Of a stretch of 39,983 nt of DNA, positions 1-39,983 are shown one piece after another. Source of the DNA: Clostridia bacterium. Its GTDB lineage: Bacteria > Bacillota > Clostridia > UBA1381 > UBA9506. Under the pieces are notes generated by a model that was given only the letters and a program-made list of their open reading frames with translations, did not search any database and had not been told where the DNA came from. The translations under genes were made by a program, and so were the position numbers. Position 1 is the first letter of the stretch. Each line of letters opens with the position of its first letter. The stretch covers positions 1 through 39,983 of the forward strand of contig JAZSOJ010000153.1 of NCBI GenBank assembly GCA_045536855.1. Reading direction: 5' to 3'.

Positions 1-1
1 G

Positions 2-157
2 GCTACAGCTGAGGTGCTGCGGCGCAGTGGTCACGATTGCCCCACGGCTGCCTACCTTGTGCAGCCTCCCACCCCCGTTAATTTCCCCGTGAACGGCTGT
101 GGAACGGTGCAGTTCGGCGGTAATGGCTACGGCTGCGGCTGGGGCTGCGCTGCCTGA
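2..157 (+). CDS. 3' end of a gene entering from the left edge; Cys/Gly-rich C-terminus (...VQFGGNGYGCGWGCAA)
   Basis: Frame is open from the window edge to TGA at 155-157. A GC stem-loop follows. No family recognised. Confidence 0.35.
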   Translation, partial: ATAEVLRRSGHDCPTAAYLVQPPTPVNFPVNGCGTVQFGGNGYGCGWGCAA

Positions 158-168
158 TGATTTTTTCG

Positions 169-194
169 GGGCGGTGGGAGACATCCCGCCGCCC
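169..194 (+). terminator. GC-rich stem-loop, possible terminator
   Basis: GGGCGGTGGGA (169-179) pairs with TCCCGCCGCCC (184-194): 11 bp including one G-U, 4-nt loop. Only a weak T tract (TTGATT) follows. Confidence 0.35.
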
Positions 195-216
195 TTGATT
201 GAAAGGATGTGACCCT

Positions 217-618
217 ATGTGTAATAACAATCGGTGCAGATTGTGCGACAATTTCATCCTCAGCACCGCCGTGGCGTTTGCCGATGATACGCTGACCATC
301 ACCATCCCAGAGGGCAGCTATGGCAACGGCTGCCGTTATTGCTTGGTGATCGGTCAGGCCATTCCTGCCACAACCACCATCGGTGCGGAAGTGGTCATTG
401 CCATCAATAATAGTACCGTTACCTACCCGGTGACCCGCTGCAATGGCGTTCCTGTGACCGCTGCTTCCCTGCGCACCCGCACGATCTACCCCGTGGTTGT
501 TGCCACCAACGCCACCGGCGGCGTGTTCCGTATCCTCAAAAACCTGTGCTGCGCTCCGGTCAACCAGCTCCCCGCCTTGACCGGTGACGCTCCCGCTGCC
601 GAAGGAGGTGCTGCGTAA
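217..618 (+). CDS. hypothetical Cys-rich protein (MCNNNRCRLCDNF...NLCCAP...)
   Basis: ATG at 217 sits 9 nt after GAAAGGA; the track start at 199 is TTG. The sequence looks beta-rich with paired Cys residues. No family recognised. Confidence 0.55.
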   Translation: MCNNNRCRLCDNFILSTAVAFADDTLTITIPEGSYGNGCRYCLVIGQAIPATTTIGAEVVIAINNSTVTYPVTRCNGVPVTAASLRTRTIYPVVVATNATGGVFRILKNLCCAPVNQLPALTGDAPAAEGGAA

Positions 619-1382
619 TGGGTAATGCGTTGAAAATGATCATGCTTGCTAACGGTGGAGATGACCGCCGTGGAAACGAGCCTATGCAGGATCGCCGCAA
701 TGAATACCGTGGCGAGGATCGCACTCGCTCCGAATACCGTGGCGATGATATGCGCCGGGATGAGCGCACCAATTACGCCCCCTCCCGCCAGTACCCCCGC
801 AGCGAGGATATGCGCCGGTACCGTGAGCAGGACACGCGCACCTATCCCGCCCGGTCTGAGGATATGCCGGAGATGCGCCGCCGCCGTGATAAGCGGGGGC
901 GGTACATGGACGATGACGGCGAGGAAATGCGCATGGGCATGTATGACGGCGGGGATATCGGTTATCGCACCGATGACCGCCGCAATGCCATGCATGACCA
1001 GCAGCACGGCAAGAAGATCCACGCCTCCGGCAGCGTCTGGATGGACGATGACGAGGATGATGTGGACACTGGCAAGCTGATGGAGTGGGTGCAGGATATG
1101 CGAGACCCCAAGGACAAGCCCATCAAGCCTTGGTCGGCTGATGAGATCAAGCCGCTGGCTCGCCGCTATGGCTATCCCACCACCGGCGAGGAATTCAGCG
1201 ATTTCTACACCGCCATCCACATGATGAAGTCTGACTATTGCGAGGTCGCAAAGGATTTTGATGTGGACACCCCGGCTTACTATGCCGCCCTTGCCGATGC
1301 GTGGCTTAAGGATTCCGACGCCAAGCTCAAAGGCCGCAAGAAGCTGGAAGCCTATTACAAGTGCGTTGTAATGGGCAAATGA
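618..1382 (+). CDS. hypothetical protein with an R/D/E/Y-rich quasi-repeat N-terminal half and a globular-looking C-terminal half
   Basis: TAATG overlap with the upstream stop (616-620). Repeats EYRGED/EYRGDD and SEDMRRY/SEDMPEM. The C-terminal ~110 aa are not low-complexity. Confidence 0.6.
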   Translation: MGNALKMIMLANGGDDRRGNEPMQDRRNEYRGEDRTRSEYRGDDMRRDERTNYAPSRQYPRSEDMRRYREQDTRTYPARSEDMPEMRRRRDKRGRYMDDDGEEMRMGMYDGGDIGYRTDDRRNAMHDQQHGKKIHASGSVWMDDDEDDVDTGKLMEWVQDMRDPKDKPIKPWSADEIKPLARRYGYPTTGEEFSDFYTAIHMMKSDYCEVAKDFDVDTPAYYAALADAWLKDSDAKLKGRKKLEAYYKCVVMGK

Positions 1383-1400
1383 CGAAAGGAGGGGTTTGTC

Positions 1401-1727
1401 GTGCTGTCTCTGGCACTGATCGAGCGGAGGATTAAAGAGGTCGTAAAAGGTGACCACACCGACGATGCCGTCATGGATTTCGCCTTGTTGTGCCTCGCCC
1501 GTGACTATCTGCTGGCAGAGATTGACGAGCAGGAAGGCAACGGCAGGGCAGCCGACAAACCCCGTGTCGTGCTCACCAATTACTGCGCCGACCTGACCAC
1601 CATCCCCACGGTGGAGCAGATTGGCATGGCGATATCATCCGCAGCCAGCCGGATCACCACGCCGGAGGATAAGCGGCGATTGGCTGTGGCGCAGAATTGG
1701 GCAGAGATAATCTCCCAAAAATCCTGA
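1401..1727 (+). CDS. hypothetical protein
   Basis: GTG start 8 nt after AAGGAGGGG; 108 aa; ends before the bidirectional terminator. Confidence 0.55.
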   Translation: MLSLALIERRIKEVVKGDHTDDAVMDFALLCLARDYLLAEIDEQEGNGRAADKPRVVLTNYCADLTTIPTVEQIGMAISSAASRITTPEDKRRLAVAQNWAEIISQKS

Positions 1728-1810
1728 ACCCCGTTTTGAACCCCACACCCTGATTATAAGGGCAAAAAAACGGCTTTTCTGTCCATTTTTGATCAAGCAA
1801 AAAGACAAGC

Positions 1811-1846
1811 AAAAACCCTTGCAACCTTTACGGTGCAAGGGTTTTC
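1811..1846. terminator. bidirectional intrinsic terminator
   Basis: AACCCTTGCA (1814-1823) pairs with TGCAAGGGTT (1834-1843). An A-run lies on the left and a T-run on the right, so it can serve ORF 1401-1727 (+) and the tRNA fragment (-). Confidence 0.7.
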
Positions 1847-1847
1847 T

Positions 1848-1903
1848 TGGTGACCCCGGCGGGATTCGAACCCACGACCTTTTGATTCGTAGTCAAACAC
1901 TCC
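1848..1903 (-). other. truncated tRNA-Arg(ACG): 3' fragment only, attL-like junction
   Basis: The minus strand reads GGAGTG-TTTGA-CTACGAA-TCAAA-AGGTC-GTGGG-TTCGAAT-CCCGC-CGGGGTC-A-CCA. Anticodon arm, T arm, 3' acceptor strand and CCA are present. The 5' acceptor strand (GACCCCG) and D arm are absent. Confidence 0.8.
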
Positions 1904-1917
1904 ATGTTATGCAAGCG

Positions 1918-3096
1918 TTATAAATCAAAGGTTGCAGTTGTTTCCCCGTCGATTGACCCTATTTTTGACCCCTTGAGCCAGTTTTCCACATGTTTCGCAA
2001 GCTGGGTGTGGCTCTGTCTCTCTCGCTGTTCCGTCAGGTGGGCATAGATGCGCATAATCATCTGCTGATCAGCGTGCCCGACCCACTTCATTGCTGTTTT
2101 TATGTCCACACCTGCATCGTAGAGCATAGTAACATAGCTGTGCCGCAGATCGTGTGGTCTGATGGTGCATTCTCTCCACGGCGGAAGCGTGCCGCCGGAA
2201 GCAAGAATAGCTTTGTGAGCCTTGGTGCGCCCATACCATCTGCGATGGCAACCGTTAATAAGTGTCTCCAAGTAGACAATGTAACTCTCCCATTTTCTGT
2301 GGAAAGCCGTCTCGCTCATGATGCCGCCGTTTTCGTCCTGCAAAACACCCCCAGAAACGCCTTGCAAAGCGGTTTTTAGCGGCTCGATGATGGGCACAGA
2401 CCTAATACCAGCCGCCGTCTTTGGAAGTGATAAAACCGGGCGATTTCCGTTGTATATGACTCCTTTTGTAACGTTGATACAGTTTTTTTGCAGATCTATG
2501 TCCGAAGCTGTAAGCGCCAAAACCTCACCACGGCGCAAACCAGCGTAGAGCATGATCATAACGGCAAGAGCCATGTCATGGTGTCCAACTGATCGGTGGA
2601 TAAGCTGCCGCTCATCATCTGTAATGGCTCTGTGCGTACCGCTGACAGCCTCCGGCGGGCGTGATCCATAGCACGGATTGGTGAGGATGACCCTGTCATG
2701 CACGGCGGCGGTGAATATACTATCAATAGTCATTTTAAATTTTTTCACGGAAGAAGAACTTTTCCCACGCATTGAATTAAACAGCTGTTGGATGTCGGTT
2801 GTTGTGATATCACGCATTCGGCGAGTACCAATAACATCAATGGCTCGGTTGACGATGCTTACATAAGCGTTGTAAGTGCGGTCTGAGCAGCCGTCTTTAT
2901 ACGTCTCGATCCATTGAATAGCGTAGGCTCCAAAGGTAACGCCGAGTGCCTGCTCACGCAAACCGCTCTCCAACTCTCTCCTGTAGACATCCCGTTTTGC
3001 GTTTGCTATCGCTTGCGTGGCTCCGTAAAAGTCTTTGCCTTTATACCGAACACGGTATCGCCCGTCTTTTCTTTTTTTATACGTTGCTTTTGGCAT
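1918..3096 (-). CDS. int: tyrosine site-specific integrase
   Basis: 392 aa. Arg box LRRGEVLAL and C-terminal HDLRHSYVTMLYDAGVDIKTAMKWVGHADQQMIMRIYAHL (R..HxxR..Y pattern). Abuts the tRNA fragment. Confidence 0.92.
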   Translation of the reverse strand: MPKATYKKRKDGRYRVRYKGKDFYGATQAIANAKRDVYRRELESGLREQALGVTFGAYAIQWIETYKDGCSDRTYNAYVSIVNRAIDVIGTRRMRDITTTDIQQLFNSMRGKSSSSVKKFKMTIDSIFTAAVHDRVILTNPCYGSRPPEAVSGTHRAITDDERQLIHRSVGHHDMALAVMIMLYAGLRRGEVLALTASDIDLQKNCINVTKGVIYNGNRPVLSLPKTAAGIRSVPIIEPLKTALQGVSGGVLQDENGGIMSETAFHRKWESYIVYLETLINGCHRRWYGRTKAHKAILASGGTLPPWRECTIRPHDLRHSYVTMLYDAGVDIKTAMKWVGHADQQMIMRIYAHLTEQRERQSHTQLAKHVENWLKGSKIGSIDGETTATFDL

Positions 3097-3105
3097 CCCT
3101 TCACC

Positions 3106-3666
3106 TCAATGCAGATGCGAGCAATTTCCCATGCCCAGATGGGGCAAATCCAGCACGATGCCCAGCACCAGTAATGCAGCGAACAGAACCACCAGAATCA
3201 CGCTGATGGTGAGGATCCGGCGGGATGTTTTGTGCGCTTGTGCTGATTCGGTTTCGGCCTTGATGGCTCGTTCCGTCAATTTTCCGTTATAGTCTTTGCT
3301 TTCGTTGAGCAGCTCCTTCAAAAAATCCACTTCTTCCCTTTCCCGCTGCACCCGTTCTTCGTATTGGATACGGAGGGCTTCTTTTTGCTTATCAAAATCG
3401 GAAAGCAATTCCTTTGCGCCCTTGAAATCCACATCCTGAGAATCCCGGAATTCCTGCCGACCAAAACGGGCGTACACCTCATCAAGGTCAAGTCCAAGTC
3501 CCTGTTGGCAGATCAATTCAAAATCATCGGTTGAGAGGGAGCCTTGCCCGGTGAAAATGCGCTGCAATTTTGACACGGAAATTCCCGTGCGCTGATAGAT
3601 GGCCTCATAAGAAAGACGGGTTTTGTCTTTGGCTGTGGTGAGAATTTCCAAGTAAATTGCACGCAT
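3106..3666 (-). CDS. membrane-anchored HTH (XRE-like) protein
   Basis: N-terminal HTH (LSYEAIYQRTGISVSKLQRIFTG), central coiled coil, C-terminal TM helix ILTISVILVVLFAALLVLGIVL. Start set to ATG 3666 (AAAAGGGG 8 nt upstream). Its stop lies 9 nt from the int start on the same strand. Confidence 0.7.
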   Translation of the reverse strand: MRAIYLEILTTAKDKTRLSYEAIYQRTGISVSKLQRIFTGQGSLSTDDFELICQQGLGLDLDEVYARFGRQEFRDSQDVDFKGAKELLSDFDKQKEALRIQYEERVQREREEVDFLKELLNESKDYNGKLTERAIKAETESAQAHKTSRRILTISVILVVLFAALLVLGIVLDLPHLGMGNCSHLH

Positions 3667-3691
3667 AAGCATTCCCCTTTTTGTGGGACGA

Positions 3692-3717
3692 TCATCCCAT
3701 TTGTTTGTTTGGGATGA
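3692..3717. promoter_or_regulatory. 8-bp inverted repeat upstream of the HTH-TM gene
   Basis: TCATCCCA (3692-3699) and TGGGATGA (3710-3717), separated by 10 nt, lie 26-51 nt upstream of start 3666. Confidence 0.3.
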
Positions 3718-3820
3718 AATCCCCAATATGATGGATGGATTTCCCTGCCGTCAGGGTGTAGGATACCGCCATACCCCGGAGATAAAAACGAAAGTGAGTG
3801 AACAGTCTATGATCTGCTCC

Positions 3821-3830
3821 TGTTGTCCAC
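3821..3830 (+). promoter_or_regulatory. TGTTGTCCAC motif shared with the 4805-4840 repeat block
   Basis: An exact 10-mer, also present on the minus strand at 4825-4834, in the same orientation relative to the downstream gene in both places. Confidence 0.4.
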
Positions 3831-3884
3831 GAACTCCCCGCACCTACTACTACCGCCGCCAGCGTTGACGAAAGGAGAATCGTT

Positions 3885-4052
3885 ATGGATTATCAGAGCA
3901 GAATCATTGATCTCATCAGCCGGATGGATGAGCAAGACCCCGCCCTCGAACGGCTGTACCATACCGCGAAGAAGATGGCTCGCAATCACCGCCCCAACTA
4001 CCGTCGGGAGGATATTGCACCGCCAACGAGGTGCAACCATGGAAAGTCGTGA
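3885..4052 (+). CDS. small hypothetical protein (55 aa, below the track cutoff)
   Basis: ATG 3885 sits 6 nt after AAAGGAGA. MDYQSRIIDLISRMDEQDPALERLYHTAKKMARNHRPNYRREDIAPPTRCNHGKS, stop TGA 4050-4052. Confidence 0.45.
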   Translation: MDYQSRIIDLISRMDEQDPALERLYHTAKKMARNHRPNYRREDIAPPTRCNHGKS

Positions 4053-4260
4053 TCATATTACCGTTTACATCGATACCGAAGGTCTGGTGACCGTAGACAT
4101 ACCAAAGGGGGTGATACCTGACAAAAAAGCGATCCGCAGCGTAATGGCTGCTATCAACTCGCAAAGGAGGTATCGCCATGACCCCGACCAAATGGGTGTT
4201 GATCGCCGTGATCGTGCTGCTGGTGATCGTATCGCTGGCAGTGTTGTCACGATTCCGTGA
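4039..4260 (+). CDS. small hypothetical protein (73 aa); its 3' third may be non-coding read-through
   Basis: ATG 4039 follows GAGGTG. MESRDHITVYIDTEGLVTVDIPKGVIPDKK... The last ~27 codons overlap the better-supported TM ORF at 4178-4264. Confidence 0.35.
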   Translation: MESRDHITVYIDTEGLVTVDIPKGVIPDKKAIRSVMAAINSQRRYRHDPDQMGVDRRDRAAGDRIAGSVVTIP

Positions 4261-4264
4261 GTGA
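4178..4264 (+). CDS. 28-aa single-pass membrane peptide
   Basis: ATG 4178 sits 7 nt after AAAGGAGG. MTPTKWVLIAVIVLLVIVSLAVLSRFRE. A terminator follows directly. Confidence 0.45.
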   Translation: MTPTKWVLIAVIVLLVIVSLAVLSRFRE

Positions 4265-4274
4265 AAAAAACGAA

Positions 4275-4303
4275 AGGCGGCAGCGATTGGGCTGCTGCCT
4301 TTT
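4275..4303. terminator. bidirectional intrinsic terminator between convergent units
   Basis: AGGCGGCAGC (4275-4284) pairs with GCTGCTGCCT (4291-4300). An A-run precedes it and a T-run follows. Confidence 0.7.
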
Positions 4304-4781
4304 AATTTATGACGAAAATGCTTTGAACAAGATACCGCGCAAATTCGAGGCTATCTTTGCCGGTTTGATCGATGAACCCTGCCATAACCCCTGTGGGGCT
4401 TACCACCGCCACGGCAAAACCGCTGTCTTCGGCGATCATGACGCATGATACCTTGTAGCAGCCGCCGCTTTTTTCTGCCGACATCCTCACGCAGGATTTT
4501 GCAGCGGGTGCCAGAAATGTATCCTGAATGTACTGGAAGGTTTCTTCTTCCGTTTCCTTGATGAATGCCGATGTATCGCATTGCTCAAAGAACGGACAGA
4601 AGATGATTCCGGCATCCTCGCTGGAAAAAACGGGCATCCCGAATGTTTCTGATGCATCAACGAACCCGGCTGGGAAGGTTATGCGCAAATCGCCCAGATC
4701 GTAGCAAATGGGAATCCCCGCTGATGCTGCTATGGGAAACAGAAGAACAAACGCAAGCGCAAACGCCAGTATTTTCTTCAC
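4302..4781 (-). CDS. secreted hypothetical protein with a signal peptide
   Basis: Start reassigned to GTG 4781, 9 nt after AAGGAG, giving (M)KKILAFALAFVLLFPIAASA-GIP..., a classic signal peptide. No family recognised. Confidence 0.6.
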   Translation of the reverse strand: MKKILAFALAFVLLFPIAASAGIPICYDLGDLRITFPAGFVDASETFGMPVFSSEDAGIIFCPFFEQCDTSAFIKETEEETFQYIQDTFLAPAAKSCVRMSAEKSGGCYKVSCVMIAEDSGFAVAVVSPTGVMAGFIDQTGKDSLEFARYLVQSIFVIN

Positions 4782-4804
4782 TTTGTGCAACTCCTTTTTC
4801 ATTT

Positions 4805-4840
4805 GTGGACAGTAGTGGACACTTGTGGACAACAGTAGAC
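4805..4840 (-). repeat. 10-bp-phased direct repeats GTGGAC x3 plus GTAGAC (TGTCCAC on the gene strand)
   Basis: GTGGAC at 4805-4810, 4815-4820 and 4825-4830; GTAGAC at 4835-4840. Exact 10-nt register, 24-59 nt upstream of start 4781. Confidence 0.7.
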
Positions 4841-4894
4841 GACAAATTGTGTTATTGTTTATCCTGTCAAAAGCGAACTACTCAGGATTCCTGA

Positions 4895-5197
4895 TCAGTT
4901 CGTTTTTTTCGGTTTGAAACACTTTTTGCATGGCTCAAAACCTGCAGCAGCGGCTTCCTCCACGGTAACGGTGAGCGCTGCATCCATGCTGCTGCAGGTG
5001 GGCTTCTTGTGGTATTTTCCCCCGGATGGGGATATGTAAGCCACAAGGCCACGGGTGCGCATTTCGTCGGTAAGGGAGGTGAACATGGCTGTCAAATCGT
5101 CATCGGTTTTGTCGGCGTAGTAATCCACAACTGATGTACCGATGGCAATAGTGGGGATGAGGATTGCGACGATCAGCACAATCACCCACCTTCGCAC
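4895..5197 (-). CDS. small membrane protein with a YH-x6-C...PC-x2-C Cys/His motif
   Basis: GTG 5197 sits 6 nt after AAGGGGGG and 1 nt after the repressor stop. N-terminal TM helix WVIVLIVAILIPTIAIG; C-terminal GGKYHKKPTCSS...GFEPCKKC. Confidence 0.6.
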   Translation of the reverse strand: MRRWVIVLIVAILIPTIAIGTSVVDYYADKTDDDLTAMFTSLTDEMRTRGLVAYISPSGGKYHKKPTCSSMDAALTVTVEEAAAAGFEPCKKCFKPKKTN

Positions 5198-5198
5198 C

Positions 5199-5549
5199 TC
5201 AGACCCCCCTTTTATCTAGCTCCTGTTGCAATATCCGCAGGATCATGGCCTCCAACTCGTTTTCGTCCTGCGGGGCATCATCCAGCGGGAATTGCAGCCT
5301 TACCACGTCATCGCCCTGCGGCGGTGGCGTTTCGTTTTTGACGACCACATCCATGGGCACCCTGCCCAGAAGGTAGTCGGTAGAAACGTTGAACGTATCA
5401 GCGATTCTTGCGAGGGTTTCAAGATCCGGTTGACGCTTCCCACCCTCCCAAGAAGCAATTGCCGCTTGTGATACTCCCAAAACATCCGCTATTGCCGTTT
5501 GGTTCATCTTGAGCGACTTTCGTAGTTGCTTAAAGGCATCAGAAAACAT
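5199..5549 (-). CDS. CI-like XRE-family repressor
   Basis: HTH MNQTAIADVLGVSQAAIASWEGGKRQPDLETLARIADTFNVSTDYLLG. Divergent from a Cro-like gene across an AT-rich switch region. Confidence 0.85.
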   Translation of the reverse strand: MFSDAFKQLRKSLKMNQTAIADVLGVSQAAIASWEGGKRQPDLETLARIADTFNVSTDYLLGRVPMDVVVKNETPPPQGDDVVRLQFPLDDAPQDENELEAMILRILQQELDKRGV

Positions 5550-5575
5550 AATAACACCTCTGGTAATATTCTATC

Positions 5576-5603
5576 ACTATACGGAAGATAAAAAAATCGA
5601 CAA
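5576..5603 (-). promoter_or_regulatory. leftward (repressor) promoter candidate
   Basis: On the minus strand: TTGTCG (5603-5598), 16 nt, TATAGT (5581-5576). Confidence 0.45.
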
Positions 5604-5619
5604 ACTGTAATATTTTCTA

Positions 5620-5648
5620 TTGACTTTTATTACTAGGTGTGTTATTAT
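5620..5648 (+). promoter_or_regulatory. rightward (early, Cro) promoter candidate
   Basis: TTGACT (5620-5625), 17 nt, TATTAT (5643-5648). Confidence 0.55.
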
Positions 5649-5677
5649 TCATACATAATATAACAGGAGGTGATAAC

Positions 5678-5869
5678 TTGAAGCAGTTGAAGCAGCTGCG
5701 CAAGGCTCATGATCTTACGCAAGAGCAGCTTGCGAATGCAGCAGGTGTCAGCCAGTCCTTGATCTGGATGATCGAGAACGGCGAGCGAAAGCCCTCTGTC
5801 AAGGTTGCAAAGCGCATCGCCGCTGTACTCGGTTTCCCGTGGACGGACTTTTTCCGGGAATCCGCTTAA
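5678..5869 (+). CDS. Cro-like XRE-family HTH protein
   Basis: TTG 5678 sits 7 nt after AGGAGG. HTH LTQEQLANAAGVSQSLIWMIENGERKPSVKVAKRIAAVLG. Confidence 0.8.
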   Translation: MKQLKQLRKAHDLTQEQLANAAGVSQSLIWMIENGERKPSVKVAKRIAAVLGFPWTDFFRESA

Positions 5870-5905
5870 GCATATTCATTTTACCACAGGAAGGGGTGAT
5901 GTACG

Positions 5906-6355
5906 ATGCCAAAAACCGGCGCAATGCTGCTTAGGGAAGCCCGAGAAGCGGCTGGTCTGAGCCAAAAGCAGCTCGCTATAAGGCTGGAATGTATCAGCGA
6001 AAGCACGGTAAAACGATGGGAATACGGCGAAAGCCACCCGGAGTCGGCTGACATCGAGCGCATAGGCGAAATCTTGGGCGATCCAACGCTTTGGCATCGC
6101 TGGATGGAAGCCACCGACGAGGCGTATGCAAAGCGATACAGCGTGTCAGAGAAATTGACCATGCCCAGCAGCATCGTAAAAGTTCGCCATGCGATGGAGG
6201 ACATCGCAAGCCTTCAGGGAGCCATCGAGCGTGATGCGTTGGATGGCAGTCTGGAAGATGAGCGATTGAAGCGGGAATATAGCGCAAGGATCAAAAACGG
6301 AGTTGCATCGCTGTTATGGGCATTGCAGCAACTGATGGGGGTGGATGAACTATGA
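5906..6355 (+). CDS. XRE-type HTH protein with a helical C-terminal domain
   Basis: LSQKQLAIRLECISESTVKRWEYGESHP; RBS GGAAGGGG upstream. Confidence 0.7.
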   Translation: MPKTGAMLLREAREAAGLSQKQLAIRLECISESTVKRWEYGESHPESADIERIGEILGDPTLWHRWMEATDEAYAKRYSVSEKLTMPSSIVKVRHAMEDIASLQGAIERDALDGSLEDERLKREYSARIKNGVASLLWALQQLMGVDEL

Positions 6356-6654
6356 CCGGCGTTAATCCTCTGGTGACTGCAAAAGAGCTTGCCGAAATCA
6401 TGCAGGTAAGTGAAAGAACAGCTCTGCGGCACATTAAAGAGCACCCACGGTGCGTAAACGTAGGAATCGGAGAGGAAAAAGGGCGTTATCGGTTGCCTTA
6501 TTCCGTTTTGGTTGCAGTCTCAGAGGGAGAGGAAACCATGAGCAACAAGCCAGCTAAACAACCACCGCCCAAGGCCAAGCCCAGAACCGTCACCAAGCCC
6601 CATGAGGGGCAGAGAGCAAAAAACGGGTGCCCATACGCACCCAAAAGGAAGTGA
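6352..6654 (+). CDS. small HTH DNA-binding protein with a basic Pro/Lys tail
   Basis: ATGA overlap with the upstream stop. VTAKELAEIMQVSERTALRHIKEHP resembles an excisionase/MerR-like HTH. Confidence 0.55.
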   Translation: MTGVNPLVTAKELAEIMQVSERTALRHIKEHPRCVNVGIGEEKGRYRLPYSVLVAVSEGEETMSNKPAKQPPPKAKPRTVTKPHEGQRAKNGCPYAPKRK

Positions 6655-6668
6655 AAGGAGTGAACCCC

Positions 6669-7061
6669 ATGAAACTGAAATCCATCGCCCGTGAAACCGC
6701 TGCCGGCATCCTGCTGGTTGCCATCGGCTTGCTGCTGTTCGTACTGTTGTACGGCATCGGCTTGACCCTGTTCGACATCCCAGCCGCCTGTGCTGAGGAA
6801 ACCCGCTGCCCGGTGGCTGTGGTCAATGTCAACCCCGGCAGCAGCCTCAATGTGCGGGAATCGCCCAATGGGCGGGTGGTGGGCAGCCTGAGCCGGGGCG
6901 CTGATGTGGTGGTGCTGGATCGGCAAAACGGCTGGTCGCTGGTCACCACCGAGCGGGATATGGCGCATGGTCATAGGCCGCTGGGCTGGGTCTACGCTGA
7001 CTATCTGGAAGAGTACCGATTTATCTTCCTGCCCAAAGAACAAAAAGCAAACGGCCTGTGA
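6669..7061 (+). CDS. membrane-anchored SH3b-domain protein
   Basis: ATG 6669 follows GAAAGGAG. TM helix AAGILLVAIGLLLFVLLYGIGL, then VNVNPGSSLNVRESPNGRVVGSLSRGADVVVLDRQNGWSLV (bacterial SH3 pattern). Confidence 0.6.
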   Translation: MKLKSIARETAAGILLVAIGLLLFVLLYGIGLTLFDIPAACAEETRCPVAVVNVNPGSSLNVRESPNGRVVGSLSRGADVVVLDRQNGWSLVTTERDMAHGHRPLGWVYADYLEEYRFIFLPKEQKANGL

Positions 7062-7141
7062 CACAAGGCCACAGACCGCTCACACTCACTACTAACTACT
7101 CACTAGCACTTAGATTGTATCACAAATCGGAGGAAAACACA

Positions 7142-7561
7142 ATGGATTATGCGATTTTGCGAGCCGATCAAAACCCCGATTTCGTTTATTTTGAGGATGA
7201 CACCCGCCCAGCCGATCATGTGTGCCCCACCTGCCAATCTGAATGGTGGCACGAGGACGGCGAATGGAACAGCGTCGGCATCTGGTCTGGCGTGGAGGAT
7301 CCCCGGCTGGGTCGCTACTGCCCCAATTGCGCCGAGGGCTATGTGACCAACAACGGCCTGTATAAGGCGCTGAAAAACGAGCGCCGCAGCACCACCTTGA
7401 AGCGTGAGGTTGTGGAGTTCATCCGCAAGAACGCCGATGACCTGCGCATCATCGATGCGGTGCTGGAGGCCGACCCTGATCTGTTTCGGGATGCTGCCCT
7501 GTATGTGCTGGGCGACCAGCACCCCGAAGAGCTTTGGGAGGTGGCACGGAATGAAGCATAG
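7142..7561 (+). CDS. hypothetical zinc-ribbon protein
   Basis: ATG 7142 follows GGAGGA. CPTC...CPNC pair. Confidence 0.55.
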   Translation: MDYAILRADQNPDFVYFEDDTRPADHVCPTCQSEWWHEDGEWNSVGIWSGVEDPRLGRYCPNCAEGYVTNNGLYKALKNERRSTTLKREVVEFIRKNADDLRIIDAVLEADPDLFRDAALYVLGDQHPEELWEVARNEA

Positions 7562-7736
7562 AGGGTATGTGGTGTGTGTCGAGTGTGGCGCACATCTTGA
7601 CCCAGGCGAACGGTGCGACTGCGAGAAGCGCACCGCAGAACAGCGCAGAGAGAACCGCAAGAAAAGCACTTGGACGGCTCTGCTGAAAAATGTAGAAAAC
7701 ATCAATCGTGCATGGGACGATTGGATGAATGATTGA
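7551..7736 (+). CDS. small Cys-cluster protein (61 aa)
   Basis: ATG 7551 overlaps the upstream gene end. MKHRGYVVCVECGAHLDPGERCDCEKR... Confidence 0.45.
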   Translation: MKHRGYVVCVECGAHLDPGERCDCEKRTAEQRRENRKKSTWTALLKNVENINRAWDDWMND

Positions 7737-7749
7737 AGGAGGAACAACC

Positions 7750-7950
7750 ATGTTTGAAGACCGTATCACTATCACCCCGAAGGAAGCAGCCGGAATGCTG
7801 GGTCTGTCTACGGCCACTATGTATAAGCTGGTACACAGCGAGGGCTTCCCCTCTGTCCGTATCGGCAAAAAGATTTTTGTCAGCGTGGAGGGCTTGAAGA
7901 ACTGGGTCAACGAGCGCAGCGGGACAGGAGCAAAGAAAGACGATGCCTGA
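7750..7950 (+). CDS. excisionase-family/MerR-like HTH DNA-binding protein
   Basis: ATG 7750 follows GAAGGAGG. ITPKEAAGMLGLSTATMYKLVHSEGFPSVRIGKKIFVSVEGLKNWV matches the Xis-type winged-helix pattern. Confidence 0.7.
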   Translation: MFEDRITITPKEAAGMLGLSTATMYKLVHSEGFPSVRIGKKIFVSVEGLKNWVNERSGTGAKKDDA

Positions 7951-8152
7951 CCACATCACCCTCTACCTCCCCATCCGCTTCCCCGTTGACCAGATCAACT
8001 GCAACAATTGTTTCCTGTGCCAGCAAGACCCCCACAACCGCAATCGCCTTGTGTGCCTTGCATGGCCTCAGACCATCACAAACCCCGCCAGCATGGGCTG
8101 GATGTGCCCGCTGAGATGGGGGAAGGAGGATAAACCGAATGGATGCGTTTAA
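7943..8152 (+). CDS. small Cys-rich hypothetical protein
   Basis: Overlaps both neighbours by a few nt. Weak RBS. Confidence 0.35.
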   Translation: MPDHITLYLPIRFPVDQINCNNCFLCQQDPHNRNRLVCLAWPQTITNPASMGWMCPLRWGKEDKPNGCV

Positions 8153-8753
8153 CACCCTTTATAAGATCGATTGCAACGGGCATACCGAGCAGAAGAACGG
8201 CCTGACCTACCTCAGCTGGGCATGGGCATGGGCTGAAATCAAAAAGGCATACCCCGCCAGCTTCTACACAATCTATGAGAACGCCAGCGGCTGGTGCTAC
8301 CACACCGATGGGAAAACCTGCTGGGTCAAAACCGGTGTGACTATTGTTGACAATATATATGGTGTGGTGGATGGCGAAACTGGAACCGTGACCCCAATAT
8401 CCAATCAGCTTGAGCACATCGAATATCTGCCGGTGATGGATCACCGCAACAAGAGCATCCCTCTTGAGCAGGTGACCAGCTTCGACGTGAACAAGGCGAT
8501 TCAGCGCAGCTTGACCAAAGCAGCAGCCCGTCATGGCTTGGGGCTGTACATCTACGCCGGAGAGGATCTTCCTGAGAGCGACCCGCCCAAATTCCATTGT
8601 AACGACTGCGGGCAGGAGATCACCGAGACCATCATCAACGGCAAAGCCTACAGCGCCGATAAGATGGTAACCGCAACCGTGAAAAACTACGGCACAGCCC
8701 TTTGCATAGGCTGCAAGACCAAACGGGATGCAGCAGCCAACCCCACCGACTAA
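8139..8753 (+). CDS. Rad52/Sak-type single-strand annealing protein (DUF1071-like) with a C-terminal zinc ribbon
   Basis: GLTYLSWAWAWAEIKK and HGLGLYIYAGEDLP motifs as I recall them for phage Sak/Rad52-like annealases. CNDCG...CIGC tail. Strong RBS GGAAGGAGG. Confidence 0.65.
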   Translation: MDAFNTLYKIDCNGHTEQKNGLTYLSWAWAWAEIKKAYPASFYTIYENASGWCYHTDGKTCWVKTGVTIVDNIYGVVDGETGTVTPISNQLEHIEYLPVMDHRNKSIPLEQVTSFDVNKAIQRSLTKAAARHGLGLYIYAGEDLPESDPPKFHCNDCGQEITETIINGKAYSADKMVTATVKNYGTALCIGCKTKRDAAANPTD

Positions 8754-8890
8754 CCCATGCTGATCCGCAGCATTTTCATCCAGCTATAAGCTGGGCAGGG
8801 TCTTCCCTCTTTCCACCCTGCGCCATCTCGTGTCGTATGCGCTGGTACCGCTGCGACGGGTAAGGTGGCTATCTTTTGGAGGTTTACGCA

Positions 8891-9571
8891 ATGATTACCA
8901 CCATCGGTAAAGCGTTTGAGCATAAGGACGGCATGGCGATCAAGACCACTCGTCCCCCTGCCGAGAACCTGAGCGATACCGTCACGGTCATATGGCAGGA
9001 TAAGCGCACTATCAGCCCTGAGCAACGCCGAAAAGCCTTTGCCCTCATCGGCGAGATCATGGCGTGGGACGGGCTGCGTGGGAAGAACGAGCAAGACAGG
9101 CTCCATGCGCAGCTGAAAGGGATGTTCCTCATCCGCTGCATGGATGACCTGACCGCCGAAGCCATCCGCACCTTTTCGCTTCATGACTGCAGCATGGATA
9201 CTGCTCGGCTCTACATTACCTTTTTGATCGACATGATCATAGACCAAGGCATCCCCACCAAGGAATCGCTCATCTCCCTTGCAGACGACATCGAAGCCTA
9301 TGTCTACAAATGCAGCATATCCCAAAAGTGCTGCGTATGCGGAAAAAAGGCTGGTGTCCACCACGTTGATAAGATTGGCATGGGCAGGGACAGGGATTTC
9401 ATCAACCATATCGGTATGCTGCATCTGCCGTTGTGCTGGGGCGTAAACAGCCACCATCAGGAGGTAGAGCATATCGGCAATGCAGCGTTTTTGGAAAAGT
9501 ATCATCTCCCGGCGATCCCCATCGATGAGAGGATCGCCCGAATCTACAAACTGAGGAGGCAAGCGAAATGA
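8891..9571 (+). CDS. putative HNH-type nuclease (HNHc_6-like) of the recombination module
   Basis: ATG 8891 follows TGGAGG. CCVCGKKAGVHHVDKIGMGRDRD...LPLCWGVNSHHQEVEH is a Cys/His nuclease-like motif. Sits between the annealase and SSB. Confidence 0.5.
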   Translation: MITTIGKAFEHKDGMAIKTTRPPAENLSDTVTVIWQDKRTISPEQRRKAFALIGEIMAWDGLRGKNEQDRLHAQLKGMFLIRCMDDLTAEAIRTFSLHDCSMDTARLYITFLIDMIIDQGIPTKESLISLADDIEAYVYKCSISQKCCVCGKKAGVHHVDKIGMGRDRDFINHIGMLHLPLCWGVNSHHQEVEHIGNAAFLEKYHLPAIPIDERIARIYKLRRQAK

Positions 9572-9981
9572 ACAAATTGACCATCATCGGCAACCTGACC
9601 AAAGACCCGGAAACACGCACTACCCAATCGGGCAGCACCGTCTGCTCGTTTACGCTGGCGGTGAACCGCCGCCGGTCTCAGAACGGCAACCAGCCCGAAG
9701 CGGATTTCTTCCGGGTAAACGCATGGAACCAGCTGGGCGAAATTTGCCAGAAGTACCTCACCAAGGGCAGCAAGGCCGCCGTGGTGGGTCGTGTGTCTGT
9801 CAGCACCTATCAGGCCAACGACGGCACTACCCGTGCCAGTCTGGATGTGATGGCTGAGGATGTGGAGTTCCTTGGCACCAAGGGCGAGCAGCAGGCCGCA
9901 CCCGTGCAGAGCGCACCCAAGCCCCAGCAGCCCAACCCCGGCTGGCAGGAAGTTGATGACGATGAAGACTTGCCTTTCTAA
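9568..9981 (+). CDS. ssb: single-stranded DNA-binding protein
   Basis: OB-fold N-terminus MNKLTIIGNLTKDPETRTTQSGSTVCSFTLAVNR; acidic tail DDDEDLPF. Confidence 0.93.
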   Translation: MNKLTIIGNLTKDPETRTTQSGSTVCSFTLAVNRRRSQNGNQPEADFFRVNAWNQLGEICQKYLTKGSKAAVVGRVSVSTYQANDGTTRASLDVMAEDVEFLGTKGEQQAAPVQSAPKPQQPNPGWQEVDDDEDLPF

Positions 9982-9994
9982 GGAGAGATGACAG

Positions 9995-10711
9995 ATGGAG
10001 CTGTATGCGCTGAACGAAGCGTTTTACACCTTGCAGATGATGAATCCGCTGTCATCCGGTCAGATCGCCTTATGGCACGCCATCGTGCGCATAGCGAACA
10101 AAAGCCGCTGGCAGGAATGGTTCACGATTGCAAGCATTACGCTTGTTCAATTGACAGGGCTTTCCCCCGAAGGGGTGAAAAAAGCCCGCAATGAGCTGAA
10201 ACAGCGTGGATTGATAGACTTCAAGCCCGACAAGGGGCGGGCAACACGATACAAACTGGTGGATATATCAAAAAGTACCCCGGTTAGTACCTTAGTTAGT
10301 ACCCCGGTTAGTACCGCATTAAATAAACAAGACATAAACGATACCACCCCCTTACCCCCACAGGGGGAATCGCCTGACGGCGGTGGTGGTGCAAGCCGTT
10401 ACATCGACGAGCATATCCGGGGGATGACCCCCGGCAACTGGGAGGAACTGCGCAGCTACCTCGATGACGGTCTCACCATGGATCTGATCCGTCATGCGGT
10501 AGACGAAGCCGCAGCCCAGCAGAAACGAAACTGGGCATACGTTCGTGGCATCCTAAACCGCTACCTGACCGAGGGCATCAAAACCGTGGAGCAGGCAAAG
10601 GGCGGGGATAAGCCACAGCAGCCACAGCAGCCACCACGCACCCGTATCGAGCGGTATAACATCGTCAAAAACGGAAAGCTGATCGAATGCACACGGGAGG
10701 TGCCCATATGA
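9995..10711 (+). CDS. DnaD-domain replication initiation/organiser protein
   Basis: N-terminal winged-helix-like region. C-terminal DnaD/DnaB_2 motif KRNWAYVRGILNRYLTEGIKTVEQA. Precedes the helicase with an ATGA overlap. Confidence 0.75.
   Translation: MELYALNEAFYTLQMMNPLSSGQIALWHAIVRIANKSRWQEWFTIASITLVQLTGLSPEGVKKARNELKQRGLIDFKPDKGRATRYKLVDISKSTPVSTLVSTPVSTALNKQDINDTTPLPPQGESPDGGGGASRYIDEHIRGMTPGNWEELRSYLDDGLTMDLIRHAVDEAAAQQKRNWAYVRGILNRYLTEGIKTVEQAKGGDKPQQPQQPPRTRIERYNIVKNGKLIECTREVPI
10274..10315 (+). repeat. 12-nt-phased AGTACC iterons inside the initiator gene (candidate ori)
   Basis: AGTACC at 10274, 10286, 10298 and 10310; GTTAGTACC x3. Encodes STPVSTLVSTPVST. An AT-rich stretch follows at 10316-10345. 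Confidence 0.55.
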
Positions 10712-12027
10712 CCCCCAGCATCTACAGTGACATCTCCGCCGAACGCAGTGTGATTGGCTCTATCGTGCAGGACAGCACATGTCTCGACCTGCTGGATGTG
10801 CTTACCCCAGAGGACTACACCTCCCCCGAGTACGCCATCATTCACCGAACGATGGCTACTCTTCGGGCACGGCGACAGCCGGTAGATTTGCAAACGGTCT
10901 CCAGCGCACTGCCGGTGGAGATGCGGCGCAACGGCGCAGCCATCCTTCTGGAGGCTATGCGCAGCGTGCCAAGCACTGCAAACGCCAGCCACTACGCAGA
11001 GATCGTCAAGGAGCGCAGCCGCCGAAGAGCTGTTAAACGCATCTGCGAGGATGCCATCCGCCAGCTGGAGGACGGTGCAGATGTGGCAGCAGATGCCGCC
11101 CTTGATGCCCTCCGGACGATGGCTGGCGGCAGCGATATGTGCATCTCCGCCGCTCAGATCGCCAGCCAAACGTATGACATGGTGGAGGCTATCGCTGCCG
11201 GTAAGCTGCCGTCCATCCCCACCCCCTTGCCCGACCTCAACGCCATCATGAGTGGCGGTGAGCGCAAAGGCGAATTCACCGTGCTTGCCGCCTACACTGG
11301 GCAGGGCAAATCCGCATTTGCGCAGGCTGTAGCGATGACCGCAGCCCGAAAAGGGTACCGTGTACTGCTTGTCAGCCGTGAAATGAGTGCGGAGCAGTAC
11401 GGGTTGCGAGCGTTTTCCAGCCTGTGCGATCTGACATCCTACGACATGCACGAATCCAAGAGCATGGATGGCGACCAGTGGGCGGCACTCGCCCGTGCGG
11501 CTGCGGACTTCGGACAACTGCCAATCCAGTTTACCGACCGGGCGGCAACCGTGGAGGATGTGCGCAGGATCGCACGATCCATGCGGGGTCTCGACCTGCT
11601 CATCGTGGACTACATCCAAATCCTGCGGGCGCAGGGCAACTTCGCCAGCGACAACAGCAGGGTAGCGCACATCTCCCGCACGCTCAAGGAGATTTCTCTT
11701 GACCTCAAGATTCCCGTGCTTGCCCTCAGCCAATTATCCCGCCCTCCCAAGGGCATCGCCAAGCGGCGACCCCAGCTCAGCGACCTGCGTGACAGCGGCA
11801 GCATCGAGCAGGATGCCGATAATGTGTGGCTCATGTGGCAGCCCACCGGCGAGGATGACCCCGACATCCCGCCGGATTATGCCGGATGGTACACGGCGGC
11901 ACAGGATATGGGTGACCGGTTCCTGCTGCTGGATGTGGCAAAGCAGCGCATGGGAAGCATCGGCACCATCGGGGTGGGATTCTCGCCCAAGCGCATGAAA
12001 TTCTATTCACCACAAACGGAGGGATAA
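10708..12027 (+). CDS. dnaB: DnaB-type replicative DNA helicase
   Basis: Walker A AAYTGQGKSAF, Walker B LLIVDYIQIL, LSQLSR and LRDSGSIEQDAD motifs. Confidence 0.92.
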   Translation: MTPSIYSDISAERSVIGSIVQDSTCLDLLDVLTPEDYTSPEYAIIHRTMATLRARRQPVDLQTVSSALPVEMRRNGAAILLEAMRSVPSTANASHYAEIVKERSRRRAVKRICEDAIRQLEDGADVAADAALDALRTMAGGSDMCISAAQIASQTYDMVEAIAAGKLPSIPTPLPDLNAIMSGGERKGEFTVLAAYTGQGKSAFAQAVAMTAARKGYRVLLVSREMSAEQYGLRAFSSLCDLTSYDMHESKSMDGDQWAALARAAADFGQLPIQFTDRAATVEDVRRIARSMRGLDLLIVDYIQILRAQGNFASDNSRVAHISRTLKEISLDLKIPVLALSQLSRPPKGIAKRRPQLSDLRDSGSIEQDADNVWLMWQPTGEDDPDIPPDYAGWYTAAQDMGDRFLLLDVAKQRMGSIGTIGVGFSPKRMKFYSPQTEG

Positions 12028-12030
12028 CCC

Positions 12031-12846
12031 GTGGAAAGAAGGGCACCCAAACAGGTGATACGCCTGTTCAATGACAATTTTCAGAACTACAAGCGGTACA
12101 ACGTACCCAAAGCCCAGCTGGTGATTGCTGACATCCCCTATAACATCGGGCGCAACTTCTACGGCAGCAACCCCATGTGGTACAAAGGCGGCGACAGCAA
12201 AAACGGTGAAAGCAAGCTGGCAGGGAAAGCAGCATTCAATAGCGATTTCAATTTCAACATCGTGGAATATTTCCACTTCTGCAACCGTCTTTTAAAACCC
12301 GAACCCAAGCAGAGCAACGGCAGAGGCAAGAGCAGCGATGCCCCCTGCATGATCGTCTTTTGCAGCTTTGAGCAGCTGCAAACGGTGATAGAGACCGCCA
12401 AACAGTACGGTTTCGCCAATCATATCCCGCTGGTGTTCGTTAAGAACTATTCGCCGCAGGTGCTGAAAGCCAATATGCGCATCTGTGGAGCCACCGAATA
12501 TGGCCTTGTACTCTACCGTGGCAGGCTGCCCAAATTCCGAAACGGTGGGCATATGGTGTTCAACTGGTTTGAGTGGAAGCGGGACAGCACCAAGGAATAT
12601 CCCAAAATCCACCCGGCACAAAAGCCTGTATCGCTGCTGAAACGGCTGATCGAAATCTTCACCGATCCGGGGGATGTGGTGATTGACCCATGCGCCGGAA
12701 GTGGCTCCACGCTGAGGGCTGCCATGGAAAGCGGACGATCCGCATACGGGTTTGAAATCAGCCGGGATTTCTACCGGCAGGCGCAAGAAAAAATGCTTGC
12801 CGTGGATCATACTCAGGTGTCTATGTTTTCAGTTTTGGAGGGATAA
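12031..12846 (+). CDS. N6-adenine/N4-cytosine DNA methyltransferase (beta class)
   Basis: Catalytic VIADIPYNIG (DPPY-type) lies N-terminal to the AdoMet motif VIDPCAGSGSTLRAA; HPAQKPVSLLKRLI. GTG start. Confidence 0.88.
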   Translation: MERRAPKQVIRLFNDNFQNYKRYNVPKAQLVIADIPYNIGRNFYGSNPMWYKGGDSKNGESKLAGKAAFNSDFNFNIVEYFHFCNRLLKPEPKQSNGRGKSSDAPCMIVFCSFEQLQTVIETAKQYGFANHIPLVFVKNYSPQVLKANMRICGATEYGLVLYRGRLPKFRNGGHMVFNWFEWKRDSTKEYPKIHPAQKPVSLLKRLIEIFTDPGDVVIDPCAGSGSTLRAAMESGRSAYGFEISRDFYRQAQEKMLAVDHTQVSMFSVLEG

Positions 12847-12849
12847 CCC

Positions 12850-13275
12850 ATGAAAGCCAACTTTACTATCTTCGGGCGCCCGCAGGGCAAAGGCCGTCCA
12901 CGCTTTGGTCAGGGGCGCACCTACACCCCCAAGGCGACCCGTGACTATGAACTGCGCATCGCCGATGCGTATCGGGATATGTGCCGCATCAATGGCACAG
13001 TACAGCATTTCGGTGACCGCCCCATCCGTATGGAGATCATCGCCTTTTACCCGCTGCCCAAAAGCTCCACCAAAGCGGTGCAGCAAGCAGCATTCAGCGG
13101 CGAGATTTACCCCATGATCCGGCCTGATCTGGATAACATCGTTAAGACCGTTATGGATGCCCTCAACGGCGTGGCCTATGACGATGACAAGCAGGTGATG
13201 CACATTGTGGCGCACAAACGTTTCGGCATCGAGGGCATGGTGTCCGTGATGCTGACGGATGAGGTGAGCTTATGA
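12850..13275 (+). CDS. rusA: RusA-family Holliday junction resolvase
   Basis: FGRPQGKGRPRF..., RPDLDNIVKTVMDALNGVAYDDDKQV. Confidence 0.88.
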   Translation: MKANFTIFGRPQGKGRPRFGQGRTYTPKATRDYELRIADAYRDMCRINGTVQHFGDRPIRMEIIAFYPLPKSSTKAVQQAAFSGEIYPMIRPDLDNIVKTVMDALNGVAYDDDKQVMHIVAHKRFGIEGMVSVMLTDEVSL

Positions 13276-13574
13276 TGCAGCACGAAAGCGAAGCCCATGC
13301 GTGGATGGATCCCCAAGAGATCAAAAAGCCATCCACCCTGCGCAATATGTACCTGTGTGTAAATAGCAAAGGCCGCACCGCCGAAGCAACCGATTGTATG
13401 GCCTGTGCTGCTCCATGCGGTTATGGTCTGCGCTATCTGGATTTGCTGGGTATGCCGCACCCGGTGCAGCTGGGGAGCGAGCTGGAACGCATCATGACCA
13501 CGCCAAAGGTGAGCATCTACGATGTGCTGCACTATTTCCGGATTCACGAGAAAAAAGTGAGTCTGGTTGATTAA
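13272..13574 (+). CDS. hypothetical protein
   Basis: ATGA overlap with rusA; RBS GAGGTGA. Confidence 0.5.
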   Translation: MMQHESEAHAWMDPQEIKKPSTLRNMYLCVNSKGRTAEATDCMACAAPCGYGLRYLDLLGMPHPVQLGSELERIMTTPKVSIYDVLHYFRIHEKKVSLVD

Positions 13575-13585
13575 GGGGGCGTTTG

Positions 13586-14377
13586 ATGGAGCATGTGTTG
13601 TCTCTGAGCTACGGCAAGAATTCTCTTGCCTGTCTGGGAGCTATCGAGCAGTTGGGATGGCCTCTGGATCGCATCGTGCATGCAGAGGTATGGGCTACTG
13701 ACACCATCCCGGCTGATCTGCCGCCCATGGTGGAATTCAAGGCCAAGGCTGATGAGATCATCCTGCGGCGGTGGGGAATCCGGGTGGAGCATTTTCGGGC
13801 TGATGTGAGCTATCAGGATGTGTTTTACAGGCATAGGGCTTATTCACGGTGGAAAGGTTTGCCTGTTGCAGAGATATACGGTTTCCCCTTTCAAAAAGGG
13901 GCGTGGTGCAATGACCGTTTGAAAATGGCAGCCATAAAAAAAGCCAAGACGAAGAACAGCATTTCATACGTTGGCATTGCATCGGATGAGCATTTGCGCA
14001 TAGAAAGGCATCAGAAAAAGTCGGATGTCAAAATGCCCCTTGTCGAAGCCGGTTGGACAGAGGCCATGTGCCGGGACTGGTGCCAGCAGAACGATCTTTT
14101 ATCGCCCATCTACACCACCGCAGCACGGGGGGGCTGCTGGTTCTGCCACAATCAAGGCGTTGACCAGCTTCGCATCCTGCGCAAAACCTACCCGGAATAC
14201 TGGAAGCTGCTGCTTAAATGGGACAACGACAGCCCGGTCACGTTCAAAGCCGATGGGCATACCGTCCATGATTTTGAAGAGCGTTTCCAGCTGGAAGATG
14301 AGCTGCTGATCGACCCATCAAAACCGTTCCGCTGGTCCATGCTGACCAGCGACCTACAATATCGCATGGACATTTAA
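13586..14377 (+). CDS. PAPS reductase/PP-loop (adenine nucleotide alpha-hydrolase) family protein
   Basis: ATG 13586 sits 6 nt after AAGGGGG. N-terminal PP-loop-like SLSYGKNSLA (canonical SGGKDS). C-terminal GGCWFCHNQ Cys motif. Confidence 0.7.
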   Translation: MEHVLSLSYGKNSLACLGAIEQLGWPLDRIVHAEVWATDTIPADLPPMVEFKAKADEIILRRWGIRVEHFRADVSYQDVFYRHRAYSRWKGLPVAEIYGFPFQKGAWCNDRLKMAAIKKAKTKNSISYVGIASDEHLRIERHQKKSDVKMPLVEAGWTEAMCRDWCQQNDLLSPIYTTAARGGCWFCHNQGVDQLRILRKTYPEYWKLLLKWDNDSPVTFKADGHTVHDFEERFQLEDELLIDPSKPFRWSMLTSDLQYRMDI

Positions 14378-14390
14378 GGAGGGGCTACAC

Positions 14391-14891
14391 ATGCAAGACT
14401 ACCGAAAACTATCCTCTGACGAGGTGGTGGCGCTGACCACCATCAACTGCTGCTCCAACGCCCTGCGGGATAACGCCGGGAAGCTGTCTCGCCGTCTGAG
14501 GGGGGGCGAGCTGGAAAACAGCCTCGCTCATGCTGCCGATGTGGTGGCTGGCGTGGTGGAAAATCTGGTGGAGGGCGCACCCGATCCCGATCAGCGAACA
14601 ATGATCCTGCGGCGCATGGCTGGCCTGAATTTGCAATTCGGGCACACCCGCAAGCACCCGGAGGACATCGTCATCATGGATATGCACGATGCCCAACTGC
14701 TGCTGGCTCCCCTGTTTGACCGCTGCGATCTGGAATGCCCGTTCGAGGCCACCGACGCAGATGGCAACCGCATTGCCGACCGTGCCGCCGTCAAGGGCTG
14801 CGAAATCCGCAAGGCGTTGATCCGGCTGGGCGTGGCTGAAACGGGGCTGGGCGGGGAGTGTAGGTTTCAATATCTGGTAGGAGGGAAATAA
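14391..14891 (+). CDS. hypothetical protein
   Basis: Strong RBS AAGGAGGGG; 166 aa; no family recognised. Confidence 0.55.
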   Translation: MQDYRKLSSDEVVALTTINCCSNALRDNAGKLSRRLRGGELENSLAHAADVVAGVVENLVEGAPDPDQRTMILRRMAGLNLQFGHTRKHPEDIVIMDMHDAQLLLAPLFDRCDLECPFEATDADGNRIADRAAVKGCEIRKALIRLGVAETGLGGECRFQYLVGGK

Positions 14892-14892
14892 T

Positions 14893-15222
14893 ATGGCAGA
14901 GGTTAGGCCGATTGACGGCAATTTGCTACTGGAATGCTTGAGGTCGTTAAAAAATCATTTCCAAGAAAAAAATGAAGTGCTGCAGGTGCTTAGTATCGAA
15001 TTTGTTCTTTCGATTTTCGAGACGGAAGGCGTATTGCCAACCATTGACTATGAACCCGTGAGGCATGGGGAGTGGGTTGCACGCAAAGAGATTTTTGACG
15101 GCGAGCAAGAGCCAGCGGACGCTATAGGCTGCTCGCAATGCGGAAAATCTCAAAGGGTGTTCAGGAGAACTCCTTACTGCCCTAATTGCGGAGCCAAGAT
15201 GGACGGAGGTGCAAGACGATGA
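14893..15222 (+). CDS. hypothetical protein with a C-terminal zinc ribbon
   Basis: CSQCG...YCPNCGAKMDG; RBS GGAGGG. Confidence 0.55.
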   Translation: MAEVRPIDGNLLLECLRSLKNHFQEKNEVLQVLSIEFVLSIFETEGVLPTIDYEPVRHGEWVARKEIFDGEQEPADAIGCSQCGKSQRVFRRTPYCPNCGAKMDGGARR

Positions 15223-15554
15223 CTGACCGGGAAAAGCTGGTTGAGCTGCTTAATGAAGCATTTATAGAAGCTCAACGGCAAGGAAACCGAACAACAGGAT
15301 ACGTTGCTGACCACCTTCTCGCCAACGGCGTGACGGTGCAGGGGTGGATCAGCGTCAAAGACGAGTTGCCAAAATCGGAAGTGTTGGCTGCAAATTTTGC
15401 TCCTGGAACACACGGTTACAAGGAGCATATCATAGGATTTGTATCAGGCGAAAGATGTACCGAATCGGGCGGGTGCTTTGCGGAAAACGATTATGAAATT
15501 TTGCATGATGTCACCCATTGGATGTCCCTGCCCAAACTGCCGAAGGAGGAATGA
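15219..15554 (+). CDS. DUF551-like phage protein
   Basis: ATGA overlap start. WISVKDELP ... THWMSLPKLP pattern as I recall it for DUF551. Confidence 0.5.
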   Translation: MTDREKLVELLNEAFIEAQRQGNRTTGYVADHLLANGVTVQGWISVKDELPKSEVLAANFAPGTHGYKEHIIGFVSGERCTESGGCFAENDYEILHDVTHWMSLPKLPKEE

Positions 15555-15556
15555 AC

Positions 15557-15760
15557 ATGCTTGCAAAACACAGGGAAATCCTGTTATGCATCAAAGGCGA
15601 GTTGATCGGCCTGAACTATGCGTTTGATGGCCCCATCTCATCCTTCGTTTTGAAGTTGGCTCGCGAACTGGGCGAGGTATTGGATGAAGATGCCTCTTAT
15701 GATGTGTTTGTCGAGGGGGACACGCCAAAAGTTTTCAAAAAATTGGAAAGGGAGGAATAA
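15557..15760 (+). CDS. small hypothetical protein
   Basis: ATG 15557 sits 7 nt after GAAGGAGGA. Confidence 0.45.
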   Translation: MLAKHREILLCIKGELIGLNYAFDGPISSFVLKLARELGEVLDEDASYDVFVEGDTPKVFKKLEREE

Positions 15761-15762
15761 CA

Positions 15763-16170
15763 ATGCGTGAAATTCTGTTCCGTGGCAAGCGGATCGACAA
15801 TGGCAAATGGGTGGAAGGTGGCTATTACCTTGACCCCTATCCGAATAAGGTATACATCGTTCAGTGGAATTCTACCGGGATGGGTTTTGCAGATCATATA
15901 GAGGTATACCCCGAAATTGTGGGACAGTACACCGGGTTGGTAGATGAAATGGGCAGGAAGATCTTCGAGGGGGATATCCTGCACGGTCAATTTTTCGCCG
16001 TCAATCGGCAAATGTTTGTTTTTAATGATATACATGTCGTTTTTCACGACGGTGCGTTTCGTTTTTTGTGTGGCGGCAAAGGCGCTCTCCCGCCCGATGA
16101 GGTAAAAAGAATCTCATGGGCAATCGTCGGCAACATCCATGAAAGCACCGAAAAGGAGGAACCCAAATGA
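15763..16170 (+). CDS. YopX-family protein
   Basis: MREILFRGKRIDNGKWVEG...QYTGLVDEMGRKIFEGDIL...IVGNIHE is the typical YopX pattern. Confidence 0.75.
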   Translation: MREILFRGKRIDNGKWVEGGYYLDPYPNKVYIVQWNSTGMGFADHIEVYPEIVGQYTGLVDEMGRKIFEGDILHGQFFAVNRQMFVFNDIHVVFHDGAFRFLCGGKGALPPDEVKRISWAIVGNIHESTEKEEPK

Positions 16171-16631
16171 TCTACAACCTTAACGAATTTGCCAAGGAAG
16201 TCCACGAAAACGCCGTCGCCCACGGCTTTTGGGACGATGATGCTACCGATGAACGGCAGATCGCCCTGATCCACTCAGAATGGTCGGAGGCGCTACAGGC
16301 TGACCGCAGCGGATGCACGCCACGGGAGGTGTGCATGGAGCTGATCGACGGGGTGCTGAGGGTGCTGGATTACTGCGCAGAAAAGGGCGTTCAAGTAGCG
16401 GATTGCAAATGGGAATCAACCATGGGCTTTTTCAATTTGGTTGTTCATTTGCATAACATCACCAGCATGCTGATTCACATTCCACGGATGGTATCCCCGA
16501 AGAGGCAGACTTATATTGTGTCGGCGGTGTTCGCTTTTGTACGTTCTTACGACCTTGACCCCTACGAGCTGATGAAGCAAAAGCATGAATTTAACTTGAC
16601 CCGCCCACATAAACACGGAAAACTCTATTGA
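16167..16631 (+). CDS. MazG-like nucleotide pyrophosphohydrolase (putative)
   Basis: EVHENAVAHGFWDD...LIHSEWSEALQADR and C-terminal FNLTRPHKHGKLY resemble phage MazG-like proteins. Confidence 0.55.
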   Translation: MIYNLNEFAKEVHENAVAHGFWDDDATDERQIALIHSEWSEALQADRSGCTPREVCMELIDGVLRVLDYCAEKGVQVADCKWESTMGFFNLVVHLHNITSMLIHIPRMVSPKRQTYIVSAVFAFVRSYDLDPYELMKQKHEFNLTRPHKHGKLY

Positions 16632-16644
16632 AAGGATGTGTTTT

Positions 16645-16806
16645 ATGCTCCTGTTCTGCGGCAGAAAAGTCCTGCTTGATGGCAAGCGCCCTTACATCGT
16701 CATCGAGAAGTTGCAATGCGATATGGTGGTCATCCAATCGACTATCAATTCCAAAAAGCAGTTGACTGTGAATCGGTCGAGGCTGCAAAGCGCCATCAAG
16801 TGGTAA
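16645..16806 (+). CDS. small hypothetical protein (53 aa, below the track cutoff)
   Basis: ATG 16645 sits 8 nt after AAAGGA. MLLFCGRKVLLDGKRPYIVIEKLQCDMVVIQS... Confidence 0.35.
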   Translation: MLLFCGRKVLLDGKRPYIVIEKLQCDMVVIQSTINSKKQLTVNRSRLQSAIKW

Positions 16807-16845
16807 AAAAAGAAAGCCCCCTGTCCGGCGGCAACCGGCAGGGGG
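16805..16845 (-). terminator. intrinsic terminator oriented for minus-strand transcription
   Basis: 11-bp stem CCCCCTG(T)CCGG / CCGGCAGGGGG (16817-16845). On the minus strand CTTTCTTTTTTT follows it. No T tract follows on the plus strand. Confidence 0.5.
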
Positions 16846-16913
16846 TACGGCAAGAAAGGAGATGTCGCAAAACCATAATAACACAAGGGGGCGATCTTAC
16901 GCAATACAAACCC

Positions 16914-17444
16914 ATGAACCCGGCAAAGGCTTTTCTTTTGGATTACCGCCATTCGCTGCTGAATCTGGAACGCCATGTGCGGGAATACAACCGCCTTTCC
17001 AGCCAATATGACAATTTGCAAGCCGCATGGGATAGGGCAACCAGAGCAACCAGCAGCCTGACAGCCATCCGGGTTTCCGGCACGCCCAACCATGATAGCA
17101 TGGCCAATGCCGTCATGGATATCATCCAGCTGGAACAGAAGCACGAAGCAGCCAAAGAGCTGTATGAGCAGTACAAGGGCAACGCCGATGGTACGCTGGA
17201 CTGGCTGCTGGAGGATATGCAGCGGCTTGCCGATGTTGGCAAGAGCCGTTTGGAGGCCATCAGCCAGATACAGGAGCAGCGGCAGCAGTTGGTTCTTTTT
17301 TACCGCTATTTCCTGCCCTATATGTCGTTTGTGAAGATCGCCGAAGAAATCACCCGGCTCACCGGCAAGCATTGCGGCGAAGATAACGTGTACAAACTGC
17401 ATGGAAAGGCACTTGCAGAATTGCGCCGCATCATCGGCGAATAA
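16914..17444 (+). CDS. sigma-70 region-4-like late transcription activator (ArpU/RinA/DUF1492 class)
   Basis: C-terminal LVLFYRYFLPYMSFVKIAEEI...VYKLHGKALAELRRI resembles a region-4 HTH. Last regulator-like gene before the late genes. Start uncertain because ATG 16914 has no clear SD. Confidence 0.5.
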   Translation: MNPAKAFLLDYRHSLLNLERHVREYNRLSSQYDNLQAAWDRATRATSSLTAIRVSGTPNHDSMANAVMDIIQLEQKHEAAKELYEQYKGNADGTLDWLLEDMQRLADVGKSRLEAISQIQEQRQQLVLFYRYFLPYMSFVKIAEEITRLTGKHCGEDNVYKLHGKALAELRRIIGE

Positions 17445-17445
17445 A

Positions 17446-17476
17446 AAGACCGGGGAGTTATTCCCCGGCTTTTTTC
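17446..17476. terminator. bidirectional intrinsic terminator
   Basis: CCGGGGA (17450-17456) pairs with TCCCCGG (17462-17468), 5-nt loop. An A-run lies on the left and TTTTTT on the right. Confidence 0.8.
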
Positions 17477-17735
17477 AATCATCCGTATGGTATGAATCAT
17501 AGAACGCTTGCAGCGCAGGTGTGATGCCACCGTCGAAAATCCCGTTGGGGCTTCTGTCCCTCTCGATAGTCTCAACGATAGCACGCAGGATGAACCCTTG
17601 CATGGATTCCCCCATTGACGAAGCGTGCCTCTTCACCAGATCCTTCACGCCCTGCGGGGTGGTGATGGAAATCCTGTCGTAGTGGTTGCGTACATAGGTA
17701 TTGACCGCTTTTTGCTGTGCTTTGGTGGTTGCCAT
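17475..17735 (-). CDS. ribbon-helix-helix (Arc/CopG-like) DNA-binding protein
   Basis: ATG 17735 sits 9 nt after GGAGGG. MATTKAQQKAVNTYVRNHYDRISITTPQGVKDLVKRHASSMGESMQGFILRAIVETIERDR. It is the only real minus-strand gene between 5.6 and 38.8 kb. Confidence 0.7.
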   Translation of the reverse strand: MATTKAQQKAVNTYVRNHYDRISITTPQGVKDLVKRHASSMGESMQGFILRAIVETIERDRSPNGIFDGGITPALQAFYDSYHTDD

Positions 17736-17756
17736 ATGTATATCCCTCCCCGATTC

Positions 17757-17787
17757 ATTATAGGCCACAAATATATTTACATAAATA
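17757..17787 (-). promoter_or_regulatory. leftward promoter plus operator O1
   Basis: On the minus strand: TTTATG (17785-17780), 17 nt, TATAAT (17762-17757). The palindromic site TATTTACATAAATA (17774-17787) overlaps the -35. Confidence 0.55.
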
Positions 17788-17821
17788 GATAATTTGGTAT
17801 GAAACTTTGCCGTTTTGTAAA

Positions 17822-17850
17822 TTGATATATTTATGTAAATATAATATAAT
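17822..17850 (+). promoter_or_regulatory. rightward near-consensus promoter plus operator O2
   Basis: TTGATA (17822-17827), 17 nt, TATAAT (17845-17850). TATTTATGTAAATA (17828-17841), the exact reverse complement of O1, fills the spacer. Confidence 0.65.
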
Positions 17851-18005
17851 TCAAACTGTCAGGAGGGGCGGTAAAGCCCCCCGGGCGTAAGAGGATAAAA
17901 CAGGATGCGGTTAGCCCCGCCCACCTTACGAGGTTCAAGCGGCAAGCACGATGCGAAAGGCAACCTACTTACGCCACACTTCAAAGCAAGAAAGGGGAAC
18001 CCGCA

Positions 18006-18275
18006 ATGAGTACCTACGAACTGACCGCCACCGCCACCGAGCTGATGGAACTGAAGCGCATGCGTGAAGAGCTGGATGCCGAGATCGCCTCTCTGGAGGA
18101 TCAGATCAAAGCCCACATGGGCAACACCGAGCAGGTGACCGCCGGAGCCTTCAAGATCAGCTGGAAGACCGTCACCAGCAGCCGGGTGGACACCACCGCC
18201 CTGAAGAAGGCCATGCCGGAGCTGGCAGCCCAGTACACCAAGACCACCACCAGCCGCCGGTTCACCATTAACTGA
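18006..18275 (+). CDS. hypothetical coiled-coil protein
   Basis: RBS AAAGGGGA; 89 aa; N-terminal heptad-like ELMELKRMREELDAEIASLEDQIKAHM. Confidence 0.6.
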   Translation: MSTYELTATATELMELKRMREELDAEIASLEDQIKAHMGNTEQVTAGAFKISWKTVTSSRVDTTALKKAMPELAAQYTKTTTSRRFTIN

Positions 18276-18322
18276 TAGCAATGACCGCCGGGGGAGCAAT
18301 CCCCCGGCAGAAAGGACAACGT

Positions 18323-18589
18323 ATGAAAAGAGAATATGACGAGCTTGTTGATAAGAATTGTAAAAAGTCAAAGATTATCGGAAAATACGCTTTCATTACA
18401 GACAAAGAAAGCATTTACTATCGAGAATGGGGCAGAATTATTGACTATGATGGAGAAGCGTATTATATAGCGATTGCCGACGGTGCAGACAGTTTCCCGA
18501 TGTTCGACAGAGATCAATTCAAAGTCCCGCAAAGACAATTCTTGCGGTATCACGCTGACCTTATCAGAGAAAGGAACGCCATTATATAA
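18323..18589 (+). CDS. hypothetical protein (AT-richer insert)
   Basis: ATG 18323 follows AAAGGA. Visibly lower GC than its neighbours. Bracketed by GC hairpins at 18287-18308 and 18593-18610. Confidence 0.5.
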   Translation: MKREYDELVDKNCKKSKIIGKYAFITDKESIYYREWGRIIDYDGEAYYIAIADGADSFPMFDRDQFKVPQRQFLRYHADLIRERNAII

Positions 18590-18640
18590 CCACCCGCCCC
18601 GCACGGGGCGGCTGATCCCCGGGAGAAGGAGGCCCACCCC

Positions 18641-18919
18641 ATGATCACCACCCAATTCGTTTATCAGTTCGTCGGCGGCCCGTTAAATGGTCAGACCCTG
18701 ACCCATGAACAGGCCGAGGCCATCTCCATCGGGGAAAGCCCCAACTACACGCTGGAGCGTGCCATGGGGCGGCTGGTGCCCCGTGCGGAGCTGGATGAGC
18801 AGCCCCGGATTCCCGGCTATGTCGGCCCTATGTGGGACGGCACCCGAAACACCTCATTCGGCCTTGTGGGCGTGATCCGCTACGAGACCCAAGAGGTATA
18901 CAACACCCTGAGCAATTGA
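18641..18919 (+). CDS. hypothetical protein
   Basis: RBS GAAGGAGG; 92 aa. Confidence 0.55.
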   Translation: MITTQFVYQFVGGPLNGQTLTHEQAEAISIGESPNYTLERAMGRLVPRAELDEQPRIPGYVGPMWDGTRNTSFGLVGVIRYETQEVYNTLSN

Positions 18920-18962
18920 CCGATCCCCGCCCCGGAGGTGACGAGGGCAGAAAGGAACTGTC

Positions 18963-19877
18963 ATGATGTACTACGAAATCAACGAAGAAACCGCCCGGGT
19001 ATCCCATGATATGATGAGCATGCGGGATTATGTGCCCGGCAGCGCAACCGCCCGGTATCGTGCTTCTGTGGATAAGGCCGCCGAGCTGGTGGAGCAGCAG
19101 AAAAAGCAGGTAAGCGAGTTTTACCACGGCAAGCTGGATCACCTGCTGGACAGGTACGCCAAGACCCTTGCGGAGTACCTGAACCGGGAAAACCAAATCG
19201 GCACCATGTGCCCGTCCGTGATGATCGCCGGTGCCAGCAATTTCCCCGTGCACAAGAAGCAAAAGCAGGTTGCCGCATGGGATCGCAACCGGGAGAACTT
19301 TGAAAAGGCAGAAGCCATCCTGCGCCAGATCCGCAGCGTTGGCACCGGCCCCATCGACTTTGCCGACCCCCATGCCGAAGAAATGCTGACCGAGCGCATC
19401 GCCCTGCTGCAATCCGAGCTGGACGCATTCAAAGAGGCAAACGCCTACTATCGCAAGCACAAGACGCTGGAAGGCTGCCCCGGCATCAGCGAACGCCACC
19501 GGGAATGGCTGACCCGTCCCGGCGTGTTCCATGCGGGCGATGGCACGCCCTTGGAGCTGTACAAAGCCCCGTATACTTCTTACCACCTGACCAGCATCCG
19601 CACCCGGCTGAAAGCCGCCAAGCAGCGTCTGGAAGAGTACCACAACCGCCAGCAAAAGGCACAGCAGGGCGGCGACGATCTGAAATTCGACGGCGGCGAG
19701 ATCGTGCGCAATTCCGAGCTGAACCGGCTGCAAATCATCTTTGATGACATCCCGGACGATGACACCCGCACCGCCTTGAAGCGCAATGGTTTCCGCTGGT
19801 CGCCCTCCAACAAGGCATGGCAGCGGCAACTAACCGAAGCCGCCGAACGGGCAGCCCTGAGCATTGTTCGACAGTAA
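18963..19877 (+). CDS. DUF3560-like protein
   Basis: C-terminal FDGGEIVRNSELNRLQIIFDDIPDDDTRTALKRNGFRWSPSNKAWQRQ matches my memory of the DUF3560 motif (...LK..GFRWS....W). Needs a profile search. Confidence 0.5.
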   Translation: MMYYEINEETARVSHDMMSMRDYVPGSATARYRASVDKAAELVEQQKKQVSEFYHGKLDHLLDRYAKTLAEYLNRENQIGTMCPSVMIAGASNFPVHKKQKQVAAWDRNRENFEKAEAILRQIRSVGTGPIDFADPHAEEMLTERIALLQSELDAFKEANAYYRKHKTLEGCPGISERHREWLTRPGVFHAGDGTPLELYKAPYTSYHLTSIRTRLKAAKQRLEEYHNRQQKAQQGGDDLKFDGGEIVRNSELNRLQIIFDDIPDDDTRTALKRNGFRWSPSNKAWQRQLTEAAERAALSIVRQ

Positions 19878-19947
19878 CGCCGGCAGCAGGAATCCCCGCC
19901 ACGGGCGGCGAATAACTCAGGAAAGACAAACGAAGGAGGATGACACC

Positions 19948-20157
19948 ATGTATTGGAGCATTGAAAGCTGGGGCAGCGACTATCCCCCTGTAAACGCCGA
20001 TGAGATCATCTCAGCAGCCAACGCTGTGATTGATAGGTATGCCAAATCCAACCCCGATTACACCGAAGCCGAGCTTCGGGATTACAGCGACTATCTGTGG
20101 GAAAACTTTTGCATTTACGGTGAGATTGACGGTGTCGTTGCAGAATACGAAGAATAA
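19948..20157 (+). CDS. small, strongly acidic hypothetical protein (69 aa)
   Basis: ATG 19948 follows GAAGGAGGA. 16 D/E versus 3 K/R by direct count. Confidence 0.55.
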   Translation: MYWSIESWGSDYPPVNADEIISAANAVIDRYAKSNPDYTEAELRDYSDYLWENFCIYGEIDGVVAEYEE

Positions 20158-20178
20158 GCAAAAGCAGGGGATGGCATC

Positions 20179-20454
20179 ATGAATTATCCAAGAATTGGCG
20201 ATACAGTACCATTTGGCGGCAAAAGTTATGTATTGATTTCAGAACCTTGCCCGATGGAAGATGTATATATTAAAGGTGTATGGGCATCCTCTGTTTTCTT
20301 TGCGGAGGGTTACGAAGCGGGAGAAGAACCGACAGGGGAACCGTATGTCATCAGTTGGGATGTACTGCCGGAATATGCTGGTATCGGAGCAAATGACCCA
20401 TTTGTAACGTGGGAAATGATGTGCGCATGGGATCACCCTTCGCACGTTGAATAG
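20179..20454 (+). CDS. small acidic hypothetical protein (91 aa)
   Basis: 15 D/E versus 3 K/R by direct count. A strong terminator follows. Confidence 0.55.
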   Translation: MNYPRIGDTVPFGGKSYVLISEPCPMEDVYIKGVWASSVFFAEGYEAGEEPTGEPYVISWDVLPEYAGIGANDPFVTWEMMCAWDHPSHVE

Positions 20455-20461
20455 GTAAAAG

Positions 20462-20487
20462 CAGGGGAGAAAGTCCCCTGTTTTTTT
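20462..20487 (+). terminator. intrinsic terminator closing the accessory operon
   Basis: CAGGGGA-GAAAG-TCCCCTG followed by TTTTTTT. Confidence 0.85.
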
Positions 20488-20640
20488 ATTAAGTGCCACT
20501 TTTTCATGCAACTCAATATCAAAAATCGCCACTTTTTTGATGTTTTACCCCTCAAATTTGCATATTTGCTGCAAAAAACTATAACTGTACTTAGAATTTA
20601 TCACATCAACTTATAAAAAAATCGAAAAAAGTTGCAAGAT

Positions 20641-20660
20641 TACAGTCTTTTACAGTCTTT
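20641..20660 (+). repeat. perfect tandem TACAGTCTTT x2
   Basis: 20641-20650 and 20651-20660 are identical. Lies in the AT-rich spacer upstream of the late genes. Confidence 0.8.
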
Positions 20661-20685
20661 TTGTGATAACATACTACCGTCAAAA

Positions 20686-20717
20686 GCGACCACCCACCCG
20701 GGCAGGTCGCTTTTTTT
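20686..20717 (+). terminator. strong intrinsic terminator abutting tRNA-Gly
   Basis: GCGACC...GGTCGC stem with inner CCC/GGG pairs, then T7 (20711-20717). Confidence 0.8.
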
Positions 20718-20719
20718 GT

Positions 20720-20794
20720 GCATCCGTAGCGTAGTTGGCAGCGTGCCAGCCTTCCAAGCTGGCGGGGTGGGTTCAAGCCCCATCGGATGCTCCA
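20720..20794 (+). tRNA. tRNA-Gly (anticodon UCC), CCA encoded, phage-borne
   Basis: Acceptor GCATCCG/CGGATGC. Anticodon stem CCAGC/GCTGG with loop CTTCCAA. T arm GTGGG-TTCAAGC-CCCAT. Weak D stem (2 G-U pairs). Confidence 0.85.
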
Positions 20795-20891
20795 ATAGGT
20801 AGTGGCCTCGTGCCGGGATTTAGTGCGCAGCCCCCGCACGACCTCCGCATGGTGGGGTGTGGAGCAGGATGAGGGCAAAGGAGGGGATAAC

Positions 20892-21638
20892 GTGCAGATC
20901 ATCATGAAAAAGGTGTCGGAGCTGACACCGTATGACAAGAACGCTAAGAAGCATGATGCTGCACAGATCGCAAATGTGGCGCAGTCCATCAGCGAGATGG
21001 GATGGAAACAACCCATCGTAATCGATGCCAATGGCGTGGTGATCGTCGGGCATTGCCGTCTGCTGGCTGCCAAGAAGCTCAAGCAGAAGGAAGTGCCCTG
21101 CGTGGTGGCTGATGATCTGACCCCCGAGCAGATCAAGAAGTACCGCATTTTGGACAACAAGCTGGCAGAATCTCCGTGGGATCTCGACCTGCTGGCAGAG
21201 GATGCCGACGGGCTGGATTTCAGCGGGTATGATCTCGATCTGGGTCTGGATGTACAATCCGGGGGGGGTGCTACCAACGATGACATGTACACCTCGAAAA
21301 TTTCCACGCCCCAGTACCAAGTGACGGATGTGAAGCCGGAAATCTCCGCTCTCGTCGATCAAACCAAGACAGATGCCCTGCTGCTGGATATCGAAGGGGC
21401 TCAGGTGCCCGAAGAAATCAAACGGTTTCTCCAATTGGCTGCATATCGGCATTTGGTTTTCGATTATCACAACATCGCCGAATACTATGCCCATGCTCCG
21501 CAGGAAGTGCAGGAGCTGATGGAGCGTTCCGCATTGGTCATCATCGACTATAACGATGCCATTGCCGGTGGGTATGTAAAGCTGAAAAGCGAAATCGATC
21601 AGATGTTCGAGGAGGCTTTCGCCGCTGATGAGGAATGA
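20892..21638 (+). CDS. ParB N-terminal (ParB/Srx nuclease-like) domain protein with an unassigned C-terminal domain
   Basis: GTG 20892 sits 5 nt after AAAGGAGGGG. LTPYDKNAKKH...GWKQPIVIDANGVVIVGHCRLLAAKKL is the ParB-N signature (GxxRxxA). Confidence 0.75.
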   Translation: MQIIMKKVSELTPYDKNAKKHDAAQIANVAQSISEMGWKQPIVIDANGVVIVGHCRLLAAKKLKQKEVPCVVADDLTPEQIKKYRILDNKLAESPWDLDLLAEDADGLDFSGYDLDLGLDVQSGGGATNDDMYTSKISTPQYQVTDVKPEISALVDQTKTDALLLDIEGAQVPEEIKRFLQLAAYRHLVFDYHNIAEYYAHAPQEVQELMERSALVIIDYNDAIAGGYVKLKSEIDQMFEEAFAADEE

Positions 21639-22521
21639 TTTTTGTGCGTTCATTCTCTCACACGGCAGGGCGAACAACATAAAGACCCTCAAAGCCTTGC
21701 AGAAAGGCCATTACACAGGTCGCTGGTATATTGTTATCGATAACGAGGATGACCAGGAGGAAGAATACCGAAAGCGTTATCCCGGCCATGTGTTGCAGTT
21801 TGACAAGCTCGCCGTAAGCAAAACCTTCGATACAGCCGATACGGAGGAAAACCGCCGTACCATCGTATACGCCCGAAACGCCTGTTTCGATCTTGCAAGG
21901 GAAGTGGGTTGCAAGTACTTTTTGGAGCTTGACGACGATTATAATGTGTTCGAGCATAAAGTGAGTATCGGCGGAAAGCTGAAAGGGATCCCATGCACGG
22001 ATCTGGATAGACTTTTCACCGCTATGGTCGAATATCTGGAAAGCAGCGGAGCGGTTACGATTGCATTTGCGCAAGGTGGTGACTTCATTGGTGGAAAGGA
22101 TGGTACTGCCGCCAAGAAGGCGCTGCTGCGCAAGGCGATGAACACTTTCTTTTGCTCGGTAGATCGTCCTTTCCAATTCGTTGGTAGAATCAACGAGGAT
22201 GTGAACACCTACACCCGTATGGGTCAGATCGGAAAACTTGTTCTCACGGTCACCGATGTATCCATAACGCAGACCACCACCCAAAAGAATGCCGGCGGCA
22301 TGAGTGGCGTATATATCGACGGTGGAACATACCTCAAGAGCTTCTACAGCGTTTTGTTTTCTCCGTCCTGCGTAACCATCAATGCCATGGGCGACACCCA
22401 TAAGCGCATCCATCACAATGTGCATTGGCGATATTGTGCCGCCCAAATCCTTAACGAGAGATACAAAAAAGGAGGTACCCCATGCCCCGTGGCACACACC
22501 CCAACAGCCTCGCCAACCTGA
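21628..22521 (+). CDS. GT-A-fold glycosyltransferase-like protein (soluble)
   Basis: FILSHGR (beta1), WYIVIDNEDD (beta2 plus acidic), ARNACFDLAREVGCKYFLELDDDY (GT2-like N..A..G..flDDD DxD motif), late NAGGMSGVY. No TM helix. Overlaps the ParB-like gene end and the TerS start. Confidence 0.55.
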   Translation: MRNDFCAFILSHGRANNIKTLKALQKGHYTGRWYIVIDNEDDQEEEYRKRYPGHVLQFDKLAVSKTFDTADTEENRRTIVYARNACFDLAREVGCKYFLELDDDYNVFEHKVSIGGKLKGIPCTDLDRLFTAMVEYLESSGAVTIAFAQGGDFIGGKDGTAAKKALLRKAMNTFFCSVDRPFQFVGRINEDVNTYTRMGQIGKLVLTVTDVSITQTTTQKNAGGMSGVYIDGGTYLKSFYSVLFSPSCVTINAMGDTHKRIHHNVHWRYCAAQILNERYKKGGTPCPVAHTPTASPT

Positions 22522-22847
22522 AAAAGGGCAAGCGATTCGATGGTCACGACGGGTCTGCGAGGAAAGCACAGGAGAAAAGTGCTGCGGCACAGTCCGAACG
22601 CAAGACCCTGCGTGAAGGTCTGCTGCTGCTGCTCTCCGAGGAGTTGAAGAAGGACGGACAGCCCACCGGCAAGACCACGCAGGATGCCATCATTGCCGGT
22701 CTGGTCAAGCGTGCTGTGGCTGGCGATACCCGTGCTTTTGAGATCATCCGGGACACCATCGGCGAAAAGCCCGTGGAGCGCATCGCCAACGTGACACCCG
22801 ATCCTGATGTGATCGCAGATGTGGAAAAGGCGTTGTTTGGAAAATGA
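22482..22847 (+). CDS. terminase small subunit (putative)
   Basis: Strong RBS AAAGGAGG. N-terminal GTHPNSLANLKKGKRF motif; position immediately upstream of TerL. Confidence 0.6.
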   Translation: MPRGTHPNSLANLKKGKRFDGHDGSARKAQEKSAAAQSERKTLREGLLLLLSEELKKDGQPTGKTTQDAIIAGLVKRAVAGDTRAFEIIRDTIGEKPVERIANVTPDPDVIADVEKALFGK

Positions 22848-24091
22848 GTTATTCAAGGGATGATTACATCCGGGTTTTTCGTGATGAACCTGCCCGAATC
22901 GGGCATATGGTAGGGTTCACCGATCTGGGCGAGCTGCACAACCAATGGATGAAGGATATGCTGTACGGCGAAGGCGATATGACCCTGCTGGCGCACCGCC
23001 TGAGCTATAAAACCACCTGCGTTTCGGTTGTGCTTGCTGTGTATGTGGCCTGCCTGCCCAGAATATCCACCATGTTCATGCGCAAAACCGATACCGACGT
23101 GAAGGAAATCATCCACCAGACCAAAAACATTTTGGAAAACCCCAGCTTCGCCCATGCGGTGAAAATGATCATGGGCAAGCCGTTGGAACTGCTGACCGCC
23201 ACTTCCACCGAGATCAACACCAATTTCAACCTGTCCACCCGTGGCACCTCTCAGCTGCTGGGCATTGGCTCCGGCAGCAGCATCACCGGTAAGCACTACG
23301 ACCGCATCTTTACCGATGACATCGTCAACCGGGAGGACAGGGTGAGCGCAGCCGAGCGTGAGCGCATCAATGGCGTTTACATGGAGCTGCAAAACGTGCG
23401 CACCCATAACAGCCGGATCATCAACACCGGCACGCCGTGGCACAAGGAGGATGCCATCAGCACCCTGATGCCCAATGTGCAGCGGTATGACTGTTACTCC
23501 ACCGGCATCATGTCCCCGCAAATGATCGAGGAAAAGCGGCAAAGCATGGCACCGTCCCTTTTCGCCGCCAACTATGAGCTGCAGCACATCGCCGCCGAGA
23601 ACGCCCTGTTTGCTACCGCCCCCGGCAGGACGGATGACATCACCCTGCTGTATGACGGCATCGCCCATGTGGATGCTGCCTATGGCGGCGAGGATGGTAC
23701 CGCATTCACCTGCGGATGCCGCCGGGGCGATACCCTGTACCTCTACGGCAAGCTGTGGCACAAGCACGTGGATACCGTGATGGATTTCATCGCCAGCGAG
23801 TGCAAGCGGCTCAGGTGCGAGCCATTGTATTGCGAGACCAACGCCGACAAGGGCTTTTTCGGGCGGGAAATCCGAAAGCAGGGCATTGTCACCCGCATGT
23901 ATGCCGAGCGTGAAAACAAATACTATAAAATCTCAACGTTTCTCCGCAAATGGTGGGGGAACGTTGTTTTCGTTCAGGGCACCGATCCGGAGTATATCGC
24001 ACAGATCATGGACTATACCGAGGATGCTGCCCACGACGATGCCCCCGACAGCGCAGCCTGTGTCTGCCGCATTTTAGACCGCAGGGAGTGA
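22844..24091 (+). CDS. terL: terminase large subunit
   Basis: Walker A-like LLAHRLSYKTT, Walker B RIFTDDIV, GTPWH. C-terminal nuclease acidic residues (VDAAYGGEDG, DDAPDS). Confidence 0.88.
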   Translation: MSYSRDDYIRVFRDEPARIGHMVGFTDLGELHNQWMKDMLYGEGDMTLLAHRLSYKTTCVSVVLAVYVACLPRISTMFMRKTDTDVKEIIHQTKNILENPSFAHAVKMIMGKPLELLTATSTEINTNFNLSTRGTSQLLGIGSGSSITGKHYDRIFTDDIVNREDRVSAAERERINGVYMELQNVRTHNSRIINTGTPWHKEDAISTLMPNVQRYDCYSTGIMSPQMIEEKRQSMAPSLFAANYELQHIAAENALFATAPGRTDDITLLYDGIAHVDAAYGGEDGTAFTCGCRRGDTLYLYGKLWHKHVDTVMDFIASECKRLRCEPLYCETNADKGFFGREIRKQGIVTRMYAERENKYYKISTFLRKWWGNVVFVQGTDPEYIAQIMDYTEDAAHDDAPDSAACVCRILDRRE

Positions 24092-24096
24092 CCCAT

Positions 24097-25539
24097 ATGT
24101 ACATCAAGCACACATACCAAGACTGGCTCGCCACCCCCGAGGGGAAGCGGCTGGAACTTTTGGAGCAGATCATCGCCTCCTACAAAGGCAGCGACGAATT
24201 CAAGGCCGCCGCCGTGGCTGACGGCTACTATACCGGCGAACACACCGCCGTGGATAGCAAGTACATCCTGAAGCCGCAAAAGGTGACCTACACCGAGGAA
24301 GGCAAGGAAAAGAAATGCACACAGATGGCAGAGGTAAGAGGCAACCGCATCAATTGCGATTTCTTCCGTCGCTTTGTGGTGCAGCGCACCCATTACAGCC
24401 TCGCCAACGGGGTGGTGATCGATGGCAATCCCAGCGAGGATGTGCTGGGCAGCGGTATCGACCACGCCATTTCCACCGCAGCCCAGAAAGCCCAGATTCA
24501 CGGCATCTGCTGGGGCTACTGGAACGCCGACCATCTGGAGATCATCCCGGCATACGATGGCGGCCTGTCCGGCTTCGTGGCTCTGGTGGATGAGCGCACC
24601 AGCCAGCCCATGGTTGGCATCCACTTCTGGCAGCTGGACACGGATCGCCCCCTGTGGGTGCGCCTTTTCGAGACTGACGGCATGACGGAGTACCGCAAGA
24701 CCAAGGATGACAAAAGCCTTGTCGTGCATGCCAAAAAGCGCACCTATAAGCAAACCATTGCCACTGATGCCGCCGGGTCTGAGGTGGTGGGCGGCACCAA
24801 TTACGGTGCTTTGCCCGTCGTGCCGCTGTATGCCAACGAGATGCAGCGCAGCACCCTGACCCCCGCCATCAAGCGCAAGATCGACGCTTACGATGTGATC
24901 ACCAGCGACTTTGCCGACAATCTGGAACAGGCCAACGAAATCTATTGGGTATTGAATAATTTTGGCGGCACCCAATCCGATATTGCCGAAACGCTGGAAA
25001 CCATCCACAGGCTGAAAGCCATCGCTAATGTGAGCGACGGCATGGGCAGCAGCACCGTGGAGGCCAAGTCTTTCGATGTTCCCTATGCTGCCCGTCAGAC
25101 CGCCATCGCCCTGCTGACCGAGACCCTGCACGATGATGCCATGATCGTCAACCTGAAAGAGATCACCGGCGGTAGCCTGACCAACGTTGCCATTGAGACC
25201 GCATTCACCCGCATGGATTTGGGTGCGGATGAGCTGGAATGGCAAGTGTTCGCCTTTGTGCAGCAGCTGCTTCGCCTCAATGGTGTGGATACCGAGGACA
25301 TCACTTTCAAGCGTGCCCGGCTTTTCAACACTTCCGAGACCATCCAGAATATCTATTTGATGCGCCAAGACATCTCCCGGCGCACCGCCCTGACCCTGAA
25401 TCCCATGATCGCCGCCGATGAGGTAGACCAGATCATGCAGGAGTCCGACGAGGAACAGGCCGCCAGCCGGGAGATGGCTGCCATCGCTGCTGCTGTAGAC
25501 AACGAAATGGAGGACGAAGATGATCCTGCTGCCGAATGA
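24097..25539 (+). CDS. portal protein
   Basis: ATG 24097 follows GGGAG. 480 aa directly after TerL; acidic C-terminus. Confidence 0.8.
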   Translation: MYIKHTYQDWLATPEGKRLELLEQIIASYKGSDEFKAAAVADGYYTGEHTAVDSKYILKPQKVTYTEEGKEKKCTQMAEVRGNRINCDFFRRFVVQRTHYSLANGVVIDGNPSEDVLGSGIDHAISTAAQKAQIHGICWGYWNADHLEIIPAYDGGLSGFVALVDERTSQPMVGIHFWQLDTDRPLWVRLFETDGMTEYRKTKDDKSLVVHAKKRTYKQTIATDAAGSEVVGGTNYGALPVVPLYANEMQRSTLTPAIKRKIDAYDVITSDFADNLEQANEIYWVLNNFGGTQSDIAETLETIHRLKAIANVSDGMGSSTVEAKSFDVPYAARQTAIALLTETLHDDAMIVNLKEITGGSLTNVAIETAFTRMDLGADELEWQVFAFVQQLLRLNGVDTEDITFKRARLFNTSETIQNIYLMRQDISRRTALTLNPMIAADEVDQIMQESDEEQAASREMAAIAAAVDNEMEDEDDPAAE

Positions 25540-26326
25540 GGATAAAAAGCTGGAGGATTGGGAGGAGAAGCGAGCCAACCACACCTCCCGGGATATCACC
25601 AAGCACTATGCTGCCGCCGCCAAGCTGGTGGCCAAGGAAATGAAAGCCGTTTTCAAGCGCATGAAAGCTTTTGACGATCCTCCCGCCCCCATGGATCTGG
25701 CTACCGCCACCCTGCGCAAGTGGAGATTTTCCCACCGTGCCGAAGTGTTGCGCACCAGCGAGGAAGTGGACAAAAGCGCCGGATGGCTGGCTGAGGTAGG
25801 CAAGTACGCCGCCCCCATCGTGGTTGAGCTATGCATGGAGATCTACAATCGCAATTCCTACAACGGGCATTTCCAGCCGGAGCGCTGGGCAGATGAGTTT
25901 TTCAGCGACTACAGCAAGCCCAAGACCTTCGGTGACATCCTGCGCAACGGTTTCGGGCTGCTGATGGGCGGCAAGCATGCCCTGCGGCAGTATGGCAAGC
26001 GACTGTCCGAGCTGCTGGATTCCATCGCCAGCAAGGCCGTCAATGTGGTGCATGGTGCCGCCAAACGTGCCCAGAATTGGGCGCGGATGCAATGGATCAG
26101 GGCAGTCAATGCCATCACTGGCGAGCTGTGGGGCAAGGGCTGGGATACCCAGCAGGACAACCGGGTGCGCGAATCCCACGAGCCGATGAACGGTCAGGTT
26201 CGCCGCTGGGATGAGCCATTCATCACCGGCGACGGAAATTATTTGATGTATCCCGGCGACACTTCCGCACCCATCAAGGAGTGGATTCGCTGCCGCTGCA
26301 ACCTGCGCCGGGTCAGGCTGGTGTGA
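25520..26326 (+). CDS. head morphogenesis protein (SPP1 gp7 / Mu F family)
   Basis: WDTQQDNRVRESHEPMNGQV...YPGDTSAPIKEWIRCRCNL is the typical Mu F/gp7 C-terminal motif. Confidence 0.8.
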   Translation: MILLPNEDKKLEDWEEKRANHTSRDITKHYAAAAKLVAKEMKAVFKRMKAFDDPPAPMDLATATLRKWRFSHRAEVLRTSEEVDKSAGWLAEVGKYAAPIVVELCMEIYNRNSYNGHFQPERWADEFFSDYSKPKTFGDILRNGFGLLMGGKHALRQYGKRLSELLDSIASKAVNVVHGAAKRAQNWARMQWIRAVNAITGELWGKGWDTQQDNRVRESHEPMNGQVRRWDEPFITGDGNYLMYPGDTSAPIKEWIRCRCNLRRVRLV

Positions 26327-26330
26327 TGAC

Positions 26331-26747
26331 ATGGCCTACACCCTCAAGAATCATCTGGACACCGTTTTGTACACGCTGGACGGCAACGCCCCCATAGCCA
26401 TGCAAAAGGCTGGTGAGATCGCCGTGGAGGCTATCCAGAAGAAGATGCTGTACGGCTACCAAACGCCCCACGGCAGAGACCACCACACCGAGATCGTGGA
26501 CACAGGCCGCCTATATGACAGCATCACTGCCGATGTGCAAAAAGTGTCCGAAAATACATGGGTTACCACCGCCGGAGCTTCCAGCGAGGCAGGCCGCATG
26601 GAGGATGTGAGCTATGCCGGATACGTACACGACGGAACCGCCAAGCTGGAAGGGCGACCATTCATCCGGGATGCCCTTTTTGATCAAGAGACCCAGAAAG
26701 CCATCGAGCAAGAGTTTGTAACCGAACTGCGCAAGGGCTTTGAATAA
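26331..26747 (+). CDS. HK97 gp10-family neck/tail-completion-like protein
   Basis: VDTGRLYDSI...YAGYVHDGT...GRPFIRDA pattern. Confidence 0.6.
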   Translation: MAYTLKNHLDTVLYTLDGNAPIAMQKAGEIAVEAIQKKMLYGYQTPHGRDHHTEIVDTGRLYDSITADVQKVSENTWVTTAGASSEAGRMEDVSYAGYVHDGTAKLEGRPFIRDALFDQETQKAIEQEFVTELRKGFE

Positions 26748-26759
26748 CCACAGCAACCA

Positions 26760-26792
26760 CAGCCGAGAGCGAAGCACCGCTCCCGGCTGTTT
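26760..26792 (+). terminator. stem-loop, possible partial terminator before the scaffold and capsid genes
   Basis: CAGCCG-A-GAGCG / CGCTC-C-CGGCTG (11 bp, one mismatch) followed by TTTGCATATTT. Confidence 0.35.
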
Positions 26793-26848
26793 GCATATTT
26801 ACAACACATCGTGGCAGTACGCCACCCTGAGAAAAGGAGAATGTGACC

Positions 26849-27466
26849 ATGGCACTTCCCAAGAAGCAGCTGAAGGAAAAGCTTGCAAACATGACCCCCG
26901 AGACCATCGACGAGACCGTGAAATGGATCCTTGATGGCCACACCGCCTCCCTCGAAGCCGTGCAGGAAGACAGGGACACCTACAAGGCCAAGGCCGATCA
27001 GTATGACACCGTCGCCAAAGAACGCGACGATTACAAAAAGCAGGCCGAGGCCGCCGGAAATGCCGCCGAGGTGAAGAAAGAATTCGACACCTACAAGGCC
27101 AATGTGGAAGCCGAGCGCAAAGCCGCCAAGACCGCCGCTGATGTGGATGCCCTGCTGAAAGAAGCCGGAATCAACCGGGATTCCTTCCGGGCTGCCGTCG
27201 CAAAGTCCTACGACGCTTCCAAGATCACCTATGCCGAGGATGGCAGCATCTCCAACCGTGCCGAACTGGTGCAGGGCATCAAGACCGACTATGCCGATTT
27301 CCTGTCCACAGCCACCACCACCGGCACGCCCCCCATCACCCCGCCCACCGGCGGCAAAGCCGGAGGCATGACCAAAGACGAGATCATGGCGATCAGGGAT
27401 CCCGAAGCCCGTCAGGCTGAAATCATCAGGAATCCCGCCGCTTTCGGTCTCTCTTTTTTCGAGTAA
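26849..27466 (+). CDS. scaffolding protein
   Basis: ATG 26849 sits 8 nt after AAAGGAGA. Charged coiled-coil sequence. Immediately upstream of the major capsid gene. Confidence 0.7.
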   Translation: MALPKKQLKEKLANMTPETIDETVKWILDGHTASLEAVQEDRDTYKAKADQYDTVAKERDDYKKQAEAAGNAAEVKKEFDTYKANVEAERKAAKTAADVDALLKEAGINRDSFRAAVAKSYDASKITYAEDGSISNRAELVQGIKTDYADFLSTATTTGTPPITPPTGGKAGGMTKDEIMAIRDPEARQAEIIRNPAAFGLSFFE

Positions 27467-27480
27467 AGGAGCGATAAGCA

Positions 27481-28425
27481 ATGGCTAATGTTCTTACTAC
27501 CGCTGAAACCAATCTGATTACCACCGCCGAAATGGCACGTGTTCGTGAGGTGGACTTCGTTACCCAGTTCACCCACAATTCCCTTGCCAAGTTCATGGAG
27601 GTGCTGGGCGTTACCCGCCGCATCCCCATGATGGAAGGCACCACCATGTATCTGTACACCACCGATGGCACCCTCCAGGATGGTGCTGTGCCCGAGGGCG
27701 AGATCATCCCTCTGAGCCAGTTCAAGACCACCAAGACCCCCATCGGTGAAATCGACATTCACAAGTGGCGCAGGGCCTCCAGCGCGGAATCCATCAAGAA
27801 GTCCGGCTACAATGCCGCTGTGCGTGATACCGATTCTGTTTTGCTGCGCATGGTGCAGAAAGGCATTCGCGCCGACATGTTCGGCTTCTTGAATGGCGAA
27901 ATCGCAGGCTCCACCGCTGCTACCGGCGGCAACCTGCAGGCCGCCCTCGCCAACGCTTGGGCACAGATTCAGATCAAGTTCGAGGATGACACCGCCGCGG
28001 CTGTGTATTTCGTCAACCCTCTGGATATTGCCTCTTACCTCGGCAGCGCCAACATCACTACTCAGACCGCTTTCGGCATGAACTATGTCGAGGACTTCCT
28101 TGGTCTGGGTACTGTGATCATTTCCTCCCAGATTGCTCAGGGTACCTTCATCGCCACCGCCAAGGAAAATCTGATTGTATATTACCTCACCATGAACGGC
28201 GATGTCGCCAATGCTTTCGGCCTCACGGCTGATGAAACCGGCTTTATCGGCATCAAGTCCGGCTATGTGAATGAGGAACGCGCCCAGATCGAATCTCTGG
28301 TGATGTCCGGCATCCAGTTCCTTGTGGAGTATGCTGCTGGCGTTGTCAAGGGCACTATCGGCGAAGGTGCTGGCGACGGTGATGCTGGCGACGAAGGTGC
28401 TGGCGACGAAGAGCAGGGGGAATGA
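27481..28425 (+). CDS. major capsid protein
   Basis: 314 aa after the scaffold gene; strong RBS AAAGGAG. Acidic Gly-rich C-terminal tail. Confidence 0.8.
   Translation: MANVLTTAETNLITTAEMARVREVDFVTQFTHNSLAKFMEVLGVTRRIPMMEGTTMYLYTTDGTLQDGAVPEGEIIPLSQFKTTKTPIGEIDIHKWRRASSAESIKKSGYNAAVRDTDSVLLRMVQKGIRADMFGFLNGEIAGSTAATGGNLQAALANAWAQIQIKFEDDTAAAVYFVNPLDIASYLGSANITTQTAFGMNYVEDFLGLGTVIISSQIAQGTFIATAKENLIVYYLTMNGDVANAFGLTADETGFIGIKSGYVNEERAQIESLVMSGIQFLVEYAAGVVKGTIGEGAGDGDAGDEGAGDEEQGE
28366..28410 (+). repeat. 3 x 15-nt tandem repeat encoding the capsid C-terminal tail
   Basis: GGTGCTGGCGACGGT / GATGCTGGCGACGAA / GGTGCTGGCGACGAA, encoding GAGDG-DAGDE-GAGDE. Confidence 0.8.
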
Positions 28426-28592
28426 TTGAGCTGTTGAGCCAGCCCGCACCCGATGATGCCGTGGATCTCTCCAGCATGACCAAAAACGAGCTTTTGGCCT
28501 ATGCACAGGAGCACGGAATCACGGGTGTCAACAGCTCTATGCTCAAGGCTGATATTTATGCGGTCGTCGCCGCCGCAATAGGGGAGGAATAA
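28422..28592 (+). CDS. small protein with a Rho-N/SAP-like helix-extended-helix motif (56 aa, below the track cutoff)
   Basis: ATGA overlap with the capsid stop. LSSMTKNELLAYAQEHGITGVNSSMLKADIYAVV. Confidence 0.5.
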   Translation: MIELLSQPAPDDAVDLSSMTKNELLAYAQEHGITGVNSSMLKADIYAVVAAAIGEE

Positions 28593-28595
28593 CCG

Positions 28596-29048
28596 ATGGT
28601 AACCGTCGCTGATGTGATGCGGCAATGCAATAACTACTTTGAAACCGGCTATCGTGCCACCAACTACAACATCAGCGGCGGTGTTCTCTCCCCCAATGAT
28701 GTGCTGAGACCGGGGATGTGGATTCACATCTCCGGCTCTTTCTTTTGGGATGGCGTGTGGAAGATCGGCGAGGGCTGGAAGCTGGAAGGCGCAAAGGACG
28801 ATGCACAGGATGATGCTTTCTATGGGAAAATTCATTTCCTCGCCCCGCCCCATGACTTCCTGAACCTTTGCGAGGAAATCGCCGCCTATACCGAAAAATT
28901 CGCTGTTTCGCCCTACCAAAGCGAGACCTTTGGCGAATACTCCAACACAAAGGCAACCGGCAAAAACGGCGGCATTCTGGGCTGGCAGGAGGCATTCGCC
29001 GACAGGCTGCGCCCGTATCGCCGTATGTTCACGGAGGTGGGGTGCTGA
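28596..29048 (+). CDS. head-tail connector/adaptor protein (putative)
   Basis: Position and strong RBS GGGGAGGA. No motif recognised. Confidence 0.5.
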   Translation: MVTVADVMRQCNNYFETGYRATNYNISGGVLSPNDVLRPGMWIHISGSFFWDGVWKIGEGWKLEGAKDDAQDDAFYGKIHFLAPPHDFLNLCEEIAAYTEKFAVSPYQSETFGEYSNTKATGKNGGILGWQEAFADRLRPYRRMFTEVGC

Positions 29049-29395
29049 TGGCGCTGGTGGATTTTCTGAATGACGATCTCGCCATCATGGACAAAGTAAG
29101 CCAGTCCGATGGGCAGGGCGGCTTTGTCTGGGTGTGGCAGGAGGGCGTGCATTTCACCGGCAAGGCTTTGCGCAAAACCAGCGACACCATCCTGATTGCG
29201 CAGCAGCAGGGCATGAAAGAGATTTACACCATCACCACCTTGGCGGCTGTGCCGCTGGATCGTGGCGATTATGTCAAGCGCATGCGTGACGGTATCATCT
29301 TGCGGGTGACCAGCGATCCCATGGACGCTACCATGCTACCCGCTGACAGTGAGGTGAAATGCCTGCTGGTGACCGCCGAAAGGACGGTGTTGTGA
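29048..29395 (+). CDS. head closure / head-tail adaptor protein (putative)
   Basis: ATG overlaps the upstream TGA. ~115 aa beta-rich protein in the neck position. Confidence 0.5.
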   Translation: MALVDFLNDDLAIMDKVSQSDGQGGFVWVWQEGVHFTGKALRKTSDTILIAQQQGMKEIYTITTLAAVPLDRGDYVKRMRDGIILRVTSDPMDATMLPADSEVKCLLVTAERTVL

Positions 29396-29844
29396 TGGCC
29401 TCCTATATGGACATCTCCCAAGCCCTGTATCAGTTCTGGTCTCAGTTCTCCTATGGCGGCATGCCCATCCCAGCCTACCGGCAGGGCTATGTGCCGGAGG
29501 ACGCAAATGGAAACGTGATTGCCCCTTTCCCGTACATCACGTTTTCCGCAAATCTGGGCGATTTCAACCGGGAAACCGTGCTGACCGCCTTTGTCTGGTG
29601 CCGCCAGACCGAAGGCCTGAACGTGAACGCCCAGCGGGCTGCCATCCTCGACCAGATCGCCCAGCAGATTCCCCCGCAGGTGGGCAGATTGTGGCGGCTT
29701 GCCAACGGCGGCGCTATGTGGCTAAGCCGCAACGTGGAATTCCTGAGCGATTACACCCCGCCCACCACCGAAAACAATGCGACATCCGTCGATGCTGAAC
29801 CCATCATCGGGGGCCGCATTTCCTACATTCTGAGAACATTCTGA
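29395..29844 (+). CDS. tail terminator / neck protein (putative)
   Basis: ATGA-type overlap. Position immediately before the major tail protein. Confidence 0.45.
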   Translation: MASYMDISQALYQFWSQFSYGGMPIPAYRQGYVPEDANGNVIAPFPYITFSANLGDFNRETVLTAFVWCRQTEGLNVNAQRAAILDQIAQQIPPQVGRLWRLANGGAMWLSRNVEFLSDYTPPTTENNATSVDAEPIIGGRISYILRTF

Positions 29845-29857
29845 GAGGTGATTTTTT

Positions 29858-30484
29858 ATGGCAGACAGCACTCTGTCTATGGTAACCCCTATCACCGCCG
29901 AAACCTTTAACCGGCTGAACTACAATGCCGGTATTCTGCTGCACGATTTTGACTTCAGCAGCGCCACCGATGCCGCCAGCCTGATGGCCTTGATCATCCT
30001 GCCGGAAACCCAGCAAAATTGTTGGTTCGGCGCTACCAAGGGCGGCATCAACGTGCAAGAGAACCGCAGCACGTGGTCGCCGTCTATGGATGGCAAACGC
30101 CTCCCCTTTGTTGGCGAAACCCAGTTTGACACCGCCGCCCCCAAAATCACCGGGACGCTGGTGGAGTACACCCCCAAAAACATCAAGGCCGTTTCTGGTG
30201 CTGCCACCATCGATGTACAGGAATTGATCACCACCATTCAGCCCCGGGCGACGATCAAGAGAGGCGACCACTTTCAAAACATAGTTTTCATCAGCAACAA
30301 CGGTACTGATGGCCTGTATACGGTTGAGATCGATAATGCCTTGTGCACCAGCGGTATGAATGGTCAGAGCACCGACAAGGATATTGGAATCTTGTTTTTT
30401 GAGTTCACCGCCTACAGCAATAGTCCCCGTTTCACCGATGAGCTGCCCATCCGGTATAAGTTCTTCGGTGTGCCTGCTGAATGA
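29858..30484 (+). CDS. major tail (tube) protein
   Basis: 208 aa; RBS GAGAGGTGA. Precedes the chaperone G/G-T pair and the tape measure. Confidence 0.7.
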   Translation: MADSTLSMVTPITAETFNRLNYNAGILLHDFDFSSATDAASLMALIILPETQQNCWFGATKGGINVQENRSTWSPSMDGKRLPFVGETQFDTAAPKITGTLVEYTPKNIKAVSGAATIDVQELITTIQPRATIKRGDHFQNIVFISNNGTDGLYTVEIDNALCTSGMNGQSTDKDIGILFFEFTAYSNSPRFTDELPIRYKFFGVPAE

Positions 30485-30489
30485 TTCAC

Positions 30490-30525
30490 GCTGGCGTAGG
30501 TATCCACTGCGCCAGCATCTTTTTG
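30490..30525 (+). terminator. stem-loop plus T tract after the major tail gene (probably a partial terminator)
   Basis: GCTGGCG (30490-30496) pairs with CGCCAGC (30510-30516), followed by ATCTTTTT. Confidence 0.45.
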
Positions 30526-30544
30526 AAAACAGGAGGAACCCATC

Positions 30545-30877
30545 ATGAAAATCAGTGCCTTGAACACCACGGACGGCTTTGCATTGATGCAGAAGATCGT
30601 CCCCGCCACCGCCAAAATTCTTGAGGATGCGGACATCATCAACGCCAAAGCCCTTCTGACCAGCAAGGACGGCGCGGAGATTGCCGCCAAGGTGACCCCC
30701 GTTCTGCTGAAAAACCACATGGATGATGTGATCCAGTTGGTTGCCATCATGCAGGACAGCACTCCCGAGAAAGTGGCAGCCCAGCCCATCGGCAGCACCG
30801 TAGAAACCCTGTCGGAGGGCATCAAGCTGTTCTCCGGTTTTTTTACTGCCTCGCTGCATTTGGTCGCCAGCGCGTAA
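30545..30877 (+). CDS. tail assembly chaperone (gpG-like)
   Basis: 110 aa between the tail tube and tape measure genes. Contains the slippery T7 near its 3' end. Confidence 0.75.
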   Translation: MKISALNTTDGFALMQKIVPATAKILEDADIINAKALLTSKDGAEIAAKVTPVLLKNHMDDVIQLVAIMQDSTPEKVAAQPIGSTVETLSEGIKLFSGFFTASLHLVASA

Positions 30878-31167
30878 CCGTTGCGCTGCTGACCTATCGC
30901 CCGCCCACGGCTGACATGCTGGTGGATGTGATGATGGTCGGGCAACGTGAAGAGTTGAAACGGCGGCACATGGGCAACCTGATCTGGTGCGTTGCCCGGT
31001 TTGTGCAGCCTGATGCAGACCTGCCCAGCTATGCGGATTTTGCCGAACGGCTGGAGCGTGACACCTACGGCACCCACAGGGAGGTAAACGTGGGCGAGGC
31101 CATCGAGAATATGATTTCCACATTCCTCCCGAAACGAGGTGAAACCAATGGCCCAGAAACTGTTTGA
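30545..31167 (+). CDS. tail assembly chaperone G-T fusion made by -1 frameshift at 30838-30844
   Basis: Predicted junction ...KLFSGFF/YCLAAFGRQRV...MLVDVMMVGQ... The downstream ORF (track 30916-31167) is in the -1 frame and ends inside the tape measure start region. Confidence 0.65.
30838..30844 (+). promoter_or_regulatory. -1 programmed ribosomal frameshift slippery heptamer T TTT TTT
   Basis: Zero frame reads GGT TTT TTT ACT. The -1 frame is open from 30727 to 31167. Confidence 0.7.
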
Positions 31168-32599
31168 ACTGGAAGCGGATATTGTCCTGAATTCGGACAC
31201 ATTCGCCACCGATTTGTCCAATGCCGTGGACGATGCCAAAGCCCTTGCTACTGAGATTGATGATCTGAACACCGCCCCGGTGGGGGTTACTGCAACGAGG
31301 CTTAATAATGTGGTGGGTGATGCCACCAAGATCAAGATGGATATCGACACTGCCAGACAGTCGGCTGATGATACAGGAGATAAGCTGTACGAGCTTGGCT
31401 ATAAAGGAGGCCAAGCAATAAGGGGATTGCTTGAAATCTTCGCCGGTGTTGCTGGGTCTGTTGTCGAAACTGTCGTCGCTGGCATCTTCGAGCTGGGCGC
31501 TGAGGGTATCGAAAAAGCAGCTGCTACGGATAGCCCATTGGCGCAAGCCTACAACAGAGCCGTTGAAAACCTTGACATAACAAGGGAATTGACGAAACTG
31601 GAAGTCGGCGAAGCTCTTTTGCCGTTGGCAACGAAATTCCAAACATATCTGGACAAAATACTTTCTTCCATTCTTGGTTTTGATAAGGCTGATAAGGTGC
31701 TGTATTTCCTCGACCAAGTGGAATCATACAGAGCCGACAACCTGAAAACAGTAGCTGAAAACGTTGAAGGCCTTTTTTCTGCTTTTGAATCTGTGCAGGT
31801 GAAGGAAGATCTTCCGACGATCGAGAGCATGGCCGAAGGTGTGGAAAGCCAGACCCAATACTGGGAAGATTATGTGGCAACTCTGGAAAGCCTCAAAGCC
31901 AAAGGTGTCGATACTCAGTTTTTGGCTGACATCGCAACTGGATCGGTAGAAAGCTTTGCCCAGCTCCAGGCGTTGGATGCTGCTGATCTTGACGCTCTGG
32001 AAGAATTTATGACAAGCATGAGCGATCTGCAAGCTGCTGAAAGCGCTGCCGCCGAGAGCATCAATAACGTGCAAGTGGATGCCTATCTTGGCTCTGAATC
32101 TTTGAAAGAAACATTCGTTGACCTTGTGGATGGCATCAACCAAGAGGAGGCCGCAAAACTTTCGGCTCAAGCGACAACCGATGGAATCATTTATACTCTC
32201 GCGGCGGCTTATCCTCAAGTTGCAAGCTGGGTTGATGCGATTCGGGCAGAATTTGCGGAACTTGGCATGCTGAATTACACACCTTCCGAAGGACTTTTCA
32301 GGCCATTGGATAAAGGGACACCCAAAGTAGGAACGAACAGCGTAAACGCCCACGGCCTTTCCTATGTCCCGTATGACGGCTACATCGCCGAGCTGCATGC
32401 AGGTGAACGTATCCTCACCCGCCAGCAAGCAGAAGAAGCCGAAAGAAGCGCAGGAAAACCCGCTGCTGCATTGGAACCGGGCATGATCCGGCGGGAAATG
32501 GTCTCAGCCCTATCCGAATGGCTGGCACCCGTCAGCACTAATCAAGTGATTGGCATCGTCAACAATGGCCTTGCAAATGAAACGAGGGGGGTGCGATAA
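31148..32599 (+). CDS. tape measure protein
   Basis: Alpha-helical 483 aa following G/G-T. ATG 31148 follows GAGGTGA. Confidence 0.75.
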   Translation: MAQKLFELEADIVLNSDTFATDLSNAVDDAKALATEIDDLNTAPVGVTATRLNNVVGDATKIKMDIDTARQSADDTGDKLYELGYKGGQAIRGLLEIFAGVAGSVVETVVAGIFELGAEGIEKAAATDSPLAQAYNRAVENLDITRELTKLEVGEALLPLATKFQTYLDKILSSILGFDKADKVLYFLDQVESYRADNLKTVAENVEGLFSAFESVQVKEDLPTIESMAEGVESQTQYWEDYVATLESLKAKGVDTQFLADIATGSVESFAQLQALDAADLDALEEFMTSMSDLQAAESAAAESINNVQVDAYLGSESLKETFVDLVDGINQEEAAKLSAQATTDGIIYTLAAAYPQVASWVDAIRAEFAELGMLNYTPSEGLFRPLDKGTPKVGTNSVNAHGLSYVPYDGYIAELHAGERILTRQQAEEAERSAGKPAAALEPGMIRREMVSALSEWLAPVSTNQVIGIVNNGLANETRGVR

Positions 32600-33360
32600 T
32601 GCTGAACCGCTACGAATGCAGTCTGGACGGCAAGCCGCTTTCGGCGATCTCCCCCAGCATCTTCATCACCGACATCCGGGAGGATGCTCCCCCGGACAGG
32701 ATCACCGCCGAACCATACGCCATCCATAACGGCTCCCGCTTCATCCGTAAGCAGCGGGAGTCGCTTTCTGTTTCGGTGGAATTCGCCATCCGGGAGCAGG
32801 ACGAAGCCCGCCGGATGGAAGTGTGCCAACTGATCCAGAAATGGGCGAAAAACGGCGGGTATTTTGCCCGTAGTGACCGCCCCGGGCAACGGCTCAGGGT
32901 ACGCTGCGAAACCCTGCCCAGCGTGGCTTCCGCGATGAAATGGACGGAGATTCTTTCCATGGTTTTCACCGCCTACGAGCTGCCCTATTGGGAGAGCGTA
33001 GCGGCGACCACCGTCACCACCACCGGCAAAAAGGCCGTGTTCGTCCCCGGTACGGCAGATCATTGCCGGGCAAACGCCACCATCACCGCCACCGGCGGCA
33101 CACTTACCAGCCTGACCATCACCACCAAAGCCAGCACTATTTCTCTGTCCGGCATCAATATTGCCAATGGCGGCAAGGTGGAGGTCGGGCACGATGATAA
33201 CGGCTATCTGTTCATCCGCAGCGGCAGCACATCCCTGATGGCCTACCGCACAGAGACCAGCGACGATGATTTGCTGATCCCTTGTGGACATAGCGAAATC
33301 AACGTGTCCGGTAATGTGGCTGTCAGCATGAGCCTGAGCGCAAGGGGGGTATGGCTTTGA
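32599..33360 (+). CDS. distal tail protein (Dit-like)
   Basis: 253 aa immediately after the tape measure; RBS GAGGGGGG. Confidence 0.65.
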   Translation: MLNRYECSLDGKPLSAISPSIFITDIREDAPPDRITAEPYAIHNGSRFIRKQRESLSVSVEFAIREQDEARRMEVCQLIQKWAKNGGYFARSDRPGQRLRVRCETLPSVASAMKWTEILSMVFTAYELPYWESVAATTVTTTGKKAVFVPGTADHCRANATITATGGTLTSLTITTKASTISLSGINIANGGKVEVGHDDNGYLFIRSGSTSLMAYRTETSDDDLLIPCGHSEINVSGNVAVSMSLSARGVWL

Positions 33361-35030
33361 GGGTGAGATTACCGCAGCTTTTGAGCAAAAGCACGCTGAA
33401 ACCCTCCACCCTGCTTCACCCCCTGTCCCTTTCCGTGCAGCGTGAGTTGATCCCCTGTTCCTCTGCCCGCATGGTGCTGCCAGAGGGCGAGAAGGTCGCC
33501 ATCAAGGACTTTGTGCGCCTGTACACCATCAACGGGGATGAGGGTATCTTCCGGGTGACAGCGGTAGCTCCTGCCATCCCCGGCGGTACCGATGTGGTGC
33601 TGAGCCATGGCCTGTGTGTGCTGTATGACGCACGCATGACCGGCACGGGAACGCTTGAGGGGTCGCTGGGGGATGTGGTGCGTCAGCTTCTCTCTCATCA
33701 GGTGGTATCCGTGGGTGGAACACCCCTTCTCAATGCTGGCAGCTTCGCCAGCGGGGTGAACATCCGGGTGGAATACAGCAATTCAAGAGTTTTGGATTTA
33801 CTGGAAGAAGCCTGCGAAAAGGCATACACCGAAAAGCTGACCATTGAACAGTCCTCTATCCCTTGGGTGGTGGGTTCCGTGGCTCTGTCCAACAGCCCCA
33901 CCGCCGAGGGACGTTTTTCCCGAAACCTGCAATCGGTCAGGATCAACATGGATGATGACGATCAATGCACCCGGCTGATCGTTGAGCATACTGACTGGGA
34001 AACCGACGAAAAGACCTACACCACCCATGATGCGGATACCATCGGGCAATACGGCATCATCGAGGATGTGTGGCCTGTACCCTACGGAGCCACACAGGCC
34101 GAGGAAGGCGCCTACATCGCGGAGCTGTTTCGGCAGCGCAAGGAGCCAAGCACCAGCATCCAGATTGACGCTGTTGATCTTTTCGCCGTCACGGGGGAAC
34201 CCCTTGACCGGCTGGACACCGGCGACATGATGCGCTGCTGCATGCCGGACTATGATACCACCATCAACAATCGCCTGATGACGGTGCATTTCCCTGATGT
34301 GTACGGGGATCCTCATGCGGCGCGGGCATCCCTGCGCAATCGTCACCGCCGTTTGTCCGACATGCTGCGCACCGTGCGCCGGGATGTGGATCACGAGACG
34401 GTCATCAACAATCGGCGGTATGGCGGCGCGTCCTCCCGCATCGATCAGACAAACATCCGGCTGGAAGCCACTTACGAGGAAGTGGAACAGTTGGATAACA
34501 CCACCAAGGAAACATTCAATCGGGTTTTTGTTGATCTGGATGCCAAAAAAGCCGCCATCGAGTTGAATACTTCCAGCATCGTCAGGGTTGGCGAGGATGT
34601 AAGCGTTGCACAGGCGCAGCTGATCGTTCAGGCCGGACAGATCAGCACCAAAGTGAGCAAAGATGGCGTTGTGTCTGCCATCAACCAGACCCCGGAAACG
34701 ATCTTGATACAGGCCAGCAAGATCAATTTGGTTGGATATGTGACCGCCAGTCAGCTATCGGCAGAGATTGCCAACATTAGTCGGTTTTTTTCTGGCGTTG
34801 CAGAAGCGTCTGTGCTCAAAACCACCATGCTCAATTGTACCAGTACCATGCTTTACAAGGATACGGCGGTCAGTTGGAAGGAAAAAAGTGTGGTAACCGG
34901 TGTGAACATCACACAAGAAAAAAACATTGTTTCGGTTAAGGACACAAACGGCAACACCGTTGTCATTAACTATGTAACCGGCGTTACCGCAACCCCAACT
35001 CGAAGCACTTTGTCTTATCTTGGCAACTAA
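33351..35030 (+). CDS. tail-associated (Tal-like) minor structural protein
   Basis: 559 aa after Dit. C-terminal coiled-coil and beta-rich region. Confidence 0.6.
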   Translation: MALRVRLPQLLSKSTLKPSTLLHPLSLSVQRELIPCSSARMVLPEGEKVAIKDFVRLYTINGDEGIFRVTAVAPAIPGGTDVVLSHGLCVLYDARMTGTGTLEGSLGDVVRQLLSHQVVSVGGTPLLNAGSFASGVNIRVEYSNSRVLDLLEEACEKAYTEKLTIEQSSIPWVVGSVALSNSPTAEGRFSRNLQSVRINMDDDDQCTRLIVEHTDWETDEKTYTTHDADTIGQYGIIEDVWPVPYGATQAEEGAYIAELFRQRKEPSTSIQIDAVDLFAVTGEPLDRLDTGDMMRCCMPDYDTTINNRLMTVHFPDVYGDPHAARASLRNRHRRLSDMLRTVRRDVDHETVINNRRYGGASSRIDQTNIRLEATYEEVEQLDNTTKETFNRVFVDLDAKKAAIELNTSSIVRVGEDVSVAQAQLIVQAGQISTKVSKDGVVSAINQTPETILIQASKINLVGYVTASQLSAEIANISRFFSGVAEASVLKTTMLNCTSTMLYKDTAVSWKEKSVVTGVNITQEKNIVSVKDTNGNTVVINYVTGVTATPTRSTLSYLGN

Positions 35031-35041
35031 GGAGGAGCCTT

Positions 35042-35209
35042 ATGCTCGAAAAATTGAATGGCATCAAAATCGCGCTCAACACAGTCGCGGTGAGCGGGCG
35101 CAACGATATCAACACCATGGCTGGCGTTTTCCATGTGCTGGATGAACTGTGCATGGAGGCCGCCGAGAAGGAAGGTGCAGCGAATGGAACTAAAAACCAG
35201 CAGGGATAA
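35042..35209 (+). CDS. small hypothetical protein (55 aa, below the track cutoff)
   Basis: ATG 35042 follows AAGGAGGAG. Confidence 0.4.
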   Translation: MLEKLNGIKIALNTVAVSGRNDINTMAGVFHVLDELCMEAAEKEGAANGTKNQQG

Positions 35210-35447
35210 GGTTTATCCTATCGTTTGGGCAGATGTGGCATCCAGCGGCGTGCTTTACATGCAGGTGCAGGACAGCCGCCCCCTTGCCCAGATCGCCGAG
35301 GATTTCGACGGGCTGGAATGGCTGGAGCGCATCAGCGAGGATCAGGGCGACAAGCGTTTCGATGGCTACAGCGTGCTGACCGGTGTTGACCGCATCACCC
35401 CGGATGTGGTCAACGTGACCATCCGAAAGGGGGAAAACAATGGCTGA
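35184..35447 (+). CDS. hypothetical tail-region protein
   Basis: ATG 35184 follows GAAGGAAGG; 87 aa. Confidence 0.45.
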   Translation: MELKTSRDKVYPIVWADVASSGVLYMQVQDSRPLAQIAEDFDGLEWLERISEDQGDKRFDGYSVLTGVDRITPDVVNVTIRKGENNG

Positions 35448-36714
35448 TCTGTTTTCTGCTCTGCCTTACGTGGTGGATCTGGATAAGCCGGTAACCAAGA
35501 CCATGATGTATAACCTGTTTGTGACAACGAACAAAAAGGCGCACCGGTTCATCATCACCCTGCGCCGCGGCGGTGTGGATGTGCCTTTCACCGGCTCGGT
35601 GGTGGGTACGCTCATCAACTACTCCGATATGATGACGCAGGAATACCCCGGCAGGGCTGAGGATGGCAAGGTCGTGTTTGACTGGCCTGCCTCTTTTTAT
35701 GCCAAAAGCGGCCTTTTTTGCGTGATCATCACCGTGGATGACGGGGAGGTAAGCAACAGCGTTTTCGCCGCAGAGGGCAGCATGATTCTGGGCGAGACGG
35801 ACACCCTGTACGACCCCAGCCATGTGGTGCCGTCTCTTGCAGAGCTGCTTGCGCAAATTGACGCGACACGGAACGCTGCTACGGATGCCAACAATGCCGC
35901 CGACTCGGCGAGTCGTGCCTCCACCGATGCCAATTCTGCCGCCGACAGGGCAAATGCCGCAGCTCAGTCCATCGAGGGACTGACTGTGAGCGCATCGCCG
36001 GGCGCTGCTGCTGATGCGGAGATCACCGAGCAGGATGGTGCTAAACACATCCACTTTACATTGAAAACCGGGGAAACGCCTGTCATTACGTTCTCAGTTG
36101 CGACGGGTGCGCCGGGCACACAGGTGCAGGTACAGCAGTCCGGCACGCCGGAAGCGCCGAATGTGCTGTTGACGATTCCTCGGGGGGATACGGGTGCTGT
36201 GGAGGGCATTGATTATTTTGCCGGGAATCCGTCTGCCCTTGGCACGGCTAACCCCGGCACGGTAAATGGCGTTGCCCGCGGTGACCATGTACATCCTATG
36301 CCAACGGCCAATAATGTTGGCGCGCTGCCCATAGACGGCACGGCTGCGGATGCAAGCAAGCTGGGAGGGAAAAACCCTGATTATTTTTGCGGGATGCCTG
36401 ATTATAGCGCAACGGAAACGCTTTTTAGTGTTTCCCCAGCACCTACGGCAAATTCGGTGTTTGATTTTACATGTGAGGAAAGCGGCTGGATTCTTGCGAT
36501 AATTAACACACTAACAGCAAGTGCGCACCCATTCATGACTGTTTTGATAAACGGCGCGGTTGTCTTTTATAACGCAAAGGGTGCGGCAGACGTTTATCTG
36601 GTTCGCACAACGCCGGTAATCCCTGTTCGGGCTGGCGATGAAGTCAAAATAACGCTCGGTGACTATGATGTTGGCGGGTCGAGTAGAACGGTGTATTTTT
36701 ACCCTAACTCGTAA
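35440..36714 (+). CDS. tail fibre / receptor-binding protein with a BppU-like N-terminal domain
   Basis: N-terminal Ig-like region; Ala/Asn/Asp coiled stalk (ATDANNAADSASRASTDANSAADRANAAAQS); fibre motif ARGDHVHPMP. The C-terminal head domain is AT-richer. Confidence 0.7.
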   Translation: MADLFSALPYVVDLDKPVTKTMMYNLFVTTNKKAHRFIITLRRGGVDVPFTGSVVGTLINYSDMMTQEYPGRAEDGKVVFDWPASFYAKSGLFCVIITVDDGEVSNSVFAAEGSMILGETDTLYDPSHVVPSLAELLAQIDATRNAATDANNAADSASRASTDANSAADRANAAAQSIEGLTVSASPGAAADAEITEQDGAKHIHFTLKTGETPVITFSVATGAPGTQVQVQQSGTPEAPNVLLTIPRGDTGAVEGIDYFAGNPSALGTANPGTVNGVARGDHVHPMPTANNVGALPIDGTAADASKLGGKNPDYFCGMPDYSATETLFSVSPAPTANSVFDFTCEESGWILAIINTLTASAHPFMTVLINGAVVFYNAKGAADVYLVRTTPVIPVRAGDEVKITLGDYDVGGSSRTVYFYPNS

Positions 36715-36728
36715 TAGGAGGTGATCGA

Positions 36729-37028
36729 ATGTTTTTAGCAATTGACGAGCGCGGTGTGATTCACGGATTCAGCAAATACCATACCAATTTCGGAAAGGAG
36801 TATATGCAGCAAGAAACCGCCGCAATCAAAAAAACGCCTGCAGACGCATTCGACGAGCGAGGGATTCCCTGCTACCGCTACGGCAAAGAAAGCGACAAGG
36901 TTATTCGCCGAACACAAAGCGAAATTGATGCGGATTATACCGAGCATGAAGCCGCCCCAACGCCTGAACAGCGCATTGCAGAGCTTGAAAAGGCCTTAGA
37001 GCTTCTTTTGTCGGGGGTGACGGAATAA
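36729..37028 (+). CDS. hypothetical protein downstream of the fibre gene
   Basis: RBS TAGGAGGTGA; 99 aa. Confidence 0.5.
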   Translation: MFLAIDERGVIHGFSKYHTNFGKEYMQQETAAIKKTPADAFDERGIPCYRYGKESDKVIRRTQSEIDADYTEHEAAPTPEQRIAELEKALELLLSGVTE

Positions 37029-37204
37029 TGAAGCCAGAATTGCGGGAAAAGATTATCAAATTCAACAGGCAACGGGCGGCAGATGCAAAAAAAGCGGAAT
37101 GGTTGACCACTTTGTTCTCCCGGCTCCCGCCCGGCATCGTGAAACAGCTCTACAAAGACCCCGTCTGTGCGGAAATTCTGAAGCAGAATGGGGTCGAACA
37201 GTAA
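37028..37204 (+). CDS. small hypothetical protein (58 aa, below the track cutoff)
   Basis: ATG overlaps the upstream TAA. MKPELREKIIKFNRQRAADAKKAEWLTTLFSRLPPGIVKQLYKDPVCAEILKQNGVEQ. Confidence 0.4.
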   Translation: MKPELREKIIKFNRQRAADAKKAEWLTTLFSRLPPGIVKQLYKDPVCAEILKQNGVEQ

Positions 37205-37218
37205 GGAGGGATCATCAT

Positions 37219-37332
37219 ATGAATCCATTGCATCTGATATGGATTGTGCCCGTGTGCACGCTGACCGGAGGCGTTTTGATGGCACTGGCTGCTGCGAGCG
37301 GAAGAAACAGCAACGGCGGTGATAGCGCATGA
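37219..37332 (+). CDS. 37-aa membrane peptide upstream of the endolysin
   Basis: ATG 37219 sits 8 nt after AAGGAGGG. MNPLHLIWIVPVCTLTGGVLMALAAASGRNSNGGDSA. ATGA-coupled to the endolysin. Confidence 0.45.
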   Translation: MNPLHLIWIVPVCTLTGGVLMALAAASGRNSNGGDSA

Positions 37333-38120
37333 TCACCGTCAATCAATTTTTGGAGGCGGTGCAGGCCATCGCCATGACCCCTGGCCTGACCTACCGCATA
37401 GGCGGCACCGGCACTGATGGCACATGCGACTGCATTGGCCTGATCATCGGCGCTATCAATAGGGTGCAAAAAACGGTTTTTCCGCGCAAAAGCACCAATT
37501 ATTTCGCCCGGCATGAGATGGCGACCTTTGAGCCTATAGAGGATGCTGACATCCTGCCGGGGATGATCGTCTATAAAGACCGCCCGGACACAGGCCAGCT
37601 CAACGACAGCTATAAACCCGGTGGAGAGTTTTACAACGGCGACCCACGAGACCACTACCACGCCGGGGCGGTGCTGTCCACCCTTCCGCTGTCCATCGTG
37701 CATTGCACCTCTGGCGGCGGTGTAAATGGCATCACCTATGATGATGATCTGTCCAATTGGTCACATGCTGGCAAGTTGAAACTGGTCGAGTTTGCAGAGG
37801 ATGTGATCGACATGTCCGAGACCACTCAGGCCGTTGTAGTTACGCCCGACGGCAACCCCGTCAAGCTGCGATCAACCCCCAGCACCGACAAACCGTACAT
37901 CGCCAAGATTCCCGATGGGGATAATGTGCAGGTGTTTGCCGATGCGCAGGGCTGGGCAAAAGTGATTTGGCAAGGCCGGGCTGGCTACTGCATGAGTAAA
38001 TTTTTGCAGTATGATGGGCAGCCTGAGCCGGAGGACGCTGCAACGCCCAGATGGGCGGCCTTGATACTGGATAAGCTGGATCAGGTGATTGGGCTTTTGA
38101 AGCGTGGAACCGCTGATTGA
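37329..38120 (+). CDS. endolysin: NlpC/P60-like cysteine peptidase with a C-terminal SH3b domain
   Basis: Catalytic-type GTCDCIGLIIGA and DHYHAGAVL. C-terminal VKLRSTPSTDKPYIAKIPDGDNVQVFADAQGWAKVIWQGRAGYCMSKFL. Confidence 0.75.
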   Translation: MITVNQFLEAVQAIAMTPGLTYRIGGTGTDGTCDCIGLIIGAINRVQKTVFPRKSTNYFARHEMATFEPIEDADILPGMIVYKDRPDTGQLNDSYKPGGEFYNGDPRDHYHAGAVLSTLPLSIVHCTSGGGVNGITYDDDLSNWSHAGKLKLVEFAEDVIDMSETTQAVVVTPDGNPVKLRSTPSTDKPYIAKIPDGDNVQVFADAQGWAKVIWQGRAGYCMSKFLQYDGQPEPEDAATPRWAALILDKLDQVIGLLKRGTAD

Positions 38121-38150
38121 TAGTCAAACCAAAACAAAGGAGCGAAGACT

Positions 38151-38609
38151 ATGGGAACGATTTGGGATAAGGTGATTAAGATGTTGGCCGGTATCGGCGG
38201 CGCTATCGCTGGCGCATTTGGCGGCTGGGATATGCTGCTGATGGTGCTGGTAGTGATGATGGTGATCGACTACATCAGCGGTATTGTGGTGGCCCTGATG
38301 GGCAAGAGCGAAAAGAGCGCCACCGGTGGCCTGAGCAGCGCTGTGGGCTTTGCTGGCATTGCCAAAAAGGGCCTGATGATGCTGGTGGTGCTGGTAGGTG
38401 CCATGCTGGACAGAGCCATGGGAGCCACCCATGCAGTATGCCGGGATGCGGTGTGCTGGTTTTATATTGCCAATGAGGGCTTGAGTTTTTTAGAGAACCT
38501 GAACCGGGCAGGCGTGGAGTTCCCGGAGTTGATCCAACGTGTGTTGGGTCTGAAAAAGCAGGAGGCCGAAGGCAAAATCGATGAATTGCCGGACGGCACA
38601 GAGGAGTGA
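38151..38609 (+). CDS. holin (Phage_holin_4_1 / toxin-secretion holin family)
   Basis: MVIDYISGIVVA...GGLSSAVGFAGIAKKGLMMLVVLVGAMLD...ANEGLSFLENLNRAGVEFP. Confidence 0.85.
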   Translation: MGTIWDKVIKMLAGIGGAIAGAFGGWDMLLMVLVVMMVIDYISGIVVALMGKSEKSATGGLSSAVGFAGIAKKGLMMLVVLVGAMLDRAMGATHAVCRDAVCWFYIANEGLSFLENLNRAGVEFPELIQRVLGLKKQEAEGKIDELPDGTEE

Positions 38610-38801
38610 TGCCATACGCCCACCAACAGCGAGATCAATGGCATCATCAATGAGCACATCCACAGCCAGCGTGACCGGGGAATCCTCCGGCGTGCCAAGG
38701 TGGACGGAATTTGCTATGAGCAGATAGCCGAGGAATTCTCGGTAAGTCGCACGACAGTATACAACACCGTGCGCAAACACAGAAGTCTTTTTCCCGACTG
38801 A
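38610..38801 (+). pseudogene. start-less sigma-region-4-like HTH ORF in frame with the holin stop
   Basis: 63 sense codons directly after the holin TGA in the same frame: ...QRDRGILRRAKVDGICYEQIAEEFSVSRTTVYNTVRKHRSLFPD. No ATG, and no credible GTG or TTG start. Confidence 0.4.
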
Positions 38802-38805
38802 CTTT

Positions 38806-38832
38806 GACCACCCTTCGGGGTGGTCTTTTTTT
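38806..38832 (+). terminator. intrinsic terminator
   Basis: GACCACCC-TTCG-GGGTGGTC followed by TTTTTTT. Confidence 0.85.
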
Positions 38833-38917
38833 ATGCCTTTTTTGAACAATGTTGATACGGCTCTTTCTCGTGGAAACTGTCAAAAAGCGAGAAAATTAGC
38901 CCATCGGAGGTGATGAG

Positions 38918-39466
38918 ATGGCTAACTATCCCTACTATCAGCCACCCATGATGATGGGCTATCAGCAACCCGCACAACAGCAGCAGAACGGGCTTTTTTG
39001 TCGCCCGGTGACCTGCCTTGATGAGGTGAGAGCCACCCCTGTGGATTTTTCCGGGTCGCCGATGGTGTTTTTGGATGCTGCCCATGGCATGGCCTACACC
39101 AAAGCGTTCAACAGCATGACCGGCGATTCGGAGATCATCCAGTATCGGCGTGTGGCTGCCCAGCAACCACAGACCGTCTCGGTTGAGGCTTTCGCTCAGT
39201 TGCAGCAGACGGTTGCGACCCTACAGCAGGAGCTGGATGAAATCAAGAATCCCCGCATAGAGGAGGACTATCCGTATGAACAACCTGATCGGCAATATCC
39301 TGACCGCTATTCGCAGCGGCGCAAACCCTATGCAGACGATTATGCAGACAGTGCAGAGCAACCCCAATTTGAAACAGGCGAACAGTATCTTGCAAGGCAA
39401 AGACGCTCGTCAGCTCGAGCAGACTGCCCGGAATATGTACAAGGAGAGGGGCATCAACCCCGATGA
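38918..39466 (+). CDS. hypothetical protein with a Q/P/M/Y-rich N-terminus, a small globular core and an R/D/E/Y/P-rich tail
   Basis: RBS GGAGGTGA. The 3' ~190 nt overlap ORF 39276-39494. Confidence 0.5.
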   Translation: MANYPYYQPPMMMGYQQPAQQQQNGLFCRPVTCLDEVRATPVDFSGSPMVFLDAAHGMAYTKAFNSMTGDSEIIQYRRVAAQQPQTVSVEAFAQLQQTVATLQQELDEIKNPRIEEDYPYEQPDRQYPDRYSQRRKPYADDYADSAEQPQFETGEQYLARQRRSSARADCPEYVQGEGHQPR

Positions 39467-39494
39467 TGTACTCCGCCAGTGGGGTTTGAAATAA
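39276..39494 (+). CDS. small helical hypothetical protein (72 aa)
   Basis: ATG 39276 sits 9 nt after AGAGGAGGA. Helical-looking sequence. Confidence 0.55.
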   Translation: MNNLIGNILTAIRSGANPMQTIMQTVQSNPNLKQANSILQGKDARQLEQTARNMYKERGINPDDVLRQWGLK

Positions 39495-39562
39495 CGATAC
39501 CAACGTTGAGTGCACGCAGCGTTTGTATATATCAACTCAACAAAAAGGATGTGAAAAATCCA

Positions 39563-39983
39563 ATGGCAGATAATGAAATGCTTACCGGCTATCTGGCTGG
39601 TCAGAGCGACAGCAACAACAACGGCGGCATGTTCGGCGGCGATGGCAGCTGGATCTGGGCCTTGCTGATCCTTGCCCTTCTGGGCGGCGGTTTTGGCTTT
39701 GGCGGCGGTATGTTCGGTGGCGGCATGATGGGAGGTATGGGTATGTATCCCATGATGATGATGAACGGCTTCGCCACCAGAGCCGACATCAACGAAGGTT
39801 TCCAGTTTAACGACTTGCAGAACGGCATTCGTGGTATCACCAATGGTCTGAGCGACACCACCTATGCGCTCAACAACGCCATCAATGGCGTGCAGTCTAC
39901 CCTGTGTCAGGGTTTCAACGGCGTGAACACCACTATGCTGCAGGGCTTCAACGGCATGGAGCGTGGCTTCTGCACTCTTGGTC
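39563..39983 (+). CDS. 5' part of a Gly/Met-rich membrane protein with NG-x-repeat region; runs off the window
   Basis: Not in the track because no stop is reached. MADNEMLTGY...GSWIWALLILALLGGGFGFGGGMFGGGMMGGMGMYPMMMMNGF..., then repeated GFNG/NG(I/V) motifs. RBS weak. Confidence 0.45.
   Translation, partial: MADNEMLTGYLAGQSDSNNNGGMFGGDGSWIWALLILALLGGGFGFGGGMFGGGMMGGMGMYPMMMMNGFATRADINEGFQFNDLQNGIRGITNGLSDTTYALNNAINGVQSTLCQGFNGVNTTMLQGFNGMERGFCTLG

Follow-up and report, generated by a model that had tools for sequence, protein, structure and literature searches.

A terminator-insulated operon under a predicted ribbon-helix-helix gate, a probable counter-defence module acting on entry, in a temperate gut-Clostridia siphophage

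Temperate siphophages of gut Clostridia include one that carries, in the 39,983 nucleotides analysed here (the window), an autonomous transcription unit insulated by terminators on both sides. The original prediction described an 86-amino-acid gene on the minus strand, two palindromes, back-to-back promoters, six ORFs and flanking terminators, all of which we found in place. On the left, a bidirectional intrinsic terminator (17443-17476; an 8-bp GC-rich stem with T-runs on both strands, -18.1 and -18.6 kcal/mol with z -4.5 and -5.0 for the two strands) ends both the upstream putative late-regulator gene on the plus strand and the minus-strand gene of the unit itself. On the right, the operon is closed by an intrinsic terminator on the plus strand (20462-20487, -17.7 kcal/mol, z -5.5, followed by T7), which is also terminator-like on the minus strand. 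The unit had been placed between the late-activator gene and the late operon; it does lie between a putative late regulator and packaging genes (with a tRNA-Gly gene, a ParB-like gene and a TAGT glycosyltransferase gene separating it from terS), but the late-activator label goes back to a weak phrog_36 match (6e-6) and to position only. Elsewhere the phage encodes a cI-like repressor (5199-5549), an integrase, and DnaD-like and DnaB-like proteins, and no primase gene was recognised in it.

The minus-strand gene (17475-17735) is predicted to encode an Arc-like ribbon-helix-helix (RHH) repressor of 86 residues. The protein matches phrog_13890 (1.8e-11) and the Arc-like phrog_582 (0.0027), and we assign it to the Arc-like class because the profile of its 15-member family finds P22 Arc in the PDB (E 1.4e-5, spanning strand-helix-helix); the phrog_13890 and Arc matches bear out the RHH-type N-terminus that had been proposed. 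The core occupies approximately residues 16-60, and residues 62-86 form a C-terminal tail that is missing in relatives of 64-65 residues. No other called gene of the window matches an RHH profile.

Between this gene and the operon lies a spacer of 270 bp (17736-18005; GC 0.43, versus 0.54 in the window) that contains the divergent promoters and their presumptive operators. The rightward promoter (17822-17850, plus strand, TTGATA-17-TATAAT) is near-consensus sigma-70, with 11 of 12 positions matching, and relatives have TTGACA-17-TATAAT in the equivalent place. The leftward promoter, that of the RHH gene (17757-17785, minus strand, TTTATG-17-TATAAT), was read straight off the sequence: its -10 is perfect, but its -35 is weak (3/6), which is why the promoter scan did not list it. 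That -35 is overlapped by the predicted operator O1 (TATTTACATAAATA, 17774-17787, an exact match), and the spacer of the rightward promoter is filled by the predicted operator O2 (TATTTATGTAAATA, 17828-17841), the exact reverse complement of O1; their symmetry extends to 24-nt arms of an inverted repeat (17772-17795 and 17820-17843). The back-to-back promoters and paired 14-bp sites of the original prediction are thus present, including the spacing of 54 bp between centres, and because this is about five helical turns, both sites would lie on the same face of the DNA. Allowing up to two mismatches, O1 and O2 are the only matches to the 14-mer in the window (0 of 100 shuffled sequences reached four matches), and since operators are found nowhere else in it, the RHH protein would be a local gate, not a global switch. 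The operon begins with a 5' leader of about 149 nt (17857-18005, plus strand), whose 5' end (TGTCAGGAGGGG) and last 35 nt or so are common to a sister phage and whose middle differs; its fold is no better than that of shuffled sequences (z -0.56), and an Rfam search of the leader returned no match.

Comparison with relatives bears directly on this gate. The sister prophage (L003) has an orf1 that is 98.9% identical and an orf4 that is 97% identical to those of the window, and it replaces window positions 17476-17971 with an unrelated RHH gene of 69 amino acids (26% identity) and an operator pair of its own, TTCTATACGCCCATAGA and TTCTATGGGCGTATAGAA, in the same position, with TTCTATGGGCGTATAGAA abutting TATAAT. 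Judged by this comparison, the gate travels and is exchanged as a unit between near-identical phages, regulator together with operator. More than 12 further RHH variants each have a private operator of two to five repeats, one copy of which lies inside the rightward promoter. In our surveys, here and below, genes were called with our own heuristic caller and families were formed by BLAST clustering, and near-duplicate loci inflate some of the counts; with this proviso, of 27 intergenic regions of the RHH type, 26 have a repeated 9-mer that overlaps the rightward promoter, and operators are shared by 5 of 8 pairs of loci with RHH identity of at least 80%, by 9 of 50 pairs at 50-80%, and by 0 of 293 pairs below 50%. 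Operator sharing thus tracks RHH identity, and it does not track the identity of orf1, that is, of the cargo. The upstream gene is small and divergent at 67 of the 77 informative orf1 loci (33 RHH, the rest mostly of the Cro/XRE-type HTH), and 44 of 58 distinct intergenic regions of the orf1 family contain a promoter with 10 or more of the 12 positions matching. The arrangement of an RHH gene facing an orf4-containing operon recurs in FP_Toutatis and in six other phage-type arrangements (L004/L005, L013, L014, L016, L023 and L040), reaching down to 44% orf4 identity. These comparative data back a gate worked by the RHH protein, whose binding to the palindromes we infer. They also strongly support the insulated, solitary-RHH architecture that had been proposed, as a recurrent design in which regulator and operator are swapped together.

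The operon behind the gate belongs to a large family led by orf1 (89 aa, 18006-18275, plus strand; phrog_434, 1.8e-18), the conserved first gene, for which we found 1046 relatives. In its model a long helix spans residues 3-38, and there is also a small sheet. A PDB structural search with orf1 gave no match, and a Gam-like match stayed below threshold (18.2 bits, cut-off 27). By sequence, orf1 is a free-standing version of the YqaJ-type exonuclease C-terminal domain, since its residues 24-88 are homologous to that domain in phage nucleases of the YqaJ/lambda-exonuclease type. Directly 3' of orf1, 26 of 89 loci carry ArdC (ArdcN 6.7e-28 plus MPTase-PolyVal 4e-37).

The largest cargo gene, orf4 (304 aa, 18963-19877, plus strand), matches phrog_19458 (2.5e-109) and carries the database labels 'DUF3560' or 'primase'. 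Its earlier description as DUF3560-like agrees with the database names of its relatives, although a Pfam scan produced no match. In the model (pLDDT 88.6), residues 1-235 form a long helical domain, the C-terminus is a small alpha/beta domain that bears a conserved GFRWSP..AWQRQ motif, and there is no Toprim, AEP or zinc-binding fold; a PDB structure search with it returned no match with E below 0.4. In conjugative elements, homologues of orf4 either have ArdA on one side and DUF3801 on the other or immediately precede DarA_C: they are directly 3' of ArdA (PF07275, 1.6e-29) in nine loci and directly 5' of DarA_C (1e-31) in ten, and conjugation genes lie within 6 kb of the homologue in 39 of 80 loci. 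In 29 loci the homologue is inside an ORF of at least 700 amino acids, mostly of more than 1100, and one ORF of 1713 amino acids combines ArdA, ArdcN, a metallopeptidase, LPD25, YodL and DUF4316 with a C-terminal orf4 module. Outside this phage, orf4 is to be seen, from its neighbours and fusions, as a module that conjugative elements and polyvalent proteins contain in free-standing or fused form. The orf4 block of other phages occupies the lysis-integrase junction, and one such block has a YodL gene.

The remaining ORFs look like a changeable complement. A family of 131 representatives includes orf3 (92 aa, 18641-18919, plus strand), standalone at approximately 80-120 amino acids and embedded in proteins of 430-2228 (27 representatives reach at least 400), and no relative occurs in the phage collection searched. 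No informative relatives were found for orf2 (88 aa, 18323-18589, plus strand, GC 0.386, no family match), orf5 (69 aa, 19948-20157, plus strand) or orf6 (91 aa, 20179-20454, plus strand); all three are low-GC cassettes that look recently acquired, and the latter two are very acidic (pI 4.05 and net charge -13 for orf5, pI 4.11 and -12 for orf6). The sister prophage has an unrelated 61-aa ORF in place of orf2, marking orf2 as a replaceable cassette, and is missing both orf5 and orf6. There is no relative of orf6 among 5.8 billion proteins and our codon model did not call it, and this ORFan may not be a real gene. Upstream of orf2, an inter-cistronic GC hairpin (18285-18316, plus strand, -21.8 kcal/mol, z -4.3) followed by the RBS motif GGCAGAAAGGA is a cassette junction, at which homology with the sister prophage stops exactly; a second hairpin with GGCAGAAAGGA stands 5' of orf4 (18925-18956, plus strand), like junctions in L004 and L006.

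We read the unit as an RHH-gated, burst-then-shut-off operon whose establishment or anti-restriction cargo protects incoming DNA, and put the probability of this whole reading at roughly 0.6. The dimeric Arc-like protein would bind the two identical 14-bp palindromes, with O2 placed between the -35 and -10 of the near-consensus, host-type promoter of the six-gene operon and O1 covering the -35 of the RHH gene's own weaker divergent promoter. When the DNA enters a cell that lacks the RHH protein, host RNA polymerase would immediately fire the strong promoter and yield a burst of cargo (the kinetics are our proposal); as the RHH protein built up and filled both operators, the operon would be turned off and the synthesis of the repressor itself throttled, so that in a lysogen the unit would stay low. 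Most probably the cargo is an 'establishment' or anti-restriction set shielding the incoming DNA. In it orf1, the invariant first gene of the family, may attach to DNA ends or to a partner protein, orf4 would contribute the DUF3560-like module that in conjugative elements neighbours ArdA or DarA_C or is fused with ArdA and ArdC, and the other four ORFs would be small cassettes open to exchange, linked by hairpin-plus-RBS junctions. What the cargo does biochemically we infer throughout, by association: the unit is probably an entry-time counter-defence module because in other mobile elements its conserved genes adjoin known anti-restriction proteins or occur fused to them. The counter-defence role that had been suggested thus gains indirect support from ArdC 3' of orf1 and from the ArdA, DarA_C and ArdC links of orf4, but no ORF matches a characterised anti-defence protein, and searches of Pfam, NCBIfam, PADLOC and PHROGs for such matches yielded nothing specific. 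These associations come mostly from conjugative elements, where genes of the orf1 and orf4 types could serve DNA transfer or establishment, not anti-restriction.

Several other roles can be set against the same evidence. An accessory cassette expressed from the prophage to the benefit of the lysogen (a lysogenic-conversion 'moron', acting for example in superinfection exclusion or on cell physiology), with the RHH protein setting only a low steady level, would explain the unit's own promoter and double terminators, which are classic moron anatomy, as well as the newly acquired look of orf2, orf5 and orf6; the lysis-integrase junction where other phages keep the orf4 block (once with a YodL gene) is a typical moron hot spot, and negative autoregulation fits constant low expression. 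We consider this unlikely: the partners of the conserved genes orf1 and orf4 (ArdC, ArdA, DarA_C and the polyvalent proteins of transferring elements) work at the time of entry and not during maintenance, an operator inside a near-consensus promoter implies strong repression once the regulator is present, and family searches made no membrane or exclusion-type protein evident. Somewhat less probable still is an accessory operon for replication or recombination, with orf4, following its PHROG and GenBank labels, primase-like or replisome-associated and orf1 a partner of the phage Sak/exonuclease system. The 'primase' annotation of phrog_19458, shared by FP_Toutatis gp40 and the Maintenon homologue, suggests it, as do the DnaD-like and DnaB-like proteins in a phage with no recognised primase and the homology of orf1 to a nuclease domain. 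Against this, the confident orf4 model has neither a primase-type fold (Toprim, AEP or zinc-binding) nor a PDB counterpart at E below 0.4, Pfam and NCBIfam give no primase match, and the gene is not part of the replication module but of a unit with its own gate; its fusions elsewhere are with ArdA and ArdC, not with helicases or polymerases, and the block adjoins lysis or integrase genes in other phages.

The topology of a divergent RHH gene, operators over back-to-back promoters and an insulated operon is that of P22 immI, and with a cI-like repressor and an integrase in the phage, the RHH protein might hold down an antirepressor of that repressor (5199-5549) and so control induction or heteroimmune superinfection. 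This alternative, which had been offered alongside counter-defence, we regard as improbable and unsupported: there is a single RHH protein, orf1 at the head of the operon is neither an Arc-like repressor nor any other RHH protein, Pfam and PHROG searches found no Ant, KilAC or Bro-N domain in any ORF, and orf1-led operons also occur in conjugative-type islands that have ArdC and no phage repressor. Weak matches of RHH family members to the TacA, ParD, HicB and CopG antitoxin models would suit an antitoxin, or the regulator of a toxin-antitoxin or partition-type addiction system; we give this very little credence, as the RHH gene runs directly into its terminator and shares its transcript with no other gene, no toxin or ParA family match was found, and the operators control a divergent six-gene operon.

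Read as a burst-then-shut-off operon, the unit can be compared with several known systems. With phage morons it shares its own promoter and terminator, the deviant GC of some cassettes and a location at known hot spots, but it differs in having a dedicated repressor-operator pair as its gate and a multi-cassette array with conserved hairpin-plus-RBS junctions. P22 immI (Mnt, Arc and Ant) likewise combines an Arc-type RHH repressor and divergent overlapping promoters bearing palindromic operators with insulation from the main lysis-lysogeny circuit; here, in contrast, there is one RHH protein instead of two and no antirepressor domain, the operators are perfect 14-bp palindromes in inverted orientation 54 bp apart, and the module also occurs outside phages. 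Polyvalent proteins of phages and conjugative elements contain LPD, ArdC-N, MPTase and DarA domains, and the orf4 module occurs within such a protein (that of 1713 amino acids), as the orf3 domain does inside large proteins, whereas here the modules are separate small genes of one operon and not a giant polypeptide. Conjugative plasmids keep ardA and ardC anti-restriction genes in the leading or establishment region under repressors of the ArdK, ArdR or KorA type. The element here is instead a temperate phage, with the unit between a putative late regulator and packaging genes, and the orf1 and orf4 proteins are uncharacterised; the resemblance lies in ArdC, ArdA and DarA_C as neighbours or fusion partners of the cargo's relatives and in a negative feedback that would let expression overshoot when the DNA enters a naive cell. 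Phages and other mobile elements have acr-aca loci, where anti-CRISPR operons are autorepressed through a small DNA-binding protein, Aca, which recognises inverted repeats in their promoter. The regulator here is transcribed divergently instead of closing the operon, none of the cargo genes matches a known Acr, and orf1 is without a counterpart in acr loci; what the two have in common is a strong host-type promoter with inverted-repeat operators, a small dedicated repressor that is interchangeable between families (here RHH or Cro/XRE HTH), a variable small-ORF cargo and, as we propose for this phage, a burst-then-shut-off logic.

The features that the original prediction placed around the divergent regulator gene were all recovered at their predicted positions. 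The minus-strand ORF at 17475-17735 encodes 86 aa and is separated from orf1 (18006-18275) by a spacer of 270 bp (GC 0.43) that holds a rightward promoter, TTGATA-17-TATAAT at 17822-17850, agreeing with the consensus at 11 of 12 positions, and a leftward one, TTTATG-17-TATAAT at 17785-17757, which is legible in the sequence and has a weak -35. The 14-bp palindrome TATTTACATAAATA at 17774-17787 (O1) and its exact reverse complement at 17828-17841 (O2) are the sole such sites in 40 kb; O1 overlaps the -35 of the leftward promoter and O2 fills the spacer of the rightward one, with a centre-to-centre distance of 54 bp. The observed count of these palindromes was matched by no shuffle, and each lies at the core of a 24-nt arm of an inverted repeat. 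The hairpin at 17443-17476 is a terminator on both strands, and a second hairpin at 20462-20487, followed by T7, ends the operon.

The leader (window 17857-18005) shares its 5' motif TGTCAGGAGGGG and its last ~35 nt with the leader of the sister prophage L003 (4965-5150), the middle being different, and leader lengths among relatives fall into two classes (~50 nt and ~120-180 nt). A riboswitch or other structured leader is not supported, because Rfam, at both gathering and E-value thresholds, returned only the tRNA of the window and no match in the leader, and because the leader folds no better than its shuffles (z -0.56).

The regulator itself is of Arc type by family profile. The single protein gives only weak Pfam matches (RHH_5 and Arc) and a score of 0.0027 to phrog_582 ('Arc-like'), together with 1.8e-11 to phrog_13890; with a profile built from 15 family sequences, P22 Arc is found at E 1.4e-5, the match taking in the strand and the two helices (profile positions 16-60), and pArc, DUF1778 and CopG chains are matched as well. 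The family profile thus shows the N-terminal beta-strand and two helices of the Arc/MetJ fold, and the kind and position of the putative operators (palindromic, overlapping promoters) fit repressors of this class. The 25 C-terminal residues (62-86, encoded at 17475-17551) form a tail, SPNGIFDGGITPALQAFYDSYHTDD, that is missing from relatives of 64-65 aa with the same N-terminal arm; a partner or ligand could bind there.

If the palindromes are bound by this protein, regulator and operator should change together, and we compared both across related loci. The sister prophage L003 is colinear with the window save at sharp module borders, with orf4 97% and orf1 98.9% identical, and one such module, window 17476-17971, runs from the RHH gene through the spacer and takes in most of the leader. 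L003 has in its place an RHH gene of 69 aa that is unrelated (26% identity), with another pair of operators, TTCTATACGCCCATAGA and TTCTATGGGCGTATAGAA, of which the second copy abuts TATAAT. (L003 also carries, at 4326-4577 on the minus strand, an extra 83-aa gene downstream of the alternative RHH gene, without a Pfam match and without counterpart in the window.) Loci L004 and L005 have, in an unrelated genome position, an operon whose orf4 is 76% identical; the divergent RHH gene there is a homologue (31.7% identity, E 5e-6), and the operators are of the ACAATTGT type, again abutting TATAAT.

A survey for the architecture, proposed in the original prediction, found that it recurs: an RHH gene faces an orf4 operon in Faecalibacterium phage FP_Toutatis (L001) and at L013, L014, L016, L023 and L040, down to 44% orf4 identity, each with a private operator present in two to five repeats, one copy of which lies within a TTGACA-N17-TATAAT promoter. 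Nearer RHH relatives (59-66% identity, on IMG/VR contigs) use ATATCTGCGCAGATA and have different cargo. Upstream of orf1 homologues, 27 distinct intergenic regions are of RHH type, and in 26 of them a 9-mer repeat overlaps the best promoter; in mononucleotide shuffles a 9-mer repeat of any kind is present in only 36%. When loci are taken in pairs, the operator repeat is shared by 5 of 8 pairs at RHH identity of at least 80%, by 9 of 50 at 50-80% and by none of 293 below 50%, and sharing does not track orf1 identity. Covariation of this kind is expected of a repressor and its operator, and we regard the repeats as candidate operators.

Separate from these RHH-specific sites, a shared inverted pair, TTGCACAA…TTGTGCAA(AA), flanks one operator copy in L001 (2181-2400), L013 (3430-3560), L040 (2299-2450) and L016 (3663-3850); it may serve a second conserved factor or the leftward promoter.

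The operon is one of a large family headed by orf1. This gene has 1046 relatives, nearly all of them standalone 89-aa proteins, and we surveyed the neighbourhoods of 89 loci with gene calls (77 informative for the upstream gene), using our own gene caller (a codon log-odds model) and our own clustering, some loci being near-duplicates. In 67 of the 77 the neighbour just upstream is a small gene in divergent orientation; 33 of these genes are RHH and the remainder belong mostly to two Cro/XRE-type HTH families (HTH_26, 6e-16). Of 58 distinct intergenic regions, 44 contain a near-consensus promoter (at least 10 of 12 positions). With orf1 constantly first and the gene upstream of it either RHH or Cro/XRE-type HTH, the repressor type is therefore interchangeable. 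ArdC (ArdcN 6.7e-28 plus MPTase-PolyVal 4e-37) is the next gene after orf1 in 26 of the 89 loci, and is often followed by an ORF of 80-90 aa and a small serine resolvase, the whole forming ~2.5-kb islands between chromosomal genes. The tiny islands L092-L099 (for example L092 4608-7359) consist of a divergent 72-aa RHH gene, an orf1 homologue, ArdC, an 86-92-aa ORF and a small serine resolvase; the triple operator differs between island types, being GGTACCAGTAT or CATACT-N7-AGTATG.

As to the protein, residues 24-88 of orf1 are 35-48% identical to the C-terminal domain of YqaJ/lambda-exonuclease-type nucleases from Firmicute phages and plasmids. The structural model is a long helix and a small sheet, for which Foldseek returned nothing in the PDB at E <0.9. 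An assignment to Mu Gam or Sipho_Gp157 was rejected: the Pfam score of 18.2 bits lies below the cut-off of 27 and covers the N-terminal helix only, phrog_253 scores just 0.018, and a fold match is absent. Being the C-terminal domain of a nuclease in standalone form, orf1 might act on host nucleases as a decoy, or inhibit them by binding ends.

The other widespread member of the operon is orf4 (18963-19877). It has ~4600 relatives; an alignment-based genome scan gave 553 in one-genome-per-species Clostridia, and a single-sequence scan of IMG/VR gave no match. The original prediction called the protein DUF3560-like, which holds for the names that nr and UniProt attach to relatives of 57-58% identity and not at the level of the profile, since hmmscan found no DUF3560 match, at E up to 0.1, in orf4 or four relatives. 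In the AF2 model (pLDDT 88.6) a helical domain of ~235 residues precedes a small alpha/beta domain at the C-terminus. No PDB structure matches the model (best Foldseek E 0.44) and no PDB sequence matches the protein; the viral library yielded only the family itself and a segment within a protein of 1115 aa or more. The label 'primase' is carried by phrog_19458, by gp40 of FP_Toutatis (L001 5992-6912) and by the relative in Clostridium phage Maintenon (L002 5992-6915). It is unsupported, because the model has no PDB match and its viral-library matches are confined to its own family and the large-protein segment; Toprim, AEP and zinc-binding folds are absent from the model, and no Pfam or NCBIfam primase was matched. 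Judged by the predicted structure, the annotation in all three appears to be a propagated error, and the present analysis corrects a label that has spread through PHROGs and GenBank.

A relaxase, MobC, T4CP or VirB4 gene lies within 6 kb in 39 of 80 orf4 genome loci. The order ParB, (f18), MTase fragment, ArdA, orf4, DUF3801, T4CP is found at 9 loci, and the order VirB4, NlpC, …, orf4, DarA_C, MobC, relaxase at 10. At 29 loci the homologue forms part of an ORF of at least 700 aa, most exceeding 1100 aa, and one ORF of 1713 aa joins ArdA, ArdcN, a metallopeptidase, LPD25, YodL, DUF4316 and the orf4 module. Association with the anti-restriction genes ArdA, ArdC or DarA thus takes the form of both adjacency and fusion; none of the six cargo ORFs is itself homologous to an anti-restriction protein. 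The Toutatis-type family f36, with a pairwise E of only 0.029 to ArdC-N, is a lead to an ArdC-N-like protein and not a result. In two orf4 blocks (L020 548-1033 and L012 877-1803) other proteins, among them a DnaJ-domain protein and a 308-aa protein, end in the same C-terminal motif as orf4 (…LKAAG.KW…K.W…), which suggests a small C-terminal domain shared across several cargo families.

The remaining cargo is more variable. The domain of orf3 (18641-18919) occurs standalone and also within 27 proteins of 430-2228 aa; these large proteins have no match among PDB sequences, and phmmer against ArdA, ArdC, DarA_C and the polyvalent protein gave one weak match to an ArdA tail only. A search of the phage collection gave no match for orf3, orf5 (19948-20157) or orf6 (20179-20454), a database of 5.8 billion proteins held no relative of orf6, no informative relative was found for orf2 (18323-18589) or orf5, and no ORF matched a PADLOC defence system. 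The two small proteins described as very acidic are so (orf5 pI 4.05, orf6 pI 4.11). The operon is a GC mosaic, with 0.386 for orf2, 0.48 for orf5 and 0.457 for orf6 against ~0.60 for orf1, orf3 and orf4, and it is precisely the low-GC genes that L003 lacks or has replaced.

The junctions between ORFs have a form of their own. At 18285-18316 and 18925-18956 a GC hairpin (CCGCC..CCGG-loop-CCGGG) is followed by CAGAAAGGA and the start codon; the exact 11-mer with the RBS motif, GGCAGAAAGGA, occurs at these two junctions only in the window and again in the orf4 blocks of L003, L006, L007, L022 and L024, and weaker hairpin junctions lie 3' of orf2 and orf4. The same inter-cistronic unit is found in L004 (5073-5107, 5437-5470) and L006 (2310-2345, 2525-2560, 2935-2975, 3225-3262), and across orf4 blocks it recurs between unrelated small ORFs. 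Because one breakpoint of the homology between the window and L003 coincides with such a junction, the alignments suggest that cassettes are exchanged there.

The window as a whole is a temperate siphophage or prophage (GC ~0.54). An integrase gene (1918-3096, minus strand) and a cI-like repressor gene (5199-5549, minus strand) are followed, from left to right, by Sak, HNH nuclease, SSB, DnaD-like and DnaB-like genes, then by an N6/N4 methyltransferase, RusA, YopX and a MazG-like gene, and a putative late regulator (16938-17444; phrog_36, 6e-6) lies directly left of the unit. To the right follow tRNA-Gly(TCC), a ParB_N-like gene, a TAGT glycosyltransferase, terS, terL, portal and structural genes. 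The unit thus stands just 5' of the packaging genes in the window and, in inverted orientation, in FP_Toutatis, and lies at the lysis-integrase junction in L004 and L006; that the terS-proximal location reflects early DNA entry is speculation.

The tRNA gene (20720-20794; ARAGORN, Rfam 60.6 bits) lies between the operon terminator and the ParB-like gene, and the segment of L003 aligned across it is 95% identical. The ParB_N-like gene (phrog_620, 2.8e-50) and the TET-associated glycosyltransferase (TAGT, PF20691, 1.7e-42) occupy 20892-22521, directly upstream of terS, and may form a pair associated with DNA hypermodification or packaging; no TET/JBP dioxygenase was found among the window ORFs scanned, and the sole methyltransferase is of N6/N4 type (12031-12846). 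The stretch 3' of the operon terminator (20488-20719) is very AT-rich (GC 0.34) and contains a direct repeat, GCCACTTTTT, at 20495 and 20528 (spacing 33 bp), and a tandem TTACAGTCTT at 20640-20659; these repeats are candidates for late-promoter or activator sites, or for a packaging signal.

On the promoters and candidate operators observed here, we infer repression by the RHH protein and the kinetics that would go with it, namely that the unit acts as a burst-then-shut-off circuit. The strongest clue to what such a burst would deliver is the company of orf1 and orf4, whose fused or adjacent ArdA, ArdC and DarA_C partners point, by association only, to protection or establishment of incoming DNA. 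A bolder reading, to which we give a probability of roughly 30%, is that orf1 and the orf4 module are core parts of an establishment or anti-restriction system, widespread and undescribed, which in gut Clostridia would be common to temperate phages, conjugative elements and tiny islands with a resolvase, and would be organized as a plug-and-play array. In such an array any small repressor could be swapped in with its matching operator, orf1 would always come first, and cargo cassettes would be exchanged at the conserved hairpin-RBS junctions, giving an integron-like modularity that needs no integrase.

If the protection or establishment reading is right, orf1, the DUF3560-like orf4, orf3 and the two acidic mini-proteins are testable anti-restriction or establishment candidates in gut Clostridia, where little has yet been learned of how phages counter defence. 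Further cargo can be mined by a genomic signature: orf1 in first place, an operator in a consensus promoter and, divergent from them, a small RHH or HTH gene. More than 12 putative natural RHH-operator pairs, with distinct specificities on a common scaffold, are a resource from which RHH-DNA recognition could be studied and orthogonal repressors designed.

Four other explanations are each less well supported than the burst-then-shut-off circuit. The unit could be a moron for lysogenic conversion or an accessory to replication or recombination. It could be a type II toxin-antitoxin locus, against which speak an RHH gene that is monocistronic and runs into its terminator, and the lack of a toxin family match. 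Or it could be an immI-type antirepressor module, as the original prediction had it in part. That proposal is not supported: immI requires two RHH repressors, and the gene at 17475-17735 has the only RHH-profile match among the called genes of the window, the long helix and sheet of orf1 matching no RHH profile; antirepressors of the Ant, KilAC and Bro types are likewise absent from the Pfam and PHROG matches of all six ORFs.

Set beside P22 immI, in which a Mnt-like divergent RHH gene is paired with an Arc-like first operon gene, the window has one RHH gene and a non-RHH orf1. As to acr-aca loci, also cited in the original prediction, inverted repeats that are candidate operators lie in the window promoter and covary with the regulator. 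The gene order differs: in acr-aca the regulator gene follows the acr genes within one operon, whereas the RHH gene lies upstream on the opposite strand. Repressor-gated anti-defence operons are of known kinds, for example acr-aca and the plasmid ard genes under ArdK or KorA. What appears to be new is the orf1-led family, with its plug-in RHH and HTH gates, the DUF3560-like module as phage cargo and the junction elements.

Follow-up and report, generated by a model that had tools for sequence, protein, structure and literature searches.

Organization and translational coupling of the locus

The window analysed here, a stretch of 39,983 nucleotides from a Clostridia bacterium contig (JAZSOJ010000153.1), is a complete temperate siphovirus prophage. 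Four of its genes, all read from the forward strand, were confirmed at the positions and with the overlaps given in the initial annotation, and they are as tightly coupled as had been claimed: a gene for a ParB-like protein (20892-21638), an ORF for a 297-aa protein (21628-22521), the gene for a candidate small terminase subunit, TerS (22482-22847), and that for the large terminase subunit, TerL (22844-24091). Each of them possesses a good ribosome-binding site. The best start of the ParB-like ORF is the GTG at 20892, with AAGGAGG positioned 7 nt upstream; translation from this codon to the stop at 21638 yields a protein of 248 aa, equal in length to its closest homolog. The 297-aa ORF starts with the ATG at 21628 (GAGGAGG, 12 nt upstream) and overlaps the ParB-like ORF by 11 nt. 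Its poorly conserved 3' end is in turn overlapped over 40 nt by terS, which starts with the ATG at 22482 (AAGGAGG, 6 nt upstream), and terL overlaps terS by 4 nt. The first two genes had been described as translationally fused. They are separate ORFs in different reading frames, for which translationally coupled is the correct term; because the frames differ and this gene pair conserves an 8- or 11-nt overlap, we ruled out both a frameshift and a true fusion in the window.

TerS was assigned on the basis of position, size and a strong ribosome-binding site, together with a weak match to DUF5681 (E = 0.0014). The TerL protein matches PHROG 38 (E = 1e-62), and an SPP1-type portal protein (Pfam SPP1_portal, E = 3e-23) is encoded on the same strand at 24097-25539. 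A tRNA-Gly gene with the anticodon TCC (20720-20794, forward strand; ARAGORN) lies 97 nt upstream of the ParB-like gene, as a neighbor whose membership in the module is not implied. A scan for promoters and terminators around the cassette yielded nothing decisive.

The 297-aa protein as a TAGT-family glycosyltransferase

All motifs originally quoted from the two proteins are present in the order given: GHCRLLAAKKL (aa 53) in the ParB-like protein and FILSHGR (aa 8), WYIVIDNEDD (aa 33), ARNACFDLAREVGCKYFLELDDDY (aa 82) and NAGGMSGVY (aa 221) in the 297-aa protein. The latter had been labeled GT-A-like and left without a family. The GT-A part of this label stands, and the protein can now be placed, since it matches the Pfam family TAGT (TET-associated glycosyltransferase; PF20691) with 146.1 bits, compared with a gathering score of 27.5 (E = 1.7e-42), over positions 4-205 of the 205 positions of the profile. 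Judged by its sequence, it is a clear member of this family, to which the T2/T6 second-glucose transferase also belongs. PF20691 is likewise carried by 120 out of 120 homologs among the matches listed. The PHROG matches of the protein are 842 (E = 7e-75) and 31222; these values, together with that of the ParB-like protein against PHROG 620 (E = 4e-49), exclude a chance similarity by far.

The AlphaFold2 model of the 297-aa protein (pLDDT 78, pTM 0.79) adopts a GT-A fold. Its top Foldseek matches in the PDB are the GT-A enzymes ColGalT1, TarP, SpsA and GnT-I (each with a probability of 1.0), and its top matches in BFVD are TAGT proteins (TM 0.80-0.83), so that the fold and clade comparison proposed with the initial annotation groups the protein with the TET-associated family. 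The GT fold and the conservation of the DxD motif, on which the earlier reading had been made to depend, both hold: every one of 34 aligned TAGT homologs has R14, R83, D102, D104, E190 and D191, and D103 is present in at least 90% of them. The active-site positions are DDD at 102-104 and ED at 190-191; the defining motif series is R...DDD...ED(Y/F) (bioRxiv 10.1101/2023.12.21.572611), and its third motif reads EDV here. As had been described, the enzyme is soluble and lacks a transmembrane segment, the highest Kyte-Doolittle mean over 19 residues being 1.14; it is also basic (pI 8.5). A conserved C-terminal extension (about aa 225-285) is specific to this clade. TAGT, TerS and the PAPS-reductase-like protein encoded in the window are not represented by a model in NCBIfam, nor is TAGT in PADLOC.

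GenBank records of phages already annotate homologs under the PHROG name 'beta-glucosyl-HMC-alpha-glucosyltransferase'. The T-even enzyme of this name adds a second glucose to alpha-glucosyl-5hmC and needs a dCMP hydroxymethylase and an alpha-glucosyltransferase. Unlike in the T-even phages, both of these are absent among the scanned ORFs of the window, and the name of PHROG 842 should not be read as the function of the window TAGT. The T2/T6 enzyme, which modifies DNA (PMC13216743), and the window TAGT have PF20691, the GT-A fold and the DDD motif in common, and an enzyme of the T2/T6 type from Klebsiella phage PKO111 was recovered in BFVD with a TM of 0.63. No T-even phage was found among the tblastn matches of the window TAGT at E <= 1e-5.

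Phage GT-A enzymes with the R...DDD...ED motifs glycosylate 5hmC in DNA (bioRxiv 10.1101/2023.12.21.572611). Those associated with C5-methyltransferases and 5mYOX (TET) enzymes in uncultured phages resemble the window TAGT in fold, in these motifs and in having TarP as a top PDB match, and both are proposed to act on DNA after its replication. However, their gene clusters also encode a TET-like dioxygenase and a C5-methyltransferase, which create the acceptor 5hmC (PMC8256090, PNAS 2021; bioRxiv 10.1101/2023.12.21.572611), whereas such neighbors were found for the clade of the window TAGT neither among the scanned ORFs of the window nor among the most frequent families of the related loci; its members instead have a dedicated partner, the ParB-like protein with its C-domain, and lie beside the terminase genes.

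A ParB/Srx-type domain joined to an acidic helical domain

The division of the first protein into a ParB/Srx-type N-terminal domain and a separate C-terminal domain was borne out. For the N-domain (20892-21218, forward strand), this is seen from the match to PHROG 620, from the match of the family profile to Spo0J (PDB 6sdk; E = 4e-9), in which GHCR is aligned to GERR of Spo0J, and from Foldseek matches of the model to Noc, ParB and KorB with a probability of 1.0. The single-sequence score against Pfam ParB_N (PF02195), 24.1 bits, is just under the gathering score of 26.3, and membership in the superfamily is given by the Spo0J profile match and the fold. The residues G49, H50, R52 and D84-N85-K86 are invariant among 32 homologs, which is compatible with nucleotide binding at the level of sequence.

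The N-domain shares its fold and the GxxR motif with the CTP-dependent clamps Spo0J, Noc and KorB; unlike in these proteins, the rest of the chain is an unrelated acidic helical domain, and the match to ParB structures is limited to residues 3-116 of the alignment profile. The ParB-like protein is not a partition protein. Neither a helix-turn-helix nor a C-terminal dimerization domain was recognized in it (Pfam, PDB profile), no ParA-family match was present among the window ORFs scanned against Pfam and PHROGs, and there is no parS context. The same kind of N-domain is attached to a DNA-modifying unit in fusions with DNA methyltransferases, as seen from its matches to PHROG 498 (E = 6e-36) and to the N-terminal part of the PADLOC MTase_II model PDLC03229 (E = 1e-24). 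In those fusions the methyltransferase is part of the same chain, whereas here the enzyme is a glycosyltransferase on a separate, coupled chain that would be joined through a clade-specific adaptor domain.

This C-domain (21264-21638, forward strand) is conserved and carries a YTxKxxxPxY motif, which is followed by FL..AA.RH..F.Y..IAEYYAHA...Q.LME.SALVIID...AI..GY. Among 150 representatives and the window protein (numbering from the ATG at 20904), the residues Y129, P136, Y138, F175, L176, R182, H183, A192, Y195, Q203, E207, L211, D215, A219 and G223 are 97-100% conserved. The domain is modeled as helical, with pLDDT values of 83-96 over roughly aa 141-200, and the pI of linker and C-domain (about residue 106 to the end) is 4.1; in view of this acidity, the C-domain itself is unlikely to bind DNA. 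It corresponds to no Pfam family, its half of the profile found no match among PDB sequences, and Foldseek of the full-length ParB-like model recovered ParB-N matches only.

Representative clusters with the C-domain number 1157. It is encoded adjacent to TAGT in 88 out of 88 phage loci, where the two genes mostly overlap by 8 or 11 nt, and in 73 out of 74 genome loci from many phyla; all 28 GenBank phage records that contain it also contain TAGT. T-even phages lack the domain. One locus (L014, positions 9269-10849) carries ParB-N, C-domain and TAGT in a single ORF of 526 aa, the sole fusion to TAGT recorded. Some phages encode the C-domain without ParB-N, and at these loci (L081/82, L086) the cassette lies among replisome genes. 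The initial annotation had left the C-domain unassigned; its constant pairing with this TAGT clade is a new finding.

Distribution and genomic setting of the cassette

The arrangement had been regarded as uncharacterized. It is not confined to this phage; the counts given above describe a very widespread cassette, present in many bacterial phyla and in haloarchaeal viruses, and the survey of terminase neighborhoods suggested earlier finds the pair recurring, usually just upstream of terminase genes. Its identity is 42-59% across Gram-positive, Gram-negative, CPR and archaeal hosts. Among 5426 complete E. coli genomes, 1580 (about 29%) carry the pair; the ParB-like gene is labeled ynaK there, and the carriers are ynaK-positive lambdoid prophages. 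Cultured Lactobacillus phages, virulent dairy phages and jumbo phages carry it as well. Among the carriers of an intact pair are L. gasseri phi jlb1, L. delbrueckii c5 and the ynaK-positive E. coli prophage vB_EcoS-683R6. More than 7,900 protein clusters of this TAGT group were found among the matches listed.

The cassette moves between phages whose replication modules are unrelated and whose terminases belong to at least four families, yet in most loci it is located within about 3 kb upstream of terL. The coupling to packaging suggested in the initial annotation is one of position only, the downstream terminase families being unrelated to each other. The cassette has decayed in some phages, with a split copy in phiLdb and truncated copies in LL-Ku and Ld17, and is therefore dispensable under some conditions.

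Iyer et al. are said to have named the TAGT family (NAR, 2013), and their article may already mention ParB-TAGT neighborhoods. Solitary TAGTs and ParB or terminase neighbors are mentioned in passing elsewhere (PMC13216743; bioRxiv 10.1101/2023.12.21.572611). Our literature searches for TAGT together with ParB gave irrelevant matches only, and the literature searched reports no experimental work on the members of this clade.

Search for the sugar acceptor

Every characterized TAGT or phage GT-A enzyme that we know of transfers its sugar to a hydroxyl group on a modified base or on a base-attached sugar. Our scans against Pfam and PHROGs covered all ORFs of the window that are plausibly coding and 100 aa or longer, as well as several smaller ones, and detected no TET_JBP, Thymidylat_synt (hydroxymethylase) or C5 DNA_methylase, in agreement with the initial annotation. 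Since none of them was detected, the usual sugar acceptor is missing. Among 120 early ORFs from 18 diverse related loci, no TET, ThyA-like or C5-methyltransferase family was found among the 25 most frequent of 81 families, a scope in which a rare single occurrence among the families matched by one ORF only could be hidden; one ThyX and one FolD were present in the pooled set, each from a single ORF. TET/JBP (5mYOX) enzymes and pyrimidine hydroxymethylases, as suppliers of the acceptor, are thus not associated with the cassette among the scanned ORFs of the window or the families listed for the related loci.

The link drawn earlier to an amino-methyltransferase gene (12031; N6/N4 type) and to the PAPS-reductase-like gene (13583) is unsupported by co-occurrence: in tblastn searches of 84 related loci, the former had only scattered homologs and the latter none, and both were rejected as partners of the pair. 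No extra gene recurs beside the cassette in the pooled Pfam scan of the 120 early ORFs from the 18 loci; hence, the acceptor must come from something that every host or phage supplies.

Proposed function of the cassette

We propose that the two genes form one self-contained accessory cassette of tailed phages, in which the TAGT-family GT-A glycosyltransferase would be the catalytic subunit and the ParB-like protein the second subunit. The most likely role of the acidic C-domain, which is specific to this TAGT clade, is to bind the basic enzyme, and that of the ParB/Srx domain is to recruit the complex to DNA, a step that may depend on an NTP. The two overlapping ORFs stand first in the late/packaging operon and are translated 1:1. 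Their products would transfer a sugar from a host NDP-sugar to the DNA of the phage progeny while it is being packaged or shortly beforehand, and would thereby leave a post-replicative mark that protects this DNA in the next infection, with a timing like that of phage Mu Mom. Mom is a late-expressed acyltransferase-type enzyme acting on adenine; the analogy is one of timing only, in that late-gene expression marks the progeny DNA and not that of the host, and Mom has no sequence or fold relation to the window TAGT. From these data we infer a physical complex that targets DNA, the atom that accepts the sugar, the sugar itself and the role in protection. The placements upstream of terL and among replisome genes both point to DNA. 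Counted against this proposal were the lack of a detectable enzyme for 5hmC, 5hmU or another hydroxylated base in the window, or recurrently in the 18 related loci, the hydroxyl acceptors of all characterized relatives, the acidity of the C-domain and the decay of the cassette in phiLdb, LL-Ku and Ld17. Overall, we give a late-expressed, DNA-targeted glycosyltransferase complex that acts on progeny phage DNA near packaging about an even chance of being the correct description. That the pair is a complete two-protein system glycosylating unmodified DNA, at a canonical base, the backbone or the DNA ends made by terminase, with no enzyme for a precursor base, appears unlikely to us; we know of no precedent for the glycosylation of canonical DNA.

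The system is self-contained, with only these two genes travelling together, which also fits an enzyme and its substrate. TAGT might glycosylate its own partner in a glycogenin-like fashion, at the invariant Tyr or Thr of the YTxKxxxPxY motif, which lies in a disordered linker, or else a packaging or virion protein of the same operon, the cassette adjoining structural and packaging genes. Y129, P136 and Y138 are 98-99% conserved in the 150 distant representatives although they are modeled with a pLDDT below 50. Glycogenin is indeed among the Foldseek matches of TAGT, but with a TM of 0.25-0.29 this is generic GT-A similarity. Moreover, the characterized members of the family act on DNA, the ParB-N domain is of a type common to DNA methyltransferases, and in jumbo and other phages the pair lies among replisome rather than structural genes, so that we regard a protein acceptor, too, as an unlikely solution.

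Since its active-site motifs are the same in kind as those of 5hmC-acting GT-A enzymes, TAGT could also be a conventional hydroxymethyl-pyrimidine glycosyltransferase whose acceptor is made by an unrecognized phage enzyme. The C-domain, whose invariant polar residues (R-H, Y, Q, E, D) resemble those of an enzyme, might be that enzyme, yet Pfam and the PDB profile search matched this acidic helical domain of about 110 aa with neither a dioxygenase nor a hydroxymethylase. Alternatively, the acceptor might be the hmC- or hmU-containing DNA of superinfecting phages, in which case the pair would serve prophage-encoded exclusion, as prophage glycosyltransferases acting on invading genomes have been considered (bioRxiv 10.1101/2023.12.21.572611). 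The pair, however, lies in the late operon and not in a position expressed during lysogeny, and virulent dairy phages and jumbo phages carry it too; we judge both variants to be rather improbable. TarP is a prophage enzyme that glycosylates wall teichoic acid, and its structure (6h4m) is among the top PDB matches of TAGT, but a modification of the host cell envelope that blocks superinfection is very improbable for a soluble enzyme without a membrane segment, strictly paired with a ParB-type protein, encoded in a late operon and conserved in hosts that have no envelope polymer in common.

Among roughly 25,000 phage contigs with glycosyltransferases, about 65% carry a DNA-type enzyme without 5mYOX or ThyS (bioRxiv 10.1101/2023.12.21.572611), and 288 out of 753 TAGT-carrying phage genomes lack an alpha- or beta-glucosyltransferase (PMC13216743). 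The group of the window TAGT is probably the largest set of glycosyltransferases without the usual modification enzymes. The TAGT of this clade is accompanied by one specific partner domain and was not found travelling without it. Together they form a self-sufficient pair, whose strong conservation extends from phylum to phylum and as far as archaeal viruses. The ynaK-positive lambdoid prophages of E. coli and the cultured Lactobacillus phages offer tractable models. If the pair marks protein, the TAGT family would not be restricted to DNA. If it marks DNA, it would represent a new chemistry for escape from restriction, one that could hamper the sequencing and cloning of such phages; and if unmodified DNA is the target, canonical DNA would for the first time be seen to be glycosylated, by a system that operates in the prophages of very diverse bacteria, among them those of about 29% of the complete E. 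coli genomes, and in some archaeal viruses.

Gene organization of the prophage and of its packaging region

The window represents a complete temperate prophage of the siphovirus type. Its left arm, transcribed from the minus strand, carries an integrase gene (1918-3096) and genes for HTH regulators, while the plus-strand early region encodes a Sak annealing protein, HNHc_6, SSB, a DnaD-like loader, the DnaB helicase, an N6/N4 methyltransferase (12031-12846), RusA, a PAPS-reductase-like protein (13583-14377), DUF551, YopX, a MazG-like pyrophosphatase and a PHROG-19458 protein. The latter (304 aa; 18963-19877) matches PHROG 19458 ('primase') over its full length (E=2.5e-109), is without a significant Pfam match and is located far from the replication module, directly ahead of the late genes. 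A tRNA-Gly(TCC) gene (20720-20794) lies between the early region and a ParB-like gene (20892-21638) that starts 97 nt further downstream. Directly upstream of the tRNA gene, a G+C-rich hairpin followed by a T run is visible by eye on the plus strand (20690-20718; the terminator scan gave minus-strand matches); it may serve as a terminator, with the early genes on one side and the tRNA gene plus late operon on the other. The E. coli phage vB_EcoS-683R6 also possesses a tRNA-Gly(TCC) gene, about 3.7 kb upstream of its ParB-glycosyltransferase pair. A 2026 paper is reported to concern a lone viral enzyme that hypermodifies adenine in DNA in a tRNA-dependent manner (PMC13219725).

The ParB-like gene is followed by a 297-codon reading frame (21628-22521), the terminase genes terS (22482-22847) and terL (22844-24091), and by genes for an SPP1-type portal, a Mu-F-like protein, a scaffold and the tail; an SH3-domain protein encoded behind the tail genes (37329-38120) is probably the endolysin. 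When re-read from the sequence, the reading frames, overlaps and motifs of the initial annotation all agreed. The ParB-like gene starts with GTG at 20892 (AAGGAGG 7 nt upstream), the 297-aa frame with ATG at 21628 (GAGGAGG 12 nt upstream) and terS with ATG at 22482 (AAGGAGG 6 nt upstream), and consecutive frames overlap by 11, 40 and 4 nt. Since the four frames overlap but are separately initiated, the unit is translationally coupled and not, as had been proposed, translationally fused. The 40-nt overlap with terS corresponds to a tail of the 297-aa protein that is poorly conserved, modeled with low confidence and absent from most homologs.

The 297-aa protein belongs to the TAGT family

Judged by its sequence, the 297-aa protein is a clear and true member of the known TET-associated glycosyltransferase (TAGT) family (Pfam PF20691; 146 bits at a threshold of 27.5; PHROG 842, E=7e-75), one of the groups about which the initial annotation had asked. 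Its closest genome match (89% identity) stems from a metagenome-assembled Eubacteriales bacterium. The AlphaFold model of this soluble, basic protein (pI 8.5) adopts a GT-A fold (pLDDT 78, pTM 0.79). Foldseek matched it to solved structures of ColGalT1, TarP, SpsA, GnT-I and glycogenin, to viral models of TAGT proteins (TM 0.8), and to the T-even-type 'beta-glucosyl-HMC-alpha-glucosyltransferase' of Klebsiella phage PKO111 (TM 0.63). Residues ~225-285 form a conserved extension past the Pfam model that is covered by PHROG 31222.

Among 34 homologs, R14, R83, D102, D104, E190 and D191 are invariant, and D103, the middle residue of the DDD triad, is at least 90% conserved. They are the counterparts of the R...DDD...ED motifs found in phage GT-A enzymes for which glycosylation of 5hmC in DNA has been demonstrated by experiment (bioRxiv 10.1101/2023.12.21.572611). 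The family also includes the T2/T6 enzyme that adds a second glucose to glucosyl-5hmC (PMC13216743; PMC13390438).

A dedicated partner protein with a conserved C-terminal domain

The partner protein encoded by the ParB-like gene comprises a ParB/Srx N-domain (residues 1 to ~105), an acidic disordered linker and a helical C-domain of ~110 aa without a match in Pfam or the PDB; linker and C-domain are acidic (pI 4.1), as opposed to the basic TAGT protein. Its family profile matches Spo0J (E=4e-9; GHCR aligned to GERR), and Foldseek retrieved Noc, ParB and KorB. A role as partition ParB was rejected: past profile residue 116 nothing is ParB-like, and no scanned ORF of the window matched a ParA family. 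The N-domain belongs to a type that is also found joined to DNA methyltransferases in phages (PHROG 498; PADLOC MTase_II PDLC03229, residues 10-169 of 436, E=1e-24).

An exhaustive search recovered the C-domain in 1157 representative clusters. Of the 150 best ones, 143 have it at the C-terminus, about one quarter lack the N-domain and a few carry other additions; throughout this set, Y129, P136, Y138, F175, L176, R182, H183, A192, Y195, Q203, E207, L211, D215, A219 and G223 are 97-100% conserved. Rare architectures are represented by clusters P0314 (634 aa), in which a ~370-aa N-terminal region with a weak DXD glycosyltransferase-like match (E=0.01) precedes ParB-N and C-domain, and P0339 (449 aa), in which a P-loop (GGSCAGKSS) kinase-like tail follows the C-domain.

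Our main new result is that TAGTs of this clade have the C-domain as their constant partner. A C-domain homolog adjoins the TAGT gene in 88 of 88 loci (80 from IMG/VR, seven annotated GenBank phage regions and one metagenome contig), and in the great majority the partner stop and TAGT start overlap by 8 or 11 nt, as they do in Lactobacillus phage phi jlb1 and the haloarchaeal virus HHTV-2. Likewise, of the 74 loci from species-representative genomes that extend far enough upstream, 73 have the C-domain beside TAGT (gap of -11 nt in 35, -8 nt in 24), the sole exception being a truncated TAGT. All 28 GenBank phage records with a C-domain fall within the 34 that have a TAGT of this clade, and neither was found in T-even phages in these GenBank searches. 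In other loci (L012, L013, L081/82, L017/18 and, in Vibrio jumbo phages, L086) the partner is a stand-alone C-domain of ~140 aa. In one related locus (L014:9269-10849), a single 526-aa frame joins ParB-N, C-domain and TAGT; either both genes are naturally fused here, or a sequencing error occurred where they usually overlap. Genes that are strictly adjacent, share a conserved coupling overlap and occur as a natural fusion show the classical signs of encoding two proteins that act as a complex, and because of these signs the partner and TAGT are predicted to do so.

Distribution and genomic position of the cassette

Clustered at 90% identity, the proteins that match TAGT make up more than 7,900 clusters, which is a lower bound. 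Among the hosts of the cassette are Clostridia, Veillonella, Bacilli, Bacteroidota, Enterobacteriaceae, Desulfovibrionaceae, Verrucomicrobiota, Chlorobi, SAR11, Saccharibacteria, Actinobacteria and archaea (42-59% identity). In many E. coli genomes the ParB-like gene is labeled ynaK by RefSeq; at the DNA level the pair has matches in 1580 of 5426 complete genomes (full-length in 889), and in the E. coli phage locus examined (L004) it is flanked by trkG and by the terminase of a lambdoid prophage. The Rac prophage of K-12 presumably retains ynaK in truncated form, together with the ydaY pseudogene, at the corresponding place. Among virulent phages of L. delbrueckii, some have TAGT split into two frames (Lactobacillus phage phiLdb, L003:848-1713) or truncated (LL-Ku and Ld17); there the cassette is decaying, and under dairy conditions it can be dispensed with.

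In a search with eight TerL seeds, 50 of 78 loci had the cassette no more than ~3 kb ahead of the large terminase gene; 20 sampled from the remainder contained Terminase_3 (seven), Terminase_6N (seven) or GpA (one). Its position is therefore kept despite unrelated terminases. Off-pattern loci are mostly those with a stand-alone C-domain, whose neighbors are replisome genes (DNA polymerase III beta, clamp loader, helicase, primase).

No recurrent third gene accompanied the pair in 84 related loci or in early regions taken from 18 diverse relatives. The initial annotation had pointed to the amino-MTase (12031) and the PAPS-reductase-like gene as candidates; both were rejected as cassette partners, as the 84 loci yielded no PAPS-reductase homolog and only scattered MTase homologs. 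The PAPS-reductase-like protein resembles SspD (PADLOC, E=2e-12), matches PHROG 424 with its C-terminal part only (positions 161-386 of 460), has no match in Pfam or NCBIfam and probably belongs to a separate system, possibly for DNA modification. On a related Clostridia phage contig (L085), the early region codes for a FolD-like methylene-THF dehydrogenase/cyclohydrolase (6792-7553); at 18014-19918 the contig also encodes a head-protease protein that carries a fused ADP-ribosyltransferase toxin domain, and an ADP-ribosylglycohydrolase comes next.

Discussion

We give an even chance to the pair being a late-expressed, DNA-directed glycosyltransferase complex, in which ParB-N would carry the complex to DNA, the C-domain would hold the TAGT enzyme, and TAGT would use a host NDP-sugar to glycosylate progeny DNA ahead of packaging. 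This reading rests on the known substrates of the family, on a ParB-N type that DNA methyltransferases also possess and on the DNA-related neighborhoods; no precedent is known for an acceptor on canonical DNA. That the sugar is instead transferred to a protein, the partner's own invariant Tyr/Thr motif in particular, we hold to be unlikely. A hidden or foreign hydroxymethyl base is less probable still. Envelope glycosylation as carried out by TarP, one of the structural matches, is very improbable. In line with the initial annotation, TET/JBP, thymidylate-synthase-like hydroxymethylases and C5-methyltransferases were not detected among the scanned window ORFs, nor were they recurrent in the early regions of the 18 relatives.

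ParB-TAGT neighborhoods may already have been noted by Iyer et al. in 2013. Solitary TAGTs have been recorded, with ParB or terminase named among glycosyltransferase neighbors without analysis (PMC13216743; bioRxiv 10.1101/2023.12.21.572611). In the literature searched, we found no description of a C-domain as dedicated partner, of the coupling overlap and its conservation, of the natural fusion, of a pair that is self-sufficient or of its kept place ahead of unrelated terminases. The cassette is very common, and the copy in the window is an ordinary example of it; the function of the cassette has now become testable in E. coli and Lactobacillus.
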